Shown: one piece after another, positions 1-64,000 of the stretch
Layout of the letters: each line of letters starts with the position of its first letter
Numbering within the stretch: position 1 is the stretch's first letter
Source of the DNA: a bacterium
Lineage (GTDB): Bacteria > 4484-113 > JAFGCY01
DNA: 64,000 bases
Direction: 5' to 3'
NCBI GenBank assembly: GCA_020440645.1
Contig: JAGRNR010000009.1
Coordinates: 5,092 to 69,091, forward strand
The notes under the pieces: generated by a model
The model's input: only the letters and a program-made list of their open reading frames with translations
The model's database searches: none
Told to the model about the DNA's origin: nothing
Program-made: the position numbers and the translations under genes

Positions 1-1580
1 ACATAGACGAACTGGTGGTACATCGAGGCCGGGGCCACGCCGATGAACTGGCCCTTCAGGCCCTGCGGATGGTGCGGGGCTGAGTAGAGCTGGGTCATGC
101 CTAGCATGCTGCCGCCGGTGCTGCCGATGCTGCCATTGCACCATTCCTGCGTGTTGAGCCAGTCAAATGTGTCAACGCCGTCGCGCGGCTCAAGCATGTC
201 CTCCCCTTCCAGCGGGATGGACAGGTTGCCCTCGCTTTCATAGCGGCCACGCATGTCCTGTGTCACCAGTGCGTAGCCGGCATTGTTCATCTCCTCCGCC
301 AGCGGCAGGTAGACCGAGGGGTCCTTGCCATAGGGTGTGCGGACCAGCATCACCGGCCAGGGCCCGCTGCCGGACTGCGGCAGGTAGACATGCGTTGACA
401 GGCGGACTCCATCCGACATCCGCACCTTGTAGGCCGCAGGGCGCATCTGCTGCACCGGTTCCACATAGACCACGCGGCTCGCCACATTGGCAAGCCCATT
501 GCCGTCAGTCACGCGCACGCTGACCCGCCAGGCCCCACTGCCGCCGAAACTGTGGTCCACCGTCGGCGTTGCTCCGGTGGCAGTCTCAAAACTGCCGTTG
601 CCATCCAGGTCCCAGTCGTAGGCCGCGATCCCGGCCTCCGCACTGCTGCCGGATGCATCGAAGCGCCACTCACCGGGTGCCGCGAGGCTCAGTTCAGACG
701 GCAGCTCGCTCCCGTCCAGCATCACACCCGGCCCACCGGCGGAGACACTGGCAGGATTGCCAGCATCCCCCGCTGTCCCGCTCAGTTCGTCAAAGGGCCG
801 GACGCGGAAGCTGTACTGCCCGGCCTGTGGCACCTGCAGCTCGAAGTAATAGCGCACCGGCCGGTAGGGGTCCGCCACCTGGCTGCCCTCGGGGAAGGCG
901 GCGCTGCGCCAGACCGTGAACGGCATGCTGTCGTCAACCGGGTTTGGCAACTGGCTGAAGCCGGACTCGCCGGGCTGCTGCCATTCAATGACATATGCGC
1001 TGATGCGGGAATGCCAGTTCTCCGCAATCACCTGCACGTCAGCTTCGGAGATGGTCCCGTCCCGGTTGGCATCAACCCGCGCCATCCGCCAGTTGGCAGC
1101 TCCACTGTCCGCCGGCGGGATGTCACGGCCCTGGTCATCCCACCAGTAGCCCTGCGGCCAGCCCTGCTCGCCGTGGTATACCCGCGGGTCACGGTAGTCG
1201 ACGGACTTCGAGTGGTGCGCCTCGAGCGCGTCCAGGTCCGCCTTGTCAACGGTGCCGCTCAGGTCGGCGTCACCGGCCAGCACCTCCGTCCAGGACAGCA
1301 GCAGCGTATAGCCCGAACCGTCAGCGCGGGTCTGCTCCGCCACCATGTCAAACACACTCGCATGCGGGGCCGTCGGCGCGGCATGCTCCACGGACAAGGG
1401 CTCCAGCCCCAGCCTCGAGAACTCCGCATCCAGCCGCGACTCAAGCTCGCGGCGGACATCGGGGGGTGTCGGGTCAGGCGTGTTGCCAACGGGGGCAGCG
1501 CTGCCGCCACCGCAGGAGGCAGTTGCCAGGCACAGCAGTCCCGTGGCCAGCAGGCCAAGTCTGTATTTGTTTGCTTCCAT
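1..1580 (-). CDS. Secreted S15-family peptidase / CocE-NonD hydrolase (X-Pro dipeptidyl-peptidase-like) with PKD-like and Ca-binding (dockerin-like) segments. Partial: the C-terminus lies beyond the window start.
   Basis: Minus-strand frame is open from position 1 to an ATG at 1578-1580 (MEANKYRLGLLATGLLCLATASCGG, lipoprotein-type signal). Translation shows DxNxDGxIxxxD-like Ca-binding segments, a PKD-like stretch (YDWDLDGNGSFE...VSVRVTDGNG) and then VRLSTHVYLP...PWPVMLVRTPYGKD...GYALVTQDMRGRYESEG...GSIGSTGGSMLG, typical of the CocE/NonD S15 hydrolase fold. It is absent from the ORF track because no stop falls inside the window. Confidence 0.7.
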   Translation of the reverse strand, partial: MEANKYRLGLLATGLLCLATASCGGGSAAPVGNTPDPTPPDVRRELESRLDAEFSRLGLEPLSVEHAAPTAPHASVFDMVAEQTRADGSGYTLLLSWTEVLAGDADLSGTVDKADLDALEAHHSKSVDYRDPRVYHGEQGWPQGYWWDDQGRDIPPADSGAANWRMARVDANRDGTISEADVQVIAENWHSRISAYVIEWQQPGESGFSQLPNPVDDSMPFTVWRSAAFPEGSQVADPYRPVRYYFELQVPQAGQYSFRVRPFDELSGTAGDAGNPASVSAGGPGVMLDGSELPSELSLAAPGEWRFDASGSSAEAGIAAYDWDLDGNGSFETATGATPTVDHSFGGSGAWRVSVRVTDGNGLANVASRVVYVEPVQQMRPAAYKVRMSDGVRLSTHVYLPQSGSGPWPVMLVRTPYGKDPSVYLPLAEEMNNAGYALVTQDMRGRYESEGNLSIPLEGEDMLEPRDGVDTFDWLNTQEWCNGSIGSTGGSMLGMTQLYSAPHHPQGLKGQFIGVAPASMYHQFVY

Positions 1581-1627
1581 TCCGCTCGTCCAGCCTTCCG
1601 ATCTATTCCGCCTGCCGGCGGGCCATC

Positions 1628-3922
1628 CTAGTCATCCATGCCCAGCAGCTTCACGGTCTCCCGCGGGCCGGGCACATTGAGCCCTGTTTCCAGCAGCACG
1701 GCGATGCAGTCAACACTGCCCCCGCGCAACGCCCGGGCCAGCAGCTCCTGCTGCCGCTCCGGCGAAAGCTCCGTTCCTTCCTGCCCGGCCAGTGCGGCCA
1801 GCAGGTCACTGCGGTCAAGGTCGATGCAGCAGGCCATCGCGCCCAGCAGCGCATCCGGCGTTGACAATTCAGCCACCTGCGCGACCAGCTCGCGCTCAAC
1901 CCCGGGCCAGCACACGATCGTGCCCAGCAGGTCCGGCAGCATGTCGTCCCGGCCGGTCCAGGCGTCCGACAGCCCCGGATGCTCCGGGTTGTAGATCGCC
2001 AGCAGCACCTTCAGCACCGCCTGGTTCTGGCGGGAGCGCTCGGCATCCGGCATGAGCTCCGTGCCGGCAGCCCGTCCCTGGGTGGCGAAGTAGTCCAGCC
2101 CGCGGCCGGGGTCGGCCCCGAGCTGCAGCAGGTAGCGTACGTTGTCAATCCGGCCGGCACTGCAGGCGCTCACAAGCGCCGTCATCCCGGCGGAGCTGCG
2201 GCGCTCGACCGGCGTGCCGTAATCCAGCAGGGCCTGCAGGAAGCGGCGGTCCTCCAGCTTGGCGGCTTCCATCAGCGCCTGGTCCTGGGCCTCCTCCAGC
2301 CAGTGCTGGTCATGGGGCAGCACGCTGAACAGGAATTCCAGCAGGTCGAGGTTCTGGCGCTTGACGGCCACCGTCAGCGAACTGTCAACGGTCAGGTTCT
2401 CACTGATCAGCAGTTCCTGGTCAAAGAATGCCTTGCCTAGCTCGCTGTCCATTCCAAGCATTACAAGTGCCTGCATCAGCGGGGCCCGCCCGCTGGCAAT
2501 CACCGCCTTGAGCGCAGCCTTGTTGCCAGCCTGCCCGGCCAGCAGCATGCCCTTCTCCAGTTCGCGGTTGGCCTGCTCTTCAGTCAGTCCGAGCTTCGCC
2601 ACCGCATCATTGAATTCGGCGACTCGGCCGAGGGCCACGAGTGCCACCGGCTGCGGGGACTGCGCCTTCGCCAGCCAGGCCGTTGCCAGTTCATCACGGC
2701 CGTTGAGGATCGCGATGTGCAGCGCACTGCGGGACAGGAAGTTCTCATGCAGCGGGTCAATCCCGAGCTGGCTGAGCTCCTGCAGTTCCTTGTCACTGAG
2801 CAGGCCGTTGAGCAGCAGCAGGTTCAGTGCATTGTTGCCATCGCCGTCAGTGGCATTCAGGTCGAGACCCATGCGCCTCAGCATCTGGAAGTAGCGCAGG
2901 TCGTCAATTGCGGTGCAGACCGCGTATTCCTCGCCGGTCAGCTGGTCCAGTTCCTTCAGGCGCTCATCCAGCAGGCCCTTCAGCGCGCCTTCGCGTTGCA
3001 GCTTCTCCAGCAATTCAGTTGTGGTCATCGCAAGTGCACGGCGCGACAGTTCCAGCCGGGCGGCCCCGAGCAGCGGGGCTCGCATCTCCAGGCTGCGGCG
3101 CTGGCCACGGTAGGCCCGGCAGATGGAGACCAGTGGCTGGCGCGATCCGGCCGCGGCATAACGTGCCACATCGAAGCCATTGCTGCTGAGCAGCTTGAGC
3201 TTCGCCGCGTCCGACAGGCAGGCCCCGAGCAGTTCATCTCCGGCGGAGCTGTAGTCCCAGTGTGTGCCCGCTTCCAGCAGGCGACTGAGCTGCTCCGTAC
3301 TGGCGACCGGCACGATCCGGCTTATGAATGCAGTCCATTCCGCCGGGTCCGTGCTGGGCTTGCCCACTTCGAGCAGGCGGCCGAGCAGCTCAGGGTCAAT
3401 TCCTCCCGGCCGCTGCAGCATTTCGCCGGCCACGCCACTGCCGAGTAGCGCTCCACGCCCGGCCAGCAGTGCAGCCATGCCGTCGTTCCCGCTGTGCAGA
3501 GCACTGACCAGCAAGCGGTCCAGCCGCAGCTGTTCGAGGGTGCGGGGATAGGAATCAAGCAGCGTCTCCACCGCGTCCGCATTGTCCAGGACGACGGCGA
3601 GGCTAAGCAGGTCGGCCCCGAGCAGTTCAGTATCCGCAGTTACCGTTCCATTCAGGCAGTCCTCACGGAATGCCGGCGACCAGGCAAGGAAACCATCGAG
3701 CATGCTGCGCTCAGATGCGTCCAGATCCAGGCTTCCGGCACTGCCTATTTGCGCCTGCAGTACGTATGAGAGTCCATTGCCCCTGTCCGCGAGGTCGAGC
3801 TGGCCGATATGGGCCACTTCGGACTGGGACTCGCTGTACTGCGCTGCCAGGGAATTGCCGGCAGCAATAATTACCATGACGCAGGAAAGCAGTAACATGC
3901 GCAAAATCGCATGTCTTTGCAT
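1628..3922 (-). CDS. Ankyrin-repeat protein with N-terminal signal peptide
   Basis: ORF 1628..4021. Likely start is the internal M at 3922 (MQRHAILRMLLLSCVMVIIAAGNSLAAQ, a signal-peptide-like segment). Many tandem repeats of about 33 aa with the pattern G.D.N..D..G.TAL..A...G....V..LL..GA. Confidence 0.8.
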   Translation of the reverse strand: MQRHAILRMLLLSCVMVIIAAGNSLAAQYSESQSEVAHIGQLDLADRGNGLSYVLQAQIGSAGSLDLDASERSMLDGFLAWSPAFREDCLNGTVTADTELLGADLLSLAVVLDNADAVETLLDSYPRTLEQLRLDRLLVSALHSGNDGMAALLAGRGALLGSGVAGEMLQRPGGIDPELLGRLLEVGKPSTDPAEWTAFISRIVPVASTEQLSRLLEAGTHWDYSSAGDELLGACLSDAAKLKLLSSNGFDVARYAAAGSRQPLVSICRAYRGQRRSLEMRAPLLGAARLELSRRALAMTTTELLEKLQREGALKGLLDERLKELDQLTGEEYAVCTAIDDLRYFQMLRRMGLDLNATDGDGNNALNLLLLNGLLSDKELQELSQLGIDPLHENFLSRSALHIAILNGRDELATAWLAKAQSPQPVALVALGRVAEFNDAVAKLGLTEEQANRELEKGMLLAGQAGNKAALKAVIASGRAPLMQALVMLGMDSELGKAFFDQELLISENLTVDSSLTVAVKRQNLDLLEFLFSVLPHDQHWLEEAQDQALMEAAKLEDRRFLQALLDYGTPVERRSSAGMTALVSACSAGRIDNVRYLLQLGADPGRGLDYFATQGRAAGTELMPDAERSRQNQAVLKVLLAIYNPEHPGLSDAWTGRDDMLPDLLGTIVCWPGVERELVAQVAELSTPDALLGAMACCIDLDRSDLLAALAGQEGTELSPERQQELLARALRGGSVDCIAVLLETGLNVPGPRETVKLLGMDD

Positions 3923-4170
3923 CACATCAGCATTATTACCGGAAATTCTAGGGATGAAACCTAATGCGCATTTACACCCGCCATGGATGTTGATTTTCCC
4001 AACATTTAACTTCTGCCCCATCGCAAACCCGGAATTAACCGGTCTGATGAGAATGTAATGTGTCGAGCGCTGGTATGGTCTATTGGACCGTGTAACTCCC
4101 TTCCGGAGCTTTATCGCTAACAGGCATGCAATATGCCGTGGTGCTGATGCAACCTGCTCGTCAGGCTTGA

Positions 4171-4911
4171 ATGAAAATGCTTAGCTATTCCAGGGCCCAA
4201 TGGTACGTGGATCTGATGGATCCAATGGCGGAAGCCCTCAACCAGCTTGATGTGGATCGATTCAATGAATTGCGCGCCCGTGCACTTGCAATCATCTCCA
4301 CTGAGGAAATGGACCGTGACATGGCCGATGCCATCGACATTGTCGTTTCCTACCTGGGTTTCCTGCGCCATGTGGCGTTCCGTGAGAATGGTGAGGCTGA
4401 ACGGGATTACCCGCAGGCTCGTGAAAGGCTGCTGCGCCGGACCCACGGCCCGGAAAGCGACCTGACCCGCCGGCGCTATTACCTGCAGTTGCGCATCATC
4501 GCGGACAACATGAAGCTCGAGCCGCTGCAGATCAATGAGTTCCGCAGCCTGTTCTCAGACCTGGACTTCCATGAGATGCATACCGAGCAATGGTATTTCG
4601 CATCGAATTTCGCCTTCCGGCACAAGGACCTCGAAACCATCTCGCGGGCCTACGAACAGTTCCTGCTGTATCGCGACGAGCACGACAATGAGCTGTTCCA
4701 GTGGGTGCGCCTGAGCGTGATGTACCGCCTGCTCAGGCAGGAGGTCCAGCCGCGGCACATTGAAAAGCTGCTGCTGAGCATCCGCACCTCGGCGAATGCG
4801 CGCGAGGTGCGCTCGCTGCTGCTGCCTGAGATCGAGCGCCAGCAGTTGATGACCCCCGAGCTAGAAGCGCTGCTGGAGCGGACCCAGGACCAGCTGGACA
4901 TGTCCCGCTGA
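4171..4911 (+). CDS. Hypothetical protein (246 aa, soluble, helical/acidic)
   Basis: Clean ORF with coding-like composition. No recognisable motif. Preceded by an AT-rich divergent intergenic region (3923..4170). Confidence 0.55.
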   Translation: MKMLSYSRAQWYVDLMDPMAEALNQLDVDRFNELRARALAIISTEEMDRDMADAIDIVVSYLGFLRHVAFRENGEAERDYPQARERLLRRTHGPESDLTRRRYYLQLRIIADNMKLEPLQINEFRSLFSDLDFHEMHTEQWYFASNFAFRHKDLETISRAYEQFLLYRDEHDNELFQWVRLSVMYRLLRQEVQPRHIEKLLLSIRTSANAREVRSLLLPEIERQQLMTPELEALLERTQDQLDMSR

Positions 4912-5020
4912 TTTCCCACAGCCCAGCGTGCTTTGAAACAATCATGCCTGACTGGGATATGATTAATGAGAGGCAGGGACGGACCGCAGATCCCCTGCCG
5001 GCGGGCCGGTCTGGGTAGGC

Positions 5021-6244
5021 ATGATCATCTTCGAAGTCATTCGCATGGCACTGCGCGGTGTGCGCGCCAATCTGCTGCGTTCAATGCTCACCACACTCGG
5101 CATCGCCGTCGGCGTGGGCTGCGTCGTGACGCTGATCGCCTACAGCGCTGGCAACACCAAGCAGCTGCTTGACCAGTTCAGCGGCTTCGGCACCAAGTCG
5201 ATGACCGTCTCGCTGGACAACTTCAACGGCAGCACCGCCATGCGGCTTGACCTCGAAGATGCCGCGGCCCTGCGCCGGGAGATCCCGGTGCTCGAAGTGG
5301 CGGCTGCGGTGATGTTCTTCAGCAATGTCGACCTCGACCTCAACGGCGCGGTCAAGACCGGCGTCACCCTCACCGCCGTCGAACCGCAGTATTTCAAGGC
5401 CCGCACCTTCGAGCTCTCCAGCGGGCACTACTTCAACCAGAATGACAACCTCTCACTGGCTCCGCTGGCGGTGATCGGTGCCAACGTGAAGGACGAGCTG
5501 TTCATGAACCTCGACCCGGTCGGACAGCAGCTGCTGATCCAGGGCAAGCCCTTCACCGTGATCGGCGTGATGGCACGGCGTGACGAGGGCCGCCACGGCG
5601 GCAGCAATGACGAGGTGCTGATCCCGCCCCATACCGCAATCGTCGAGTTCCCGACGATGGACCCGATGGTCAACATTGACATCGAGGTCAAGGACGAGAA
5701 GTACCTTGAGTTCGCGAAGACCCGCGTGACCGAAGTGCTCGAGGGCCGCCACCCGGAAATCGTGCTCGCCAAGAACGAGCGCTGGAGCCCGCTCAACGTC
5801 TGGATGTTCAACGACTGGCTGAAGCGCCGCACAGCCGCTGCCAACTCGATGTCGCGCTTCCTGCTGGTGATCGGCCTGCTGTGCCTGACCATCGGCGCCG
5901 TCGGTGTGATGAACATCATGCTCGTGGCGGTCGAGGAGCGCACGCTGGAGATCGGCCTGCGCAAGGCGCTCGGTGCCACCCGGGCGGGGATCATCGGCCA
6001 GTTCCTGAGTGAGGCGCTGATCGTCTGCCTCAGCGGCGGGGCGATCGGGCTCGGCGTTGCCATCGTGGCCTGCGCCAAGATGGCGGCGATGCCCGAGGAT
6101 GCCAACGTACCCGATCCGCTGCTCACGCAGAACCTGATGATCGGCTCGATCCTCGTTTCACTGGTGATCGCACTGGCGGCCGGCACCTGGCCCGCCGTGC
6201 TCGCATCCTCCACGGACCCGATCGAGTCCCTGTCCTACGAGTAA
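5021..6244 (+). CDS. ABC transporter permease, FtsX/MacB/LolE family
   Basis: N-terminal TM (LRSMLTTLGIAVGVGCVVTLIAY), large periplasmic domain, and a C-terminal FtsX-type 3-TM bundle (LLVIGLLCLTIGAVGVMNIMLVAVEERTLEIGLRKALGA...). Canonical architecture. Confidence 0.85.
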   Translation: MIIFEVIRMALRGVRANLLRSMLTTLGIAVGVGCVVTLIAYSAGNTKQLLDQFSGFGTKSMTVSLDNFNGSTAMRLDLEDAAALRREIPVLEVAAAVMFFSNVDLDLNGAVKTGVTLTAVEPQYFKARTFELSSGHYFNQNDNLSLAPLAVIGANVKDELFMNLDPVGQQLLIQGKPFTVIGVMARRDEGRHGGSNDEVLIPPHTAIVEFPTMDPMVNIDIEVKDEKYLEFAKTRVTEVLEGRHPEIVLAKNERWSPLNVWMFNDWLKRRTAAANSMSRFLLVIGLLCLTIGAVGVMNIMLVAVEERTLEIGLRKALGATRAGIIGQFLSEALIVCLSGGAIGLGVAIVACAKMAAMPEDANVPDPLLTQNLMIGSILVSLVIALAAGTWPAVLASSTDPIESLSYE

Positions 6245-6247
6245 GCC

Positions 6248-7495
6248 ATGTCCACCATCGAGATCATGCTGGCCTGCGTCAAGTCCATCTCCGCGAGGTG
6301 GAACCGCAGCCTGCTGACCGTGCTCGGCGTGGTGGTCGGGGTCGGCACCGTGGTGCTGCTGCTGGCATACGGTGCCGGGCAGAAGGCCGAGCTGCTGGCA
6401 CGCTATGAGGACTGGGGCGCCAATGAGATCCGCGTCAACATCCGCGGGCGCTGGGGCCGTGGCAACTGGATGTCCGAGCGCGAACGCCTGACACCCGGCG
6501 ACCTGGACGCCATCCTGAAGGACTGCGGTGCGGTCTCGCGCGCCGAGCCCTCCGTTGACACCGAAACCACCGTCCGCCTTGGCTCATATGAGCTGGAGGA
6601 GGTCGAGGTGCTCGGTGTCGGCCCTGACTACTTCGACATCCTTGGCGAGGAACTGGTCACCGGCGAAGCCTTCGGCGCCGAGGAGAACGTGCTGCGCGAG
6701 AGGGTCTGCATCATCAACACCACGATGCAGAAGGAGCTGTTCTTCGGCGCCCCGGCGCTCGGGCAGTTCATTGACATTGCCGGCCGGCGCTTCCGCATCG
6801 TCGGCACGATTGACTACGAGGAGGGCCGCCGCGCTGAGCCGACGGCCTTCATGCCCTACCTGACCTTCACGGACCGCACCTTCATCAACCAGCGCGGGCT
6901 CGGTGAGATCGTTGCCAGCGCCGTCAGCAGCAAGCATGTGAAGCTGGCGGCCCAGCAGATCGAGGAGCTGATGTACCTGCGCCACCCGCGCATCGAGAAG
7001 CCGGATGAAAGCGAGATCCGTGGCTGGTGGGACAAGCCGATCCGCGTGATGTACTCCGAGGAGCTGCGCAGCCAGCGAGAGGCCACCGCCGACAGTTTCG
7101 GCCAGTTCCTCGCGGTGATCGGCTTCCTCTCGCTGCTGATCGGCGGCGTCGGTGTGATGAACATCATGCTCGTGACGGTGCACCAGCGCACCGCGGAGAT
7201 CGGCCTGCGCAAGGCGCTCGGGGCCAAGCGCGAGGACATCCTGCGCCAGTTCCTCGCTGAAGCGGTGCTGATCAGCTTCAGCGGCGGGCTGATCGGGCTC
7301 GGGGCCGCCTGGATGGGCGCGAAGATCCTTGCCAACATGCCGGAGGATGCCCAGGTGCCGGACCCGGTGATCTCACCGCTGATCATCTTCATCGCCTTTG
7401 CGGTGACAGTCGGCACCGGCGTGTTCTTCGGCTACTACCCGGCCTGGCAGGCCTCACGCCTCGACCCGATCGAGGCCCTGCGCAGCAGCCGCTGA
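6248..7495 (+). CDS. ABC transporter permease, FtsX/MacB/LolE family (second tandem copy)
   Basis: Same architecture as the previous gene (…FLAVIGFLSLLIGGVGVMNIMLVTVHQRTAEIGLRKALGA…). Begins 4 nt after the upstream stop. No ABC ATPase gene is adjacent. Confidence 0.85.
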   Translation: MSTIEIMLACVKSISARWNRSLLTVLGVVVGVGTVVLLLAYGAGQKAELLARYEDWGANEIRVNIRGRWGRGNWMSERERLTPGDLDAILKDCGAVSRAEPSVDTETTVRLGSYELEEVEVLGVGPDYFDILGEELVTGEAFGAEENVLRERVCIINTTMQKELFFGAPALGQFIDIAGRRFRIVGTIDYEEGRRAEPTAFMPYLTFTDRTFINQRGLGEIVASAVSSKHVKLAAQQIEELMYLRHPRIEKPDESEIRGWWDKPIRVMYSEELRSQREATADSFGQFLAVIGFLSLLIGGVGVMNIMLVTVHQRTAEIGLRKALGAKREDILRQFLAEAVLISFSGGLIGLGAAWMGAKILANMPEDAQVPDPVISPLIIFIAFAVTVGTGVFFGYYPAWQASRLDPIEALRSSR

Positions 7496-7511
7496 ATACC
7501 ACCCTGCTTGC

Positions 7512-8879
7512 CTAGCCGTCCCCGCTGTCCATTCCCGCCTCATTCTCTCCGCGGCTGGCCTGCTCCGGCGCACTGGGCCGCCTGAGCGGCTGGGGCAGGT
7601 CGGAGGATCCACCACGGCGTAGCTCCTGCGGGATGTCGGACGGTCCGTCCATCTTGTGCAGGTACAGCGACTGGCTCGGGAAGGCGAAGTCAACGCCGAT
7701 CTCGGCAAACAGGTCCATGATGCGCAGCATCAGGTCCTCGCGGATGATCAGGTAGTCCGCCCAGACAGCCGTATTGGCAAAGCAGTACACGAGGATATCC
7801 AGCGAGCTGGCACCGAAGTCGGTGAAGTGCACCAGATGGAAGCGCTGGTCGATGCCGCTGTGCTTTTCGATGATGTCGCGAATGCCATCCACGGCCTTGC
7901 GCAGCCTGGTGGCATCCGCGTCATAGGTGATGCCGATCGTCAGGTTGATGCGGCGCATGTCGCGCACGCTGAAGTTCTGGATGTTCTCGTTGGTGACGAT
8001 CTTGTTCGGCACGCTGACAACGGTCTTGTCAAAGCAGCGGATGCGCGTGGAGCGGATGCCGATCTCCTCCACGTCGCCCTCCACGCCGGCCATCTTGATC
8101 CAGTCCCCGCGCTTGAACGGGCGGTCCATGAAGATCATGAAGCTGCCGAAGATGTTGGCAACGGTGTCCTGCGCGGCGAAGGCCAGCGCCAGGCCGCCGA
8201 TGCCGACACCGGCCAGCACTGCGGTGATGTCCCCGCCCCAGCTCTGCACGCAGGTCAGGATCACCAGCAGGATGATCAGCACCTTGGCGGTGTCGCGGAT
8301 CATCGGGATGAACTGCCCGTCCAGTACGCTCGTGCTGTCCGGCCGCTCCTTCTGGCTCAGCCAGCTCAGCGCGACCTCGACGACGCGGAACAGGATCATG
8401 CCGACGTTGACGATCAGCCAGGTTGTCAGCAGCGACCACACGATCGCATTCGCGCGGCCGGGCAGGTCGATGAAGGCGAAGGCCAGGAACAGGCCCCAGA
8501 TCATCACGAAGGTGCCGATCTGCTTGCGCAGTGCGGCCAGGACCCGGTCGTCATACTTCGTCTCGGTACGTTCAACGATCGGCTTCAGGTAGCGGTCCAT
8601 CACCTTCTTCGCGATCTGGCTGATGAACAGTGCCAGCAGCAGGAAGAATGCCGCGGCCAGCAGCCCGAAGGCGTTGAGGCCGAAGACGGTGGTGTTGTTG
8701 AGCTGCCTGTAGGTGCTGGTCACGTTGGCGCCCAGCACGCGTTCTATCAGTTCGTTGGTCTTCTGGCGGGTTTCCTGGCGAGCGCTGTCCGAATCCGGCA
8801 CCAGCAGCGGTATCTGTGCCTGGCCCTCCTGCGAGTCCGCCTGTGCGTTGTCAGTGCTCTGCTGGAGAAGTAGGAGCAT
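7512..8879 (-). CDS. Mechanosensitive ion channel, MscS family
   Basis: ORF 7512..9119. Multiple TM helices followed by an MscS beta-domain (…GDWIKMAGVEGDVEEIGIRSTRIRCFDKTVVSVPNKIVTNENIQNF…). Start placed at the internal Met at 8879 (MLLLLQQSTDN…) to avoid overlapping the divergent deoC start at 8941. Upstream Met codons at 9119 and 8948 are possible but would overlap deoC. Confidence 0.75.
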   Translation of the reverse strand: MLLLLQQSTDNAQADSQEGQAQIPLLVPDSDSARQETRQKTNELIERVLGANVTSTYRQLNNTTVFGLNAFGLLAAAFFLLLALFISQIAKKVMDRYLKPIVERTETKYDDRVLAALRKQIGTFVMIWGLFLAFAFIDLPGRANAIVWSLLTTWLIVNVGMILFRVVEVALSWLSQKERPDSTSVLDGQFIPMIRDTAKVLIILLVILTCVQSWGGDITAVLAGVGIGGLALAFAAQDTVANIFGSFMIFMDRPFKRGDWIKMAGVEGDVEEIGIRSTRIRCFDKTVVSVPNKIVTNENIQNFSVRDMRRINLTIGITYDADATRLRKAVDGIRDIIEKHSGIDQRFHLVHFTDFGASSLDILVYCFANTAVWADYLIIREDLMLRIMDLFAEIGVDFAFPSQSLYLHKMDGPSDIPQELRRGGSSDLPQPLRRPSAPEQASRGENEAGMDSGDG

Positions 8880-8940
8880 GCGGCCATTATACAGTCGGTA
8901 TTTCTGGCAGCGCTGCTGCGGCAGGCCATACAATGTCAAC

Positions 8941-9612
8941 ATGTTCATGCGACCGCCCGCTGATGCTGCATTGCACACGAGGCTTGACCAGGCATTCCTC
9001 AAGGCCGACCCGGCTGCCACGGTGGAGGCCCTGCGTGCCCAGGTGGAATTGGCAACACGCCTGCAGCTGCGCAGCCTGTGCGTGCCGCCGCTGCTGGCCG
9101 GCACGGTGAAGAAGCACAACCCGCAGCTCAGGGTATCGACCGTGGTGGCCTATCCGCTCGGGCTGGAAAGCGCCAGCTGCAAGTACTTCTCGATCGAGGA
9201 ACTGATGGAGCAGGGCATTGACGAGTTCGACGTCGTGCTGGACCTGTTCGCGCTCGTGAATGGCAACATGGCGAAGCTGGCGGCCGAGGCCGGCAAGCTC
9301 GGCACGCTCTGCCGCCGCCAGCAGCGGATGCTGAAGGTGATCATCGAAACCCCGATCCTCAATGAGGCTCGCATCACTGAAGTGGTACACGTGCTGCGCG
9401 ATGCCCCGGTGGACTGCGTCAAGACCAGCACCGGCTACGGCCGCGATGCCACGAAAGTCGAACATGTGGAGCTGATCCGCCGGGAACTGGGCGACGACAG
9501 GCTCGTGAAATGCAGCGGCGGAGTGCGCAGCAGGGAGGATGCCCTGCGGATGGTGGATGCCGGTGCGGACATCATCGGCACCAGCAGCGCCGAGGCGATC
9601 CTCGCTTCCTAG
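8941..9612 (+). CDS. deoC: Deoxyribose-phosphate aldolase
   Basis: Translation from ATG 8941: MFMRPPADAALHTRLDQAFLKADPAAT…VKTSTGYG…KCSGGVRS…. This is the DeoC/LacD aldolase fold with the Schiff-base Lys region (CVKTSTGY), about 224 aa. The ORF-track entry 8713..9612 extends upstream in the same frame. Confidence 0.85.
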   Translation: MFMRPPADAALHTRLDQAFLKADPAATVEALRAQVELATRLQLRSLCVPPLLAGTVKKHNPQLRVSTVVAYPLGLESASCKYFSIEELMEQGIDEFDVVLDLFALVNGNMAKLAAEAGKLGTLCRRQQRMLKVIIETPILNEARITEVVHVLRDAPVDCVKTSTGYGRDATKVEHVELIRRELGDDRLVKCSGGVRSREDALRMVDAGADIIGTSSAEAILAS

Positions 9613-10070
9613 ACCCCGATCTCCTCGCGGTCCATGCCGACCTGCTCCATCAGCGGGAATGCCATCCAGTACAGCAGGCAGGTGAATACGGCAGCGACGC
9701 TGCTCATCACCCCGGCCGGCCAGCGGTGGAAGTCATTGCTGAAGGTGAAGTACAGCCACATCCCGCCCAGGATCAGGCAGACAACGCCGGCGATTGCGAG
9801 GAAGCGGCTCGTGCCGCTGCTTTCCAGCGTGAACTGCCAGCGTTCATGGTCGCTCGTATCCATGTCCCAGTAGACCACGCCCAGCAGCAGCTGGTAGATT
9901 CCGCCGAGCACCAGCGCCCAGCTGCACATGTAGCTGAAGCCGATGATGCCGTGGTTGAAGCCCTTGAAGATCACCACCGTGTCGGCGGCGTCAATCCAGG
10001 GCAGGCGCGGCCCATTGACCAGCACGAATGCCGTGCAGACTATCGCAGCTATCAGGTAGAGGCTTCGCAT
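9609..10070 (-). CDS. Hypothetical integral membrane protein (4 TM, 153 aa)
   Basis: Hydrophobic helices (LYLIAAIVCTAFVLV; IIGFSYMCSWALVLGGIYQLLLGVVYW; FLAIAGVVCLILGGMWLYFTF; VMSSVAAVFTCLLYWMAF). No recognisable family. Its stop overlaps the deoC stop (convergent). Confidence 0.5.
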   Translation of the reverse strand: MRSLYLIAAIVCTAFVLVNGPRLPWIDAADTVVIFKGFNHGIIGFSYMCSWALVLGGIYQLLLGVVYWDMDTSDHERWQFTLESSGTSRFLAIAGVVCLILGGMWLYFTFSNDFHRWPAGVMSSVAAVFTCLLYWMAFPLMEQVGMDREEIGV

Positions 10071-10116
10071 CCCGTTTGATTCTATCCCGGAATCCGCTTG
10101 AATTCCGTGACACTAT

Positions 10117-11271
10117 TCAGACATTGTCCATGCCCACGGTGTTCCCGCCGCCCGGTCCAAGCGCATCCAGCCAGTCACAGAAAGCCTCCAGCTCCTGCAC
10201 GCTGATCTCATGGCCCCCATCAAAGCTGAAGCGGGTCACGGGGCAGCCCTGTTCCTCGAGGAAGTCCGCCAGCATCTCGCTTTCAGCCGGCTTCACGGCG
10301 CTGTCGCGCAGGCCATGCCCCGAGAACACCGGAAAATCGAGTTCGCGGCGCGGCAGTTCGTCATTCACCGCGAGCGTGGTGCTGAAGCAGGCCAGCGCGT
10401 CATACTGCCCGCTGCGGGTCAGGGCGCAGTAGCTCGCCAGCATCCCGCCCTGGCTGAAGCCGGCCAGCACCACAGGGCCGATGCGGAAATGCTCTCGCAT
10501 CCTGGCAACCACATTGCCGACGTACTCCGCATTCTGTTCGAGGTACTGCAGGCGCAGCTCATCGCTGAGGCTGCCCGGCCACCAGATGCGCGAGTCCTGG
10601 TGGTCGCTGAACACCGGGTAGGCCGCCGCCGGGGCCGCCATGATGTAGTCCCTGTGCGGCATCTGCTGGCGCCAGGCAGCGATGTTCTCCGGCGTACCGG
10701 TTGCCCCGTGCAGCATCACCACGAGCGTGTATTCGCGCTCGCTGTCAAAGTCTTCCGGCAGGAAGTAGCGCACGCTGCCCATGCTGCCCATCGGCACTAG
10801 CAGCGTCTCACCCATCTGCTCGCGGTAGCGCAGCTCACGGCTGCGCAGCACCTCGGCCGCCATCCGGAAGCTGTAGTCCTCGCGCACGTTGTCAAAGCGC
10901 GGGTCGTCAATCCGGGCACTGATGTTGCGCAGCCCGGCCTCCTGTGCGAGGCGCAGTGCATCCGATGCCAGGCTGGCCCGCCCGAGCTGGCCATAGCAGC
11001 CAGCCAGGCGCAGCAGCACCTCGAAATTCGAGGCATCGGACTGCAGGGCCGCGATGTAGCAGGCCGCAGCCTGTTCCAGTTCGCCCTGGTTCTCATGCTG
11101 CAGGCCCATCAGCACATAACTGGCCCGGTCGTTGTCCAGTACGGTGAGCGCATCCCCGGCCAGCGGGTCAATCTCATCCGGGCTCAGGTATTCCCACTGC
11201 GCGTGTGCCACCGACAGTGACAGCAGTGCGGCAAGCAGGGCCAGCATGGCAATCCGGTGGATCATCTTCAT
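10117..11271 (-). CDS. Secreted TPR-repeat / alpha-beta hydrolase (phospholipase-carboxylesterase type) protein
   Basis: ORF 10117..11295. Likely start at MKMIHRIAMLALLAALLSLSVAHA (signal peptide). N-terminal TPR-like helices, then an esterase core with the nucleophile elbow GFSQGG and a downstream His (FSGHGLRD). Confidence 0.7.
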   Translation of the reverse strand: MKMIHRIAMLALLAALLSLSVAHAQWEYLSPDEIDPLAGDALTVLDNDRASYVLMGLQHENQGELEQAAACYIAALQSDASNFEVLLRLAGCYGQLGRASLASDALRLAQEAGLRNISARIDDPRFDNVREDYSFRMAAEVLRSRELRYREQMGETLLVPMGSMGSVRYFLPEDFDSEREYTLVVMLHGATGTPENIAAWRQQMPHRDYIMAAPAAAYPVFSDHQDSRIWWPGSLSDELRLQYLEQNAEYVGNVVARMREHFRIGPVVLAGFSQGGMLASYCALTRSGQYDALACFSTTLAVNDELPRRELDFPVFSGHGLRDSAVKPAESEMLADFLEEQGCPVTRFSFDGGHEISVQELEAFCDWLDALGPGGGNTVGMDNV

Positions 11272-11311
11272 TTCCTCCACTCCCCCCTGGAGCATTATGA
11301 CAGCCGCAGCT

Positions 11312-12352
11312 TCAGTGGCGTGACCCGAGCTCTGACAGGATCTGCTTCAGGTCCGCCAGGCAACGCTGCTGCCCCGCCGGGCTGCGTCCGTCCACCTTGC
11401 GCACCAGGTCAAACCACGAGTAGGCCAGCACGTTGTCAGCCCCGGCATTGAAGCCGGCCTGCACCATCGCGCGCATCTGCTCGAGCGTCGGGAAGCTGGC
11501 GGAATTGCTGCCCTTGCCGTACATCCGCCAGTCGAAGCTCTGGAACACGAGGATCAGCGGCTGCGATGGCTTGCGCAGCTCATTGGCGCGGCGCACCAGT
11601 GCGTCCACCTCGTAGCTGATCGCCTCGATGCTGTGGCCATCATCCAGCCAATGCGCACCGACGGGGTAGCAGTCCACCATCACCCAGTCGCAGCAGTCGC
11701 GGATCATGCTGCGCATGCTCTGCTCGAACTGCTCATCATGCTGGAGGTAGTCCGGGGTGCCGTGCGGATAGTTGCGGCTATCAAAGCGCCGGTTCATCTC
11801 ATGGCGGTCCGGCAGCTGGTTCCAGACGCAGATCTGCGGCCGGTCGGGGTCGATGCGGCGGATGCTCTGGTACAGGTCGCGCATCTGCCCAAGCGACAGG
11901 CTGTATTTCTCCGTGCCGTCCACCCCGCTGAGCATCGGCAGGATCTCATCATGCACATACCAGGCCCCGATCTGCTCCTCGTTGCGCAGGGCCTCGACCT
12001 CAGCCAGCGCCCTGGCAACCTGTACGGAGGATGTGCGCGGGGTAGCACCTTCGAGGGCATTGAACAGGCTGTAGCCGATGCTGATCCCCTCGCGCCTGGC
12101 AATCGCCATGTAGGCATCGAAGTTGTCACGGTCGGCCGGGCCTTCCGGCCACTGCAGCGCGTAGTCAATCACGAAATTGACACCGCTGTCGGACAGCTCG
12201 CTGAACTGCTCGTTCACCTGAAGCAGGTTCCAGCAGCCCATCGAGATGTAACAGCCCACGAGCCGGTTGGGGTCTGGTGTGCTGTTGGCAGCCAGCGCCC
12301 TGCCACCGTTCAGGCAGGCGATCAGGATCAGGCTGGCCATCAGGGTCCTCAT
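11312..12352 (-). CDS. Secreted putative polysaccharide glycoside hydrolase (TIM-barrel; GH114/GH153-like, family uncertain)
   Basis: Signal peptide (MRTLMASLILIACLNGGRALA). About 320 aa periplasmic domain with alternating hydrophobic/acidic beta-alpha pattern. Stop overlaps the start of the downstream deacetylase by 4 nt (operon). Family assignment rests on context and composition, not a definitive motif. Confidence 0.45.
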   Translation of the reverse strand: MRTLMASLILIACLNGGRALAANSTPDPNRLVGCYISMGCWNLLQVNEQFSELSDSGVNFVIDYALQWPEGPADRDNFDAYMAIARREGISIGYSLFNALEGATPRTSSVQVARALAEVEALRNEEQIGAWYVHDEILPMLSGVDGTEKYSLSLGQMRDLYQSIRRIDPDRPQICVWNQLPDRHEMNRRFDSRNYPHGTPDYLQHDEQFEQSMRSMIRDCCDWVMVDCYPVGAHWLDDGHSIEAISYEVDALVRRANELRKPSQPLILVFQSFDWRMYGKGSNSASFPTLEQMRAMVQAGFNAGADNVLAYSWFDLVRKVDGRSPAGQQRCLADLKQILSELGSRH

Positions 12353-13452
12353 TGCTTTTGGTTGAGCTTGCGCATCACGACTTCAGTGGTGCCGGTCGGG
12401 ATGTTGGCAATCAGCATGTCGCCGCTGCGGCGCACAGAGCTGACCGGCTTGCCGTCGGCCAGCACCTCGGCCTGCTCCCAGTCAGCCGGGACGGCGCACT
12501 GCACGGAGATCACGTCCCAGTAGTTCTGGTAGTCCGGCAGCTGGCTGATCTTCGCAATCATGTAGTCCTTATCGAAATCAAGCAGTTCCAAGGTGAACTG
12601 CCGGCTCTCCAGCATGTAGCGGGCCACATTCCTGATCGGGGCCACCCAGACACGGTCCCCGAAAGATGCGAGGTACTCGTAATGTTCGACGAAGTCGTTG
12701 TAGGGGCGCGGACTCCAGCCCACACCGGGCTCGCCCGCCTCACCGATGCCGTGGCACTGCTCGATCATCCAGCCCTGCTTGCTGATGGCAAGGTCCGTCG
12801 TGCTGTTCCACATCCACATTGGCAGGATGTCCTGGTTGGCCCAGCTGTAGAGGTGCATCAGCGGCGGGTTGGCGGAGCAGTTGCGCTGGGCGATGTCCTC
12901 CCTCTCCTGCGGGCCACTGCGGGCGAACATGTATCCGAACTCAGCAGCGGTGTGGAAATTGCCGTAGTGGTACTGCTCATAGGGGTAGATCAGGGTATCC
13001 ACCTGGTCCAGGCCCTCGATGTTATCGAGCAGGAACCGGTGGCAGGTGCCGATCTCATCGCGCACCACTTCCTCGCTGCTTTCCGCCATGTTGAGGTGCG
13101 TCTTCGAATGGTTGGCGATCTCATGCCCATCGTCGAAGGCTTGCTGCAGCTGTTCCTTCCAGCCCTTGCGCTTGACGATGGTGGTGGAGACGATGCCGAG
13201 CGTGACCTTCCAGCCGTACTTGTCCCACAGCGGCATGCCCCGCTCCCAGTGGTCCAGCGAGCCGTCGTCGAAGGTCAGGCTGACCGCACCCTCCGCGCCG
13301 TTGTACCAGCGGCAGATTTCCGGCTTCGGGCGCCATCGCTCATCAGTCTGGGGCACCTGGTCCTTCTGCGGGATCACGATGATGTCTCCCTGGGCCAGCG
13401 CAGTGCCGCCCAGCAGCAGCATCAGCAGTAAAAGGGATAGTGTCTGTCTCAT
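12349..13452 (-). CDS. Polysaccharide deacetylase (carbohydrate esterase family 4, NodB homology domain), secreted
   Basis: Signal peptide (MRQTLSLLLLMLLLGGTALAQG). NodB motifs TFDDG (LTFDDGSLDHW) and HEIANHSKTH (His-His metal site). Confidence 0.8.
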   Translation of the reverse strand: MRQTLSLLLLMLLLGGTALAQGDIIVIPQKDQVPQTDERWRPKPEICRWYNGAEGAVSLTFDDGSLDHWERGMPLWDKYGWKVTLGIVSTTIVKRKGWKEQLQQAFDDGHEIANHSKTHLNMAESSEEVVRDEIGTCHRFLLDNIEGLDQVDTLIYPYEQYHYGNFHTAAEFGYMFARSGPQEREDIAQRNCSANPPLMHLYSWANQDILPMWMWNSTTDLAISKQGWMIEQCHGIGEAGEPGVGWSPRPYNDFVEHYEYLASFGDRVWVAPIRNVARYMLESRQFTLELLDFDKDYMIAKISQLPDYQNYWDVISVQCAVPADWEQAEVLADGKPVSSVRRSGDMLIANIPTGTTEVVMRKLNQKQ

Positions 13453-13530
13453 AGGCGTTGTCGGCTGGAGATTCTACCCGCGGACAGCCGTCCGCGCTTC
13501 AAATATGGATGGACTCGAAGCTAATTCCGT

Positions 13531-15027
13531 TCAGCGGAAGGGGTAAACAGGCACCTTGATCGGTGAGATCAGGTCGGCTTCCTTGCGCAGGATATTCGTC
13601 ACCACCGGGTAGGAACTGTGCCAGAACGGGAAACCGGTCGAACCCTGCACCTCTCGGCCGTAGAAGCTGCGGTTGATCTGCAGCGTAAGCTTGGTGTCCG
13701 CCGGGCCCATTGCCTTGCCGAACTCGGTCATCTCGCCTGCCATGTAGTAACTGTTGTAGTGGGTTTCCTTGCGCACGATGGCCGGGATTACCAGCGGCAG
13801 GTCGTGTCGGCGCATCTTGTCCTTGCCACTGTCGGTCAGCTTGAATTCGAAGTCCGCGAGGATCTGGACGGAAGGATCCGGACGAACGGTCACCACATCA
13901 AACCAGTAGGTGAAGGTGCTCGGGCGGCTGCCCTGCATCACGTCCATTTCCATGTAGTCGGTACGGGGCACGAACAACATGCCGCCCGGTGCCACGTCAT
14001 CCGCGTCCGTCAGCACGAAGAATTCGTCCTCGCCATCCTTGCACAGCAGGTAACCGGAGCCGGTCAGGTCCCAGTCCTTTCCATGCTTTTGCTTGTACAG
14101 CTCAAACAGCCACCAGGGCACATCAGTGACATCGCCGAAGTCCACGAAGTAACGACCGATCCAGTGGGTCCAGTCCACCCCGAAGATCTCTTCAAGCCGG
14201 TCCCGCAGTTCCTCATCCGTCGGGGATGCCAGGGTATTGAATTCAGCACAGATCGTGCGCCCACCCTGGTCGAGGAAGCCCTCGATTGCGGTGATCTCCT
14301 CAGGTTTCATGCCTCCGTAGATCTTCGGTGAGTAGATCGTATGTGCGATGTTATCGCCCCAATAGTCGCTGCGGAACTGCCAGTAGTCAGCGCTGTAGAC
14401 GCCATAGCTGTCACAGATGTAAAGCAGGTCACGGTCCGCAAGATCGGCGGAGTCGATGTAATCAAATCGCCAATGTACATCATTCTTGAGGCGGGCATCC
14501 TCCGCGGGATTGCTGCTGCTTGGCACCGGCCCGACGAAGTTCGGGTTGAATTCCTGCGAGAACATCGCGTTTTCCTGCTCAGGGGGCGCAAGGATCCTGT
14601 CATCCGGCGGCGGGTAGAAGCCGGTGTAGTCCAGGTCCTCCGCATAGAAGCGGTTGTCGGTCTGCTTGGTCGGGTCGACGAACTTGTTATTGGTCAGCAG
14701 CCAGAACAGGCCGCGGTGTTCGCGGTAGTCCTGGAACGGCACCGTCTTGTCCACGATCATCATCTTGAGCGGGATGTCCGGCGTACGCTCCCAGAACAGG
14801 TGCGGAATCAGCACGCAAAGGTAGATGATCAGCGCCAGGATCAGGATCGTGTGCAGGCGCCGGCTCGTGATGAAGGCCACAAGAAAGGGCTTCTTGCGCG
14901 GCTTGCCGATGCCTTCAGCTTCGCGCCGGTGGCGGGCCTTGCGGTCCGGCGGCGGCACGAGCGTGGCAGTGGCCGTTCCACCCGGCTGCTGCTCCTCCTG
15001 GTTGTCTCCCTTAATCAGGTCACTCAT
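13531..15027 (-). CDS. Membrane-anchored hypothetical protein (N-terminal TM, large extracytoplasmic domain) within the exopolysaccharide operon
   Basis: 498 aa. Basic, Pro-rich N-terminus, one TM (LHTILILALIIYLCVLIPHLFW), then a Trp/Tyr/Asp-rich soluble domain with no recognisable family. Sits between the GT2 synthase and the deacetylase. Confidence 0.6.
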   Translation of the reverse strand: MSDLIKGDNQEEQQPGGTATATLVPPPDRKARHRREAEGIGKPRKKPFLVAFITSRRLHTILILALIIYLCVLIPHLFWERTPDIPLKMMIVDKTVPFQDYREHRGLFWLLTNNKFVDPTKQTDNRFYAEDLDYTGFYPPPDDRILAPPEQENAMFSQEFNPNFVGPVPSSSNPAEDARLKNDVHWRFDYIDSADLADRDLLYICDSYGVYSADYWQFRSDYWGDNIAHTIYSPKIYGGMKPEEITAIEGFLDQGGRTICAEFNTLASPTDEELRDRLEEIFGVDWTHWIGRYFVDFGDVTDVPWWLFELYKQKHGKDWDLTGSGYLLCKDGEDEFFVLTDADDVAPGGMLFVPRTDYMEMDVMQGSRPSTFTYWFDVVTVRPDPSVQILADFEFKLTDSGKDKMRRHDLPLVIPAIVRKETHYNSYYMAGEMTEFGKAMGPADTKLTLQINRSFYGREVQGSTGFPFWHSSYPVVTNILRKEADLISPIKVPVYPFR

Positions 15028-15050
15028 ATCCAGTCACTTGCTCCCGTGGA

Positions 15051-16490
15051 TCAGGATCCTGCGGTACGGAATCCACCGCGCCGGATCGCACCCCACAGCT
15101 TGCGGAAGCCGCCGAGGTACTCAAGCATGGCCTGCAGGCGCCAGATCGCATTGATCTGGCGGAAGCCGAAGTTGTACAGGAAGCCGCCCCAGAGCAGCTT
15201 GAACAGGTCGGATGTCCGCTGGTAGCGGTGGAAGCTGAGCTCCTCCACGAGCACCGTGATCACGGTGAACATGAAGCCCAGTGACATGCTCAGCAGGATG
15301 AACATCAGCATCCATTCCAGCGAGAGCACACCGGCCCACCAGAAGATCACGATCAGCACGTAGCCGAACAGCTCGACGATGCAGCCCAGCATCTCGAATA
15401 TAAGGTAATAGGGCATGCCGAACATGCCCAGTGCGCCGAAGCGCGGGTTGAACATCATTTCGCCGTTGTAGCGCAGGCTGTCCACCAGGCCCTTCTGCCA
15501 GCGGCGGCGCTGGCCGGCGAGGCTCTTCATGTCCTCCGGCACCTCGGTCCAGCAGACCGGGTCCGGGTTGAAGAACATCTTGAATTCCTGCCGCTTCTTC
15601 TTGAAGATGCGGTTGAGGCGCACCACCAGCTCCATGTCCTCGCCGATGGTGTCCTCGCGATAGCCGCCGACCTCGATCACGGACTCCTTGTGGAACATCC
15701 CGAAGGCACCGGAGATCAGCAGCACCACACCCATCTGGGCGAAGGCGATGCGGCTGGAGAGGAATGTCATCAGGTACTCGACCGTCTGGGCCAGTGCCAG
15801 CCAGTTGGTGGCGATGTTCACTTCCTTGACGCGGCCGTAGTCCACCACGCAGTTGTTCGCCACGCGGATCACACCGCCGACGGCGATCATCGTGTCCGGA
15901 TGCTCAATGAAGGGACGCATCGTCTTCAGCAGGGCGTCGGAGTCGAGGATCGAATCCGCGTCCAGCGTACAGAAGTAGGGGTACTGGCTGACGTTGATGC
16001 CCACGTTGAGCGCACTGCTCTTGCCGCCGTTGGGCTTGTCCACCACCACGAGGTTAGGGTGCATGCGGCTTTCGTAGATCGCCTTGACCGGCTCGGTCTC
16101 GATCTTGCGCTGGTAGATCTTGCTCACCGGCACGAGGTCGAAGGCCTCAATCAGCACCTGCATGGTGTTGTCCTTCGAGCCGTCGTTGACCACGATCACC
16201 TCGAACTGCGGGTAATGCAGGGTCAGGAGCGAGCGCACCGACTCCATGATCACCTTCTCCTCGTTGTAGGCGGGACAGAGGATGCTCACGGGCTTGGTCA
16301 GCGATGTCTTGAACAGGGCGTGCAGGTCCACCACATTCACATAGTGGCGGTAGCGGCCGAGGTTCATGATGCCGATCAGGAAGAATGCAATATACGAAAT
16401 GATCAGGCCGAGGGTGTACAGGATGAAGAACCCCGAGAGCCAGAGGATAACGATGATCGCATAGCTGTTATCAAGGTCATAGCCAAACAT
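15051..16490 (-). CDS. Processive family-2 glycosyltransferase, PgaC/IcaA/NodC-like polysaccharide synthase
   Basis: N-terminal TM helices, then a GT-A domain (VIVVNDGSKDNT…TLDADSILD…) and the TED-like and Q-R-R-R-W signatures (TIGEDMELVVRL…LAGQRRRWQKG), followed by C-terminal TM helices. This is the canonical processive beta-glycosyltransferase layout. Confidence 0.85.
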   Translation of the reverse strand: MFGYDLDNSYAIIVILWLSGFFILYTLGLIISYIAFFLIGIMNLGRYRHYVNVVDLHALFKTSLTKPVSILCPAYNEEKVIMESVRSLLTLHYPQFEVIVVNDGSKDNTMQVLIEAFDLVPVSKIYQRKIETEPVKAIYESRMHPNLVVVDKPNGGKSSALNVGINVSQYPYFCTLDADSILDSDALLKTMRPFIEHPDTMIAVGGVIRVANNCVVDYGRVKEVNIATNWLALAQTVEYLMTFLSSRIAFAQMGVVLLISGAFGMFHKESVIEVGGYREDTIGEDMELVVRLNRIFKKKRQEFKMFFNPDPVCWTEVPEDMKSLAGQRRRWQKGLVDSLRYNGEMMFNPRFGALGMFGMPYYLIFEMLGCIVELFGYVLIVIFWWAGVLSLEWMLMFILLSMSLGFMFTVITVLVEELSFHRYQRTSDLFKLLWGGFLYNFGFRQINAIWRLQAMLEYLGGFRKLWGAIRRGGFRTAGS

Positions 16491-17629
16491 CAGTTATCAC
16501 CCTCCGTGTCACGGCTTCCCGGCAGCTCCCGCTCCCGGCTCGGGGTGGCGGCGGATTCAAGCTGCTCTTCCCCGAAGAAGCGGCTGAGGTTACCGTTGGA
16601 CCGCTCGAGCTGGTAATTGGCCACATCCCTGGCGAAGTCATCATCATCACGCCGGGCCTGGTGCAGGATCTCACCACCTCTGCGTCCATAGGCCGCCAGT
16701 GACTGGGCTGCGTTGCGGCGTACCCAGTAGCTCGGGTCGGACAGCGCATCCCGCAGGATCGGCAGGCCGTCCTTGACCTGCATGGTGCCCAGTGCCTTGA
16801 CGGCCTGGGCCCGGATCTCCCAGGAACGGTCCTTGGAAAGCCGCAGGAACTCGGGGATGCTGCGCGGGGAGGCGATCTTGCCCATCGACTTGATGGTGCG
16901 GATCACCTTTTCCTTATGGGAAGAGCGCAGCACCTCATGCAGCTGGTCCACCAGCCGGTATTCCTGCAGGTCGCCGACAAGGTCAATCGCCATCAGCTTG
17001 GACTCAAGGGCGAAATCCTGGTGCTCCAGCATCTGCTTGAGGGGGACAATGGCCTGGCCGCGCATCTTCTGCACAATTTCCACCAGGCGGGTGGTTTCCA
17101 TCAGTTCGGGCCGGTTGAGGATGCTCAATAGAGCGGTGCCGGCCTCGGGCGTACCAATCATTCCCATGCTGCGCGCGGCGGTGAAGCGTACTTCCATCCG
17201 CTTGTCGCGCAGGTTGTTTGACAGGATCGGCACCGTTTCCTTGAGTCCGTAGATGCCAAGCTGCATCGCGGCGATGTCACGGATGCGCCAGTCCCAGTTA
17301 TTGAGACGGCGGGCGGTGCGGTTGAGCAGTTTCAGGCGGTCAGCGAGGGTCAGGAGCTTCTTGCGCTCCGAGCCTGTCAGCTGGCGCAGCATCCCGAGGA
17401 TCATCTCCTCAGCGAGGTCGACGTGGTTGCCGATGCTGGAGATCATTTCCTCAATGGAGCTGTCACCGCTGAGGTAACGGGCGAACACGGGCAGGAGCTC
17501 GGCGCGGCGGTTGCTGGCCCATGTGTTGTGGCTGGCCGACATCATCCGCTGAACGACGATGATCAGGAACAGCAGCGCTGAGTTGAGGAAAATTCCCGCA
17601 ACCAGATATTGCACGCTGTCAGCAAACAT
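16490..17629 (-). CDS. HEAT/PBS-lyase repeat membrane protein
   Basis: N-terminal TM (YLVAGIFLNSALLFLIIVV) followed by repeated HEAT-like units (…WRIRDIAAMQLGIYG…VRFTAARSMGMIG…WEIRAQAVKALG…YWVRRNAAQSLAAYG…). Its TGA overlaps the ATG of the GT2 gene (ATGA, 16488-16492). Confidence 0.7.
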   Translation of the reverse strand: MFADSVQYLVAGIFLNSALLFLIIVVQRMMSASHNTWASNRRAELLPVFARYLSGDSSIEEMISSIGNHVDLAEEMILGMLRQLTGSERKKLLTLADRLKLLNRTARRLNNWDWRIRDIAAMQLGIYGLKETVPILSNNLRDKRMEVRFTAARSMGMIGTPEAGTALLSILNRPELMETTRLVEIVQKMRGQAIVPLKQMLEHQDFALESKLMAIDLVGDLQEYRLVDQLHEVLRSSHKEKVIRTIKSMGKIASPRSIPEFLRLSKDRSWEIRAQAVKALGTMQVKDGLPILRDALSDPSYWVRRNAAQSLAAYGRRGGEILHQARRDDDDFARDVANYQLERSNGNLSRFFGEEQLESAATPSRERELPGSRDTEGDN

Positions 17630-17697
17630 TGGTTAACCCCGCTCCGATCCTTTCTTTTTCCGGGCGATGCCCCGCCCGTCACTCCAACATTAGTACG

Positions 17698-18111
17698 TCA
17701 GCCTGCCTGTGCAGTACCTCTGACATGCTTCAGGGCGTTGTACAGTCTCGCAATCAGCACGTTGATGCTGAACGGGATGGTGACGTAGTCGACGCATCCC
17801 AGCCGGAACGCATTGAGAATGTCATCCTCATCCTCCCGGGCGCTGATCACGATCATCGCCCCGGGTTCGTTGACCTTCTCACGCTGCTGGATCTCCCTCA
17901 TCACCTGAAATCCATCCAATTTCTGGATGAGGATATCTATCAACAACAGGTCAAAGGTTTCCCGCTCCATCTGGTCGAGCGCTTCAATGCCGTCAACGGC
18001 CCGACTGACCCTGAAGCCCTGCCGTTCCAGCTTGTATGACAGAATGCCAAACAGACTGTCATCCTCGAGTACGACAAGGATCTTCGGGTTGGAGACTGGG
18101 GTAGAATCCAT
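17698..18111 (-). CDS. Single-domain response regulator (CheY-like receiver)
   Basis: ORF 17698..18171. Likely start MDSTPVSNPKILVVLEDD (acidic pocket DD), phospho-acceptor Asp in LLLIDILIQKLDG, conserved T/S region (IVISARED) and K region. First gene after an AT-rich promoter region. Confidence 0.75.
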   Translation of the reverse strand: MDSTPVSNPKILVVLEDDSLFGILSYKLERQGFRVSRAVDGIEALDQMERETFDLLLIDILIQKLDGFQVMREIQQREKVNEPGAMIVISAREDEDDILNAFRLGCVDYVTIPFSINVLIARLYNALKHVRGTAQAG

Positions 18112-18342
18112 TCCCAAAATCACCTTTCGATAGTATGTGCCCTGATTTGAGCGACTGATTCTACCACACACATATTTATATGTGAAACGATTTGATTGTA
18201 CATAATGTAATCTTAGTTTAACTAAAGTTTAATAATAGACAATATGAACAGTCAGTTTTCCCTGACTGTCAACACTAAGTGCAAGCACCTTGTTAATACA
18301 TGGTTTATCATTCTGGCAATACTCTGCTGCGCGGAGGAGCAC
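18112..18342. promoter_or_regulatory. AT-rich divergent intergenic promoter region between the EPS operon (minus) and the large glycoside hydrolase (plus)
   Basis: Local GC drops sharply (…ttatatgtgaaacgatttgattgtacataatgtaatcttagtttaactaaagtttaataatagacaatatgaac…) against a ~64% GC background. Flanked by divergently oriented gene starts. Confidence 0.5.
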
Positions 18343-20775
18343 GTGTCTCACACAACCCGGAACTTGAAACTTGTCGCAATTGCGTTGACAATTTGCATGC
18401 TTGCTGCGACTGAATCTCAGGCAGCACCTGATGTGCCAACACGTGCCGGCGAGAACTTCCTCGAGATCCGCCAGCCGGATGGAAGCTACAAACCGATCTT
18501 CGTGAAGGGTATGAGCCTGTCTGCGGCACTTCCCGGCAAGCACCCCAGTGAATTCCCACACGACGAGCAACTCTTCCGGGACTGGCTGAAGAAACTGGCG
18601 GACATGAACTGCAATGTGATCCGCCTTTATACAATTCTGCCGCCCGAAGTCTATCGCGCCCTGCGCTACCACAACACCACCTATCCGGACCAGACCATCT
18701 GGCTGATCCAGGGCTGCTGGGTCACTCCGCCGACGGACCCCGACTACGATTTCTGGGGCCAGAAGTTCAACGATGAAGTTGAGCTGAACTCGCGCCATGC
18801 AGTAGACCTGGTCTATGGAAATGCGAACTTTGATGACAGGCCGGGCTGGACGGGCGGCCGCTATGACGCGGATGTGTCCCCCTGGCTGCTGGCCTGGCTG
18901 TGGGGCCGCGAGTGGGAACCCGATGACATCGAGCGCTTCCACGAGCTGACCAACCGCCGCGAGTACAAGGGCCGCTACATCAGCGCGATCGATAAGCAGC
19001 CGATTGACTGCTGGCTGGCCAAGATGTGCGATTACGCCGTTTCCTACGAAATGGACCAGTACAACAAGCAGCACCCGATCACCTACAGCTCATGGCCGGT
19101 GACTGACCCGATGGAGCATGTCAGCGAGAGCAAGCTGTCCGTCAACTCGGCCGAGAATGAGGGCCGCGTGGACATCTTCAGCAGTGACACGATCCAGATG
19201 ACCGTGAAGGACTTCACCGTCTCGCCGGACTTCAAGGCCGGTGTGTATGCCTCATACCATATTTATCCTTACTGGCCCGACTTCTTCGACAATGAGGTCG
19301 AGTACAGCCTGTGCAAGGACCGCTTCGGGGTCAGCAACTACTACGGTTACCTGACCCACCTGAAGGAGCATTACGGCACGATGCCGCTGCTGGTTGCCGA
19401 GTATGGCCTGCCCAATGGTCCGATGCCGGCGCACAAGCAGAAGCAGGGCCTGCACCACGGCGGCCACTCCGAGGAGGAAGTGATTGACGGCATGGAACGG
19501 CTGACCTATGACATCTGGGACAGCGGCTGCGCCGGTGCGATCGTGTTCGCCTGGATCGATGAGTGGTTCAAGAAGACCTGGATCTGGGCTGATTTCTATG
19601 ACCCCTGGGATGACCGCCGGCTTTGGTACAACCAGTATGACCCGGAGGAGAACTACGGCATGATCGCCCTGCTGCCCGGCGAGGGTGGCCCGAACAACAC
19701 GCTCAGCGGCAATGACGCTGAGTGGGAGGATGTCAGCGTCCTGCCCGGCGATTCGGTGGCCGTCGCTGACAACGCCCCGGTGATCACGAGCGTCAAGGCG
19801 ATGCATGATGAAGGCTGGTTCCACCTGCGCATCCGGCTGGACAACTTTGATGACTGGGACTTCGACAAGACGGAGCTGAGCATCGGTTACGACATCCTCG
19901 ACAGGCTGGGTGGCAACTTCGCCTGGCCCGGCCCGCTGAAGTTCCTCAGTGACAGCGGCCTGGAGACCGTAGTGCAGATCAAGAGCGGCCAGGCCTACAT
20001 GTACCAGACCGAGACCTGGCGCTTCTGGCGACCCTTCAATGATGAGGTGTCCAAGTCCATCTCGCTCGGTGAGGCCAAGCCGCACTACCTGCAGATGGAG
20101 GAGAACCGCTGGAGCTGGTTCGAGCCCTGGGTGGAAACCAACATCTACCGGCTCGGGCGTGACGGGACCTTCTTCCCGTCCCAGTCCTTCAAGCTCAACC
20201 CGCTGCCGCGCGGCACCCTGATCGAGGGCCAGCCGCGATACACCCAGCAGGCAATCTGGAACTCCGACCCCGATAGCAAGGTAGTGGAGATCCGCATGCC
20301 CTGGATCCTGCTCGGTTTCGTCGGCCCGCACCAGCGTCGCGTGTTGCAAAGCGATATCGACGAGCCCTCGAAGAATTCAAGTGTGGTGACTGATGGCATC
20401 GGCGTGGGACTGGCGATGTCCAGCGCGCGCGGTGATGCGCTTGCGGTCTGGCCCGGCATGGATGTCTATGACGCGGACGACCCAAACAGCATCCTCAGCT
20501 CACAGTTCGACGGCTGGAACCGCATCCTGACCAGCAAGAGCGGGATCTACACCTGGGACGAGTGGGGCGTGGAGGATATCCGGTACCACGGACGCATCAA
20601 GCCGATCTATTACGCGATGCGTGACCTGTTCGGAAGCATTGAACAGGTGCGACCACTTTGGAAGGATGGGCCGCAGCGCCAGCCGGTTCCGGATGGCACG
20701 GAGATGCCGGAGACGCCTCCGCTGGCTGAGCCCCTCAAGATCGACCACGCGGCGATCCTGCGCCAGCAGAACTGA
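18343..20775 (+). CDS. Large secreted glycoside hydrolase-like protein (TIM-barrel, clan GH-A-like; family unresolved)
   Basis: ORF-track entry 18244..20775 starts in low-GC, non-coding-looking sequence. A GTG at 18343 preceded by GGAGGAG (18334-18340) gives M/VSHTTRNLKLVAIALTICMLAATESQA|AP, a textbook signal peptide. A TTG at 18364 is an alternative. The body has (beta/alpha)-barrel-like features with candidate catalytic Glu in LLVAEYGLPNG and an NEG segment. Confidence 0.6.
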   Translation: MSHTTRNLKLVAIALTICMLAATESQAAPDVPTRAGENFLEIRQPDGSYKPIFVKGMSLSAALPGKHPSEFPHDEQLFRDWLKKLADMNCNVIRLYTILPPEVYRALRYHNTTYPDQTIWLIQGCWVTPPTDPDYDFWGQKFNDEVELNSRHAVDLVYGNANFDDRPGWTGGRYDADVSPWLLAWLWGREWEPDDIERFHELTNRREYKGRYISAIDKQPIDCWLAKMCDYAVSYEMDQYNKQHPITYSSWPVTDPMEHVSESKLSVNSAENEGRVDIFSSDTIQMTVKDFTVSPDFKAGVYASYHIYPYWPDFFDNEVEYSLCKDRFGVSNYYGYLTHLKEHYGTMPLLVAEYGLPNGPMPAHKQKQGLHHGGHSEEEVIDGMERLTYDIWDSGCAGAIVFAWIDEWFKKTWIWADFYDPWDDRRLWYNQYDPEENYGMIALLPGEGGPNNTLSGNDAEWEDVSVLPGDSVAVADNAPVITSVKAMHDEGWFHLRIRLDNFDDWDFDKTELSIGYDILDRLGGNFAWPGPLKFLSDSGLETVVQIKSGQAYMYQTETWRFWRPFNDEVSKSISLGEAKPHYLQMEENRWSWFEPWVETNIYRLGRDGTFFPSQSFKLNPLPRGTLIEGQPRYTQQAIWNSDPDSKVVEIRMPWILLGFVGPHQRRVLQSDIDEPSKNSSVVTDGIGVGLAMSSARGDALAVWPGMDVYDADDPNSILSSQFDGWNRILTSKSGIYTWDEWGVEDIRYHGRIKPIYYAMRDLFGSIEQVRPLWKDGPQRQPVPDGTEMPETPPLAEPLKIDHAAILRQQN

Positions 20776-21024
20776 CCGTTGTCAATTCCAGGTTAAGCAA
20801 TGTGCCGGAGCAATCCGGCACGGGAATGCGCGCACGGCCGGCGCCGGTCAAATCCGCATCTAATCAGAGCAAGTGGCGCCAGTTGCTGAAGAACACGTAC
20901 CAGCAGCCGTTAAATATCCCAGCAACCACGACCGCGATCAGGATGTAGAGCAGGGTATCCCTGGCTATCCGCATCCGATCAGTATAGTCCATCGGGCAGC
21001 TCGAGCCGGCTGCCGGAAGGTGTC

Positions 21025-21825
21025 GTGGAATCCACGGGATGGCTCACGGCAATGGATATTGCAAGCCTTGTAGGAGTGCTGATCTGCTTCGGCGGAGTGT
21101 TTGCAGGCTTCTCGATCGAGGGCGGGTCACCGACGCAGCTGATGGCTATCAGCGCTGCATGCATCGTGTTCGGCGGAGCCGGCGGGGCCACGATGGTGGC
21201 CTTCCCGCTGTCTACCTCGATCAACCTCTGGAAGGTGATCATGCAGTGCTTCATGCGCCCCAAGGTCGACCCGATCCCGGTGATCAAGAAGTTTGTCGAG
21301 TTCTCCGAGAAGGTGCGCCGCGAGGGCCTGCTTGTGCTGGAAGAGGATGCCAACAACGAAAGCGACCCCTTCCTGCGCAACGGCCTGCAGCTGGTGATCG
21401 ATGGCAATGACACCGAACTCGTGAAGGACATCCTGCATACGGACATCAAGTTCGTGGAGGAGCGCCACCACGTCGGCCAGGCCTACCTGCAGACGATGGC
21501 GGGCTTCACGCCGACCTTCGGGATCGTGGGCACCGTGATGGGCCTCGTGCTGGTGCTGTCAAACCTCTCCGACCCCGGCAGCCTCGGCCCGATGGTGGCG
21601 GCGGCATTCATCGCCACGCTCTATGGGGTGGGCAGTGCCAACGCCCTTTTCCTGCCATGGGCCTCCAAGCTGAAGATTGCCAGCAAGGAGGAGGTGCTCG
21701 TGCGCGAGATCATGGTGGAGGGCATCCTCTCGATCCAGGCCGGTGACAACCCGCGCATCGTGCAGGAGAAGCTCGCGGCATTCCTGCCGCCCAAGGAGCG
21801 TTCCCACGTCAAGCAGGAAGGCTGA
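21025..21825 (+). CDS. motA: Flagellar motor stator protein MotA (MotA/TolQ/ExbB family proton channel)
   Basis: Four TM helices in 2+2 arrangement with a large cytoplasmic loop. TM3-4 region …AGFTPTFGIVGTVMGLV…AAAFIATLYGVGSANALFLPWASKLK… is typical of MotA. Followed directly by motB. Confidence 0.75.
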   Translation: MESTGWLTAMDIASLVGVLICFGGVFAGFSIEGGSPTQLMAISAACIVFGGAGGATMVAFPLSTSINLWKVIMQCFMRPKVDPIPVIKKFVEFSEKVRREGLLVLEEDANNESDPFLRNGLQLVIDGNDTELVKDILHTDIKFVEERHHVGQAYLQTMAGFTPTFGIVGTVMGLVLVLSNLSDPGSLGPMVAAAFIATLYGVGSANALFLPWASKLKIASKEEVLVREIMVEGILSIQAGDNPRIVQEKLAAFLPPKERSHVKQEG

Positions 21826-21851
21826 CGGGGAAGCCCCGCGAGGAGTGATAC

Positions 21852-22784
21852 GTGTACATACCACAGGCACCACAAGGCAATGAAGGCGGCGATGAGCGCT
21901 GGCTGATCAGCTATGCTGACATGATCACGCTGCTCACCGTCGTGTTCATCATCCTGTTCTCGATGTCCAACATCGAGATGGAGAAGTTCAAGGCCCTCGC
22001 CGAGAGCATGACGGACGGCATGGGTGCCAACCGCAAGAGCACCACACTTGACCCCGAGCAGAGCATCGGGGAGGACGCCAGCACGACACCGATTGACATC
22101 GGCACGATCAGTGGCGGCGAGTCGCCCTCGATCCTGTTCCCCGAGCACCAGACCCCGATCCAGATCTTCCGCTTCCGCCGCATCATGGAGGGCGAGAACG
22201 GGGATGAGGGACTGCTGGAGAAGCTGCGCGACATCCTTGACAACGAAGCCCGCCGGGAAGGCGAGCAGATCATGCAGGAATTCGGGCACGACGAACGCGT
22301 CAGCATGCGCTTCACGGAACGCGGCATCGTGCTGACCTTCCTTGACGACCAGCTGATGTTCGACAGCGGCAGCGCCGACATGAAGCCGGGATTCCGTAAT
22401 GTGCTGGCAGCCCTCGGCTCGGAGCTGAACCGCCTGCCGAACTCGGTCGAGGTGCTGGGCCACACGGATGACCGGCCGATTGCCAGTGCCCGCTACCCCA
22501 GCAACTGGGAACTGTCAGCCGCACGCGCGGCAAGCGTTGCCAGGCTACTGATCGCCAATGGATTCCCGCGGGACAAGGTCAGCGTGGCCGGCTATGCCGA
22601 CACCCATCCGCTGGCGGGCAACGACAGCGTGCATGGGCGGGCCGCCAACCGCCGGGTGGAAATCGTGATCCTGCGGGGCTATAACGAACCGGCCGCGGAT
22701 GACACGGAGGAACCGGCCCAGCCGCTAGTCGGGCCACAGCCCAGCCCGGGCATGCCGGTGCACAGCCTGGGGGCGGGACACTGA
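21852..22784 (+). CDS. motB: Flagellar motor protein MotB (OmpA-like peptidoglycan-binding stator subunit)
   Basis: N-terminal WLISYADMITLLTVVFIILF (MotB TM with the conserved Asp) and a C-terminal OmpA-like domain (LGHTDDRPIASARYPSNWELSAARAASVARLL…NRRVEIVIL). Confidence 0.8.
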   Translation: MYIPQAPQGNEGGDERWLISYADMITLLTVVFIILFSMSNIEMEKFKALAESMTDGMGANRKSTTLDPEQSIGEDASTTPIDIGTISGGESPSILFPEHQTPIQIFRFRRIMEGENGDEGLLEKLRDILDNEARREGEQIMQEFGHDERVSMRFTERGIVLTFLDDQLMFDSGSADMKPGFRNVLAALGSELNRLPNSVEVLGHTDDRPIASARYPSNWELSAARAASVARLLIANGFPRDKVSVAGYADTHPLAGNDSVHGRAANRRVEIVILRGYNEPAADDTEEPAQPLVGPQPSPGMPVHSLGAGH

Positions 22785-22785
22785 G

Positions 22786-23097
22786 ATGGAGGATGCATGG
22801 TACAGCAGGAACTGGTTCAGGCTGGTAGTCCTGCTGCTGCCGGTCTGCCTGGTCGTGCTGCTGGCCTGGGGCTGCCCAGGCGGGGAAGGCACCGGGTTTG
22901 GCCAGAATTTCATGGACGTTGCCAGTACCGGGCACAGCACGATTGACGACTACCGCTACGTGGCGGACAGCAGCCGGCACCTGTACTGGCCTAACACGCC
23001 GAAGTACCGCAACCGGATCAGGAGAGAGGACCGCGTGTACATCCTTGACTATGACACGCTCAAGGAGTTCCACGGCTACAAGCCGGGAGAGAAATAG
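22786..23097 (+). CDS. Hypothetical small membrane protein (103 aa)
   Basis: Starts 2 nt after the motB stop. One TM (FRLVVLLLPVCLVVLLAWGC). No family recognised. Confidence 0.4.
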   Translation: MEDAWYSRNWFRLVVLLLPVCLVVLLAWGCPGGEGTGFGQNFMDVASTGHSTIDDYRYVADSSRHLYWPNTPKYRNRIRREDRVYILDYDTLKEFHGYKPGEK

Positions 23098-23165
23098 GAC
23101 ACAAGTTCGAAAACTGCAGGTTATAGATACTGTTGAGTTGAACCCCCGAAGAGAGGGATTTTTAT

Positions 23166-24071
23166 ATGGCTGACAATCAGGCAATTGACGTTGATGAGGT
23201 GCAGGAAAGCAAGCCTGCCAAGAAGGTCCGCAAGGCTGCGGGCGGAGGCGCAAAGCCGCCGCTGATGATGATCGTCTCACTGGCGGTCGCGGTGGCAGCC
23301 ATCGCCTTCAGCGCACTGCTGTTCATGCAGCTAAACGGGCTGAAGGCAAAGCTGGAGGACAGCGGCACACTGGCAGTGCCCGGCGAGGAGGATGCGATGC
23401 ACGCCGACGACGGGCATGGAGAGCACGGGGATTCCCCCGACAACTTCGTGATCCCGGCGGAGGGCGTGCTGTACGAGCTCGGCGAGTTCAAGACCAACAC
23501 CGCTGACAACGAGTTCGTGCAGATGAACGTGATCCTCGAGATTGACAGCCTCTACGACCGCCATGAATGGGAGGTCTACGAGGCGATGATGGAGAAGTAC
23601 GACAGCGGCGTGCAGCTCTACCGCAACTACCAACTCGGCCTTGACGAGGAGGGCAACCCGAAGGACGGGGGCAAGGGCGGACATGCCGCCCTGCCACCGG
23701 AGGATGTCCAGCAGTTGGACCCGGCGCCGGCCGATGGCCCGGTGGAGGTTGTCACTGCAGCGGCGGGCAGCACGGACGGGGTGGAGGTGGTGCCGGCGAT
23801 GCACGGCGCCCCGAAGGAGGCCCCGCCGCCGGAGATGCCGGAGCTGCCGGAGAAGCCGCGCTCGATCATGGAGATCCGCCTGATGGAGAATGAATCGCGC
23901 ATCCGTGACATGATCATCGACGAGATCGCGCGCACGGTGTCCGACGACTTCATCCGCCCGAGCGGCAAGGACCTGTTCAAGGACAACATCCGCATCAAGA
24001 TCAATGACATCATCGGCGAGCAGTACGGCCGGGTGACCGAGGTGCTGCTGCCCAACATCGTCAGTTCATAG
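23166..24071 (+). CDS. fliL: FliL-like flagellar basal-body-associated protein (unusually long, with an acidic/Pro-rich insertion)
   Basis: N-terminal TM (LMMIVSLAVAVAAIAFSALLFM). FliL-like core FVQMNVILEIDS… and C-terminal …RIKINDIIGEQYGRVTEVLLPNIVSS, matching the FliL C-terminal signature. About 120 extra residues (Gly/Pro/Glu/Asp-rich) lie between the halves. Confidence 0.6.
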   Translation: MADNQAIDVDEVQESKPAKKVRKAAGGGAKPPLMMIVSLAVAVAAIAFSALLFMQLNGLKAKLEDSGTLAVPGEEDAMHADDGHGEHGDSPDNFVIPAEGVLYELGEFKTNTADNEFVQMNVILEIDSLYDRHEWEVYEAMMEKYDSGVQLYRNYQLGLDEEGNPKDGGKGGHAALPPEDVQQLDPAPADGPVEVVTAAAGSTDGVEVVPAMHGAPKEAPPPEMPELPEKPRSIMEIRLMENESRIRDMIIDEIARTVSDDFIRPSGKDLFKDNIRIKINDIIGEQYGRVTEVLLPNIVSS

Positions 24072-24082
24072 GAGGGCCTGCG

Positions 24083-25750
24083 ATGAGGGGAAGGAGCCTG
24101 TGGGCTGCACTGGCGGCCCTCGCGCTTGCGCTGGCCGGTTGCGGCGGCGGTGCACGCTACATACAGTTCAGTCCGCAGGAGCAGACCGTCACCAGGCTGC
24201 AGAGTGACGGTGGGCGGATCACGGCGATCATCCAGCCGGGCACCCTGGCTGACGACGTGGAGATCGCGCTGCGTGACCGCAGCGAGGGCGACCGCGGACT
24301 GCCCGGAGTGGAGGGCCGCAGCCTGGCAATCTCCTTCGAGATCAGCGGCAGCATGCCGGCCCCGCCGGTAGAGACAGCTGATGATGGCAGTGCAGCGGTT
24401 TCCGCGGTACAGGGACGCTTCATCCCGGTCGAGCTGAGTGGCAGCATTGAGATCGAACTGGCGCTGGCCAGCGCCTGGCCGCTGGCAACGCCGCTCGATG
24501 TGCAGTCGTGGAATGAGTCCAGCCAGCGCTACGAGGAGGCCGGCCTGTCCGCCAGCCTGGCGGAAGGCGGCCTGAGCCTGAGCTTCAGCATCACGAACTT
24601 CGGGCGCTATGCACTGTACGGCCCGCTGCCGGTGGAGTATCCGCTGGCGGCACCACCGGCACCACGGTTATCTGCCGCATCCACGCAGCTGCGCGGCCTC
24701 GAATGGGACAGCGTGCCTGGTGCGGCGGGCTTCAACCTGTACCGCAGTGCGGCCGGAGAGGAATCCTTCAGCAAGCTCAATGAGGAACTGCTGCAGGCCG
24801 GCAGCCATACGGACATCCTGCCTACAGCCGGTGGATATGAGTACGCACTCAGCGTGCTGCGTGACAACGGCATCGAAAGTGAGTTGTCAGCCGTGCTGGC
24901 CAGTCCGGCGGTGGACTTCGACCTGCTGCGCGAGTTCATGAGCCCGCAACTTGATGCACCGGGCAGCCTGCTGTTTGATGCTGCCAACCGGCGCCTGCTG
25001 GTCTGCGACGAAGCGGATCCGGCCCTGTTGGCCTTCGATGAGGAGGGCCACCTGCTGCGCCGCATAGACAAACTGGGCAGTGCCGCAATGCGTGAGCCGG
25101 CAGCGCTGGCAATCGACCCCGGCACCGGCGAGGTGTACCTCTGTGACAATGGCTACAGCCAGGTGTTCCGGCTCAACAGCCAGCTTGACTTCCGCTCCAA
25201 GTTCGGCGCGGGTGGCAATAGCCCGGCCGAGTTCGATGTACTGAGTGGCATCTGCTGCGATGGCGAACGGATCGTGACTCTGGACAGCGGACGCAACCTG
25301 CTTTCGACTTTCACCCCGCTTGGCGTCTACCTGGACGCGCCATTGGATCCGCTGGATGCACAGCTTGCGTTGGCCGGGGCATCCGGCATCCTGCTCATGC
25401 CCGATGGCGGCATGGTGCTGGCCGATACTGGCAATGACCGTGTGCTGCTGCTCGACAGTGAGTTCGCCGCTTCCGCCGAACTGGCCCGCCCTGCCGGCAA
25501 CGGAACACTCACTGCGCCACGCGCTGTGGTGGCTGATGTATTCGGCCGCCTGTTCGTCAGCGAACCTTCGATGGGACGGGTGAGCGTGTTTGACAGCAGC
25601 GGGGAGTACAGCTTCCAGTTCGGCAGCGATGGCCTGCTCAATGTGGAGTTCGGTGCCGCAGGTCCGACGGGGCTGGCCTATGACCCGGCGACGGGCTACC
25701 TGTATGTCAGCGACCCCTCGGCTGGGCGGATCGCGGTGTTCGCCAGCTAG
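24083..25750 (+). CDS. NHL-repeat (six-bladed beta-propeller) lipoprotein
   Basis: Lipobox LALALAGCGGG. C-terminal half contains repeated NHL-like units (…GEVYLCDNGYSQVFRLN…; GMVLADTGNDRVLLLDS; GRLFVSEPSMGRVSVFDS; GYLYVSDPSAGRIAVFAS). Confidence 0.7.
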   Translation: MRGRSLWAALAALALALAGCGGGARYIQFSPQEQTVTRLQSDGGRITAIIQPGTLADDVEIALRDRSEGDRGLPGVEGRSLAISFEISGSMPAPPVETADDGSAAVSAVQGRFIPVELSGSIEIELALASAWPLATPLDVQSWNESSQRYEEAGLSASLAEGGLSLSFSITNFGRYALYGPLPVEYPLAAPPAPRLSAASTQLRGLEWDSVPGAAGFNLYRSAAGEESFSKLNEELLQAGSHTDILPTAGGYEYALSVLRDNGIESELSAVLASPAVDFDLLREFMSPQLDAPGSLLFDAANRRLLVCDEADPALLAFDEEGHLLRRIDKLGSAAMREPAALAIDPGTGEVYLCDNGYSQVFRLNSQLDFRSKFGAGGNSPAEFDVLSGICCDGERIVTLDSGRNLLSTFTPLGVYLDAPLDPLDAQLALAGASGILLMPDGGMVLADTGNDRVLLLDSEFAASAELARPAGNGTLTAPRAVVADVFGRLFVSEPSMGRVSVFDSSGEYSFQFGSDGLLNVEFGAAGPTGLAYDPATGYLYVSDPSAGRIAVFAS

Positions 25751-27348
25751 AGCCGGCAGTCCAGCAGCAGCACGGTGATGTTGTCTGGCCCGCCGGCTGC
25801 ATTGGCGGCGTCCACCAGCGCCTGGGCCGTGACAGCCAGGCTGGCCTGCGCATTGGCGGCCAGCACGGCGGCGATCTCAGAGTCGCGCAGCGCATCACTC
25901 AGCCCGTCACTGCAGATGAGCAGGCGTTCGCAGGGGCCGGGGCGGAAGCTGTAGACATCGGCCTGGATCTCCAGCCCGTCGCCACCGAGGCAGCGAGTGA
26001 TCACGTTCTTGCGCGGATGGTCGAAGGCCTCATCCTCGCTCACGCTGCCGTTGTCAACCAGCTCCTGCACGAAGCTGTGGTCACGGGTGATGCGCTTCAG
26101 CGACTGCGCCGTGACCAGGTAGCAGCGGCTGTCCCCGACATTGAACACCGCCGAGCTGGCGGTCGTGTCACTGCTGAGCGTGCTGCCGGAGCCGAGCATC
26201 ACGAAGCCGCACAAGGTGGTGCCCATCCCGGCCAGCGCGGCATCGATCGCCGAGCGCTCGATCAGGGCACGGTTGATGCCGGGGATGATCGTGGCCAGCT
26301 GCATTGGCAGCACGCCGGTGTCCTGCGTCCTGGTGCTGGGTGCCGTCAGCGCGGCCTGCAGCTGCTGGCGCAGCATGGCCAGCGCAAGCGAACTGGCGAT
26401 CTCCCCGCTTTCATGACCCCCCATCCCGTCGGCCACGGCGGCGATGCTCAGCGAACTGCCGATTGCACTGTGCTGGCGCATGTCCAGCATCAGCCAGGCG
26501 TCTTCATTGTGCTGGCGCCGCATGCCGTTGTCAGTGGTGGCATGGCCCTCGAGCCTGATCCGGTGCAGGCAGCGCTGGATCTCGCTTGCCAGCATGCCGA
26601 GGCTCAGGCCAGCATTATTCTGCAGGCCGTCCAGCAGCCTGTCCAGTTCAGTCGCGATGTTTGCGGCGGGCAGCAGTTTCGGTGCCGCCAGCAGGCTGTC
26701 AACGAGCGGCCTGAGCAGGGTGACGATCTCCGAGGCGTCCGTCGGCTCTCCGGGCTGCAGTTCGCCAAAGCCCGTGAAGCGCAGTTGCCAGCCTGCCGGA
26801 GCGGTGTCCAGCCTGCGGCAGAAGCCCAGCGCATCCGCATTCAGCCGCCAGCCAAGTCCGCCGGCCTCGCAGCGCGCGAAACCTGTCGCCAGGTCATGCA
26901 TTGCATTCAGGATGTCAAGTACGCGCACGCGCAGCTGGCCGGACTCGATGCCCGCGGAGAATTCGCGGAAGCCCAGGTCCACCGGCTCGAGCGCGGCACT
27001 GAGTACAGCCGTGTCGTCAGCCAGCAGGTCACGCAGGCCGAACATTGCACCGCCCTCCAGCAGGATGCCGGGCAGTGCGTCAGCGACTGCACCGCCCTGC
27101 TCCAGCACCAGCTTGAGGAATCCGTCGGCAGCGTCCCCGGTTCCGATGCTGACGCGCTCCAGGCGCATGCCGTCCCAGCGCTGGATGGTCTCGCTCTCCT
27201 CGCGGTAGCTTGCGACATTGATCAGCGGGTCCGTCGGGTCGTCATCGGCAGGCATGGACGGAGCGGCAGCCGCGGCATCATGTGCAGCGGCCTGCTGGGC
27301 CGGCTCCTCATCTTCCCTGCGCCTGAACGGGTTCCACGACATCTGCAT
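25747..27348 (-). CDS. PP2C-family Ser/Thr protein phosphatase with a ~270 aa N-terminal domain of unknown function
   Basis: C-terminal half: RRQHNEDAW…AAVADGMGGHESGEIAS…GTTL…FNVGDSRCYL…TRDHSF…ITRCLGG…CSDGLSD (PP2C motifs 1-11, metal-binding Asp residues). N-terminal half has no recognisable family. Confidence 0.8.
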   Translation of the reverse strand: MQMSWNPFRRREDEEPAQQAAAHDAAAAAPSMPADDDPTDPLINVASYREESETIQRWDGMRLERVSIGTGDAADGFLKLVLEQGGAVADALPGILLEGGAMFGLRDLLADDTAVLSAALEPVDLGFREFSAGIESGQLRVRVLDILNAMHDLATGFARCEAGGLGWRLNADALGFCRRLDTAPAGWQLRFTGFGELQPGEPTDASEIVTLLRPLVDSLLAAPKLLPAANIATELDRLLDGLQNNAGLSLGMLASEIQRCLHRIRLEGHATTDNGMRRQHNEDAWLMLDMRQHSAIGSSLSIAAVADGMGGHESGEIASSLALAMLRQQLQAALTAPSTRTQDTGVLPMQLATIIPGINRALIERSAIDAALAGMGTTLCGFVMLGSGSTLSSDTTASSAVFNVGDSRCYLVTAQSLKRITRDHSFVQELVDNGSVSEDEAFDHPRKNVITRCLGGDGLEIQADVYSFRPGPCERLLICSDGLSDALRDSEIAAVLAANAQASLAVTAQALVDAANAAGGPDNITVLLLDCRL

Positions 27349-27395
27349 TCTGCTCCGGGCCGCTAGCGGCCAGCCACACGGAGTATACTTCCCGC

Positions 27396-28061
27396 GTGCC
27401 CCTATATTACTTGACAGTGCTGGCGCTCGCCGGGTTCCTGAGTGGATCCCTGCCCTTCGGCTGGCTTGTGGCGCGGCTCGGGGGCATGGACATCCGCAAG
27501 CATGGCAGCGGCAACATCGGCATGACCAATGTCTGGCGCGTGATGGGCTGGAAAGCGGGCCTGACTGTGCTGCTGCTGGACGTGGCCAAGGGCCTGCTGC
27601 CCGTGCTGCTGGCCGGGCGCCTGATGGACACCGTCAACCCACCGGGGCTGACGATCAGTGGCCGCGCCTGGCTGCTGCTGATCACCGGGCTGGCCGCGAT
27701 CCTCGGGCATACATTCACGCCCTGGCTGAAGTTCAGGGGCGGCAAGGGTGTCGCCACCAGCCTCGGTGTGCTGATCGCGCTCTACCAGTTATGGGTGTTG
27801 GCGCCGCTTGGCGTATTCCTGCTGGCGCTGGCAATCACGCGCATGGTGAGTGTCGGCAGCATCCTCGCCGCACTGAGTGTGGGCATCCTTGCGGTGGCCG
27901 TGCCGGCACTCAGGCCCTACATGGCGTTTGGCATCCCAGTGGCTCTGCTCGTGATCTGGACGCACCGCAGCAACATCCGCCGCATCCTCGACGGCACGGA
28001 AAGCCGCGTCGGCAGCGGGAAGAAAAAGCCCGCAGCGGAGTCAACCCAGGCGGATCAGTAG
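27396..28061 (+). CDS. plsY: Glycerol-3-phosphate acyltransferase PlsY (acyl-phosphate dependent)
   Basis: MPLYYLTVLALAGFLSGSLPFGWLVARLGG…DIRKHGSGNIGMTNVWRV…LLLDVAKG…ILGHTFTPWLKFRGGKGVAT. These are the conserved PlsY motifs. 221 aa. Confidence 0.85.
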   Translation: MPLYYLTVLALAGFLSGSLPFGWLVARLGGMDIRKHGSGNIGMTNVWRVMGWKAGLTVLLLDVAKGLLPVLLAGRLMDTVNPPGLTISGRAWLLLITGLAAILGHTFTPWLKFRGGKGVATSLGVLIALYQLWVLAPLGVFLLALAITRMVSVGSILAALSVGILAVAVPALRPYMAFGIPVALLVIWTHRSNIRRILDGTESRVGSGKKKPAAESTQADQ

Positions 28062-29755
28062 ATCCCGGCGGAGTGGATCGAATCCAGCATTGCCGAATAG
28101 CCCGCTGACATATGCATCAGCCAGTTCGGATAGATGCCGAGGAAGATGATCGCAGCGCCGAGTGGCAACAGCACGATGGCCTCACGCAGCGGCACACGGC
28201 CCTTCGCCGACTCCGGTGCATCCCCCGGCAGCGTGCGCTGCAGCAGGCTGATCATGTACACCGCGCTCGTCAGCACGCCGATCACCGCCAGGGCCGAGAG
28301 GATCTGCAAAAGCAGGCTGCCGTCGATGCTGCCAACCAGCACCGTCTGCCAGCCCGGCCCGTTCTCGAACGCGCCCATTAAGCTGTACAGCTCGCCCCAG
28401 AAGCCGGCCAGCGCCGGGAAGCCCATGCCGGCGAAGGCCGCCAGCGAAAGCATGCCCGCCAGGAGCGGGGCCGCGCTGCCCAGCCCAGCGATCTCATGCA
28501 CGTTGCGTGTGCCGTAGCGCCGCTCGATGCTGTCCGCCAGCAGGAACAGCGTGGTGATGATCACGCCGTGGCCCACCATGTGGTAGATCGCGCCGGTCGT
28601 TGCCAGCGGGTTCATTGCGCTGCAGCCGAGGATGATGAAGCCCATGTGGCTGATCGAGCTGTAGGCGATCATGCGCTTGATGTCGGTCTGTACCAGCGTG
28701 ACAGCCGCGCCCCAGACGATGCCGATCACCGCCAGCGTGGCAACCACCGGGCCGATCGCGTAACCCTGGTCCGGCAGCGCCCAGTACAGCACGCGCAGGA
28801 ATGCGTATGTCCCGCTCTTGAGCATCACCGCCGCGAGGATCACCGACATTTCCGCCGGGGCCTGGGTATGGGCCGGCGGCAGCCAGGTGTGCAGCGGGAA
28901 CAGCGGTGCCTTGACGGCGAAGGCCACGAGGAAGCCGAGGAAGATCCACATCCTCAGCCAGGGCACGACATCCGTATAGCCCTCGTTCAGCAGGAAGGTT
29001 GCCAGGTTCGGGATCTGGAAGCTGTAAACGCCGGCGCTGATCACCTTGCAGATGATGAGCGACATCAGCATGAACACCGAGCCGGCCATGGTGTACACGA
29101 AGAAGCGGATCGCGGCGCGCGCCGCCTTCTCGCGGTCCTTGCCCCAGCCGCCGATCAGCACGTACATCGGGATCAGCATCCATTCCCAGAACAGGTAGAG
29201 CAGCACGAAGTCCAGCGCCACGAAGGAGCCGATCAGGCCGACCTGCATGAACAGGGTCAGCGCGAGGAATTCCTTCACCCGCTCCGTGCGGTACCAGCCC
29301 CAGATGATGATCAGTGGCAACAGCGCACAGGTCATCAGCACCAGTGGCAATGACAGGCCGTCGATGCCGACGTCGTAGTGCACGCTGAAGCTGCGGCTCT
29401 CGCCGATCTTGATCGCCATCCATTCGATGTCCTGGCGGTACTGGAAGCCCGGGAACTCCGCCTGGAAGGGCGTGTACTGCCCGAGCGGCTTCAGGTCCTG
29501 CACGTTCTGCGAAGTGTCCGTGTATCCGGCGTAGGGCCGCCAGCTGGTTGCACTTTCGGGCAGCCCGGTCAGCAGCAGCACCGCAAACAGCAGGCTGAGC
29601 AGCGAGAACACCAGGGCCACGATCTTGATTGGCAGGATCTTCTTCTTCGGGATCAGGCAGACCAGCAGGCAGCCGACCAGCGGGGCCAGCATCATCTGGG
29701 TGATGGGGTTGCTGATCCACGAGATGAAGCCTATGAAACTCTGCGTCTGGTCCAA
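28055..29755 (-). CDS. Complex I antiporter-like subunit, NuoM/ND4-like (Mrp-type)
   Basis: 566 aa, about 14 TM. NuoM/NuoN/MrpD-type signatures (…PLHTWLPPAHTQAPAEMSVILAAVMLKSGTYAFLRV…; …WGAAVTLVQTDIKRMIAYSSISHMGFI…). Starts 1 nt after the nuoL-like stop. Convergent 7-nt overlap with plsY. Confidence 0.8.
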   Translation of the reverse strand: MDQTQSFIGFISWISNPITQMMLAPLVGCLLVCLIPKKKILPIKIVALVFSLLSLLFAVLLLTGLPESATSWRPYAGYTDTSQNVQDLKPLGQYTPFQAEFPGFQYRQDIEWMAIKIGESRSFSVHYDVGIDGLSLPLVLMTCALLPLIIIWGWYRTERVKEFLALTLFMQVGLIGSFVALDFVLLYLFWEWMLIPMYVLIGGWGKDREKAARAAIRFFVYTMAGSVFMLMSLIICKVISAGVYSFQIPNLATFLLNEGYTDVVPWLRMWIFLGFLVAFAVKAPLFPLHTWLPPAHTQAPAEMSVILAAVMLKSGTYAFLRVLYWALPDQGYAIGPVVATLAVIGIVWGAAVTLVQTDIKRMIAYSSISHMGFIILGCSAMNPLATTGAIYHMVGHGVIITTLFLLADSIERRYGTRNVHEIAGLGSAAPLLAGMLSLAAFAGMGFPALAGFWGELYSLMGAFENGPGWQTVLVGSIDGSLLLQILSALAVIGVLTSAVYMISLLQRTLPGDAPESAKGRVPLREAIVLLPLGAAIIFLGIYPNWLMHMSAGYSAMLDSIHSAGIY

Positions 29756-31918
29756 CTACTCGTACCTCCCGAGGAAGCTCTGAATGATGCGCCGCAGTGT
29801 CTCGTTGAGCGGGAAGGAGACGACAATGCACATCAGCACGGCACCCAACAGCAGCACGAACATGTAGTTCTGGATCTGCCCGTTCTGCCAGTAGCGGCCG
29901 TGCAGCCGCTTGATGATCCACCAGATCTCGCAGCACCACCAGCGGATGCCGTCGACGAAGTGCAGGTCAAGCCAGGCACTGGCATTGGCCAGCCCACGGC
30001 CGCCGCGCCCGATGCGCGTTGACAGCCAGTCGATCAGGCGGATGTCTGAAATGCCTGCAAGAATTGCGAGGAACTCGCCGAAGCCGCCCACCAGTCCCGT
30101 GAAGAAGGGCTTCAAGTACAGCCCCTCGCGGAAGAATCCGGTCACGCCTGTCAAGAGCGGGGTCGGGCTGGCCAGCCCGCGCTCCGAGGCGGAGACGAAT
30201 CCAAGCACTGCGCCGGCCAGCACCAGCACGACCGAGAGGCCGGCGGCCAGTGGTTCGAAGTTGCCTGCCCATTGCAGGTCGTGCAGCCGGCCCTCGAAAT
30301 AGGCGCGGTAGGATGGCCAGAAGGCGGCGATGCCGATGCTGCCGATGAGCGCCAGCAGGATGGAAATCACAGTCGGTCCGGCCCAGCCATTGCCTGCGGA
30401 CGCTTGCTCCGCCAGGCCATTGGCAGCCTCCTTGCCGGGGGAAGGCATCAGCCCGCTCAGCAGGCGCGCACAGTAGGCTGCGGTAAAGGGAATCGATGCG
30501 ATCAGCAGCAGCGCTCCGGCCTGCCAGTAACCCGGCATGGCGGGCATTGTGCTTGCCAGTGCGTTGCCACCGTAGTCCTGTCCGGCGCGGGACAGCAGCG
30601 CGGAGAGGATCTGGTCCTTGCCGAAGTAGCCCGCCAGCCCGATCACACCGGCCAGGCTCAGGCCGGCCGGCAGCAGGGCCAGCCAGAACAGCTGTCCGCT
30701 GGCGGGGGACTGCCTAAGGTCGTCAAAACTCGGTTCGTCGTCATTATGTGTTGCCTGGGCCTCATGCCAGCGCGCCACCACAATGCCGACCGCAAGGAAC
30801 AGCGCGGCCTTGAACCAGGCATGTGCCAGCAGCTGGAATCGCGCGGCCTCCATCGCCAGCGCCCCGCTGCCCATCACGCACAGCCCAAGCTGGCTGACCG
30901 TGCTCCAGGCCAGCAGCTTCTTCGGCTGCTGCTGGCAACAGGCCACGATCGAGCCCATGAGCATCGTCAGGCCGCCGAGCATCACCGCCCAGGCCAGCGG
31001 GGCCACGTACCAGCCGGGGTTGCCACTGTCCGCCTGCACCGGCACGACAGTTCGCCCGAACAGCAGGTCACTGGCCAACAGCGGCCCGGCCGCCACCAGA
31101 GTTGCACTGTGCAGCAGGGCACTGACCGGGGCCGGGGCCACCATCGCATCCGGCAGCCAGAATGACAGCGGCAGGAGTGCTGCCTTGCCGAGCACGGCCA
31201 GCAGGACTAATAGTCCGGCCACGATCATCCAGTTCACGGCGGACAGCTGGTCCGGTACATGCTGTGCCACCCAGCCGATGCTGACCTGGCTGAGCTGCAC
31301 CATGTGCACACCGAAGCGGCCGAAGCCGAACATGAAGATGAAGATCGCGAACAGCAGCCCGAAGTCCGTGGCGCGCGTCGTCCAGAAGGCCTGGCGCGCT
31401 GCCCGGTTGGCCTCCGGCGTGCCCTTGTGGCGGATCAGCAGGTAGCCGGCGAGGCCCATCATTTCCCAGGCGATGTACAGCAGGATCAAAGTGTCACTGA
31501 CGAGGAACAGCAGCATTGAGCCGCAGAAGAATGTCAGCAGCGCATGGAATTGCGCGGCCTTCGGGTCAGCGCGCCGCTCGCGGATTGCATACAGCAACAC
31601 CGCCACGCCGATCAGGCAGGTTGTCAGGATGAACAGCACCTGCGTGTAGTCCGCGCGCAGGGCCAGCGGGATCGGCGGGAAGGCGCGGATCTCCGTGGTG
31701 TAGCCGCTGATCCAGTTGACCATCCATACCGCGCGGCCGGTCTCGGCATCCAGTCCCGCATTGACGGCGAGCGCCATCCCGGCACTGGCCACAAGCGACA
31801 GCACGCCGAGCAGGGCCGTGACGACGGCCGGCACACGGCGCATGAGCAGGCCCGCCCCCGCCGCCAGCAGCGGCAGAAGCGCGATCAGCGGCAGCAGTCC
31901 CTGCATCTCAGGCACCAC
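29756..31918 (-). CDS. Complex I antiporter-like subunit, NuoL/ND5-like
   Basis: 720 aa. N-terminal NuoL signatures (…LFLVSDTLILLYIAWEMMGLAGYLLIRHKGTPEANRAARQAFWTTRATDFGLLFAIF…), a long polytopic body and a C-terminal region consistent with the NuoL lateral helix plus a final TM. Confidence 0.8.
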   Translation of the reverse strand: MVPEMQGLLPLIALLPLLAAGAGLLMRRVPAVVTALLGVLSLVASAGMALAVNAGLDAETGRAVWMVNWISGYTTEIRAFPPIPLALRADYTQVLFILTTCLIGVAVLLYAIRERRADPKAAQFHALLTFFCGSMLLFLVSDTLILLYIAWEMMGLAGYLLIRHKGTPEANRAARQAFWTTRATDFGLLFAIFIFMFGFGRFGVHMVQLSQVSIGWVAQHVPDQLSAVNWMIVAGLLVLLAVLGKAALLPLSFWLPDAMVAPAPVSALLHSATLVAAGPLLASDLLFGRTVVPVQADSGNPGWYVAPLAWAVMLGGLTMLMGSIVACCQQQPKKLLAWSTVSQLGLCVMGSGALAMEAARFQLLAHAWFKAALFLAVGIVVARWHEAQATHNDDEPSFDDLRQSPASGQLFWLALLPAGLSLAGVIGLAGYFGKDQILSALLSRAGQDYGGNALASTMPAMPGYWQAGALLLIASIPFTAAYCARLLSGLMPSPGKEAANGLAEQASAGNGWAGPTVISILLALIGSIGIAAFWPSYRAYFEGRLHDLQWAGNFEPLAAGLSVVLVLAGAVLGFVSASERGLASPTPLLTGVTGFFREGLYLKPFFTGLVGGFGEFLAILAGISDIRLIDWLSTRIGRGGRGLANASAWLDLHFVDGIRWWCCEIWWIIKRLHGRYWQNGQIQNYMFVLLLGAVLMCIVVSFPLNETLRRIIQSFLGRYE

Positions 31919-31953
31919 CCACCTCCTGCTGTGTCGTCGTCATCTGCAAGTCG

Positions 31954-32439
31954 TCAATCCTTCATCAGGTTGGCATCATCAAGCATGATGCTCTTCTTCA
32001 TGCGGTAGAAGGCGATGATGATCGCCAGCCCGACCGCAGCCTCAGCCGCAGCAACGATGATCACGAATATCGAGAACACCTGGCCCATGTTCGTCATCAC
32101 GGATTCCTCCGCGGTGAACGAGGCCAGGGTGGATTTCGGTCCGTAGTAGAAGTTGAACGCGCTCATGTTGATGTTGACGGCGTTGAGCATCAGCTCCAGC
32201 GCCAGCAGCATCCCGATCGCATTGCGCCGCGCGATCACGCCGTACAGCCCGAGGCAGAAGATGAACGCGCTGAGCACGAAGTACTGGTGGTAGTCCACGT
32301 TGGTGAACCACACCATCGGCGTGTCGCCACTTGAGGCGAACCACTGGCGCGAGGCGAACTCGATCGCCTGGATGATCGGCGCCAGGCCCTCGCTCGCCAG
32401 CGAGCCACCCTCGGACTGTTGCAGCAGCAGCAGTAACAT
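31954..32439 (-). CDS. NuoK/ND4L-like subunit
   Basis: ORF 31954..32652. Homology to NuoK begins at the internal Met at 32316 (MVWFTNVDYHQYFVLSAFIFCLGLYGVIARRN… ~ E. coli [27 protein letters not shown]; …GQVFSIFVIIVAAAEAAVGLAII… ~ [23 protein letters not shown]). An in-frame Met at 32439 whose ATG overlaps the nuoJ-like TGA (ATGA) would add a 41-aa non-hydrophobic N-extension. The start is therefore either 32439 or 32316. Confidence 0.7.
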   Translation of the reverse strand: MLLLLLQQSEGGSLASEGLAPIIQAIEFASRQWFASSGDTPMVWFTNVDYHQYFVLSAFIFCLGLYGVIARRNAIGMLLALELMLNAVNINMSAFNFYYGPKSTLASFTAEESVMTNMGQVFSIFVIIVAAAEAAVGLAIIIAFYRMKKSIMLDDANLMKD

Positions 32440-33485
32440 CAGTCCTTCCTCACCAGGATGATCGCGCCGAGCATCGCCATGAGCAGGAGCACGCTGGCCA
32501 CTTCGAAGGGAAGTGTGTACGTTGCCATCAGCGACCAGCCGATGGCCTGGGTATTGCTTGTCAGTACTGCCGCACTGGGCGGGAACTCGGTGTTCTGCGG
32601 GAACTGCATGAACATCCCGACGAGCGCCATGAAGCCGAACAGCATCGTGCACAAAAGCGCGGCCCAGGGGCTCAGGTCAGTGTTCTGCCTGAGCTCGGTG
32701 CCGATGATGTTCTGGCTGACCATGATGCCGAACAGGAACAGCACCATGATGCCGCCGATGTAGATGATCACCTGCACCATCGCGAGGAACTCAGCGTTGA
32801 GCAGGATGAAGTAGCCGGCCACGCCGAACAGCGAAAGGATCAGCATCAGCGCGGAGTGGAACACGTTGCGCATCGTTACGCAACCGATGCCGCCGCCGAC
32901 CACGCCCGCCGTGAACAGCCAGAAGAAGAAGTTCAGCAGCCTGAGCGCGGGCACGCTGAGTGCCAGCATGCCCCAGAAGAAGGCGATGAAGCCAACGACT
33001 GTGAGGATTGCCAGCAGGCGCCGGTGGTCATGGAAGCGGTGCAGCGAAAGCTGCACGCAGGCGATCGTGCCGCCGACCAGCCCGAGGATCAGCATATTTG
33101 AAAGGTTGACAACCAGCGGCTGGAACAGCAGGGAGCTGATCACGAACACCGCCAGGCCAGCGCTGGCTGCCACCCGCAGCAGTCCGGCCTCCGCCGGCAG
33201 GCGGTTGAACAGCATCAGGTTCAGCAGGTAGAAGCCGGCGAGCATGCTGGCGCCCACCAGGATGCGTGCGTCCAGCTGCAAGGCCGCGGACCAGTCCAGT
33301 TTTCCACCCAGCGCTGCCAGCGGGGCGGCCAGCAGCGCCACAAGCACCGCGATCCCGGCCGTTGCCAGCAGCTGGCGGAAGATGCCGTCCAGCCGGTTGA
33401 CGAGCAGTCCGGCGGCCGCCAGCAACGCGGCCAGCAGGGCCACATTGCGCAGCAGCATAAGGGCGGCGGGCAGGCTGGTTTCCAT
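32439..33485 (-). CDS. NuoJ/ND6-like subunit with a ~165 aa N-terminal polytopic extension
   Basis: The C-terminal ~180 aa align with NuoJ (TMRNVFHSALMLILSLFGVAGYFILLNAEFLAMVQVIIYIGGIMVLFLF… ~ E. coli THTNPVHALLYLIISLLAISGVFFSLGAYFAGALEIIVYAGAIMVLFVF; C-terminal …YTLPFEVASVLLLMAMLGAIILV). Canonical NuoJ is about 170-200 aa; this protein is 348 aa with 4-5 extra N-terminal TM helices. Confidence 0.7.
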   Translation of the reverse strand: METSLPAALMLLRNVALLAALLAAAGLLVNRLDGIFRQLLATAGIAVLVALLAAPLAALGGKLDWSAALQLDARILVGASMLAGFYLLNLMLFNRLPAEAGLLRVAASAGLAVFVISSLLFQPLVVNLSNMLILGLVGGTIACVQLSLHRFHDHRRLLAILTVVGFIAFFWGMLALSVPALRLLNFFFWLFTAGVVGGGIGCVTMRNVFHSALMLILSLFGVAGYFILLNAEFLAMVQVIIYIGGIMVLFLFGIMVSQNIIGTELRQNTDLSPWAALLCTMLFGFMALVGMFMQFPQNTEFPPSAAVLTSNTQAIGWSLMATYTLPFEVASVLLLMAMLGAIILVRKD

Positions 33486-34480
33486 CAGGAACTCACCTCC
33501 CCGCGTGGCCGCCTGAGCGGCAGCACCAGCGCCTCGCGATTGGCAACCGGCATCGCCCAGCGCTCCTCGAACACGACGAGCGGGGTGCCGTCCGCGCGCT
33601 TCAGTTCGCCCAGCGCGGGATCATGGTCATAGCGTCCGAGGTCAACGAACAGCACCGTCGGCTGCCCGGGGGCCTGCGCGATTGCACCGCTGCCATCGGC
33701 GGCGATGATGCGCAGCGCTTCCTCCTCAGTCAGTGAGTCGACATTCAAGAGCGGCACGCCGCGGTAGGCCGCCGGCAGCTTCGGCCGGCTGCGCGGATAG
33801 TCCTCGGTGAAGGGCTCGCTCGAAGCCATCCGGGCGGTCTCGCGGAAGCCGGTCAGCACGGAGGTGCCGTAGCGGTGCACGCGGTTGCTGAAGAACCAGA
33901 ATTGGCTGAAGCCGGTTGCAAGGTAGCTCAGGTTGAGCACGAACACCAGGAACCAGAACAGCGCCCAGAGCATGAAGTAGCCGAGCTGGAACTTGAACAC
34001 GGGGAGGCTGCCGGTCTCGCGCCAGATGGCGAAGCCCTCGCCGCTGAGCAGAAGCGTCAGGTTCGGCGTGTCGGCAATGCCCTTCACGCTCATCTTCGGG
34101 TGGATGCGGTCCAGCGGGTCGAATTCCACGATGAAGAAGAACAGGATGATCACGAACAGCAGCAGACGCCAGAGCGTGAAGTCGCGCACCATCCAGCGGC
34201 TGTACTTCACAAGCGCGCCGGATGCCCACCAGAAGAAGCCGAGAATCGCCGGCAGGGCCAGCAGCAGGCCGCTAGCAGTGAACCACATCAGAGAGTACTG
34301 CTCGGAGGGCTGCTTGGAGGCATAGTCGTCAAACAGCGCGCCGTATTTCGTGTAGACGAACACCAACGTGAACCAGGACACGGCGATGAAGCCATAGAAC
34401 TTGAACCAGTCCATCGCGGTGTAGCCGAACCAGCGCTTCGGCAGCGGATGGTGGATTGTCAGGTCATGCCCGTCAGGCAT
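33485..34480 (-). CDS. Hypothetical polytopic membrane protein encoded inside the nuo-like operon (occupies the NuoI position)
   Basis: ORF 33485..34561. Start placed at MPDGHD… (ATG 34478-34480), which overlaps the TGA of the upstream gene (ATGCCTGA). Several TM helices (WFKFYGFIAVSWFTLVFVY; MWFTASGLLLALPAILGFFWWA; LWRLLLFVIILFFFIVEF; LGYFMLWALFWFLVFVLNLSYLA) plus a ~130 aa soluble C-terminal domain. No Cys-rich ferredoxin motifs (not NuoI). Its TGA overlaps the nuoJ-like ATG (33483-33487). Confidence 0.5.
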   Translation of the reverse strand: MPDGHDLTIHHPLPKRWFGYTAMDWFKFYGFIAVSWFTLVFVYTKYGALFDDYASKQPSEQYSLMWFTASGLLLALPAILGFFWWASGALVKYSRWMVRDFTLWRLLLFVIILFFFIVEFDPLDRIHPKMSVKGIADTPNLTLLLSGEGFAIWRETGSLPVFKFQLGYFMLWALFWFLVFVLNLSYLATGFSQFWFFSNRVHRYGTSVLTGFRETARMASSEPFTEDYPRSRPKLPAAYRGVPLLNVDSLTEEEALRIIAADGSGAIAQAPGQPTVLFVDLGRYDHDPALGELKRADGTPLVVFEERWAMPVANREALVLPLRRPRGEVSS

Positions 34481-34943
34481 GCTGCACCTCCTCCACCGTT
34501 TCCGGCTCGTTGGCAGCACTGCCGCCCGCTCCTGCTGCGGCGATGTTGCGCAGCTGGGCATGGTGCCCGGGCGCCGTCACCACGAACCAGTAGAGGAAGC
34601 CGGGCAGCAACAGCAGCACCGGCCGCAGTGTGAACTGCAGTTCGTACTGCAGCCACAGCGAATACAGGCAGCCGCAGGCCGCGAAGCTCCACAGCAGGGA
34701 AGCGATGCCGGGCCGCCGCCTGAACCAGGGGTTGATCCAGGCCGCATTGCGCGCCGGCGTCAGCGGCAGCACCGCCAGCAGCAGGCCGATTGCCAGCAGG
34801 GCCAGCGGGCCGAACCACTGCGTTGTCAGCACGGGTGCCACTCCAAGCACGATGCGCAGGTACAGGCCCCAGGCCCCGGCGGCCACGAGCAGCAGCTCTC
34901 CGAGGAGATGCAGCAGGTTCTGGCTGGTTGACAGCATCCTCAT
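34473..34943 (-). CDS. Hypothetical small membrane protein (4 TM) encoded inside the nuo-like operon
   Basis: ORF 34473..35042. Start placed at the internal Met MRMLSTSQNLLHLLGELLLVAAGAWGLYL… whose ATG (34941-34943) overlaps the TGA of the nuoH-like gene (34940-34942). About 156 aa. No family recognised. Confidence 0.5.
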   Translation of the reverse strand: MRMLSTSQNLLHLLGELLLVAAGAWGLYLRIVLGVAPVLTTQWFGPLALLAIGLLLAVLPLTPARNAAWINPWFRRRPGIASLLWSFAACGCLYSLWLQYELQFTLRPVLLLLPGFLYWFVVTAPGHHAQLRNIAAAGAGGSAANEPETVEEVQHA

Positions 34944-36715
34944 CCGGTCCAGCTCACCTCCCGGCGGGGCTGCGGATGTCGGCGCTGCACGAACAGGATG
35001 CGCCAGGCCATCAGGAGGATGAACAGGCCGAAGAACAGGCACAGCACGTTGTAGCCCCAGAAGAAGGCCTTCTCGGGGACTGTCATCACCGCCAGTGCTT
35101 CAGCTGTTGTCAGCGTCTGGTACTGGGTGACGCGCTGCAGGGCGGTCACGTCGACATCGGAGACGGCCAGCTGGTTCGCGCTGAACCAGGGATGGCGGTT
35201 GACGACGCCGAGCGCGGTGGCCGCCATCACGACCACGCTGGCCGGCAGCAGGAACTTCCAGGAGAAGAACATGATCTGGTCCACGCGGATGCGCGGCATC
35301 GTGGAGCGCGCCCATATGAAGAAGAAGCACACGGCGTAGGTCTTCAGCAGGAACCAGAACAGGCTCGTCAGCCACAATCCGTCGGGGCCGAGGAACATCG
35401 GGCCCTTCCAGCCGCCGAAGAAGCAGACGGTCATGATCGCGCTGACGATGAACACGTTGGAGTACTCGGCGACATAGAACAGCGCGAAGCGCATCCCGCT
35501 GTACTCCACCAGGTAGCCGCCCAAGAGCTCGTTCTGCGCTTCCGGCAGGTCAAAGGGCGGGCGGTTGGTCTCGGCAAGGCTGACAACGAGGTAGATGATG
35601 AAGGCCGGGAACAGCGGCAGGATGCCCCAGGTCATCGTCTGGCGCTGCACGATCTCCGTCAGGTTCAGCGAACCGGCAAAGATGGCAACGCACAGCAGGC
35701 TCATCAGCATCGGGATTTCGTAGGTCAGCAGCATCGCGGCCTCGCGCATCGCGCCGACCAGTGCATATTTGTTGTTGGAGGCGTAGCCGGACATGATCAC
35801 GGCCACGAGGAACATCGCAAAGTCGGCGATGATCAGGAGCAGGCCGACATTCAGGTCCTGGATCATGTAGTAGATGATCTGCCCGTCGACAGCCGCCACG
35901 CCGAACGGGATCACCACCCAGCTCAGGAGCGCCGGCAGGTAGACGAGGATCGGCGCGATCAGGTACAGCAGCTTGTCAGCGCTGAGCGGAACGGTGTCTT
36001 CCTTGAAGAAGATCTTGATCGTGTCGTAGAAGCCCTGGCGCCAGTAGTAGCGCAGCATGTAGCTCATGTAGAGCACGAAGGCGACCACGGTGCACAGCAC
36101 GGTGAGCTGCGGCAAAAACGGGATGTGCGCCTTCGGGATGAAGCCCAGCAGGAGAGCGACGAGCATGCCACCGCAGGACGCGAGGGATGGCCAGGCCAGC
36201 AGTGACAGCAGCGTTGCCAGGAAGCGCCAGACGGAGGTCTGCGCGGCCTGCATCCGGCCGAGCGCTGGCAGGATCATCAAGCGGTTGATCAGCCCCATCA
36301 TGCCCACGGCGAAGAACAGGATGATCCAGCCGCCGAACTGTTGCCAGCCGGCGGTGCCGCCGGTCCAGTAGTTGATGCCGTACAGCAGCGCGGGCAGGCC
36401 GATCAGCACGCCGATCTGCAGGAAGATCCGCCGGAAGCGCTGCGGGGTGACCTCGCCGTACTCCTGCGGGCCGCGGCGGCCCTGCATGCGCGCCATCAGG
36501 CGGCGTTCCCAGACCTGCAGGCCGATGGTGATCATCAGCTCCAGGAGGAAGATCAGCAGGAGCGCCGTCACCAACATGATGCCGTTGGCAACCTCCGGGC
36601 TGAAGCGCAGGCCGGGCAGCGGCTCGGTGTTGAGCCAGGCGCGCATCGCCTCCCAGACGGTGCGGGCCTCGTCCATGTCGTAGCGCTGCTGCAGGATTGC
36701 CAGCATCGGGAGCAT
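34940..36715 (-). CDS. NuoH/ND1-like subunit with a ~150 aa polytopic insertion and a ~80 aa C-terminal extension
   Basis: ORF 34940..36793. Start placed at MLPMLAILQQ… whose ATG overlaps the nuoD-like TGA at 36715. NuoH motifs are present (…VWERRLMARMQGRRGP…; …DTIKIFFKEDTVP…; …ASNNKYALVGAMREAAMLLTYEI…; …RPPFDLPEAQNELLGGYLVEYSGMRFALFYVAEY…; …RIRVDQIMFFSWKFLLP…). About 150 residues with about 4 TM lie between the RRGP and IKIFFKED motifs, where E. coli NuoH has about 15 residues. Confidence 0.75.
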   Translation of the reverse strand: MLPMLAILQQRYDMDEARTVWEAMRAWLNTEPLPGLRFSPEVANGIMLVTALLLIFLLELMITIGLQVWERRLMARMQGRRGPQEYGEVTPQRFRRIFLQIGVLIGLPALLYGINYWTGGTAGWQQFGGWIILFFAVGMMGLINRLMILPALGRMQAAQTSVWRFLATLLSLLAWPSLASCGGMLVALLLGFIPKAHIPFLPQLTVLCTVVAFVLYMSYMLRYYWRQGFYDTIKIFFKEDTVPLSADKLLYLIAPILVYLPALLSWVVIPFGVAAVDGQIIYYMIQDLNVGLLLIIADFAMFLVAVIMSGYASNNKYALVGAMREAAMLLTYEIPMLMSLLCVAIFAGSLNLTEIVQRQTMTWGILPLFPAFIIYLVVSLAETNRPPFDLPEAQNELLGGYLVEYSGMRFALFYVAEYSNVFIVSAIMTVCFFGGWKGPMFLGPDGLWLTSLFWFLLKTYAVCFFFIWARSTMPRIRVDQIMFFSWKFLLPASVVVMAATALGVVNRHPWFSANQLAVSDVDVTALQRVTQYQTLTTAEALAVMTVPEKAFFWGYNVLCLFFGLFILLMAWRILFVQRRHPQPRREVSWTG

Positions 36716-37869
36716 CACTTGTCGACCTCCCCGATCATGATGTCGAGGCTGCCGTAGATCACGAACAGGTCCGCCAGCAGGTAGCCGCGGCACAGCTCGT
36801 CCAGCAGGAACAGGTGGTACAGGCTCGGCGCACGCAGGTGCATGCGGCTCGGGCGGTTGCTGCCGTCGCTGACGAGTGTCAGGCCGAGCTCGCCGCGCGG
36901 GCTCTCGACCGCCGTGTAGACCTCGCCGCGTGAGACCTGCATCGCAGCGAAGTCTGGGCTGACATCCGCCGCCCGCAGCTCGCCGTTGTCAATGTAAGCC
37001 AGGCAGTGCTCAATGATGCGCAGGCTCTCGCGCATCTCGACGAAGCGCACGCGGTAGCGGTCCAGCACATCGCCATACTCGCCGGTCGGCACATGCAGCT
37101 CCAGCTCGCCGTACATCGCATAGGGCTGGTCGCGGCGCAGGTCATGCGCGATCCCGCTGCCGCGCAGCACGGGCCCGGTGGCACCGTGCTCGAAGGCGAA
37201 CTCGGGCTCGAGCGTGCCGATCAGCTCGCTGCGGTTGACCCAGATCGCGTTGTCAGAGAAGAAGTCCTCGTATTCATCCAGCCGGCCCTGGAACCACAGG
37301 CAGAATGCCCGCACATGGCCGCTGAAGTCCTCCGGCGGGGCAGTGCGCACGCCGCCGGGCACGATCCAGCCGTGGTGGTGGCGGTGCCCGCTGAGCATCT
37401 CCAGCAGGTCGAGCAGCATCTCGCGCTCGCGCAGCGAGATGAAGATCGGGGTGTAGGCGCCGGCCTCCAGGCCGAGGTTGCCAAACCAGAACAGGTGGTT
37501 GCCGATCCGGCTCAGCTCCAGCACAAGGGTGCGCAGCCACTGCGCACGGGCCGGAACCGTGATCCCCTCGATGCGCTCGATGGCGTCCGCCACCAGCCAG
37601 TCCGCATTGCTGCCGGCCAGCCACTCGCAGCGGGACAACAGCCCCGCCGCCTGGGCGTAGTTGCGCTGGGTCACCAGCTGCTCCACGCCGCGGTGCATGA
37701 AGCCGACCTCCGGCGTGATGCGCTCGATCAGCTCGCCGTCCGCCTGTACCCGCAGTTCCAGCGGGCTCGGCAGGCTCGGATGCTGCGGGCCGACGGAGTA
37801 GACCAGCTTCTCGGTCAGCAGCGGGTCGCGGCGGATCTCGACACGGCGATCAGAGCTGCGCGTCATCAA
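36715..37869 (-). CDS. NuoD (49 kDa)-like subunit lacking quinone-site His/Tyr and any NiFe-binding cysteines
   Basis: GPQHPSLPSPLELRV… (canonical GPQHP.AHGV), …GFMHRGVEQL…, …RIGNHLFWFGN…, and C-terminal …YGSLDIMIGEVDK (complex-I-type ending, no CxxC). 384 aa. Overlaps the nuoC stop by ~20 nt. Confidence 0.85.
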   Translation of the reverse strand: MMTRSSDRRVEIRRDPLLTEKLVYSVGPQHPSLPSPLELRVQADGELIERITPEVGFMHRGVEQLVTQRNYAQAAGLLSRCEWLAGSNADWLVADAIERIEGITVPARAQWLRTLVLELSRIGNHLFWFGNLGLEAGAYTPIFISLREREMLLDLLEMLSGHRHHHGWIVPGGVRTAPPEDFSGHVRAFCLWFQGRLDEYEDFFSDNAIWVNRSELIGTLEPEFAFEHGATGPVLRGSGIAHDLRRDQPYAMYGELELHVPTGEYGDVLDRYRVRFVEMRESLRIIEHCLAYIDNGELRAADVSPDFAAMQVSRGEVYTAVESPRGELGLTLVSDGSNRPSRMHLRAPSLYHLFLLDELCRGYLLADLFVIYGSLDIMIGEVDK

Positions 37870-38434
37870 GCACCTCCCGCATCGCCGCGTCCGCGCGCTG
37901 TTTCAGCACGTTTTCAGCGTAGTTCTCATGTGAGGCAGCCCTGAACTCCCGCCTGAGCGGGAAGCCCTGCAGCTGCGGGTCGAGGATCAGGCCAATGAGG
38001 TTAGGGTTGCCGGCGAAGGGGATGCCGAAGAACTCGAAGATCTCGCGCTCCATCAGCTCCGTGGCCCGCCAGATCAGGCTCAGGCTGGGGTGCACGCTCT
38101 GCCCGGCATAGGCCGGCGCGGCCTCGCTGTCCTCCCCGCCCGGATCCGTTGCCGGGGGATTGCCCTCCAGCAGGGTGAATTTCCATTTCAGTGTGAGGCT
38201 GACGTCATGCCGCCTGCCGTGCCTGAGCGTCAGGTAGAGGTGGAAGTCCGGCCCGCCGAGGTGGTTGGCGGTCATGTTCAGCGCACGGATGAAGCCGATG
38301 TTCTTCAGCTGGCGGCAGACCAGCGGCAGCTGGCCGCTGTCCGTCAGGATCGCCCAGCCGCGGGCGGGGTCCAGCAGCAGCACATCACCGCAGTCCTCAC
38401 GGATCTGACCGGCAAGCTCATCAGGGAGCACCAA
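37850..38434 (-). CDS. NuoC (30 kDa)-like subunit
   Basis: …ELMEREIFEFFGIPFAGNPNLIGLILDPQLQGFPLRREF… matches the NuoC signature (E.E..E.FGI.F.GHP.L.R.L…G.PLRKDF). 194 aa. First gene after an AT-rich intergenic region. Confidence 0.8.
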   Translation of the reverse strand: MVLPDELAGQIREDCGDVLLLDPARGWAILTDSGQLPLVCRQLKNIGFIRALNMTANHLGGPDFHLYLTLRHGRRHDVSLTLKWKFTLLEGNPPATDPGGEDSEAAPAYAGQSVHPSLSLIWRATELMEREIFEFFGIPFAGNPNLIGLILDPQLQGFPLRREFRAASHENYAENVLKQRADAAMREVLDDAQL

Positions 38435-38656
38435 GTCCTCCCCATCCTGGCTGGATTACGGCAATCGGCATACAGGTATAAACGATCAAAAGCCCCACAG
38501 CGTTACCTTATACATACAAAATGCAAAGGCTTTTGTAATTCTAGCCGATGGGGCAGCGCTGATCACCGCCTGCAGGCAATTGGTTGAAGGGCGTGTGGGT
38601 CTGCCAGCCCAATTGTTAACAGCGGGAAAATCAAAGTAAAGTCCCGATTCAATTAG
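38435..38656. promoter_or_regulatory. AT-rich divergent intergenic region (promoters for the nuoC-led operon and the sensor-kinase unit)
   Basis: Low-GC stretch (…gtataaacgatcaaaagcc…ttatacatacaaaatgcaaaggcttttgtaattctag…gggaaaatcaaagtaaagtcccgattcaattagttgattcattatcttgcgag…) between divergent gene starts. Confidence 0.45.
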
Positions 38657-39025
38657 TTGATTCATTATCTTGCGAGCCTGGATAATTTCTATAATTCAAA
38701 TCGTCAGACCCAGTCTGTACCGGTTGAATTCAAGATTCCAGGTCAAGGCATGCCACAGCAGCATGAATTAATTACTGCAATCCTCGGACTTGGCGTGTTG
38801 TTGCTGATGATCGTGCAACGCCGCCAGCTGCGGCTCATCCCTGACTACCGCTGGCTGTTCCTCTCCTACTGCCTGATCCTGCTGGCCTGGCTGCTGACCA
38901 TTGCGGAAGATTACTGGCTGCCGGTCTACATGAACCTGCTGGAGCATATCTGTTACCTGGCCAGCGCAGCGCTGGTCGCCTGGTGGACACAGAAGTTCCT
39001 CAGAAGGGAAGCGCCACAGCAATGA
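38657..39025 (+). CDS. Small membrane protein (2-3 TM), translationally coupled to the downstream sensor kinase
   Basis: 122 aa. TM segments (LITAILGLGVLLLMIV; WLFLSYCLILLAWLLTIA; ICYLASAALVAWW). Its TGA (39023-39025) overlaps the ATG (39022-39024) of the next gene (caATGAgc). Confidence 0.5.
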   Translation: MIHYLASLDNFYNSNRQTQSVPVEFKIPGQGMPQQHELITAILGLGVLLLMIVQRRQLRLIPDYRWLFLSYCLILLAWLLTIAEDYWLPVYMNLLEHICYLASAALVAWWTQKFLRREAPQQ

Positions 39026-40836
39026 GCATGCTGCTGACGGTGTTTGACCTGCTGAGCCTGCTGGCCGTGCTGTCTGCACTGTGGCTGGCGGCAGCCAGGC
39101 GGATTGCCGGCCTGCGGCGTGACTACCTGTGGTGCCTGATCATCCTGCTGGTGGTGCTGGGTCTCAACTTCCTCAGCAACCTGCTGGACAACAGCGGGCT
39201 GAGCCCCTGGCTGGAGCGCTTCGAGGACTACCCCGGACTGCTGCAGCCGGTGTTCTGGGGCATCCTCCTGATGAGCCTGGTGCAGGACCGCGCCCTGCGC
39301 CGCACCGAGCTCTCTGAACAGCGGCTGCGCGGCCTGCTGGACGCGATGCGTGACGGGGTTGCCACTATTGACCCGGGTGGCGTGTTCCGCTTTGCCAACC
39401 CGGCGGCCGCGGAAATCCTCGGGGTTGCCCACGGCAGCCTTAGCGGCCGCAGTCTGGACGAGTTCTGGCTGGCTACCGAATCGCATACTTGCCGGATGCT
39501 GCCACATTCCCCGGGCCAGGATTACAGCGCCTACGAATGCGGCATCCGCCATGGCAGCGGCGACAGCCTCGTGCTGCTGCTGCAGGTCTCGCCGATCCCG
39601 GGCCAGCCCCGCCAGCGCCTGCTGTTCATGCATGATGTGACCCCGCTGCGCCGGGCCGAGCACAGCCTGCAGCAGGCCCAGGCCCAGCTCGGACAGGCCC
39701 AGCGGCTGGAGGCGATCGGCACGCTGGCCAGCGGCATCGCCCATGACTTCAACAACATCCTGTTCGCGATTTCCGGCAACAGCCAGATCGCGCTGGATAC
39801 TGAGGGACTGACCGTCGATGCGCGGGAGAGCCTGCGCGAGATCGACACCGCCAGCCGCCGCGCCTCCGACCTGGTGGCGCAGATCCTCAACTTCAGCCGC
39901 AGCGAGAAGAGCCGGACACGGGACCTGTTGCCACTTCCGGTTGTCAAGGAAGTGCTGCGCCTGCTGCGCTCCACCGTGCCGCCGCAGGTCAGCATCCAGC
40001 TCAGCCATGACGAATCGACGTGCCGGATCCATGCCGACCCGACCGACCTGCACCAGCTGCTGATGAACCTCTGCACCAATGCGATCCAGGAGATGGCGGT
40101 GGAGGGCGGGACGCTGCGGGTCCGGTTGGAGTGCAGCAATCCACCGCCGACACTGGCCGAGCGGGGAATGCTGCAGCCTAAACCACACCTGATGCTCAAG
40201 GTCAGTGACACGGGGGGCGGTATTCCACCGGATGCGCTGCCGCACATCTTCGAGCCCTTCTTCACGACCAAGCCAAGCGGTGAGGGCACCGGTCTAGGGC
40301 TGTTCGTTGTCAGCGGGATCGTCAAGCGCCTGCAGGGACAGATCGAGATTGACAGCGAACCGGGCCATGGCAGCAGCTTCACGGTCTGGCTGCCGCTGTC
40401 CAGCGGGGCCGCTGATGCCGACGATGCCGGGCCGGGGCAGGCCACCGGCCGCGGCCGGGGCCGGCTGCTGGTGGTTGACGACGAGCCGGCGGTCAACCGG
40501 GTGCTGGCGCTGATGCTCGGCCAGCTCGGCTACAAGGTGACAACCTATAGCGACAGCTACCGCGCGCTCAGTGAGTTCCAGACCAACCCGGAGCAGTACG
40601 ACCTGCTGCTGTGCGACATCTCGATGCCGGGCCTGCGCGGCGATGAACTGGTGAAGCGGATACGCTCCGTTCGCCCAGGCCTGCCGGTGGTGCTGTGCTC
40701 CGGCAATCCGGATGTTCTGCCTCCGGGCAGTGCAACTGAACTGGGTGTGCATGCAGTGCTTAAGAAACCGGTTGACAAGCCACAGCTGGCGGATTGCATC
40801 GCCGAGGCACTTGGCAGTAACCGTGCACAGGCCTGA
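39022..40836 (+). CDS. Hybrid sensor histidine kinase (TM sensor, PAS, HisKA, HATPase_c, C-terminal receiver)
   Basis: ORF 38983..40836. Start placed at MSMLLTVFDLL… (ATGA coupling). Two or three TM helices, PAS-like region (LLDAMRDGVATIDPGGVFRFANPAAAEILG…), H-box (LEAIGTLASGIAHDFNNIL), N/G boxes (LMNLCTNAIQEM…; DTGGGIP…FEPFFTTKPSGEGTGLGL) and a receiver (RLLVVDDEPAVNRVLALMLGQLGYKV…DLLLCDISMPGLRG). Confidence 0.85.
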   Translation: MSMLLTVFDLLSLLAVLSALWLAAARRIAGLRRDYLWCLIILLVVLGLNFLSNLLDNSGLSPWLERFEDYPGLLQPVFWGILLMSLVQDRALRRTELSEQRLRGLLDAMRDGVATIDPGGVFRFANPAAAEILGVAHGSLSGRSLDEFWLATESHTCRMLPHSPGQDYSAYECGIRHGSGDSLVLLLQVSPIPGQPRQRLLFMHDVTPLRRAEHSLQQAQAQLGQAQRLEAIGTLASGIAHDFNNILFAISGNSQIALDTEGLTVDARESLREIDTASRRASDLVAQILNFSRSEKSRTRDLLPLPVVKEVLRLLRSTVPPQVSIQLSHDESTCRIHADPTDLHQLLMNLCTNAIQEMAVEGGTLRVRLECSNPPPTLAERGMLQPKPHLMLKVSDTGGGIPPDALPHIFEPFFTTKPSGEGTGLGLFVVSGIVKRLQGQIEIDSEPGHGSSFTVWLPLSSGAADADDAGPGQATGRGRGRLLVVDDEPAVNRVLALMLGQLGYKVTTYSDSYRALSEFQTNPEQYDLLLCDISMPGLRGDELVKRIRSVRPGLPVVLCSGNPDVLPPGSATELGVHAVLKKPVDKPQLADCIAEALGSNRAQA

Positions 40837-40884
40837 CGGGCGGGCGCGTCAGTGCTTTGTGATATACATGGGGAGGAGGCAGGC

Positions 40885-41250
40885 ATGGCGAAGAAGAAGT
40901 TCGAGGATGTGGACCCGCAGGTGCTGGCGGCCTACATGAAGATGATCGGGGGCGTTGAAGGGGTCGAGGCCAAGGGGGCCGCCGCGCCGTACACCTCCCT
41001 GAATGGCAATATGTACTCCAGTATCTCGAAGTTCAACGAGATCGGCCTGCGGCTGGCGAAGGATGAGCGCGAGGCCTTCCTCGAGAAGTACGACACCCGG
41101 CTCTACCACTCCATCCCCGGATATGTGCAGCGGGAGTATGTCACCGTGCCGCCTGCACTGTTTGGCAACACACGCACTCTGCGCAGCTGGTTCCGGAAGT
41201 CCTACGACTACGTCTCATCACTGCCGGCGAAGCCCACGAAGAAGAAGTAG
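40885..41250 (+). CDS. Small soluble protein, possibly TfoX N-terminal-domain-like
   Basis: ORF 40852..41250. Likely start MAKKKFEDV…. Pattern …MIGGVEGV…LNGNMYSSIS…IGLRL…EREAFLEKY…REYVTVPPALFGNTRTLRSWFRKSYDYVSSL is loosely reminiscent of TfoX_N. Low confidence in the family. Confidence 0.4.
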   Translation: MAKKKFEDVDPQVLAAYMKMIGGVEGVEAKGAAAPYTSLNGNMYSSISKFNEIGLRLAKDEREAFLEKYDTRLYHSIPGYVQREYVTVPPALFGNTRTLRSWFRKSYDYVSSLPAKPTKKK

Positions 41251-41741
41251 CGGGAAGGATTTCGGCGCTCGCTTGTCGGCAGTAGCGGGCGCGCTTGGCG
41301 ACGCCATGGAGTGATTGCCGCGAAGCAATGAGTGATGGTGTGTTGGTCTGCAGACCAACAGGGCCCTGTGGCTCTCAAGAGCCACACTCCGCCGCGTGCG
41401 CGCAGCCACGCGGAAAGCCCCTCTGCAATGAGCAATGCGGAGCAAGCAATGAGCCCGACGACACTCATTGCCAGACTCTGCGGCTCTGCGTTCACCAATA
41501 TCGCTCCACCCCAGCCGCATTGCCAACCAAGTGCAGGCTAGCCTCAGCCCAGTCAAACTGGAGAATTGTCAACACAGAGCCACCGAGCGCACAGAGTTTT
41601 CTGATCAGCTCCAGTCCCCGCATTTCCCTGACTTCGCTGCATCCCCTCCCAATCGCGGCTGGGCCGCGCCGGTTCTTCCGGTAACCCTGACCCTTGTTCT
41701 TCAGGTTGACTGATTCACTGGGAAATCCGAGACGAGCCAGT
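41251..41741. other. ~490 bp non-coding spacer rich in palindromes/hairpins and a repeated CAATGAG heptamer
   Basis: Perfect 20-bp palindrome TGTTGGTCTGCAGACCAACA (~41338-41357). Adjacent 8+2+8 palindrome GTGGCTCT-CA-AGAGCCAC. CAATGAG occurs 3 times (…gcgaagcaatgagtgatgg…, …tctgcaatgagcaatgcgg…, …gcaagcaatgagcccgacgacactcattgcc…), the last forming a hairpin with CTCATTG. No ORF of significant length with coding character. Confidence 0.5.
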
Positions 41742-42539
41742 CTATGAATACAGAAGATCCTCAAAATCCTCCGTCAGCTCTCCATGGAAAGTAGGGTAGT
41801 CAACCCTCCGGACATTGCGCCGCCATGGTCGCGGCCCCAGCTCGCTGCTTGTAAGCAGCTTGAGGTGAAGCGGATCGACATCTGTTGCCAGGCTGCATTC
41901 CGATCCGATGATCCCGTCTTTGTCCATGAAGTCCGTGTTTGGCCAGATATTGAAACTGCGACCGGATGACGTCCGGATCGAAGTCGGATTGAAGCCCATG
42001 GCAATCTCCATGGCATTGTAGCTTTCCCTGCGGATATCCAGCGGCAGGGCAAACCTTGACTGCTCAACATGCGCTGCATCCGACAATGCAGACTCTCCCT
42101 TTTGCCATTCGGGAAGGGGCATCGAGGCACTCAGGATGACAAAGGCCTTCTCTTGCCAGACGCCCGCATGATCCCTGACACAGCATGGGAACATCAGCCA
42201 CTTCATCCGCCGTTGAAACGCCGCGAATCCCACGCTGCCAATGTTCAGCAGCAGTTCCGCAAGCACTTTCGCCGGTTTCTCCATACCGGCATCCCAGGAC
42301 CTGGCCTTATCCAGGCAGCCTGCCGGAATTCTGAGCAGAAATCCCGATGCATGATCGAGATACCAGTCGGCATTGCATCTGGTGCAGATGTGCAGGATTC
42401 CGCGTTGCCAGCTTTCCCTGCGGATGATGAGCTTGTGCAGTTTGAAGTATGGGGTTTCCTCCCGGACACTTGCAGGAGGATCAGGATCCCAGGGGAGTGA
42501 TTCCCTGACCTGACAAGGGCAGCTGGCCTTGATACTCAT
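41742..42539 (-). CDS. Hypothetical Cys-rich protein (N-terminal CxC…CxxC zinc-ribbon-like motif), third gene of the nuoA-nuoB-like operon. Lower GC than surroundings.
   Basis: 265 aa. MSIKASCPCQV…ICTRCNADW…MFPCCVRDH…. GC visibly lower (about mid-50s %) than the flanking ~65% DNA. Starts 20 nt after the nuoB-like stop on the same strand. Confidence 0.5.
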   Translation of the reverse strand: MSIKASCPCQVRESLPWDPDPPASVREETPYFKLHKLIIRRESWQRGILHICTRCNADWYLDHASGFLLRIPAGCLDKARSWDAGMEKPAKVLAELLLNIGSVGFAAFQRRMKWLMFPCCVRDHAGVWQEKAFVILSASMPLPEWQKGESALSDAAHVEQSRFALPLDIRRESYNAMEIAMGFNPTSIRTSSGRSFNIWPNTDFMDKDGIIGSECSLATDVDPLHLKLLTSSELGPRPWRRNVRRVDYPTFHGELTEDFEDLLYS

Positions 42540-42558
42540 GGTTCATGGTAATGCGATC

Positions 42559-43011
42559 CTACCGCCACGCAAACCGCTCATCCAGCGCACCCGAGAGGAT
42601 GCGCTCCCGGAGCGCGATGATGCCGTCGATCAGCTGCTCGGGCCGCGGCGGGTCGCCCGGCACATAGATGTCCACTGGTACGATGCGGTCCACTCCCCCG
42701 TCCACCGCATAGCTGCCGTCGAAGGGCGCGCCGCTGATCGCCCCCGCGCCAAACGCCATCACGAAGGCCGGGTCGGCCATCGAGGCATGCAGCCGGCGGA
42801 TCACCGGGGCCATCTTGTTGTTGACGACGCCGGCCACGATCAAAAGGTCCACCTGGCGCGGGCTGGGGCGCATCACCTCAGAGCCGAAGCGCGCGATGTC
42901 ATAGCGCGGCGAGATCGCGCTGAACAGTTCCAGCGTGGCGTAGTCCAGTCCGAGCATCAGCGGCCACAGGGAATGGGCACTGGCCTCGCGGATGAGGTCC
43001 TTCAGACCCAT
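42559..43011 (-). CDS. NuoB (PSST/20 kDa)-like subunit in which all four cysteine ligands of Fe-S cluster N2 are replaced
   Basis: …HSLWPLMLGLDYATLELFSA… (canonical …WP..FGL[A/S]CC..EMM…); …VDLLIVAGVVNNKMAPVIRRL…; …VMAFGAGAISGAPFDGSY… (canonical MG.CA.[S/N]GG…); …IVPVDIYVPGDPPRPEQL… (canonical PGCPP). Overall NuoB fold signatures are intact (ARFG.E..R.SPRQ.D; KMAP; PVD.Y.PG.PPRPE). 150 aa. Overlaps nuoA by 10 nt. Confidence 0.8.
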   Translation of the reverse strand: MGLKDLIREASAHSLWPLMLGLDYATLELFSAISPRYDIARFGSEVMRPSPRQVDLLIVAGVVNNKMAPVIRRLHASMADPAFVMAFGAGAISGAPFDGSYAVDGGVDRIVPVDIYVPGDPPRPEQLIDGIIALRERILSGALDERFAWR

Positions 43012-43400
43012 TCCAGCGCTCCCTTGCGGTAGGCATAGGCCCAGCCGACGAGCAGGATGCCGAGGAACACGAACATCTCGCCCAGTGAGGCGGCCCCGAT
43101 CGGCGTGAAGGTGATGTCGTCATTGCCGAACACCAGCAGCCGGAAAGCGGTGGCCCAGGGGAAGATGAACATGATGTCCACGTCGAACATGAGGAACACG
43201 ATCGCGAGGATGTAGAAGCGGATGTTGAAGCGCACCAGCGCATCGCCGGTGGCCTGCGCGCCGGATTCATAGCTCAGGCGCTTGAGGAAGTTCGGCCGCC
43301 GCGGACGCCACAGGTTCAGGAAAGCGAATGCCAGCCCGATCAGCACCGCCCCGCCCAGCAGGAAGAGTGCCACCCAGTTGTACTGTCCAACGGTGTTCAT
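43002..43400 (-). CDS. NuoA/ND3-like subunit
   Basis: …LSYESGAQATGDALVRFNIRFYILAIVFLMFDVDIMFIFPWAT…YRKGALEWV matches NuoA (YECG…F.[IV]RFY…A..F..FDVE..F..PWA; C-terminal KGALEW). 132 aa, 3 TM. Confidence 0.8.
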   Translation of the reverse strand: MNTVGQYNWVALFLLGGAVLIGLAFAFLNLWRPRRPNFLKRLSYESGAQATGDALVRFNIRFYILAIVFLMFDVDIMFIFPWATAFRLLVFGNDDITFTPIGAASLGEMFVFLGILLVGWAYAYRKGALEWV

Positions 43401-43453
43401 GTCTCACTTGCGGCAGCAGGCCGCTCCCTGATTATAGGCCAGAGCGGGCAGGC

Positions 43454-45553
43454 CTAGTTCACGGTGATGAACTTGTAGGCGATGCCCGTTTCCCCGAGCG
43501 AATCCGTCACCCGCACGGCAAGTGTGTAGAATCCGGGTGAGTTGAGGGTAGTGTTGATCGTGCTGTTCTCGAAGGTGGCTTCGAAGAAGCCGTCACCGTC
43601 CAGGTCATAGTCATAGATAACCGACAGCCCGTCCTCATCGTCCGAGCTCAGGCTGGCATCCAGCATTACCAGCACCGGTGCAAACCCAGTGTCCGGTGAT
43701 CCAGTCAGCACGGCGTTGGGCGGATGGTTCTCCAGACAGGTCAGCTTGTAGGCGCCCGGGCCGGTCTCGATGGCGGAACCGGGCACGAACACCTTCAGGT
43801 AGTAGCGCCCGGCGGCCGGCAGGCTGAAGTTGATGTATTCACGGTCCACGTTGTCAATCGATTCAATCAACGGAACGACCAGGTCTGACTCATGGTACAG
43901 AGCCAGTGAAAGGTCGACCGTCGCCGAACTGAAGTCCACCCAGAAGCTGGCGGTGGTGGCCCGGTCGGCATCGATCGCGTACCAGTCCTCGGTGTCGCTG
44001 CCGCCGACGCTAGCACTCCAGTCGCGGATATGCTTCGCGTAGTTGAGGAAACCGCCGAGGCTGTCCGCCTCCGTCTCGGCATTGTTGGGCTCAGTCTCCT
44101 GCGGGTCCACCCCGTTTGACACGATCACCTTCAGGCTGGCGGTGGCCTCCCGCTCACCACTGTCGGTGATGCGCACCGTTGGCGTGAATTCGCCGGGCAG
44201 CGTGTAGGTGATGTCACCACCGGGGTTCAGGCCGAGGTCATAGTCAAACGTGCCGTCACCCTCGAAGTCCCATTCGTACTTGACGATGTCATTGTCGGGG
44301 TCCACGAGGCCGCTGGTGTCGATGTAACGGATGATTCCGTTCTGCAGGCAGTAGTAGTCGATGCTCAGTTCAGCAGTGGGCGGGTTCTCACCGCTGATCG
44401 GCGTGATCGTGACATCCGTCGTGGCCGTGGCACTTTCCCCGAAGAAATCGATCACCATCACCCCGACGGTGAAGGTGCCGGCCTCGATGAATTCGCGGTA
44501 GGCGAAGGGGACCGGGGTCTGCAGCTCATGGAACCCGTCGTCGTCAAGGTCCCAGCGGTAATTGACGATGCCGCCATCCGGGTCCATGCTGTTGAAGGCG
44601 TCAAAGTTGATGGCCTGGGGCAGCGGACCGCCGTTCGGCAAGGCCACGATGTCCGCGATCGGTGGCAGGTTGCCCGGTTCACCGGTCACATTGATCGTGG
44701 CGGTGGCTTCGCCGGTGCCACCTTCGTTATCAACCACGCGCAGGGTGCAGGTGAAGGTGCCGACATGGTCGTAGTCGTGGCTGGGGGTCGGCCCGAGGTC
44801 ACCGGGTGTGAAGTAGATTGGGTCCTCGAATGACCAGTGGTACTCGGCGATCGTGCCATCCAGGTCGGAGCTGGCGGAGCCGTCAAACCCTGTGGTGAAG
44901 AAGTACTGGCCGCTGTCCTGGGCCACGGTGAAGCTGGCGGTCGGGGCGAAGTTGCCACCGAGCCGCACACGGGTCAGCTCGAAGCTGCCGCTGCCGGTCA
45001 GCAACACGCAGCAGTAGATCGCGTCGAAGTTCGAGAAATAGCCGTCCAGCGAGCCGAAGTCGAAGTGGTCATCGTCATTGCCAAGCTGCCATTTCCAGCG
45101 GCCGCTGCCGTAATCCGTGATGCCGACGTAGTACTCGCCGGAGTCCGGGCGCACGCCCCACTGCAGGTCGACCTGAGCCTCCCTTGCGAATCCCGGCAGG
45201 TGGTAACCGTAGATGCCCCAGCTCACATCCAGCTTCGGCGGGTTGGCGGCGGGGTCCCAGTCCGGGGCCATCAGCAGGCTGTCCCCGAACACGATCGCAT
45301 TCTCGCGGCTGCCGGGCGTGATGATCTCCGCACCCTTGCGGATGTAGTCCGCCGGTGTATCACTGAAGCTGCGCCCAACGGCGGGCAGCTCGGCCGGGGC
45401 TGGAAGCTGGGCAAGCAGGTCCTGCGGCAGTTCAACCGGACCGGACTGGCGCTCAGGCGTGGCAGCCTTTTCCTGCAGGTTGGCAGCGCCGGATGAACAG
45501 GCTGCCAGGCAGAATAGGCAGCCTGCCAGCAGAAGGGCAAATGAAGCACGCAT
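43454..45553 (-). CDS. Lipoprotein of a tandem paralogous family: conserved N-terminal domain, PKD repeats, C-terminal PPC (pre-peptidase C-terminal) domain
   Basis: Lipobox LLAGCLFCLAACSSG. Family N-domain (…SFSDTPADYIRKG…LLMAPDWDPAANPP…VSWGIYGYHLPGF…). Several PKD-like units (…YHWSFEDPIYF…; …YRWDLDDDGFHE…; …YEWDFEGDGTFD…; …YDYDLDGDGFFE…). PPC-like segment (ETEPNN…DWYAID…GRYYLKVF…GAYKLT). Confidence 0.8.
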   Translation of the reverse strand: MRASFALLLAGCLFCLAACSSGAANLQEKAATPERQSGPVELPQDLLAQLPAPAELPAVGRSFSDTPADYIRKGAEIITPGSRENAIVFGDSLLMAPDWDPAANPPKLDVSWGIYGYHLPGFAREAQVDLQWGVRPDSGEYYVGITDYGSGRWKWQLGNDDDHFDFGSLDGYFSNFDAIYCCVLLTGSGSFELTRVRLGGNFAPTASFTVAQDSGQYFFTTGFDGSASSDLDGTIAEYHWSFEDPIYFTPGDLGPTPSHDYDHVGTFTCTLRVVDNEGGTGEATATINVTGEPGNLPPIADIVALPNGGPLPQAINFDAFNSMDPDGGIVNYRWDLDDDGFHELQTPVPFAYREFIEAGTFTVGVMVIDFFGESATATTDVTITPISGENPPTAELSIDYYCLQNGIIRYIDTSGLVDPDNDIVKYEWDFEGDGTFDYDLGLNPGGDITYTLPGEFTPTVRITDSGEREATASLKVIVSNGVDPQETEPNNAETEADSLGGFLNYAKHIRDWSASVGGSDTEDWYAIDADRATTASFWVDFSSATVDLSLALYHESDLVVPLIESIDNVDREYINFSLPAAGRYYLKVFVPGSAIETGPGAYKLTCLENHPPNAVLTGSPDTGFAPVLVMLDASLSSDDEDGLSVIYDYDLDGDGFFEATFENSTINTTLNSPGFYTLAVRVTDSLGETGIAYKFITVN

Positions 45554-45675
45554 CTTTATTCCTCACTGCGCCCGGATACTCTCCAGCAAGCTGGAGGGGC
45601 AGCACAGAATTCTAACTGAAAGAATCACCAAACTGAGCTTCGCGGCAAGCAGGTCCCAGCTACCCCTGGCACGGT

Positions 45676-47790
45676 TCAAATGGGTAAGGCAGTTACTATG
45701 ACGAAGTCTGTATCCGCGAGGCCCCACTCATCGATTACGCGCACGCTGACGACGATTGCACCGGGTACTGTGATCTGCGTGTCATAGGTGGGCTGGAACT
45801 GGCCGGTCACTTCAAAGATCCCGTCACCGTCGACATCAAACTGGTATTCAGTGATGTAGCCCATCTCAACTGTGCTGGCAGATGCATCCAGCGAAATGTC
45901 AAATGGAACCGACCCAACGAGCGGATCAGCGGACAAAGCGGCGTGCGGGCCGTCATAGTTGCGGCAGCGGAATGTGTAGTCACCGGGGCCCTTCGCCAGT
46001 GCTGAGGGATCTATGCTCACACGGATCAGGTACTGGCCGGCGGAGGGCAGCACGAACTTGAGGATTTCACTATCCAAGATGCCGTGTGCGCTGGCCAATG
46101 GGTTGTCGGTGTCGCCGGCGGAATACAGGTCCAGGCGCATGTCTATCTCGCTGCGGAGGAAATCCGCGACGAACGCCACTGGACCGCTGCGGTCGGATTC
46201 GAAGGAGTACCAGTCCGCGCTGTCGCCGCCGCCCTCATCCAGTGAGCCCTTCCAGTTGCAGATCCCCTTGGAGTAGTTCATGAAGCCGGTGAACTCCTCG
46301 GCCTCGCCCGGGGTACCGTTGGGTTCAGTTTCAGCCAAGCCGGAATTCGGCCCGATCCGCAGCGGTATGCTGGCAACGTCTGTCCGGCCGCCGCTGTCCG
46401 TCACGCGGAATGTCGCGTTGAAAGTCTGCCCTGTCTGGGCATAGGTCGCAACGAATTCCTCACCGGGGGCGAAAGAATAATCGAATATGCCATCACCCTC
46501 CAGGTCCGTCTCGAACGAGACGATGTCATTGTCGGGGTCGCTGCTCTCGCTCCAGTCTATCCTGAAGGCACCCGGTGAGTTGAAGCTGTAGTCGGACTTG
46601 ACGACGATGGTCGGCGGCTCAGTACCATCAACCGGGTCAATCACCACCGTGGTTGAGGCGGTGCTAAAGCTGCCCTGGTTGTCAATCGCCATCACGGACA
46701 CCTCATAGCTGCCGGGTACGGCGAAGAACCACTTCTGCACGGCACTGCCAAAAACCTCGAAATGCCCGTCTCCGTCGAAGTCGAAACGGTAGCCGGCTAT
46801 CGAGCCGTCCGTGTCGCTGCTGCCGCTGCAGTCGAAGTTGATCCACTGCGGGACCGGTCCACCGCTGGTGTCAGGCACGATCGAGGCAAGCGGTGCAGCG
46901 TTGCCATCCACCAGGGCGACCGAAATCGGGATGCTGAGCTCGGCGGTGGCTCCCTCATTGTCCGTCAGGCGCAGTGTGCAGGTGTACTCGCCCGCGTGGT
47001 CGTAAGTCCAGAAAACCACCGGGGCCGGGTACCGGAAATCCGTGTAGACCGGATCCTCCATTGACCATTCGTAGCCTGCAATGCTGCCGTCCGGATCGTG
47101 GCAACCCGAGGCGTCGAACTGGACCTCCAGAGAGCCTGTTCCACTGGTCTGGTTCGGGATCAGGCTGGCCACGGGCGGCAGGTTCTCCCCCAGACGCAGC
47201 CGGCTGAGATTGAAGTTGCCCTTGTCCGCGACCAGGATGGTGAAATAGATGTCGCCATTCCCGGAGAAGTAGCCGTCAAGGCTACCGAAATCAATGATGT
47301 CCTGATCCGTGCCCTGGAACCATTGCCAGCGATTGCTGCTGAAGTCGCTGACACCGATGTAGTGGCGCGCTCCGTCCGGCCTGGGGCCTTCCCACAGTAC
47401 CTGCAGTTCCGGCTGGCGCTGGAAATCAGTGATGTTGAAACCTTAAATCGCCCAGCTCAGCTCACGTGTCGGCGGCTCGGCCACGGGCTCGTAATCAGCA
47501 ACCATCACAAGCATGTTCCCGACAATGCTCGCATTGGCGAATGCATCAGGCTGATAAGTCTGATATCCATCCCGCAGGAAGTCCTCCGGGACATTGCTGG
47601 CGCTGCGCTGCTGCTGAGGCAGGCTGTCCAGTCCCGGCAGCCCGTCAGCCAGCGAGGGACTGAGCTGTACAGCCTCAGCCTGCGCGGAAACGGGCAGGTC
47701 AGCCGCCTGCTCCGGATGGGCCGGCTGGCTGCTGCATGAAGCCGCGAGCAGCAGGCAGCCTGCGCACGCGATGGCGAGAAGAGCTTTCAT
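45676..47790 (-). pseudogene. Paralog of the PKD/PPC lipoprotein family interrupted by a single in-frame TAA (Tyr codon position). Candidate pseudogene or sequencing error.
   Basis: ORFs 47443..47790 (signal peptide + N-domain start, ends …LSWAI*) and 45676..47172 are in the same frame. Reading through the TAA at 47443-47445 gives …LSWAI*GFNITDFQRQPELQVLWEGPRPDG…LRLGENLPPVASLIPNQTSGTG…, colinear with paralogs (…LSWGIYGFNIADY…). Only one stop separates the two parts. Confidence 0.7.
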
Positions 47791-47903
47791 CTTTATTCCT
47801 TGAACCTGCCTGGTTCCTTATGGCAGTGCAGGAGGCTGGGAAAATTCTACTCGATCAGTCTCAATCATTGACTTTCCCAGTAAAGCAATCCGCCAGCGAT
47901 CAT

Positions 47904-49997
47904 TCAGGGGGCGATGCCCGTCACTGTCACCGTGGCGATTGACTCCATTCCCAGCATGTCCTGTACCTTGACGCCGAGCTCCTGCGGTCCTTCCCAGCTG
48001 ACGGTGCCAGTACCGAGCCATCCGCCGGGCTCGCTCTCGAAGATCCCGTCGCCATCCATGTCAAAGAAGTAGATCAGGCCCTCCAGGTAACGGTCATAGC
48101 TGCGGCCCGCGTTGAGCACAACCTCGGTCCCCGTCTCCACTACCGTTGCGGAGGCCGTGACAAAAGCCACCGGCTTGGAGGGGTCCCAGAAGTCCAGCTT
48201 GTAGCCGCTGTCCTGCCCGGCCTCGCCTGCCTGCTTCGTGAACACGCGCAGGAAGTAGTCCCCCGGCGCCGTAATGAGAACGGACATAAACTCGTTGTCG
48301 GTATCCGAGTAGCTGAAGAACAGCGGGTTCACCAGGTCAAGAGGGCTGTACATCTCAATGTCCATGTCCATGAAACTGTGCGTGAAGATCAGGTTGAACC
48401 ACAGCTGGCCGTTGTGCGCGGCATGGATCACATACCAGTCCTCGGTATCCTCAGCGAACTTGAGCTGGCCGGGAAAGTCGCGCACCCGCACACACTCGTT
48501 GCCAAAACTGCCCAGGCTGATCGCCGTCTCCGGGCTGTCATTCGGTTCTACCTCCGGCTGGCCGGAGAATGGCGTGACCATCACTGGACAGGTTGCCGTG
48601 TCACTGCGTCCGCCGCTGTCAGTGACCCTCACGGCGACGTTGAACACGCCGCCATCCTGGGAATAGGTCACGTTATTCACGGGATCGAGCCCTGAATCAA
48701 CGTCGAACGTGCCGTCACCCTCGAAGTCCCATTCGTACTTCACGATGTCATTGTCAGGGTCATAGGATCCCTGTGCGGTGAAGTACCGTGCACCCGCAGT
48801 GTTGTCATACCAGTAGACGGCCTCCAGCTTTGCCACCGGAGGCTCCGTGCCCTCCACGGGCAGCACCTCGATCTGCATCGTGGCCGTGTCGACGGCACCG
48901 AACTCATCAATCACCATCACGCTGGGGTTGTAGGTGCCGGCTGCGATGTACAGAGCCTTGAACACCGGGCTGCCAAAAGTGAACTGCTCGAAGTACCCGT
49001 CCTCGTCAATGTCCCAGCGGAATGTCATGAAACCGTTCTCCGGATCCGTGCTGTCCTGTGCATTGAGCGTGACGGAAAGCGGAACCAGGCCGGATACCAC
49101 ATCAGATTCAGAGTAGATATCGGCCACAGGCGGGTCATTGCCAGGCACGGCGGTGACGCTGATCGGAATGACAAATTCCGTCATTCCGCCTTCGAGGTCA
49201 TGCGCCCTGCCTATGCAGTCGTACTCGCCGACATGGTCATACTCCCAGTACAGGAACGGACCGGCGGGCTCGAAGATCGGCCCACCCTCGGCGGACCATT
49301 CAAAGAAGGTCAGAGTGCCATCCGGATCGTAGCTGGCTGAGGCATCGATGTTGACCGTCAGCTTGCCCTGGCCGCTGTCGTTGTCAATCGTGTAGTCGAT
49401 CACGGGCGGGAAGTTGCCGCCGAGGCGCAGCCTGCTGAAGGTGAACTGGCCCTCCGTTGCCAGCAGCACCACCACATACAGGTCGCCGTTGGCAGAGAAA
49501 TAGTCAGCCAGCCCCGGGAAGTCCACGGTCCCGTCCGCCGTACCCTGGCGCCACTGCCAGTGTCCGCTGGAGTAATCACTGACCCCGATGTAGATGCCGG
49601 AGCTGGCGGGCGCAGTGCCATTCCACTTTGCCTGGATCTCCGTGCCGCGCTGGTAGTCTGCGATGTTGAAACCGTAGATCCCCCAGCTCAGTCCATGCAT
49701 CGGCGGGTCGCCCTGCGGATCATAGGTCGGGCTCATCGAGAGCTTGTCACCGGTCACCTCGGCATTCATCTTCGCCGATACCTTGTAGATGTCGGCTCCC
49801 GTGCGGATGCAGGCTTCCGGCGTATTGCTGGTACTGCGCTGCATGGCAGGCAGGGCAGAAATGGCCGGCAGCTGCGATTCAAGCTGCGGCAGGACAGCGT
49901 CGCCTGCCGGTTGGTTTACCTGGCCGCCACTTCCGCTGGAGCAGGCTGCCAGCAGCAGCATCGCTCCGGCCAGCAGGCCACTGAGCTGTCTGAACAT
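47904..49997 (-). CDS. Lipoprotein of the same tandem family (N-domain + PKD repeats + PPC domain)
   Basis: Lipobox LLLAACSSGSGG. …RSTSNTPEACIRTG…LSWGIYGFNIADYQRG…. Repeated …F.WD.DEDGYFE…/…YEWDFEGDGTFD… PKD units. C-terminal …EPNDSPETAISLG…DWYVIHAAHNG…GDYFLRVF… PPC-like domain. Confidence 0.8.
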   Translation of the reverse strand: MFRQLSGLLAGAMLLLAACSSGSGGQVNQPAGDAVLPQLESQLPAISALPAMQRSTSNTPEACIRTGADIYKVSAKMNAEVTGDKLSMSPTYDPQGDPPMHGLSWGIYGFNIADYQRGTEIQAKWNGTAPASSGIYIGVSDYSSGHWQWRQGTADGTVDFPGLADYFSANGDLYVVVLLATEGQFTFSRLRLGGNFPPVIDYTIDNDSGQGKLTVNIDASASYDPDGTLTFFEWSAEGGPIFEPAGPFLYWEYDHVGEYDCIGRAHDLEGGMTEFVIPISVTAVPGNDPPVADIYSESDVVSGLVPLSVTLNAQDSTDPENGFMTFRWDIDEDGYFEQFTFGSPVFKALYIAAGTYNPSVMVIDEFGAVDTATMQIEVLPVEGTEPPVAKLEAVYWYDNTAGARYFTAQGSYDPDNDIVKYEWDFEGDGTFDVDSGLDPVNNVTYSQDGGVFNVAVRVTDSGGRSDTATCPVMVTPFSGQPEVEPNDSPETAISLGSFGNECVRVRDFPGQLKFAEDTEDWYVIHAAHNGQLWFNLIFTHSFMDMDIEMYSPLDLVNPLFFSYSDTDNEFMSVLITAPGDYFLRVFTKQAGEAGQDSGYKLDFWDPSKPVAFVTASATVVETGTEVVLNAGRSYDRYLEGLIYFFDMDGDGIFESEPGGWLGTGTVSWEGPQELGVKVQDMLGMESIATVTVTGIAP

Positions 49998-50091
49998 GCG
50001 CTTGTCCTCGCACTTTACCGGGTTCCGTCCGCACAGATTCTAACCCAGGACAAACCAGGACAAGCAGTTGCATCGCAGTCCGGCCTGCAGC

Positions 50092-52914
50092 CTAGGCTTC
50101 CGGCAGGACCTCCATCATGTAGTCCTGCTCGAGCTTCGGGTTCGAGCTGGCCCACACGTAGGCATTGATGTAGTAGGTACCGGGCGCGGTGAAGTTGTAC
50201 GTGATCGACTCGTTGTCAGTGGTGCTTGTCGATGAGCCGATCTGGGACGTGCCGTCGGTGTCATACAGCTTCAGGTCGAGGTCGGACAGCGCATCGGTGA
50301 AGTACATGTTGATCACATAGCTGCCCGGTGTCACGATCTGGATCTTCATCCAGTCCGACTCGTCGCCATCCAGCGGCCCGTCCGGCCCGAGGTTGCCGAA
50401 CCAGCCGGTGAAGTCCGTGCCGGGGAACATGTTGCCGGTCAGGTAGTCGTCATTGTCCTCAACCTCGTCGTAGGTCAGGCTGACCGAGATATCCACCGAG
50501 TCGGTGCCACTGGCACCGTACTGGTCCGTCACGCGCACCATCGCGCTGACTGTGCCGGCCGAGTAGTAGGTATGGGTCACGAAGGGGTCGGTGGTGGTCT
50601 CGTCCCAGGTGCCGTCTCCGTTGTAGTCCCACTCGAACTTCGTCAGGTCATGCCCGTCCGGGTCGGTGCTGCCGCTGGCATCGAAGTCCACCACAAGCGG
50701 GGCCTCGCCACTCAGCGGGCTGGCGGTCAGGACCACATTCGGGTTGCCGTTGATCGAGTTGACGTTTACGGTCTTCGTCACCTTGCCACCCTGGTCGTCG
50801 GTCACGCGCACCTTGACCGCCACCGTGCCGGAAACCGTCATGTCGCCCATGAAGACTGAGGTCGTGCCGGTGTCCTGCTCGAAGCTGCCGTTGCCATCGA
50901 CGTCCCACTCGTACTTGGTGATCGTGCCGTCCGGGTCGTAGCTGCCCGTCGCATCCAGCGTGACCGGGAAGGGCACGTTGCCACTGAGCGGGCTGACGTT
51001 GAAGGTGACCACCGGCAGGCGGTTCACGCTGGCATCGAAGGTGTAGTCCGCCGGACCGCGGTCAGTCGCGCTGGCGTAGATGTAGATCCGGATGAAGTAG
51101 GTGCCGGTCTTGTCAGCCGGGATCGAGTAGCTGATCGACTCCGTGTTGCCCGTGCCGGTGGAGGATGCCACCGAGGTGCTCAGGTCGGATTCATGGAACA
51201 GGCGGATGTCAATGTCAGCCTCGGCATCGATGAAGGCCAGGTTCAGCTGCACCTCCAGTGGCTCGGGTGCCGCGAACACAAGCCAGTCCTCCTCGCTGCC
51301 GTCATAGCCGCCCACTCCGAGGTTGCCACGCCAGCCCTGGATGCCCTTCGCATAGCCGCCATAGCCCGGCAGCTGGTCAGCGGAAGCGCTGTCGTCATTC
51401 GCCTCGGTCTCGTGGTAGTTGCCGGCGCTGTCAACGATGAGCGTGGCCTGGAAGGTGTCATTCAGGCCGCCGCTGTCGGTCACGCGCAGGACCGGGGTGT
51501 AGGTGCCGATGCCGGGGTAGGTATGCTGGGCAGTGGCCGTGCCGCCGTTGTCAAGCTCGTAGGTTCCGTCACCGTCCCAGTCGAACTCGTACTTGACGAT
51601 GTCGTCGTCCGGGTCAGTAGAGACGGAGGCGTCGAAGTTGAACACGCCGTCATCGGTGCGGAAGCCGTAGTCCACCAGCATCAGTGCGTCCGGCGGGCTC
51701 TGCACCCCGACCTCCATCACCTCGATCAGCAGGTTGTCAGTCGCCGTGCTGCCGAGGTCGTCAGTCACGCGAAGCTTGATGTCGTAGCTGCCTGGATCGT
51801 TGAACGTTGTCGATGTGCTGTCGACCACGCCGGTGTCCTTCTCGAAGCTGCCGTTGCCGTCGAGGTCCCATTCGTACTTGACGATCGTGCCGTCCGGGTC
51901 GGAGCTGCCTGTGCCGTTGAACAGCACGGTGAGCGGTGCGGAACCGGTGGTCTTGTTGGCGCCGAGCACCGCCGTCGGCGGGTCGTTGTCAATGACAGGG
52001 GTGACGCTGACAACGGTCTCCGCGATGCGCTGGGCGCCCTCATTGTCAGTCAGCTGCACGCGCACGAGGAAGTTGCCTGTCTGGTTGTAGACATGCTGCG
52101 TGGTCTGGTCGGTACCGGGGGCACCGAAGCCGTCACCGGTGAAGTCCCATTCGAAGCTTGTGATGTCGCCGTCGATGTCATAGCTCGCACTGGCGTCGAA
52201 GTTGACGGTCAGCGGCACGGTGCCGCTGGTCGTGTCAGCCTGCAGGTCCGCCACCGGTGCGATGTTGTCACCGAGGCGCAGCTGGCCGAGGCTGTAGCTG
52301 CCCTGCCCGGTCAGCACCACGGCGATGTACAGGGTGTCCGTCGGGGAGAAGAAGTCCGCCAGGTTGCCGAAGTCCATCGCCGTGCCGGCGGCCGGTCCCT
52401 GGAACCACTGCCAGCGGCCGGCATCGAAGTTGCTGATGCCGATGAAGTAGTTGCCGGCGGGCGGCGTGGTGCCATCCCACCACAGCTGCAGGGTGCCGGG
52501 GCTGACATAGCCGGTCAGGCCGAAGCCGTAGACCGCCCAGGCCAGGTCGCTGGTGGGCGGGTTGGCGGTGCGCACCCAGTCCGGCGTCATCACGAGGAAA
52601 TCCCCGTCCACACTGGAGAAGGACTTCATTTCCGGCGTGATCAGCTGCGAACCAAAGCGGATGAAGTCCTCCGGCGCATTGCTCGAGCTGCGCTCGACGG
52701 CCGGCAGGTCTGAAAGGTCCGGCACCCCGTCCATGGCCACGGTGATCTCCGGCGCGGGCTTGGCATGTTCGATGCTGTATTCGAGGACCGGCTGTTCCTC
52801 ATTGAACTCGAACTTCTCGCGCTTGAAGAGTACCTGGTCTCCGCCCGACCCGCCTCCGCAGGAGGTGAGCAGGATTGAGACGGCGATGGCCCAGACATAT
52901 AGTGCATTTCTCAT
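50092..52914 (-). CDS. Largest member (940 aa) of the tandem lipoprotein family (N-domain + about 6 PKD repeats + PPC domain)
   Basis: Lipobox ILLTSCGGGSGG. …RSSSNAPEDFIRFG…FLVMTPDWVRTANPP…LAWAVYGFGLTGY…. Numerous …YEWD.DGNGSFE…/…FEWDYNGDGTWD… PKD-like units. Two PPC-like segments (…ETEANDDSASADQL…DWLVFAA…GTYFIRIY…; …VEDNDDYLTGN…DWMKIQI…GTYYINAY…). Confidence 0.8.
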   Translation of the reverse strand: MRNALYVWAIAVSILLTSCGGGSGGDQVLFKREKFEFNEEQPVLEYSIEHAKPAPEITVAMDGVPDLSDLPAVERSSSNAPEDFIRFGSQLITPEMKSFSSVDGDFLVMTPDWVRTANPPTSDLAWAVYGFGLTGYVSPGTLQLWWDGTTPPAGNYFIGISNFDAGRWQWFQGPAAGTAMDFGNLADFFSPTDTLYIAVVLTGQGSYSLGQLRLGDNIAPVADLQADTTSGTVPLTVNFDASASYDIDGDITSFEWDFTGDGFGAPGTDQTTQHVYNQTGNFLVRVQLTDNEGAQRIAETVVSVTPVIDNDPPTAVLGANKTTGSAPLTVLFNGTGSSDPDGTIVKYEWDLDGNGSFEKDTGVVDSTSTTFNDPGSYDIKLRVTDDLGSTATDNLLIEVMEVGVQSPPDALMLVDYGFRTDDGVFNFDASVSTDPDDDIVKYEFDWDGDGTYELDNGGTATAQHTYPGIGTYTPVLRVTDSGGLNDTFQATLIVDSAGNYHETEANDDSASADQLPGYGGYAKGIQGWRGNLGVGGYDGSEEDWLVFAAPEPLEVQLNLAFIDAEADIDIRLFHESDLSTSVASSTGTGNTESISYSIPADKTGTYFIRIYIYASATDRGPADYTFDASVNRLPVVTFNVSPLSGNVPFPVTLDATGSYDPDGTITKYEWDVDGNGSFEQDTGTTSVFMGDMTVSGTVAVKVRVTDDQGGKVTKTVNVNSINGNPNVVLTASPLSGEAPLVVDFDASGSTDPDGHDLTKFEWDYNGDGTWDETTTDPFVTHTYYSAGTVSAMVRVTDQYGASGTDSVDISVSLTYDEVEDNDDYLTGNMFPGTDFTGWFGNLGPDGPLDGDESDWMKIQIVTPGSYVINMYFTDALSDLDLKLYDTDGTSQIGSSTSTTDNESITYNFTAPGTYYINAYVWASSNPKLEQDYMMEVLPEA

Positions 52915-53103
52915 GAGGAATTCCTCTGGTTTCAGCGTGGAATACGGGTAAACATGCTGATTTTACCGGATTTTATGGTGACACATGTGAAAGATTAATT
53001 GTGTACCGCCGGTCGGTTTCATCTCAATTTGAAGTACCCTTGAAATTGTGGAAGAATTGTAAGAGGGCAGGCAAGCATGCCTGTCCGGCTGGCTGGACAA
53101 GCA

Positions 53104-56100
53104 ATGAAACGAAGCATCTTCACTCCTATGATCCTGTTTGTGCTGCTGATTGGCGCATGCGCCTCACAGCAGCAGCTCAGTGCTGAACCGGGTGCAGGCG
53201 GCACTACGGTGTTCGATAACGACGCAGGCAGCCCGGGCCTCGTGGATGACCCCGGCATGCTGGCCCTGCCCGGTGAGCCGGGCAACCTGGCCGGACTGCG
53301 CAATGTCGCGGACCCGGAGGCTGAGCTGGAACTGCCGCGGCGCACGGCGCGGGCCGGGCAGGACTTTGCCGCCAACCGCCTGGTGGTGGTCTGGGAGAAC
53401 CAGCCGGACCCGGCGGTGCAGCAGCAGTACATGGGCGGCGGCCCGCAGGCGGACCTCAGGCGGGCGACGGACAACCATCCGCTGGTGGACCACCCCTTCT
53501 ACCGCCGTGTCAGCCACAACTTCGCCCAGCACTACGGCCTCAGTGAGTTCGGCCGGGTGTTCTACAAGGATGTCAACTTCACTGCATATGAAGTGCCCGG
53601 CCTGACGGATGTCAGCCAGCTGGACGCGCTGATGCAGAAGCTGCTCAGCGAGAACCGGGGCCTCGTGCGCGAGGTGAACTACGACTTCTACGTGGACATC
53701 AGCCAGACGGTGGAAACTGAGCCGGTGCCGCTTGATCAGGAGCGCATCCAGCAGGTCATCCAGTCCTCTCCGGCTGCACCACAGCGCATGCGTGAGCAGA
53801 ACCGCAGCACGAGCGCTGCCCCGAATGACCCGATGCACCTGAACCTGAGCGGCAGCGACGGCGGCACCTGGGCAAACTGGCGCATCGGTGCGGTCGACGG
53901 CCAGGCCTGGGACAGCGGGGTGGGCAGCCATGACGTGGTGGTGGCGGTGGTGGACACCGGTGTGCGCTACACGCATGAGGACCTCGCTGACAACGCGATC
54001 GAGCCCGCCGCGGAATTCCCGTACAACGAACCGGGCATCCTGACGGACGTGATCAACAAGGACAACGACCCGTTTGACGACCACGGCCACGGCACCTACT
54101 GCTCCGGCATCGTCGGCGCCGTTGGCAACAACGGGCTCGGGCTGGCCGGTGCCAACCAGCAGGTCAGCATCCTGCCGGTCAAGGTGCTCAGCGGCGGCGG
54201 CAGCGGCAGCGAGACCCAGGTGGCGGAAGGCATGCTGCTGGCGGACTACCTCGGGGCGGACATCATCAGCATGTCGCTCGGCGGGGATTTCCCGGACCGC
54301 ATCATGCAGCTGGCCGCCAAGCAGTGCGACAGTGACGGAGTGCTGGTGGTGGTGGCCGCCGGCAACAACAACTGGGGCGGGCTGTTCTACCCGGCCTACT
54401 ACCCGGAATGCCTCGGGGTCGGTGCGACCACACTTGTCAACGACTCCAATGACCAGGACTTCAGCCAGGTGGACGGCGAGATCCCGACGGCTGACCGGTA
54501 CGACGCGCGCGCCAACTTCTCCAACTACGGCAGCTGGGTGGACATCGCTGCCCCCGGCGTGCAGGTGCGCTCGACATCAAACGGCTCGGACACTTCATAC
54601 GGCGCAAGTGGTGCCGGCACCAGCTTCGCCTGTCCCTACGTGGCCGGCTGCGCAGCGCTGCTGTGGGCGCATATGGGGCCGGACAAAAGCAACCATGAGG
54701 TGCGCGGCATGCTGCAGGGCAGTGCCACCGTGATGGACCACCTCAACAACGGTGCCAACCCGCGCGGCTTCATTGACAACGACACCAACGGCACGGTGCG
54801 CTTCGTGAACGTCTGGGAGGCGATCAAGCTGTACGATGCCGGGCCCTATGAAGCGCCGGCTGTCAGCTGGACCAGCCCGCTGGAGGGAGCGAGCGTCAGC
54901 GGCCTGACCGACCTGCAGCTGGAGATCACGGGCGGCAGCGGCAACATCCTAAAGGTGTCCTTTGAGACCCCGACGCGGCACCTCGGCACGGTGACCGAGG
55001 AGACTGGCGGCTTCTGGCAACTGAGCTGGGACAGCGCGTTTGAGTTCAACGGCGGGCAGACCATCACGGCGACGGTGACGGACGACGTCGGGCACATCAT
55101 CAGCCTGCCGCTGCATGTCAACTGTGACAATGCGCACATCGTGCCGGAGTGGCAGGAGGGCTTCGACGGCCTGGCGGATGACACGCTGCCGGCGGGCTGG
55201 TCCGTGCTGGATGGCAACGCCGGTACCAACAACACCATCTGGGGCGCTGACAACTCAGATGGTGGCGATGCCTCCCCTTCGATGCACTCCAGCGGCAGCA
55301 CGGGGAACTACGCCCCCAACAGCAATGACTGGCTGTATGCGCCGGTGATCGACCTGACAGGCGTTGCCAGCGCCTCGCTCGAGTTCAACTACCTGCACCG
55401 GATGGCCAATGACGGCGGTTTCCTGTTCATCACGGCGGATGACGAGACCTACGCCGGCGACGGATTCTTCGGCGGTGGCAACCCGGACTGGGACAGCTAC
55501 AGCTTTGACCTGACGCCGTTTTGCGGCGCGGAAGTGCGCATCTTCTGGGTGATCGACTGCAATGGCGGCAACCAGGCCGGCGGGATGTGGATTGACGACG
55601 TGCACATCACCGTGCCGGAGGGCACGCCGCCGACCGTCAGCATAGACAGCCCGCTGGCCAATGCCAGCGTGGACGGCATCGTGGACGTGCAGCTGACCCT
55701 GAGCGATGATACGGTGGCGGTCGAACTGATCGGCCTGCCGGTCAGTGCCCCGCCGCTGCTGTTTGACAGCATCCCGGACAACGACCCCGAGAACCCGACG
55801 AAGACATTCACGGCCACATGGGACAGCCGCCAGACCGGCACCGGAAATGTGCTGCTGCGCGCGCGGGCCTATGATGATGAAAGTGACAACGGCGGGCTGG
55901 ATGACCTGGCGGCCGAGGACAGCGTGGTGCTGGACGTGACAAACCCCGTGGCCGGCCCCGGCTGGCTGGAGGACTTCGAGGATGTGGTGGACCTCGGCGG
56001 GACTGACAACGGCCAGCCGGATGGTGCGTGGTTCCGTATCGGCGCTGACCCGGTGCGCTGGCGTACGGGCCTGCAGGCCCCCTGGCGCGGCCTGGGCCAC

Positions 56101-56775
56101 GCCTACTTCGGCCCTGATGGCGGCGGAGACTATGGCAACGATGAACTGGGCTGGCTGTACAGTCCGCTGATTGATCTGGCTGCTGCGGCCCGCCCGCGGA
56201 TCCGCCTGCAGCACAGCCTCGACGTGGACGCTGCCAATGCCGACCGTGCAGTGGTCTACATGGTGCGTTATAACGGCAGTGAGGTGCTGGAAGCCAACCT
56301 GTTTGAACAGCGCAATGACACTGCTGGTTACCAGCCGCTGCTGTTCAACCTTGACGGGATGTCCCAGCAGCCCTTCCGCCTGCTGTTCCTGTTCGACTCC
56401 GATGGCAACAGCCAGGCCGGCAGCGGCTGGAGCCTGGATGACATAGAGGTAATGGATGCTGATCCCTTCCTGCTAGGCCTGACTCAGCCGCGCGGCTATC
56501 CCGGCCAGACGGTGGTGCTCAATGGCAGCAACTTTGGGGTGCTGCAGGAGGACAGCTTCGTCAGCTTCCGCAGTGAGGGTGGCGGCAGCACGCTTGCAAC
56601 AGTCAGCTCATGGAGCAATACGGAAATCAGCGTGGTCGTGCCGCCGGATGCTGATAGTGGCGATGTGTTCGTGACCGTGCTGGGCTTTGAAAGCAATGCG
56701 CGCCACTTCAGCCGGCTGCTGGACCCGACTGAGCTGACCGGCATCGGACAGTTCAGCCTGTCTGACGGCATCTGA
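53104..56775 (+). CDS. Giant secreted subtilisin-like serine peptidase (S8 family) with long C-terminal beta-domain extensions ending in an IPT/TIG-like domain
   Basis: ORF 53077..56775. Likely start MKRSIFTPMILFVLLIGACAS (lipoprotein signal). Catalytic triad motifs VAVVDTGVRYTHEDL (Asp), HGHGTYCSGIVGA (His), GTSFACPYVAGCAALL (Ser). About 700 C-terminal residues of beta-rich domains, last ~90 aa IPT/TIG-like (…GYPGQTVVLNGSNFG…VSFRSEGGGSTLATVSSWSNTEISVVVP…). Confidence 0.85.
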   Translation: MKRSIFTPMILFVLLIGACASQQQLSAEPGAGGTTVFDNDAGSPGLVDDPGMLALPGEPGNLAGLRNVADPEAELELPRRTARAGQDFAANRLVVVWENQPDPAVQQQYMGGGPQADLRRATDNHPLVDHPFYRRVSHNFAQHYGLSEFGRVFYKDVNFTAYEVPGLTDVSQLDALMQKLLSENRGLVREVNYDFYVDISQTVETEPVPLDQERIQQVIQSSPAAPQRMREQNRSTSAAPNDPMHLNLSGSDGGTWANWRIGAVDGQAWDSGVGSHDVVVAVVDTGVRYTHEDLADNAIEPAAEFPYNEPGILTDVINKDNDPFDDHGHGTYCSGIVGAVGNNGLGLAGANQQVSILPVKVLSGGGSGSETQVAEGMLLADYLGADIISMSLGGDFPDRIMQLAAKQCDSDGVLVVVAAGNNNWGGLFYPAYYPECLGVGATTLVNDSNDQDFSQVDGEIPTADRYDARANFSNYGSWVDIAAPGVQVRSTSNGSDTSYGASGAGTSFACPYVAGCAALLWAHMGPDKSNHEVRGMLQGSATVMDHLNNGANPRGFIDNDTNGTVRFVNVWEAIKLYDAGPYEAPAVSWTSPLEGASVSGLTDLQLEITGGSGNILKVSFETPTRHLGTVTEETGGFWQLSWDSAFEFNGGQTITATVTDDVGHIISLPLHVNCDNAHIVPEWQEGFDGLADDTLPAGWSVLDGNAGTNNTIWGADNSDGGDASPSMHSSGSTGNYAPNSNDWLYAPVIDLTGVASASLEFNYLHRMANDGGFLFITADDETYAGDGFFGGGNPDWDSYSFDLTPFCGAEVRIFWVIDCNGGNQAGGMWIDDVHITVPEGTPPTVSIDSPLANASVDGIVDVQLTLSDDTVAVELIGLPVSAPPLLFDSIPDNDPENPTKTFTATWDSRQTGTGNVLLRARAYDDESDNGGLDDLAAEDSVVLDVTNPVAGPGWLEDFEDVVDLGGTDNGQPDGAWFRIGADPVRWRTGLQAPWRGLGHAYFGPDGGGDYGNDELGWLYSPLIDLAAAARPRIRLQHSLDVDAANADRAVVYMVRYNGSEVLEANLFEQRNDTAGYQPLLFNLDGMSQQPFRLLFLFDSDGNSQAGSGWSLDDIEVMDADPFLLGLTQPRGYPGQTVVLNGSNFGVLQEDSFVSFRSEGGGSTLATVSSWSNTEISVVVPPDADSGDVFVTVLGFESNARHFSRLLDPTELTGIGQFSLSDGI

Positions 56776-57900
56776 TCACAGGCTGTCCGGGCCGAATGGG
56801 ACTACAGCATCGCCGTCAATCCAGTGCAGGCCATGCTCGCCGGTGCCCACCCAGGTCCGGCCCGCCTTGTCACGCTGGACCGTCATGGTGAATGCGCCAT
56901 TGCAGATCGGATACTTGTGCACCTTGCCGGCGGCGTACTGCCAGACTCCATCAGTGCCGCAGGCCAGCCACATCGTTCCGTCCGGATCCTGTGTGACTGA
57001 GGCAAAGTAACTGAAGTTGTCAGCATTGTCAGTGCCTGCATCCGGCAGGCCCGGCAGCTTGCTGTAGGCAAGCTGGCTGAATCCAGCTTCCAGCCTGGCT
57101 TCAGCGGAGAACTCAAAGCGCTGCCGCGTGTTACAGATCCAGAAGGCGCCATCCCGGTCCTCGAAGATGGAGCGCAGGCCGAAGTTTCCGCCAGCCGGGG
57201 TGTTCACCAGTTCGTCCTCGTACAGCCAGCTGAACTCCCGGCCATCCCAGCGGCAGGCTCCAAGCGAAGCCGTCCCGAACCAGACATTGCCAGCTCGGTC
57301 CCTGTAAATGGTGTAGACACCGGCCGGGTCATAGCCGAGGTTCGGGTTGCGCCTGCGGTAATCCTCCAGTCCGGGAGCCGGCGGCAGATGCAGGCTTATC
57401 AAGCTGTCGCCATCAAACAGGCAGGGATTGTTCCTCGCAGGGTCCAGGATCAGCCAGACCTGCTTGGGCCCTGGTTTGAGGGTGCCCCAGTCCTGGCCGT
57501 AGTCAACAGGTTCAAGCAGCGAGAAGTTCTGTCCATCGAAGCGTGAAAGGCCCCTAGTGGTGGTGATCAGCAGGCCGCCGGAGCCGTCGCCAGTGATGCC
57601 CCGCACATTGTTGCCAGCCAGGCCGTCGGCTTCCGTGTAGTTCGTGATTTCCTGCCCGGCGATCCGGAACAGGCCGCTTTCCGTGCAGCCCAGCCAGTAA
57701 ACGCCATCCGGGTCCTGGTGGATGCACCAGGCGCCCGATCCCACTTCATTGACAATCCGGCCCGGCTGGGAAACGCCTTCGCTGGCAACAGCCGGACTGG
57801 CCAGCGGGCGCTGAGCCCGGGCCAGCAGGTAAACGGATAAGACCAGCAGCAGTGGCAGGACGAGGCCAGCAATGCGCCAGGCTTGGGGTTTATTGGACAT
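56776..57900 (-). CDS. Membrane-anchored beta-propeller protein with two-component-regulator-propeller (Reg_prop)-like repeats
   Basis: ORF 56776..58209. Start placed at ATG 57898-57900 (MSNKPQAWRIAGLVLPLLLVLSVYLLA, signal/anchor). Repeated GxxW.GT units (GVYWLGCTESGLFRI; NVWFGTASLGACRW; AFWICN; TMWLACGTDGVWQY; RTWVGTGEHGLHWIDG). Confidence 0.6.
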   Translation of the reverse strand: MSNKPQAWRIAGLVLPLLLVLSVYLLARAQRPLASPAVASEGVSQPGRIVNEVGSGAWCIHQDPDGVYWLGCTESGLFRIAGQEITNYTEADGLAGNNVRGITGDGSGGLLITTTRGLSRFDGQNFSLLEPVDYGQDWGTLKPGPKQVWLILDPARNNPCLFDGDSLISLHLPPAPGLEDYRRRNPNLGYDPAGVYTIYRDRAGNVWFGTASLGACRWDGREFSWLYEDELVNTPAGGNFGLRSIFEDRDGAFWICNTRQRFEFSAEARLEAGFSQLAYSKLPGLPDAGTDNADNFSYFASVTQDPDGTMWLACGTDGVWQYAAGKVHKYPICNGAFTMTVQRDKAGRTWVGTGEHGLHWIDGDAVVPFGPDSL

Positions 57901-57977
57901 CACAGCGGATTGTATGCGCTGCTGGGTGATCAAGGTCTGGATTGGCATCCCAGTCTGGGCTGAAGTAGAATCTATGC

Positions 57978-60308
57978 ATGGGACAGAAACTTCTGAGCTG
58001 GCTTGCGCGGTGCAGCGCGCTAGCCCTTCTGCTCGCTGGCTGCAGCAATGACAGCGGCAATGCATGGAAACAGAGCGCACAGAATACTGCGAATGCCAGG
58101 CCACCCGTGGCGGGAGAGATCCGTTACCAGCCGCGCAGCATGGTTGAGATCGCCAGTCTGCTGGATGAGCTGCCTGTCCAGGACATGACTGAGGAGCAGC
58201 AGGATGCACTGGCCTTCATCCGCGCCACCGATGCAGATGACGTTGATGGGATCAGGCAGCTGCTTGCGGATGGCCGGGATGCCGCCGCGCAGGTTGGCGA
58301 TGTGACGGCGCTGCACTTCGCCGTACGCAATGGCAATAGCCGGATCATCAAACTGCTGCTGGATGCGGATGACAACCGCGACTACGGACTGCCCGGCGGT
58401 GACGAGCTGACGATGGAACTGGCCTGCCGGGGCATGGATGACAAGGTGCTGGCGGTACTTGTCGAGAATGGCCTGCAGATCAGTTATACGAATTCAGATG
58501 ACTGGAGAATCCAGGACCTGGATTATTCGTCCAACCCGCAGATGCTGGATTATCTGCTTGCAGACAGGCCTGAGGACTACGTCTTTGCCGAGATGATCAG
58601 GAAGGCCTGCTTCAGCTCCAACCCTGATTATCTGCGTCACATGCTGGTCCGCTTTGGCGACATCCGGAAGGAGCCGTTCATGTTTGACGATGCATTGCAC
58701 AACACAGAAATGATGCAGGTGATGATTGACAAGGGCCTTACGATTGAACTTCGGGAATCCAGCATGAAGTATGAGGACGATAAGAATCCACGAAACGTAG
58801 TGGGTAGCTTAGCGCTCAGTGAAGCATTGACGTCAATCATTTCTCCAGGGAAGTACCCCCGCGCCATCCCGGAGATTCCTGCACGCTCCTCAAGTGTTGC
58901 TGAGATACTGCAATTCCTGCATGCTAACGGTGCTCAGTTCGATGCAGCCGGTGAGAAGCATCAGCCCTGGGTCAACCAGATTCTAATGACACCAGACTTG
59001 GAAATCATGCTGTCAATGAAAGACCTTGGCTACGACATCATCGCCTGGGCGAAGCAGGATGACGGCTTTAGTGAATCTCTGGCCTACTTCTGCGGTGCCG
59101 TTGAATATGGGGAGCGGCATCCGGAACTGAGTGCTGCGGAAGTACTTGACCAGCTGCAGTCCCTGGGCATCGACATCAGGCAGGAAAGCATCGCCCTACA
59201 TCTGATGTTGACTTCCATGGAAGCCGGCAATGAGGAAATCATGGCTGAGCTGTTGAGCCGCGGTGTGCCTGTCAGTCTGGCCATGGCTGCTGCGATGGGC
59301 GACGTGGATTCTGTTGGCAAACTGTATGCAGCGGCCGGGGATACCGAGAGAACGAATGCGGCTGGCTACGCTGCCCGGTTTGGGCATTCTGATGTGTTCG
59401 AGCTGCTTGTCAGCCTAGGCGCGGAGATTGAATTGGCTGACATGCTGAGGATGGACAGGGCGGACCTGCTGGAGTCCGAGCTGGAATCCGGCCGGGATCC
59501 TGACGACCTGCTGGATGAGAGTCTGGCCGGGATCCCTCCACTGATGATGATCACGGATGAACCAGTATATGCAACAGCATTGCAGCAAGCCTGCGCCTCA
59601 AATGATGCATCTGTTGTCAGACTGTTGATTGAACATGGTGCCGCAGTGCAGCGGGACACTGAAAGCGGCACACTGCTGCCATTGCTTATGCGGATATGCA
59701 TGAAAGAGGATTCCGCTGCCGCGCTGGAAGTTCTACTTGATGATGGCATTCTCTCTTCGGCGGAAAGTTACGGCAAGGCCATCGACCATGCCTTCCTGTC
59801 CGGCAGTTTCGCCTGTGCAGCGCTGCTGATGGATCTTGCCCCGGCGGACTGGCAGGACTGGTCATTGTCCGATCCCGCTCGCAGCTATGCTGACAACTTC
59901 CCGGTAGCGGATGCAGGGCAGATCGATATACTCAAGGGCCTTGCAGCGGATGGCGGGCAGATGGACACGGTCAACCTCGGATTGCTGACGGAACTCAGCC
60001 AGTTAGCTGCCAACCATGATGCGTACAATGTCTATGGAGAGGCCCAGCCTGTCGCCAACATTCAGAATGTGCGCCTGTGGCTGGAAGCAGGGGCGGATCC
60101 TAATGCAAATGATGGCCCATCCAGCCCGCTGAATGACAGCAGCAATGGCGTAATGGAGCTTGCCGTGCGCAGTGGCAATGCGGAGCTGCTAAGCCTGCTT
60201 GTCGAATATGGCGGCTCTATGCCTCCCGCCAGCGAACTGGCGCCTTTGCTGCTGAAGGATTACCTACTCGGTGAGATCAGGCTGAGCTACGGTTCCCTGC
60301 AGTACTGA
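57978..60308 (+). CDS. Ankyrin-repeat lipoprotein (paralog-like to the gene at 1628..3922)
   Basis: Lipobox ALALLLAGCSNDSG. More than 10 ankyrin-like repeats (…GDVTALHFAVRNGNSRIIKLLLDA…; …NAAGYAARFGHSDVFELLVSLGAEI…; …PLNDSSNGVMELAVRSGNAELLSLLVEYG…). Both ankyrin ORFs begin with MGQKL in the ORF track. Confidence 0.8.
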   Translation: MGQKLLSWLARCSALALLLAGCSNDSGNAWKQSAQNTANARPPVAGEIRYQPRSMVEIASLLDELPVQDMTEEQQDALAFIRATDADDVDGIRQLLADGRDAAAQVGDVTALHFAVRNGNSRIIKLLLDADDNRDYGLPGGDELTMELACRGMDDKVLAVLVENGLQISYTNSDDWRIQDLDYSSNPQMLDYLLADRPEDYVFAEMIRKACFSSNPDYLRHMLVRFGDIRKEPFMFDDALHNTEMMQVMIDKGLTIELRESSMKYEDDKNPRNVVGSLALSEALTSIISPGKYPRAIPEIPARSSSVAEILQFLHANGAQFDAAGEKHQPWVNQILMTPDLEIMLSMKDLGYDIIAWAKQDDGFSESLAYFCGAVEYGERHPELSAAEVLDQLQSLGIDIRQESIALHLMLTSMEAGNEEIMAELLSRGVPVSLAMAAAMGDVDSVGKLYAAAGDTERTNAAGYAARFGHSDVFELLVSLGAEIELADMLRMDRADLLESELESGRDPDDLLDESLAGIPPLMMITDEPVYATALQQACASNDASVVRLLIEHGAAVQRDTESGTLLPLLMRICMKEDSAAALEVLLDDGILSSAESYGKAIDHAFLSGSFACAALLMDLAPADWQDWSLSDPARSYADNFPVADAGQIDILKGLAADGGQMDTVNLGLLTELSQLAANHDAYNVYGEAQPVANIQNVRLWLEAGADPNANDGPSSPLNDSSNGVMELAVRSGNAELLSLLVEYGGSMPPASELAPLLLKDYLLGEIRLSYGSLQY

Positions 60309-60317
60309 GCCTTTCGC

Positions 60318-60530
60318 CTAGTCTTCCTTCGCCGCTTCCAGCTTGCGCAGGCGGATGTCCATTTCCGCGATCTGCTCGCGCATCTGCAGCAGCAGGTCGG
60401 CGGCGTTCGAGATGCCCTCGCCGAGTTTCTGGCAGTAGTCCTTGATGCGTTCGATGTCGGCGCGCTGGCCCTCGAGGCTGTCCTCGCCGAGCTCGACGCC
60501 GTCCGGGTCCTTGTGGTCCTGTTCGCTCAT
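60318..60530 (-). CDS. Small acidic coiled-coil protein (70 aa)
   Basis: MSEQDHKDPDGVELGEDSLEGQRADIERIKDYCQKLGEGISNAADLLLQMREQIAEMDIRLRKLEAAKED. Heptad-like pattern. Family uncertain (SlyX/ZapB-like size class). Confidence 0.4.
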   Translation of the reverse strand: MSEQDHKDPDGVELGEDSLEGQRADIERIKDYCQKLGEGISNAADLLLQMREQIAEMDIRLRKLEAAKED

Positions 60531-60603
60531 ATGTGCTCCAGTGGCCGCCCGCCGCAGCGCGCACGACGGGCGGAGGGATAGGTTAGCAGACGCCCCGCCG
60601 GAC

Positions 60604-62457
60604 CTAGCCGCGGCCCTTCAGCTCAGCGCTGAGCGTGAGCTCTGCCCCGTCGCGCACCACCACGAGCTCCACCACATCGCCGGGCTTGTGCTCCTCCAGC
60701 GCGTAGGTGAAGTCGTAGATGTTGCGGATCACGGCGTCGCCAAGCTTCACCAGCCGGTCACCGGCCTGCAGGCCGGCCTCGCTTGCCGGGCTGTTCTGGC
60801 GAACTCCGGCCAGCAGCACACCGTCGCCACCGAGGTAGCTGTAATCCGGGATCGTGCCGAGGCTGACCTTGTAGCCGCGCCCGGTGTCCACCTCGCCGGA
60901 GCCCTGGCGGTTGATCTGCGGTGAGAGGTCCTCGGTGAAGGTCAGCTTGCCGTCCAGCGCGTTGAGTTCGTCAATCACGCCGCTGACAATCCCGACCACC
61001 TGCAGCGCCCCCTCGTAGTTCAGCAGGTCAGCGGTGTCCGCCGGGGTGTGGTACTGCTCGTGCAGGCCGGAGAAGAAATTCAGCACCGGCAGCTGCTTGG
61101 TGTAGAAGGCGGTGTAGTCACTGCCGCCCACGCCGTCGTCAAAGCGCTTGACTTCAAGCCCGCTGGCAGCGGAGGCACTGTCGAGGATGCCGGCCCATTC
61201 CTCCGCACTGCCCAGCCCCTGCACGGTGATCACCTGGTCCTTCACGCGGCCGATCATGTCCATGTTGAGCATCGCCACGCAGTTGTCGAGCGGCACCGTG
61301 GCATTGCGCACGTAGTGCAGCGAGCCGAGGATGCCGAGCTCCTCACCACTGAAGCAGATGAACAGGATGCTGCGGCGGCTGCCATGCTCGGAGAAGTGCC
61401 GCGCCAGTTCGAGCACGCCGGCGGTGCCGCTGGCGTTGTCATCCGCGCCGTGGTGGATCCGGTCATGCCAGTCCAGCGCGTTGAGTTCCTCAGGTGTGAG
61501 AGAGGTACGGGCCTCGCCATGGCCGAGGTGGTCATAATGCGCGCCGACCACGATGTACTCATCGGGCAGCTCGCTGCCGCGCAACAGGCCGACCACGTTG
61601 TCAGTCTTGCTGAAGGTGCGCTCGAGGTCAGTGTTGAGTTCCACCGTCAGGTAGCTCATGTCCAGGGTCTGCGGCATTAGCTCCGTATCCATTGTGTCCT
61701 GCATCTTCCCCAGGTCACCTTCCCAGAATGTCATCAGCTCCTGCAGGCGCCCGGCCTTGAGCTGCACCACCGGGATCGGCGCCTCGCCGTACACATCGCC
61801 GCTGCCAAGTTCCATCAGCGGGTCGCCCGGCTCCGCCAACCTATCATTCGGGCCGCTGACGACCACCAGCGCCGCGACCCCGTGGCGGTAGGCATTCTGC
61901 GCCTTGTAGCGCAGGTCGCCGTAATGTGACATCCGCCTGCCGGCAAACATCGCCTCGTCATCGGTCTGTGGCTCATGGCGCAGCACGGCGACGATCTTGC
62001 CCTTCACATCGAGGCCTTCGTAGTCGTCATAGCCGAAGTCCTCGGCGGTGATGCCGTAGCCTACGAAGATGATGCCGCTCGCGACCTGGCCGTCCGGGCA
62101 GAAGTGCAGCGGGGTCCAGTCCTTGCCGAGCTCCCATGCGGTGTTCTGGCCATGCGCGCCCCACTGGGCGGAGTTGCCATCCCCGAGCACCACGCCGCTG
62201 GTGAAGTCGAAGGGCTGCATGAAGCTGCCGTCAACACCGGCCGGTTCCAGCCCGCAGTCGATGAAGATGTCGGCGATGTAATGCGCCGCCTTTTCACCCC
62301 CGGGCGTGCCGCTCATGCGCCCTTCCAGCTCGTCGCTGGAGAGGTATTCGACTGCCTCGCGGTAGCGCAGCTCGTCGAAGGCGGCGGATGCACGGATGCT
62401 CGCCGCAAGCAGCAGCATCGTACACAGCAGGGTCAGCGCATTGAATGAAACTCGCAT
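60604..62457 (-). CDS. Secreted M28-family zinc aminopeptidase with PA domain and C-terminal PDZ domain
   Basis: ORF 60604..62484. Start placed at the Met at 62457 (MRVSFNALTLLCTMLLLAASIRASA signal) with GAGGT 7 nt upstream. M28 metal-site motifs (…VGAHYDHLGHG…; …HHGADDNASGTAGVLELA…; …FSGEELGILGS…). C-terminal PDZ-like domain (…GVLLAGVRQNSPASEAGLQAGDRLVKLGDAVIRNIYDF…GDVVELVVVRDG). Confidence 0.8.
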   Translation of the reverse strand: MRVSFNALTLLCTMLLLAASIRASAAFDELRYREAVEYLSSDELEGRMSGTPGGEKAAHYIADIFIDCGLEPAGVDGSFMQPFDFTSGVVLGDGNSAQWGAHGQNTAWELGKDWTPLHFCPDGQVASGIIFVGYGITAEDFGYDDYEGLDVKGKIVAVLRHEPQTDDEAMFAGRRMSHYGDLRYKAQNAYRHGVAALVVVSGPNDRLAEPGDPLMELGSGDVYGEAPIPVVQLKAGRLQELMTFWEGDLGKMQDTMDTELMPQTLDMSYLTVELNTDLERTFSKTDNVVGLLRGSELPDEYIVVGAHYDHLGHGEARTSLTPEELNALDWHDRIHHGADDNASGTAGVLELARHFSEHGSRRSILFICFSGEELGILGSLHYVRNATVPLDNCVAMLNMDMIGRVKDQVITVQGLGSAEEWAGILDSASAASGLEVKRFDDGVGGSDYTAFYTKQLPVLNFFSGLHEQYHTPADTADLLNYEGALQVVGIVSGVIDELNALDGKLTFTEDLSPQINRQGSGEVDTGRGYKVSLGTIPDYSYLGGDGVLLAGVRQNSPASEAGLQAGDRLVKLGDAVIRNIYDFTYALEEHKPGDVVELVVVRDGAELTLSAELKGRG

Positions 62458-62564
62458 AGCCATACCTCGGACCAGTTGGTCCACGGCTGCGATTATACAA
62501 TGCGCGCAAAGGCGGAAGGCCGATTCTGACTGAATGAATCGCTTATTCGTGAATCAATGGACGA

Positions 62565-62861
62565 TCACGCGACGGCTTCGCGGCCATCCGGCTGGAAGGC
62601 CCGCACCCCGGCCACACGCTCCAGGATGTTGCGGCAGAAGCATTCCACGAGCCAGTCCTCGCCCAGCTCGACATCCGCCTGCGACACCGTGAGCTGCGTG
62701 GATACGCGCGTCCAGCCGAGGTCTATCATCCAGCCGATGCGAAACTCCCCGCGCCGGCCATTGAAGGCCGCCCCGAGGCATTCGATGCGCTGGACCTCGA
62801 CGATTTCCTCAGTCATTACGGCACTTGTCTTTTGTGCCAGTTCCTCGAAAATTCCCAGCAT
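62565..62861 (-). CDS. Hypothetical small protein (98 aa)
   Basis: Clean ORF with coding-like composition. No motif recognised. Confidence 0.35.
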   Translation of the reverse strand: MLGIFEELAQKTSAVMTEEIVEVQRIECLGAAFNGRRGEFRIGWMIDLGWTRVSTQLTVSQADVELGEDWLVECFCRNILERVAGVRAFQPDGREAVA

Positions 62862-62948
62862 GCCAGCAGACTAGCACTGCCGGAGCTGACCGTTAATACT
62901 GTTCACCGGGGATTGGCCGGGATTTGGCAATAGTTCAACCCGGCGCGC

Positions 62949-63620
62949 TCAGGGACGCGGCTTGTCAACCGGCTGTCCACGGTCCGGGCCGGGATCGGCC
63001 TTCTGCTCGCGCGCTTCTGCTGCCGCAGTGGCCGCCATTTCCGCCTTGCCCAGCGGCTCAAGCGGCACTTTCGGGCTGTCAATCGTCAGACCGGTGCGCG
63101 CCTCGAAGGAAGCTTCATCCAGCCAGCGCAGCTGCCAGTCCACGGCGCCATTGAACTCCGGGGGCAGCGCCGGCGGGCCGCCGACGAACAGGATGCTCGT
63201 GATGCGGTCCTCGCTGCGCAGCGAGGCGTGGAAATCCTCCGGGCTTTCCTGCCCGGCGATATGCAGGCTGCCCTCCAGCTTGAGGCGCTCGCCGATATGC
63301 GTCATCTGCAGGAACAGGTTGCCATGCCCGGTCTGCTTCGCATTGGTGTGCACGATCCAGCCGCGGGACTCGAAGCCGTCCGTCGGGTCCATCGGCACGC
63401 TGACCAGGTGCCTGCCGTCCACATGCGGCAGGAGCAGGCCGAAGCCGGTGGTCATCTCACTGTCGTCGACGTATTCCTCGACGATGAACAGCTGGCTGCC
63501 GACCAGCTTGCCGTCCTCATCGAGGCCGGCCAGCTCGAAGTAGCCCTGCTCGGGGTACTCGCAGGAACACAGCCCGCACAGCAGCATCAGAATCGCAGTT
63601 GAAAGGATGAAAGCCCGCAC
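62949..63620 (-). CDS. Hypothetical lipoprotein (223 aa)
   Basis: Lipobox ILMLLCGLCSCEYPEQG. Soluble domain without recognisable family. Basic/Pro-rich C-terminal tail. Confidence 0.5.
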   Translation of the reverse strand: MRAFILSTAILMLLCGLCSCEYPEQGYFELAGLDEDGKLVGSQLFIVEEYVDDSEMTTGFGLLLPHVDGRHLVSVPMDPTDGFESRGWIVHTNAKQTGHGNLFLQMTHIGERLKLEGSLHIAGQESPEDFHASLRSEDRITSILFVGGPPALPPEFNGAVDWQLRWLDEASFEARTGLTIDSPKVPLEPLGKAEMAATAAAEAREQKADPGPDRGQPVDKPRP

Positions 63621-63673
63621 AGCGCGATTGTAACTCAGCGCCGACGGGCTTTCGGTTTTCGGTCAGTTTTTGC

Positions 63674-64000
63674 CTAGTTGTCGATCACCTTGCGTACATG
63701 CTCGACCCAGTACTTGGTGGGCAGGATGTCGCCGGTGTCCTCCAGGGCATACAGGTCAATCTTCAGCAGGTCGCCGGCGAGGATGTCATCCGGGTTGAGC
63801 TTGCCTTCGGTGTCATTGATCTTGTCCCGGAACTCAAAGGGCGTGAACTCGGTGAAGTAGACCACCACGTCATTGGGCAGCGGCTTCTCGGTCTCACCGA
63901 CTTCCACAATCGCATTCGTGAGGAAGATCAGGCCGTTTTGGCTGTCGAAACCGGTCACCGTACCCTCGATCTCGATCTCGGGGCGGCTTTCGTAGGCATC
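63674..64000 (-). CDS. Hypothetical protein, partial (N-terminus beyond window end)
   Basis: Minus-strand frame is open from 64000 down to the stop at 63674 (…DAYESRPEIEIEGTVTGFDSQNGLIFLTNAIVEVGETEKPLPNDVVVYFTEF…KYWVEHVRKVIDN). The ORF-track entry begins at an internal GTG. Confidence 0.4.
   Translation of the reverse strand, partial: DAYESRPEIEIEGTVTGFDSQNGLIFLTNAIVEVGETEKPLPNDVVVYFTEFTPFEFRDKINDTEGKLNPDDILAGDLLKIDLYALEDTGDILPTKYWVEHVRKVIDN

Follow-up and report, generated by a model that had tools for sequence, protein, structure and literature searches.

The window analysed here, a stretch of 64,000 nucleotides from a bacterial contig, carries on its minus strand an operon of 11 genes in the order nuoA, nuoB, nuoC, nuoD, nuoH, X, nuoI, nuoJ, nuoK, nuoL, and nuoM, in which the nuo names denote homologues of the respective genes of respiratory complex I and X denotes a family-specific gene. 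All 11 open reading frames (ORFs) are intact and their start and stop codons overlap. The nuoM-like gene is the final gene of the operon, and the next gene downstream is plsY, located on the opposite strand. This order, with nuoM in last position, is conserved in the window and in the related loci L001/L090, L002, L082, L083, and L091. In the window, the operon is interrupted between the nuoB-like and the nuoC-like gene by an inserted block of about 4.1 kb (38435..42558), which is not part of the complex. It comprises a 91-aa ORF (38750-39025, plus strand), a hybrid kinase with PAS, HisKA, HATPase, and REC domains (39022-40836, plus strand), a TfoX_N-like ORF (40885-41250, plus strand), and an ORF without Pfam match (41742-42284/42539, minus strand); the 265-aa ORF of the block matched no Pfam or NCBIfam family up to an E value of 5. 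The block is absent from the relatives L001, L002, and L082, where nuoB directly adjoins nuoC. Scans of the window with Rfam and for tRNA genes gave no hits, and it contains no taxonomic marker genes.

In the first-pass annotation of this DNA, the surrounding gene set was described as otherwise complete-looking, which holds only in part. The set contains homologues of A, B, C, D, H, J, K, L, and M in nuo order. It lacks nuoN, has a degenerate nuoI, and includes two novel inserted membrane proteins, and in the window the 4.1-kb block separates the nuoA- and nuoB-like genes from the genes nuoC to nuoM. Of the antiporter-type genes, only L- and M-type genes occur in the operon, whose last gene is nuoM in the window, L090, L091, and L088. 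Neither nuoEFG nor an equivalent NADH-input module was found within the operon or anywhere else in the 64-kb window; the missing input module alone is a weak sign, since 11-subunit complexes also lack one. Near the operons compared, no conserved neighbour gene indicates a substrate or a redox partner.

The nuoB-like gene (42559..43011, minus strand) extends from an ATG start codon to the stop codon included in these coordinates and overlaps by 10 nt with the end of the nuoA-like ORF. Its product is a NuoB/PSST homologue of 150 aa, as identified with PF01058 (E 1.8e-19) and by phmmer searches against the PDB, in which it is about 50% identical to Nqo6 of T. thermophilus (E 5.9e-38). It also scores above the NCBIfam cut-offs for NuoB (NF005012, 162.8 against 116; TIGR01957, 154 against 142.7), and the flanking signatures noted at first reading (ARFG, SPRQ.D, KMAP, and PVD.Y.PG.PPRPE) are all present. 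In the phmmer alignment, the Nqo6 segments fGLACCaiEm, mGACAssGG, and vPGCPPRPE are paired with lGLDYAtlEl, fGAGAisGA, and vPGDPPRPE, respectively. The ligands of cluster N2 in Nqo6, i.e., C45, C46, C111, and C140, correspond to Y24, A25, G90, and D120, and D23 directly precedes Y24. The original claim that all N2 cysteine ligands are substituted is borne out by this alignment to Nqo6, which places no Cys at any N2 position. The rendering of the first pair as CC to DY was one residue out of register, the actual change being A-C-C to D-Y-A, but the loss of the ligands is unaffected by this slip because the whole protein contains no Cys. Since Cys ligation of N2 is impossible, the NuoB-like protein cannot transfer electrons to quinone in the canonical way, as had likewise been proposed.

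All of the 72 canonical hits examined, and 146 of 148 aligned database representatives, have CCCC in the four ligand columns. Among the 48 closest homologue clusters, which were collected from NCBI, JGI, ENA, and Logan assemblies, 47 have no Cys in any of the four columns, the exception being P0044, in which the CC pair is kept. The substitution pattern across the relatives is D-Y/H-x ... G/N ... D, with D23, Y24, and D120 invariant or almost so within the family. An assembly error, which had been raised as a concern, can be dismissed: the identical sequence is found in NCBI (UNM09588.1, MCB1186400.1, and others) on 21 contigs, the longest of which spans 4.11 Mb, and the substitutions are common to the approximately 47 related clusters.

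The loss is not confined to NuoB. The nuoC-like gene (37850..38434, minus strand) encodes a protein of 193-194 aa with about 40% identity within the family, whose match to the 30-kDa family is confined to the C-terminal half (PF00329, E 1e-15). The nuoD-like gene (36715..37869, minus strand) encodes a 49-kDa/Nqo4 homologue of 383-384 aa, for which the roles of His38, Tyr87, and Asp139 (Thermus numbering) in the quinone site have been described (PMC4758237). In the window, His38 is replaced by Pro (GPQHPSLPSP), Tyr87 by Trp (motif RCEW), and Asp139 by Glu. The quinone-headgroup ligands are lost in all of the approximately 45 NuoD-like clusters (His38 to Pro, Ala, Val, or Thr; Tyr87 to Trp), and Trp87 and Glu139 are invariant within the lineage. 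The His adjoining N2 (RMH motif) is retained in all family members. No NiFe ligand Cys is present at the N-terminal (E86/W87) or C-terminal (IGEVDK) positions. The nuoI-like gene, designated Y (33485..34480, minus strand), encodes a Cys-free protein of 331 aa that consists of an N-terminal four-helix membrane domain and a domain with the NuoI/TYKY fold, whose fold and profile match NuoI with an hhalign probability of 96.4-96.8%. Both CxxCxxCxxxCP motifs, which provide the eight Cys ligands of clusters N6a and N6b, are gone, and none of the 11 operon products contains a Cys motif of the Fe-S type. The first-pass annotation was thus correct for NuoB and understated the extent of the loss, which is system-wide and includes His38 and Tyr87 of NuoD as well as the Cys residues of NuoI, the latter now a Cys-less domain on a membrane anchor. 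Taken over the operon, every recognisable redox motif has been lost: N2, both NuoI clusters, His38/Tyr87, and the NADH input.

These findings bear on the idea that the complex is still a redox enzyme, in which Asp, Tyr, and Asp, possibly with His, would bind a metal without Cys ligation, or which would receive its electrons straight from a partner protein. Mononuclear Fe or Mn is classically ligated by Asp, Tyr, and His, and the near-invariance of D23, Y24, and D120, the N2-adjacent His of all NuoD-like members, and the additional His residues of some of them (GHRHHHGW in the window) can be cited in its favour. The NuoI-like protein is devoid of cluster ligands, however, and there is therefore no wire to the former N2 site; the quinone ligands have been lost, the vicinity of the operon holds no conserved gene for a redox partner, and the additional His residues vary among family members. 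In the sister lineage L088, moreover, the ligand columns hold E, D, G, and S, and the His is replaced by Leu. We consider a redox function of this kind improbable. A new metal site composed of three His and two Asp residues at the interface of the NuoB- and NuoD-like subunits, as prompted by the GHRHHHGW motif, was rejected on account of the variability of the additional His and the divergence of L088.

The membrane subunits present a different picture. The nuoA-like gene (43002..43400, minus strand; 132 aa; PF00507, E 9.8e-28) encodes the most conserved subunit of the family (about 82% pairwise identity). The YECG motif of its TM1-2 loop is changed to YESG, the carboxylates being retained in the alignment, and a family-specific insertion of about 12 aa is located between TM2 and TM3. 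The nuoH-like gene (34940..36793, minus strand; PF00146, E 3.2e-97) has a longest ORF of 617 aa and a likely start at 36715, giving 591 aa. Two to four additional TM helices are inserted in its TM1-TM2 loop and a C-terminal extension provides one more TM helix; the TM5-6 loop (26 residues) is retained except for one Glu, which is replaced by Gln or Ser. X (34473..34943, minus strand) is a hydrophobic, family-specific protein of 156 aa with about four TM segments as judged by eye; it shows the lowest conservation of all subunits (about 30%) and is missing in L088. The nuoJ-like gene (32439..33485, minus strand) codes for 348 aa (PF00499, E 4.5e-38) including a lineage-specific N-terminal extension of about 120-180 aa, and the nuoK-like gene (31954..32439, minus strand) for 161 aa with a family-specific loop insertion and both membrane Glu residues (LELMLNA, AAAEAAVG). 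X, the N-terminal domain of Y, the NuoH insertion, and the NuoJ extension were assigned to no family in Pfam and NCBIfam searches up to an E value of 5.

The two antiporter-type subunits follow at the end of the operon. The nuoL-like gene (29756..31918, minus strand; 719-720 aa; PF00361) has NuoL as its best NCBIfam match, below the cut-off, and its product shows a weak C-terminal match over the region past the long helix. It retains the TM5 Glu, the TM7 Lys, the TM8 His, and the His, Lys, and Lys-Asp of TM11-12, one His of TM7 being changed to Ser. The nuoM-like gene (28055..29755, minus strand) encodes 566 aa scoring 450.6 bits against TIGR01972 (cut-off 263.8), and the alignment shows its TM5 Glu, TM7 Lys, TM8 Lys, and TM12 Glu to be all retained. 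Of the charged membrane residues inspected in NuoH, A, K, L, and M, all are therefore preserved apart from two conservative changes (NuoH Glu to Gln/Ser, NuoL His to Ser). In complex I, these residues serve as proton carriers.

The same architecture was found in at least six divergent genomes and in a sister lineage, L088, which was placed as such in a neighbour-joining tree. A contig pattern scan, one of whose two patterns also matches canonical NuoB, showed the family among species representatives in at least L002 among the matches listed. The mean pairwise identities within the family amount to 82% for A, 75% for H, 77% for K, 68% for J, 71% for B, and 68% for D, compared to 75, 74, 73, 60, 88, and 78%, respectively, in canonical operons matched on NuoH divergence. 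By this comparison, B and D have come under weaker constraint, and the channel subunits are held as tightly as before or more so.

The loss of all cofactor sites, the absence of nuoN, and the 4.1-kb insertion in the window might raise the suspicion of a paralogous nuo operon that has lost its function and is decaying, or of an error in assembly or sequencing. With 11 of 11 ORFs intact and overlapping at their start and stop codons, with an architecture that recurs across divergent genomes, with 42 invariant columns among 33 NuoB-like sequences of 57-97% identity, and with channel subunits constrained as much as in working complexes or more, this explanation is hardly credible; neither frameshifts or stops in the majority of family members nor a dN/dS close to 1 along the operon is observed, and the 21 contigs with the identical protein, including that of 4.11 Mb, stem from independent assemblies.

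In L088, both the NuoH insertion and X are absent, NuoD carries Trp38 and Ile87, and the NuoI domain keeps exactly one cluster's ligand set. The latter fits a stepwise loss of cofactors.

The product of the nuoB-like gene is the NuoB homologue in a rare, lineage-restricted derivative of respiratory complex I that is encoded by 11 genes. With the minimal 11-subunit complex I (NuoA-D and NuoH-N, termed Nqo in T. thermophilus), the operon shares homologues of A, B, C, D, H, I (as a domain), J, K, L, and M in canonical order, best NCBIfam and PDB matches that are all Nuo, and the conserved Lys and Glu residues of the membrane proton path with the two exceptions named. It differs from this complex by the lack of N2, N6a/N6b, and the His38/Tyr87 ligands, by the lack of NuoN and the fusion of NuoI to a 4-TM anchor, and by the extra subunit X, the TM insertions of NuoH, and the loop insertions shared by NuoA and NuoK.

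The first-pass annotation had assigned the locus to the energy-converting or Ech-hydrogenase-related (Ehr) complexes, and this assignment could not be upheld. Ehr complexes, as known from Geobacter, Desulfotomaculum, Margulisbacteria, and Nitrospira, likewise belong to the complex I/hydrogenase superfamily, have no assigned function, and possess a large subunit without NiFe ligand Cys residues. These residues are likewise missing from the corresponding subunit in every complex I. Ehr was described as an Ech-hydrogenase-related cluster of Ech-like composition, whose hallmark is the missing NiFe Cys of the large subunit and not the cluster of the small subunit (PMC7894505, PMC3569383, PMC6349859, PMC10284858). 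Ehr groups with the group-4 hydrogenases, whereas the family described here is Nuo-derived, has also lost the small-subunit and NuoI clusters, and has nuoA, nuoJ, nuoK, and a full-length NuoL-type gene, all of them outside the described Ech-like composition. For every subunit, the Nuo families give better matches than the hydrogenases, with NuoB, NuoD, and NuoM above the NCBIfam trusted cut-offs, and the Ehr label is therefore unsupported. Hydrogenase large-subunit models reach only E 2.6e-4. In the PDB searches, the NuoB-like protein scores 133 bits to Nqo6 versus 86 to MbhJ, the NuoD-like protein E 1e-84 to the 49-kDa subunit versus 4e-44 to MbhL, and complex I is favoured over Mbh, Hyc, and Mbs by 50-130 bits. 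On these scores and the published descriptions of Ehr, which together set the family apart, membership in Ehr is very unlikely.

The membrane-bound sulfane reductase (MBS, Mbx) and the membrane-bound hydrogenase (MBH) of Pyrococcus are also complex-I-like enzymes with a modified or absent NiFe site, and MBS has two antiporter-type subunits. In the MBH and MBS structures all three [4Fe-4S] clusters are kept, and both are redox enzymes. The operon products score far lower to them than to complex I (MbsJ, E 6.6e-20; MbsL, E 1.2e-61; MbhJ, E 2.8e-23).

The loss of the redox motifs together with the retention of the charged membrane residues leads us to infer that the complex is not an oxidoreductase. 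Our preferred reading, which we hold about as likely as not, is that it is a redox-dead derivative of complex I in which an ion gradient drives translocation independently of redox chemistry, as in a cation/proton antiporter. Ions would be translocated without electron transfer, either in the manner of Mrp or in that of the deactive mammalian complex I, in which the ion-transfer domain is uncoupled. The cofactor-free B/C/D/I cap would serve as a structural and gating lid over the NuoH/A/J/K channel, with Asp, Tyr, Gly, and Asp residues presumably occupying the former N2 pocket.

Mrp, which is itself redox-independent and is the functional model proposed for the family, resembles it in having two antiporter-type subunits (MrpA and MrpD, related to NuoL and NuoM) and a NuoK-like subunit. 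Unlike the complex described here, Mrp lacks the NuoH/A/J channel module and the cytoplasmic B/C/D/I cap, and it contains MrpB, E, F, and G, which have no homologues in the operon. MrpE, F, and G have a proposed role in the Na+ path, and their absence, as judged from the operon content, speaks against an antiporter. Mammalian complex I in its deactive form was shown to be a Na+/H+ antiporter (PMC3464577), and there, too, an ion-transfer domain works apart from the redox domain; the deactive form is a reversible state with the full set of cofactors, whereas the disconnection in the family is genetic and permanent. The putative antiporter activity is deduced from retained residues and analogy, and a pure antiporter has no obvious need for a four-subunit cytoplasmic cap.

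The persistence of this cap raises the possibility, which we regard as tentative, that it was kept because the former quinone/N2 pocket of the cofactor-free complex is the binding site of a new substrate or ion. The NuoB- and NuoD-like subunits are still well conserved, and their invariant new residues (D23, Y24, and D120; Trp87 and Glu139) could mark a specific ligand site; both observations weigh against a simple antiporter. So does the position of the large NuoH insertion, which sits exactly in the loop lining the quinone cavity and hints at a cavity that was remodelled and not merely plugged. If the pocket indeed binds a ligand, the family would represent an unrecognised class of non-redox energy converters of the complex I type, for instance a transporter powered by the pmf or a proton machine gated by a ligand, and a natural experiment on the coupling of the Q cavity to distant proton pumps.

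Along these lines, the complex might be a conformational machine, driven by the pmf or generating it, with a new non-redox task at the former quinone cavity. For instance, a membrane-soluble or ionic substrate could be moved via the remodelled NuoH/NuoD/NuoB pocket with the antiporter-like subunits as the motor, comparable to complex I in reverse. All four cavity-gating loops (NuoD beta1-beta2, NuoB, NuoA TM1-2, and NuoH TM5-6) are present, NuoA is unusually conserved (82%), two to four TM helices are inserted in the TM1-2 loop of NuoH, which lines the cavity entrance, the new pocket residues are invariant, and two family-specific membrane modules, X and the N-terminal domain of Y, match no known function. 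Against this stand the lack of a candidate substrate and of a conserved neighbour gene suggesting one, the fact that the NuoB- and NuoD-like subunits evolve faster than their canonical counterparts, which is more in keeping with a cap than with a new catalytic site, and L088, which does without the NuoH insertion and X and has other pocket residues. Such a machine is conceivable, though we hold it doubtful.

A central open question for complex I is how quinone chemistry drives proton pumps up to 200 Å away. In the family described here, for which the searchable literature contained nothing relevant, neither on a cofactor-less or N2-less complex I nor on the family itself, the coupling loops, the E-channel, and two pump modules are under purifying selection in the absence of clusters and quinone ligands. 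The complex I scaffold can thus be seen to have a selectable function without redox chemistry, in a system tractable for structural studies and transport assays. The public records label the B and D subunits "NADH-quinone oxidoreductase subunit B/D", both score above the NuoB and NuoD cut-offs of NCBIfam, and metabolic reconstructions would therefore wrongly credit these uncultured bacteria with respiratory complex I.

The product of nuoB* (42559-43011, minus strand; 150 aa), whose ATG start overlaps the stop codon of the upstream nuoA-like ORF by 10 nt, is by sequence a clear NuoB/PSST homologue: it matches PF01058 (E = 1.8e-19) and the NCBIfam models NF005012 (162.8 bits; cut-off 116) and TIGR01957 (154 bits; cut-off 142.7), and Nqo6 of T. 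thermophilus aligns with it at an E-value of 5.9e-38 (phmmer). In the residue-by-residue alignment, the Nqo6 motifs GLACCAIEM, GACASSGG, and PGCPPRPE correspond to GLDYATLEL, GAGAISGA, and PGDPPRPE in NuoB*, and the cluster N2 ligands C45, C46, C111, and C140 to Y24, A25, G90, and D120. CCCC occupies these four columns in 72/72 canonical NuoB matches examined and in 146 of the 148 aligned database representatives. The replacement of all four N2 ligands, proposed in the first-pass annotation, is thus borne out, there being no Cys at any ligand column or elsewhere in NuoB*; only the register of its "CC to DY" was one residue off, which is harmless because the protein is Cys-free.

The substitutions are neither an error nor a one-off, since the same NuoB* is present on 21 contigs (the largest of 4.11 Mb) and 47 of 48 related clusters are alike. 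Identical NCBI entries (UNM09588.1, MCB1186400.1, and others) are annotated as "NuoB [bacterium]". The 48 clusters (61-97% identity) were retrieved from 5.8 billion proteins, and below them identity falls abruptly, to at most 58%, where canonical CCCC proteins begin. Cys is absent from all four ligand columns in 47 of them, which share the motifs LGLD(Y/H)xT.E, G.(G/N)A(I/V)SG, and PGDPP.P; across 33 aligned members, 42 columns including D23 and D120 are invariant and Y24 and G90 nearly so. The sole cluster keeping the CC pair, P0044 (154 aa, 503-nt contig), retains FGLACCAIEM, but its motifs 2 and 3 carry the G and D typical of the family. It represents either an intermediate stage in evolution or a short contig of chimeric origin.

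Judged from the sequences, the loss of redox sites extends beyond NuoB to the whole system. NuoD* (36715-37869, minus strand) belongs with the 49-kDa subunits of complex I type (E ~1e-84 against mitochondrial 49-kDa chains, 4e-44 against MbhL). In it, canonical GPQHPxxHG reads GPQHPSLPSP and R(L/M)DY reads RCEW, so that both quinone-headgroup ligands, His38 and Tyr87, are gone, and Asp139 is replaced by Glu (Thermus numbering; roles of the three residues from PMC4758237). These changes are common to all ~45 NuoD* clusters, which are separated from canonical sequences by a gap in identity (at least 56% inside the family, at most 46% outside). At residues ~160-170, next to the former N2 site, a His-rich LSGHRHHHGW stands in place of canonical SGxRMHxxY; across the family (GHRWHHGW, GQRYHGQY, and others) only its R-x-H core is conserved. 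The position expected for nuoI is occupied by Y (nuoI*, 33485-34480, minus strand; 331 aa), which has no match in Pfam or NCBIfam. A profile of 41 Y homologues matches a NuoI profile with 96.8% probability (E = 2.4e-10) over the N-terminal helix of NuoI, its PxTxxYP...RG motif, and its ferredoxin-like domain, and four transmembrane helices precede this region. As Y contains no cysteine, both CxxCxxCxxxCP motifs are lost.

The minus-strand gene order is nuoA, nuoB*, a 4.1-kb inserted block, nuoC, nuoD*, nuoH, X, Y, nuoJ, nuoK, nuoL, and nuoM. No operon product carries an Fe-S-type Cys motif, nuoE, nuoF, and nuoG are absent from the 64-kb window, and nuoN was not found after nuoM in this operon or in three others that were followed to the last gene. 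With the Cys ligands of N2, N6a, and N6b as well as His38 and Tyr87 missing, canonical electron transfer to quinone is excluded, as the first-pass annotation had concluded from NuoB.

In the membrane subunits, the predicted ion-path residues that were checked have been kept under selection, with two exceptions: one Glu in the otherwise kept ETNRxPFDLPEA..E loop of NuoH is replaced by Gln or Ser, and one His in TM7 of NuoL by Ser. NuoM keeps the TM5 Glu, TM7 Lys, TM8 Lys, and TM12 Glu, NuoL its Glu, Lys, His, Lys, and Lys-Asp set, NuoK both glutamates, and NuoA its carboxylates. New features are 2-4 transmembrane helices inserted in the TM1-2 loop of NuoH, an extra helix at its C-terminus, loop insertions in NuoA and NuoK, and X (34473-34943, minus strand), a poorly conserved hydrophobic protein with, as judged by eye, ~4 transmembrane segments. 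The related locus L083 has a shorter NuoH (504 aa) and, between nuoD and nuoH, a separate 181-aa ORF without family match (13681-14226), a candidate counterpart of the N-terminal extension or loop insertion seen in nuoH of the window and of L001. NuoJ of the window (348 aa) carries a hydrophobic-looking N-terminal extension of ~120-180 aa (32950-33485) that is absent from L001, L002, and L083 (227-229 aa). Mean pairwise identities within the family, compared with those of canonical operon pairs of similar NuoH divergence (n = 81), were 82% versus 75% for A, 75% versus 74% for H, 77% versus 73% for K, 68% versus 60% for J, 71% versus 88% for B, and 68% versus 78% for D. By this measure, constraint on the channel-forming subunits equals or exceeds that in working enzymes, and that on NuoB* and NuoD* is relaxed yet far from neutral.

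We consider the complex a cofactor-free complex I derivative and not an oxidoreductase (probability about 0.9). It would run without redox chemistry, most probably as a cation/proton exchanger or some other translocator powered by a gradient, with the B*/C/D*/I* cap in a structural or gating role and the cluster pocket filled by Asp, Tyr, and Asp. In Mrp, homologous subunits perform gradient-driven exchange, and the family plausibly works alike, yet it is no Mrp member; an antiporter-type mechanism, suggested by this analogy, has slightly less than an even chance. A precedent is mammalian complex I in its deactive state, which acts as a Na+/H+ antiporter (PMC3464577). In the main rival reading, which appears rather unlikely, a new substrate or ion would be bound in the remodelled cavity, and the pump modules would serve as motor.

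The order A-B*-C-D*-H-X-Y-J-K-L-M recurs in relatives (L001/L090, L002, L082, L083, and L091). Homologues of Y form 43 clusters only, every one "hypothetical", and their contigs match those carrying NuoB* in every case in which lengths were comparable; the GTDB species representatives include at least one family member, a Zodletone MAG (L002). When 1.8 billion representatives were searched exhaustively by HMM, one more Cys-less NuoB emerged, P0299, whose ligand columns read E, D, G, and S. Its operon (L088, A-B-C-D-H-Y'-J-K-L-M) contains neither X nor NuoN, its NuoD has Trp38 and Ile87, and its anchored NuoI-like protein Y' (13562-14626) retains four Cys and no more, from CP in motif 1 (AAAACP) and CxxCxxC in motif 2 (CYFCGLC). 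Going by the way in which two-cluster ferredoxins usually bind their clusters, these are presumably the ligand set of a single [4Fe-4S] cluster. The different residues in this sister lineage, the lack of a wire through NuoI*, and the poor conservation of the extra histidines make a new non-Cys metal centre in the family very improbable. When A, B, D, H, J, and K were concatenated and analysed by neighbour-joining, with a limited canonical sample and without hydrogenase outgroup, the family and L088 grouped together, apart from 44 canonical operons, in 100/100 bootstraps; they also share indels in NuoA, NuoK, and NuoH. The pattern suggests that cofactors were lost stepwise within a single clade of Nuo origin, as far as neighbour-joining with this sample indicates, and L088 looks like an intermediate. 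In the sister lineage alone, a DtxR-type iron-dependent repressor (FeoA domain) and an MgtC-family protein are encoded upstream of the operon, at a distance of a few genes (L088, 6228-8221; L089, 2848-4841); a link between iron limitation and the Fe-S-free complex is conceivable for that lineage.

The family is a genuine, conserved variant of the complex I superfamily. Its closest relative by homology is the 11-subunit Nuo complex I, of which four defining features are missing: N2, the NuoI clusters, the quinone ligands, and NuoN. The initially suggested Ehr label was rejected, since Ehr, as the cited papers use the term, denotes Ech-like clusters grouping with group-4 hydrogenases, with missing large-subunit NiFe cysteines as hallmark (PMC7894505, PMC3569383, PMC6349859, PMC10284858). 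The variant is apparently undescribed: no account of such a cofactor-free family was found among 8 million searchable papers, and a survey of complex I variants published in 2025 lists subunit presence with no mention of cysteine or Fe-S ligands, neither term occurring once. Public records name the subunits NuoB, NuoD, etc., the scores exceeding the NCBIfam cut-offs for those names.

The block separating nuoB* from nuoC (~4.1 kb, 38435-42558) contains a PAS/HisKA/HATPase/REC hybrid kinase gene (39022-40836, plus strand), a TfoX_N-like ORF (40885-41250, plus strand), an ORF without family match (41742-42284/42539, minus strand), and a 91-aa ORF; a sigma-70-like match lies upstream of nuoC (38691-38664, minus strand). 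In L001, L002, and L082 nuoB* and nuoC directly adjoin; in L083 the junction is occupied by three other small ORFs, and in L091 an 87-aa ORF sits between nuoA and nuoB*. Regions 43454-56775, 1628-4021, and 57978-60308 of the window encode, between them, four consecutive large secreted PKD/PPC-domain proteins directly upstream of nuoA (43454-52914, minus strand), a 1232-aa subtilase, and two ankyrin-repeat proteins. In L083, too, nuoA is preceded by a PKD protein.

Follow-up and report, generated by a model that had tools for sequence, protein, structure and literature searches.

Why would a bacterium encode four tandem proteins that carry the accessory domains of secreted proteases but no protease? 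PKD and PPC domains together form the substrate-recruitment segment of the ColG and ColH collagenases, and they serve as accessory recruitment domains in collagenases and many other secreted proteases (PMC4356367, PMC6168687). We examined this question for four neighboring genes, here called g1 to g4, of an uncultured sludge bacterium of the candidate phylum UBP7_A. The genes lie in a stretch of 64,000 nucleotides that we analyzed as a whole (the window). A first-pass annotation made from the sequence alone had described them as paralogs that share an N-terminal domain followed by PKD and PPC domains, and had proposed that they are surface adhesins or binding proteins, or else substrates or partners of a subtilase encoded next to them.

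Architecture of the tandem array

The four genes are consecutive and colinear on the minus strand, as first described, and their products are 35-40% identical to each other (Table 1). Each begins with a signal peptide and a lipobox (LAAC, AASC, LAAC and LTSC in g1 to g4) in which the cysteine is always residue 19 and the +2 residue is Ser or Gly. An Ala/Pro/Gly-rich tether of 23-44 residues comes next. From these features we infer that the four proteins are lipidated and exposed at the surface. The reported lack of a peptidase domain also held: searched against Pfam and NCBIfam at E≤0.01, g1-g4 matched no peptidase family, and the only NCBIfam "M36" matches fell on the PKD region of that model, with 18-29 bits against a cut-off of 1500.

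Table 1. Positions of the genes, domains and sequence signals discussed in the text, in window coordinates
Feature	Coordinates	Strand	Residues	Description	Basis
g1	43454..45553	-	699 aa	Predicted lipoprotein: signal peptide/lipobox (Cys19), tether, N-domain, PKD x3, PPC/CBD, PKD	ORF, Pfam, domain map
g2	45676..47790	-	704 codons	Paralog with g1-type architecture and one internal nonsense codon	Reading-frame translation, intact orthologues
g3	47904..49997	-	697 aa	Predicted lipoprotein paralog with g1-type architecture	ORF, Pfam, domain map
g4	50092..52914	-	940 aa	Predicted lipoprotein paralog: N-domain, PKD x3, PPC, PKD x2, PPC	ORF, Pfam, domain map
N-domain of g1	44942..45406	-	50-204	Includes LPxPxxL lead-in	Alignments, conservation map
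N-domain of g2	47173..47640	-	51-206		Alignment
N-domain of g3	49404..49871	-	43-198		Alignment
N-domain of g4	52255..52725	-	64-220	Residues 70-220 modelled	Alignment, model
PPC/CBD of g1	43745..44101	-	485-603	PPC / collagenase-type collagen-binding domain; opens with ETEPNN, putative Ca-linker motif	
PPC/CBD of g2	45973..46335	-	486-606		Family HMM, paralog identity
PPC/CBD of g3	48198..48557	-	481-600		Family HMM, paralog identity
PPC/CBD-1 of g4	51040..51414	-	501-625		Pfam, domain map
PPC/CBD-2 of g4	50116..50478	-	813-933		Pfam, domain map
In-frame TAA in g2	47443..47445	-	Codon 116	TAC→TAA; conserved N-domain Tyr lost	
TAGAAT	45609..45614	-		−10-like hexamer 55 nt upstream of g1; equivalents start at 47849 (g2) and 50042 (g3)	
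S8 subtilase	53077..56775	+		Peptidase_S8, Big_7, TIG; own lipobox LLIGAC; divergent from array	Pfam, translation

Pfam confirmed both distal domain types, with some revision of their number and order. For the PKD domain (PF00801/PF18911), PKD_4 scored 80.7-185.4 bits across g1-g4 against a cut-off of 27 (1.4e-37 in g1), and a family HMM counted four PKD copies each in g1, g2 and g3 and five in g4, rather than the three to seven first reported. The PPC domain occurs once in each of g1-g3 and twice in g4. It had been placed at the C terminus, but in g1-g3 it is internal, with a further PKD behind it. The Pfam model (PF04151; cut-off 25.9 bits) matched g1 with 28.3 bits and two stretches of g4 with 43.2 bits. 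In g2 and g3 the segment, about 25-38% identical, scored below that cut-off and was assigned by paralogy and colinearity; the family-specific HMM that finds it there was built from the paralogs and is circular as statistics.

The PPC copies agree with the β-sandwich fold of ColG s3b and ColH s3, and all five carry a version of the linker motif E-x-E-x-N-D (ETEPNN, ETEPNG, EVEPND, ETEAND and EVEDND), with an invariant N6 and at least 90% conservation at E2 and E4. The motif lines up with KEKENND and KEMEPND of ColG, where we take its residues to bind Ca2+. In ColG, the tyrosine pair at the "VYKY" position is presumably important for collagen binding; an aromatic counterpart is kept only in the g4 PPCs (YxY and YxW), with one Phe at this place in g1 and in g3 and a Ser in g2. 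Because only g4 keeps the pair, ligands may differ among g1-g4 and need not be collagen-like.

Overall, the distal part of g1-g4 resembles the PKD s2 plus collagen-binding s3 segment of the Hathewaya (Clostridium) histolytica enzymes, with several differences: (i) ColG and ColH have an M9 catalytic/activator module, and g1-g4 have no peptidase domain; (ii) the collagenases are secreted, whereas g1-g4 have a predicted N-terminal lipid anchor; (iii) they contain one or two PKD domains rather than four or five, and lack the extra PKD that follows the PPC in g1-g3; and (iv) they bind collagen, whereas the host of the array is an environmental sludge bacterium whose ligand could be another. A PPC without a peptidase, first regarded as an anomaly, is thus readily understood: PKD+PPC is the collagenase recruitment segment, here supplied as a separate protein.

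The N-domain and its family

The module between the tether and the first PKD (the N-domain) spans about 150 aa, is 41-50% identical between pairs of paralogs and has 34 invariant columns. Its motifs are LPxPxxL, AxAIYxF, WxG(L/I)(A/S)(D/N) and RW(D/Q)W, and its conserved residues include R98, W99, D/Q100, W101, Y60, F62, W77 and G146. Both earlier statements about it, that all four paralogs share it and that it is not a recognizable family, stood up. No sequence match was found in Pfam, NCBIfam or the PDB (no PDB chain at E<0.3), and none of 40 N-domains matched a CBM family, even at E≤1. Two specific candidates were rejected. A C-type lectin-like domain, suggested by the "WIGL...WxW" motif, matched only at E 0.3-1.2 and is α/β, not all-β like the model described below; a degenerate PPC had an hhalign probability of 0.1% (E 0.49).

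AlphaFold predicted an all-β jelly-roll β-sandwich for the g4 N-domain (pLDDT 91.3), resembling CBMs and domain III of Cry δ-endotoxins. Foldseek TM-scores were at most 0.5, with a single match at E≤1e-3 and no close structural relative; the best matches included many CBM6, CBM35, CBM36, CBM61 and CBM16 modules. Judged from the model, the likeness to CBMs is generic. Compared with the galactose-binding-like jelly rolls of CBM6, CBM35, CBM36 and Cry domain III, to which it is 4-13% identical without an HMM match, the N-domain has conserved motifs of its own and a fixed membrane-proximal position.

An exhaustive HMMER search placed 771 cluster representatives (50% identity) in the N-domain family at E≤1e-3, and 217 at E≤1e-10. 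A word-index homology search with alignments of 4 and 40 N-domain sequences returned one fragment each and was uninformative for this family; a genome scan with the four-paralog alignment reaches only close motifs and under-samples taxonomic breadth. We read position and copy number in the best 150 of the 771 representatives. There the N-domain starts at or before residue 105 (median 57) and, with one exception, is a single matched stretch. At least 105 of the 150 have a PROSITE-type lipobox; 20 others are truncated at the N terminus, and most of the remainder have a Cys-containing variant. The residue at +2 is Gly, Ser or Ala in 88 of the 105 and Asp in one, and the Ala/Pro/Gly-rich tether has a median length of 34 aa.

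What follows the N-domain varies. Among 67 sampled payloads we found PKD (46), SBBP (7), PPC (3), PQQ_2 (3), Peptidase_C1 (2), GSDH (1) and others. One family member in a sister genome joins the N-domain to a PQQ-dependent sugar dehydrogenase, and divergent paralogs in relatives, all but two with a plausible lipobox, carry PQQ-like (BamB-like) propellers or three CarboxypepD_reg domains. Since it heads so many payload types, we read the N-domain as a generic N-terminal lipoprotein module. With at least 771 clusters, varied payloads and PPC in only 3 of the 67 sampled, the idea that it belongs to a PKD/PPC-specific function did not survive. Tandem arrays recur in several genomes. On sequence grounds, then, the N-domain appears to be a lineage-specific, single-copy, N-terminal module of UBP7_A-like lipoproteins.

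We considered three alternative roles for this module. The structural matches raise the first, a conventional CBM for environmental polysaccharide that would make the family a SusE/SusF-like set of surface glycan-binding proteins. Several payloads are indeed β-propellers or BNR/carrageenase-like domains, and SusE and SusF of Bacteroidota, like g1-g4, are non-catalytic tandem β-sandwich lipoproteins beside degradative enzymes. However, the low TM-scores and the missing CBM HMM matches speak against it. True CBMs vary in position and copy number, but the N-domain is single and beside the lipid anchor in the 150 members read, joined to peptidases, dehydrogenases and PPC arrays alike, and a membrane-proximal spot is poor for reaching an external substrate. 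Moreover, g1-g4 have no sequence relation to SusE/SusF, their distal modules are of protease type (PKD, PPC) rather than starch-binding CBMs, and no SusC/SusD-type gene was seen among the window ORFs scanned (partial coverage). We consider this role quite unlikely.

Second, the N-domain could be an undescribed, phylum-specific sorting or anchoring "address tag" for lipoproteins, read by dedicated envelope machinery or an envelope polymer, and serving the export and retention of a complete surface proteome (more than 700 clusters). SLH domains and the T9SS C-terminal domain offer a parallel, in that one terminal β-rich module serves many unrelated cargo proteins of a lineage. In contrast to these, the N-domain is N-terminal and accompanied by a lipobox, has no link to sorting domains in Pfam or NCBIfam, and has no dedicated partner gene in the loci examined; beside distant family members (loci L015-L018) no conserved partner gene was seen. 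Such a tag seems unlikely, though less so than a conventional CBM.

Third, PQQ-dependent sugar dehydrogenases are usually periplasmic, and because one payload is such an enzyme, the family, in part or as a whole, may be turned toward the periplasm rather than the outside. In its full form, which we find very improbable, this alternative has the N-domain dock to peptidoglycan or the periplasmic face of the envelope while PKD/PPC works in the periplasm. The fusions to the dehydrogenase and to BamB-like propellers fit it, and glycan strands are a conceivable ligand for a CBM-like fold. But PKD domains, collagenase-type CBDs, papain-like peptidases and SBBP propellers are typically extracellular, and a periplasm offers little room for extended stalks on proteins 700-1100 aa long.

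The neighboring subtilase and a proposed role

The giant S8 subtilase reported beside the array is present at 53077-56775 and confirmed by Pfam. An N-domain HMM does not match the protein. The gene order Ank, RegProp, S8 and divergent g4-g3-g2-g1 is kept in two related loci (L004, L006) and partly in a third (L007), and in three species the S8 gene, at 61-79% protein identity, is next to g4. The window also encodes an M28 peptidase nearby, at 60604-62484.

These neighbors suggest a protease-utilization locus, similar to a PUL but for proteinaceous polymers, in which the PKD-PPC lipoproteins are capture partners or processed substrates of S8. Besides the synteny, S8 and the array are all lipoproteins by sequence, PKD+PPC are recruitment domains of proteases as cited above, and the M28 gene is close. 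However, the synteny comes from close relatives only, where gene order stays anyway. In L015, the locus of a distant PKD-PPC member, the neighbors are BatA/VWA and radical-SAM genes rather than a protease, and no S8 homologue lies within 16 kb in L008, which has several N-domain genes. Each paralog also has its own −10-like box, and nothing points to an operon that includes S8. The earlier proposal of subtilase substrates or partners is supported by synteny in three fairly close species and weakened by L015; the link to S8 may be plain inherited synteny. We regard a protease-utilization locus as possible, but on the unlikely side.

The explanation that best covers the whole, to which we give about an even chance, is that g1-g4 are membrane-tethered, non-catalytic binding proteins with the N-domain as a common envelope module; a protease-utilization role could be layered on it, as the two are not exclusive. 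Each protein would be acylated at Cys19 and hang on its Ala/Pro/Gly-rich tether, followed by the jelly-roll N-domain and then a PKD stalk bearing one or two Ca2+-type, collagenase-like PPC domains. Because the same module precedes many unrelated payloads, the N-domain would perform a task common to all of them. It would keep the payload at the envelope or display it there, and its most plausible target is an envelope glycan or some partner in the envelope that all these proteins share. It would thus be a module close to the membrane, specific to this lineage, that presents or anchors proteins. The specific function would come from the distal PKD/PPC part, through capture of, or adhesion to, an insoluble polymer that is probably proteinaceous or fibrillar. 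The array may also feed the adjacent S8 protease, supplying in trans the PKD+CBD segment that clostridial collagenases hold in cis.

We conclude that g1-g4 are probably surface capture or adhesion proteins, possibly working with the neighboring S8 lipoprotein protease. This agrees with the adhesin/binding-protein proposal as far as the non-catalytic, binding-type domains go, but the N-domain is generic rather than specific to the array. In kind, g1-g4 are ordinary modular, non-catalytic surface binding proteins. The new part is the N-domain, a sizeable and confidently foldable family missing from Pfam and NCBIfam, so that the novelty lies in a moderately interesting domain family and not in another kind of system. 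In public records its proteins go by no more than "PKD domain-containing" or "hypothetical", and at least one has an annotated gene start that removes the N-domain. Defining it would improve the annotation of UBP7_A genomes, an almost unstudied candidate phylum, and help to explain how the cell surface of this lineage is put together. Were the N-domain a true anchoring or export signal, it could predict the surface proteome of the lineage from sequence alone. PKD-CBD arrays beside a lipoprotein subtilase further suggest a route by which a sludge bacterium might capture proteinaceous floc material.

Upstream hexamers, selection and the g2 stop codon

The first-pass annotation had noted a TAGAAT box upstream of at least three paralogs and suggested co-regulation. 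TAGAAT does precede g1, g2 and g3 by 39-55 nt (g4 has TAAAAT instead), but the quoted 12-mer, CAGAATTCTAAC, occurs only once. The window holds 12 copies of the hexamer, against about 9 expected, some of them upstream of unrelated genes, and a scan for σ70 and terminator consensus gave nothing above shuffled expectation. TAGAAT is a generic −10-like hexamer and therefore no evidence for co-regulation, and we rejected it as a specific regulatory box.

The array is under purifying selection. Compared with the orthologues in CP060262.1, whole-gene dN/dS was 0.04-0.26, no higher than in neighboring genes, so the signature of diversification that had been suggested as a check is absent at this level. 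We nevertheless considered an antigenically or functionally diversifying surface family, in which phage attack or grazing would favor contingency genes that mutation and recombination can switch. The recurrence of tandem arrays would suit such a family, as would the mosaic nucleotide identity around g2 (segment at 45.7-48.1 kb) and the recurrence of broken copies: the TAA in g2, a TAG at an invariant Trp in L001, and a frameshifted copy in L016/L017. Against it stand the dN/dS values, the age of the paralogs (35-40% identity), all four of which have a conserved orthologue of their own, and stop sites that have neither repeats nor homopolymer tracts. We think it highly unlikely.

As to g2 itself, the disruption first annotated there is one TAC→TAA change and nothing larger; the lost tyrosine belongs to "SW(A/G)IYGF". 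A sequencing error is unlikely, since two sample assemblies (L002, L003) have the same TAA, though they come from one study and perhaps one population. L004, L005 and L006 have TAC at this codon, and intact 704-aa orthologues that are 97% identical to g2 are encoded in CP060262.1 and JAGRNT010000005.1.

Architecture of the tandem lipoprotein array

The four genes g1-g4 encode proteins that are colinear end to end, with 34-40% identity in pairwise protein comparison, and all four have a signal peptide and a lipobox with its cysteine at position 19. This bears out the first-pass annotation, which had described four consecutive minus-strand paralogs with a lipobox and a common N-terminal module. 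Pfam identified multiple PKD domains in all four and scored PPC above its gathering cut-off in g1 (28.3 bits) and, over two stretches, in g4 (43.2 bits). It gave no match in the first ~200 residues and, as the annotation had stated, no peptidase domain; NCBIfam added nothing. Its domain order, 3-7 PKD repeats and then a PPC, was approximately right but not exact (see table). On average, the N-domain (the ~150-aa N-terminal module) is 44% identical between paralogs and the PPC 32%, with the PKDs at 38-45%.

Coordinates of the g1-g4 array and of other features in the window; domain order is from HMMs built from the paralogs
Feature	Position	Strand	Description	Lipobox	Domain order
g1	43454-45553	-	ORF, 699 aa	LAAC	N-domain, PKD x3, PPC, PKD
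g2	45676-47790	-	704-codon gene broken by one in-frame TAA	AASC	N-domain, PKD x3, PPC, PKD
g2 stop	47443-47445		TAA		
g3	47904-49997	-	ORF, 697 aa	LAAC	N-domain, PKD x3, PPC, PKD
g4	50092-52914	-	ORF, 940 aa	LTSC	N-domain, PKD x3, PPC, PKD x2, PPC
g2 segment	45737-48136		g2 and 3' end of g3		
S8 subtilase	53077-56775	+	lipoprotein gene		
Ankyrin-repeat gene	57978-60308				
Hybrid kinase	38983-40836		histidine kinase/response regulator, 617 aa		
NuoH-like ORF	34940-36793		617 aa		
NuoJ-like ORF	32439-33485		348 aa		

A profile of 12 PPC segments (A5), searched against the PDB, matched the collagen-binding domains of ColG and ColH (5iku, E=1e-15; 4hpk, 1nqj and 1nqd, E=1.3e-8 to 1.7e-8; 3jqw, E=0.007), with the N-terminal ExExN(D), D(W/Y)YxF and GxYYLxVY motifs in register. 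The segments are therefore PPC domains, as proposed, and more specifically of collagenase type. In M9B collagenases, PPC domains act as collagen-binding domains that require calcium for binding (PMC6168687), and in ColG and ColH they follow PKD-like domains (PMC4356367). Because collagenases carry both, a PKD and PPC array without a peptidase is not the anomaly it had been taken for; it amounts to a free-standing version of a known substrate-recruitment segment. Among g1-g4, the aromatic pair found where ColG has 'VYKY' is kept only in the PPCs of g4.

A TAGAAT box does precede g1 (by 55 nt), g2 (by 53 nt) and g3 (by 39 nt); the equivalent is TAAAAT at g4 and TATAAT at nuoA. It is no evidence for the co-regulation read into it, or for a shared regulon: TAGAAT occurs 12 times in the window versus ~9 expected, with several copies upstream of unrelated genes. 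The best reading is a generic −10 hexamer at genes that are transcribed separately.

A domain family with a fixed N-terminal position

The N-domains of g1-g4 align with 34 invariant columns. Word-index searches for relatives were uninformative; an exhaustive HMMER search over 1.84 billion cluster representatives recovered 771 proteins at E≤1e-3 (217 at E≤1e-10). Among the best 150 of the 771, the envelope starts at a median of residue 57 and never past 105, all but one protein have a single matched stretch, and length is mostly 600-950 aa. A PROSITE-type lipobox fits at least 105 of these 150; 20 further members are N-terminally truncated, and most others have a Cys-containing variant. An Ala/Pro/Gly-rich tether, with a median length of 34 aa, separates the cysteine from the N-domain. 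Of the 105 lipobox members, 88 have Gly, Ser or Ala at position +2 and one has Asp. Conserved features are an LPxPxxL lead-in, RxxS, G19, P42, AxAIYxF, W77, G90, RW(D/Q)W (W99 invariant), L140 and RxG146.

Forty diverse N-domains gave no meaningful Pfam match at E≤1, and the profile found nothing better than E=0.3 among PDB sequences; the first-pass annotation had not recognised the module either. C-type lectin identity was rejected: the weak matches reflect a shared 'WIGL...WxW' motif and conflict with the predicted all-β fold. The kind of gene that g1-g4 represent is already known; the N-domain, confidently folded in prediction, is a new and sizeable family that neither Pfam nor NCBIfam contains, and it follows a striking positional rule in a candidate phylum that has hardly been studied. 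NCBI names these proteins 'PKD domain-containing protein' or 'hypothetical protein'. The family should be useful for annotation and envelope biology of this lineage, with no surprise in mechanism.

PKD domains occur in 46 of 67 sampled members, usually straight after the N-domain, and PPC in only 3. Other payloads (the part C-terminal to the N-domain) include SBBP or PQQ-like β-propellers, papain-type peptidase C1, glucose/sorbosone dehydrogenase, BNR and CarboxypepD_reg, among others. Within the same genomes, copies that diverge further combine PKD with PQQ-like propellers or have three CarboxypepD_reg domains, and all but two show a plausible lipobox. These architectures point to a shared module that is no part of a PKD/PPC-specific function. 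Tandem clusters are common, with four genes in the window and about 4-5, three and 3-4 in homologous loci L008, L010 and L016. The CP060262.1 protein UNM10046.1 (N-domain plus PQQ-dependent sugar dehydrogenase, cf. P0035) is annotated from an internal codon as 379 aa, omitting the lipobox and N-domain that the 547-aa form in other assemblies has.

Conservation and proposed roles

ENA scaffold WANG18-1_SAMN08389165_METAG-scaffold_9 matches the window exactly. The closest genome, CP060262.1 ('HK-STAS-UBP7_A-1'), which NCBI labels Planctomycetales, is a chromosome of 4.1 Mb and complete. A plant treating saline sewage with activated sludge is reported to have yielded UBP7 MAGs (PMC8495973); the literature on UBP7_A is close to nil. 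CP060262.1 keeps the gene order Ank, RegProp, S8, then divergently g4-g3-g2-g1, followed by nuoA-nuoB, and so do JAGRNT010000005.1 and JAHEFU010000208.1 to the limits of their contigs. At the family loci examined, we saw no recurring partner gene, and other neighbours were unrelated housekeeping genes. That the array is a dedicated protease-partner locus, with the subtilase as its partner, is possible but doubtful.

Relative to CP060262.1, dN/dS is 0.04 for g4, 0.13 for g3, 0.21 for g2 and 0.26 for g1, against 0.09 for the comparison genes S8 and M28. The array is under purifying selection without the whole-gene signal of diversification that had been raised, and a contingency or diversifying gene family is very unlikely.

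In the g1-g4 products, a lipobox and tether are followed by a novel N-domain, predicted to be a jelly roll, and by a PKD stalk with calcium-type collagenase-like binding domains; they lack a catalytic domain and have a conserved S8 lipoprotein neighbour. Because the N-domain always stands beside the lipid anchor, in single copy, before functionally unrelated payloads, it most likely serves one common function, which would be membrane-proximal presentation or anchoring. Its predicted CBM-like fold makes envelope glycan a possible partner; an ordinary CBM is nonetheless an unlikely identity, and a lipoprotein surface-sorting or anchoring tag rather unlikely. The PKD/PPC part would most likely capture, or adhere to, an insoluble, plausibly proteinaceous polymer, and may act with the adjacent subtilase, doing in trans what collagenases do in cis. 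We consider the chances of this combined reading, presentation by the N-domain and capture by the PKD/PPC part, to be evenly balanced. Its main uncertainties are topology and ligand, the latter because only g4 keeps the 'VYKY' pair. As to topology, the sugar-dehydrogenase payload is a hint of a possible periplasmic location for some members; periplasmic docking by N-domain proteins is, even so, improbable.

Interrupted copies, mosaic segments and other genes

An ORF scan splits g2 into one ORF of 115 aa and another of 498 aa. Translation of the whole stretch in one frame leaves the TAA as its sole in-frame stop, in place of Tyr in the conserved 'SW(A/G)IYGF' motif. Two sample assemblies from this population share this TAC→TAA change, and three other genomes lack it; given the g2 dN/dS, it is probably recent. 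A second, independent in-frame stop occurs at codon 153 of the g1 orthologue in L001 (ENA ERZ27309175 k141_364442), where TGG→TAG replaces the invariant Trp of RW(D/Q)W in the N-domain, with a normal frame downstream. Each is a single-base change at a conserved aromatic codon. At L016 3717-6284 and L017 3017-5584, one family gene runs across three reading frames (HMM positions 3-52, 50-79 and 80-148); because the split is the same in two independent samples, it looks like a frameshifted pseudogene within a tandem cluster.

The g2 segment has 95-100% nucleotide identity to 12600-14738 of L006 (JAGRNT010000005.1, another UBP7 species), with flanks at just 62-84%, reflecting either recent exchange between co-resident species or chimeric assembly in one of the two. 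A second mosaic piece is the ankyrin-repeat gene, 56% identical to its counterpart in CP060262.1, which elsewhere is 95-100% identical to the window, and 87% identical to the one in the more distant L006. Along the locus, dS ranges from 0.04 to 0.34.

The subtilase carries a lipoprotein signal of its own (…FVLLIGAC|AS), and its true start is likely the Met 9 codons into the longest ORF, as CP060262.1 annotates (1223 aa). Big_7 and TIG are separated by about 450 residues without a Pfam match. The nuo genes are interrupted: nuoA-nuoB are followed by a 265-aa ORF without a Pfam match, TfoX on the other strand, and then nuoC onwards. The hybrid kinase gene, between the TfoX-like gene and nuoC, is missing in CP060262.1, where those two are about 300 bp apart. 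Pfam matches cover only residues 252-526 of the NuoH-like ORF and 199-344 of the NuoJ-like ORF; long extensions at the N-terminus or wrongly placed starts may account for this.
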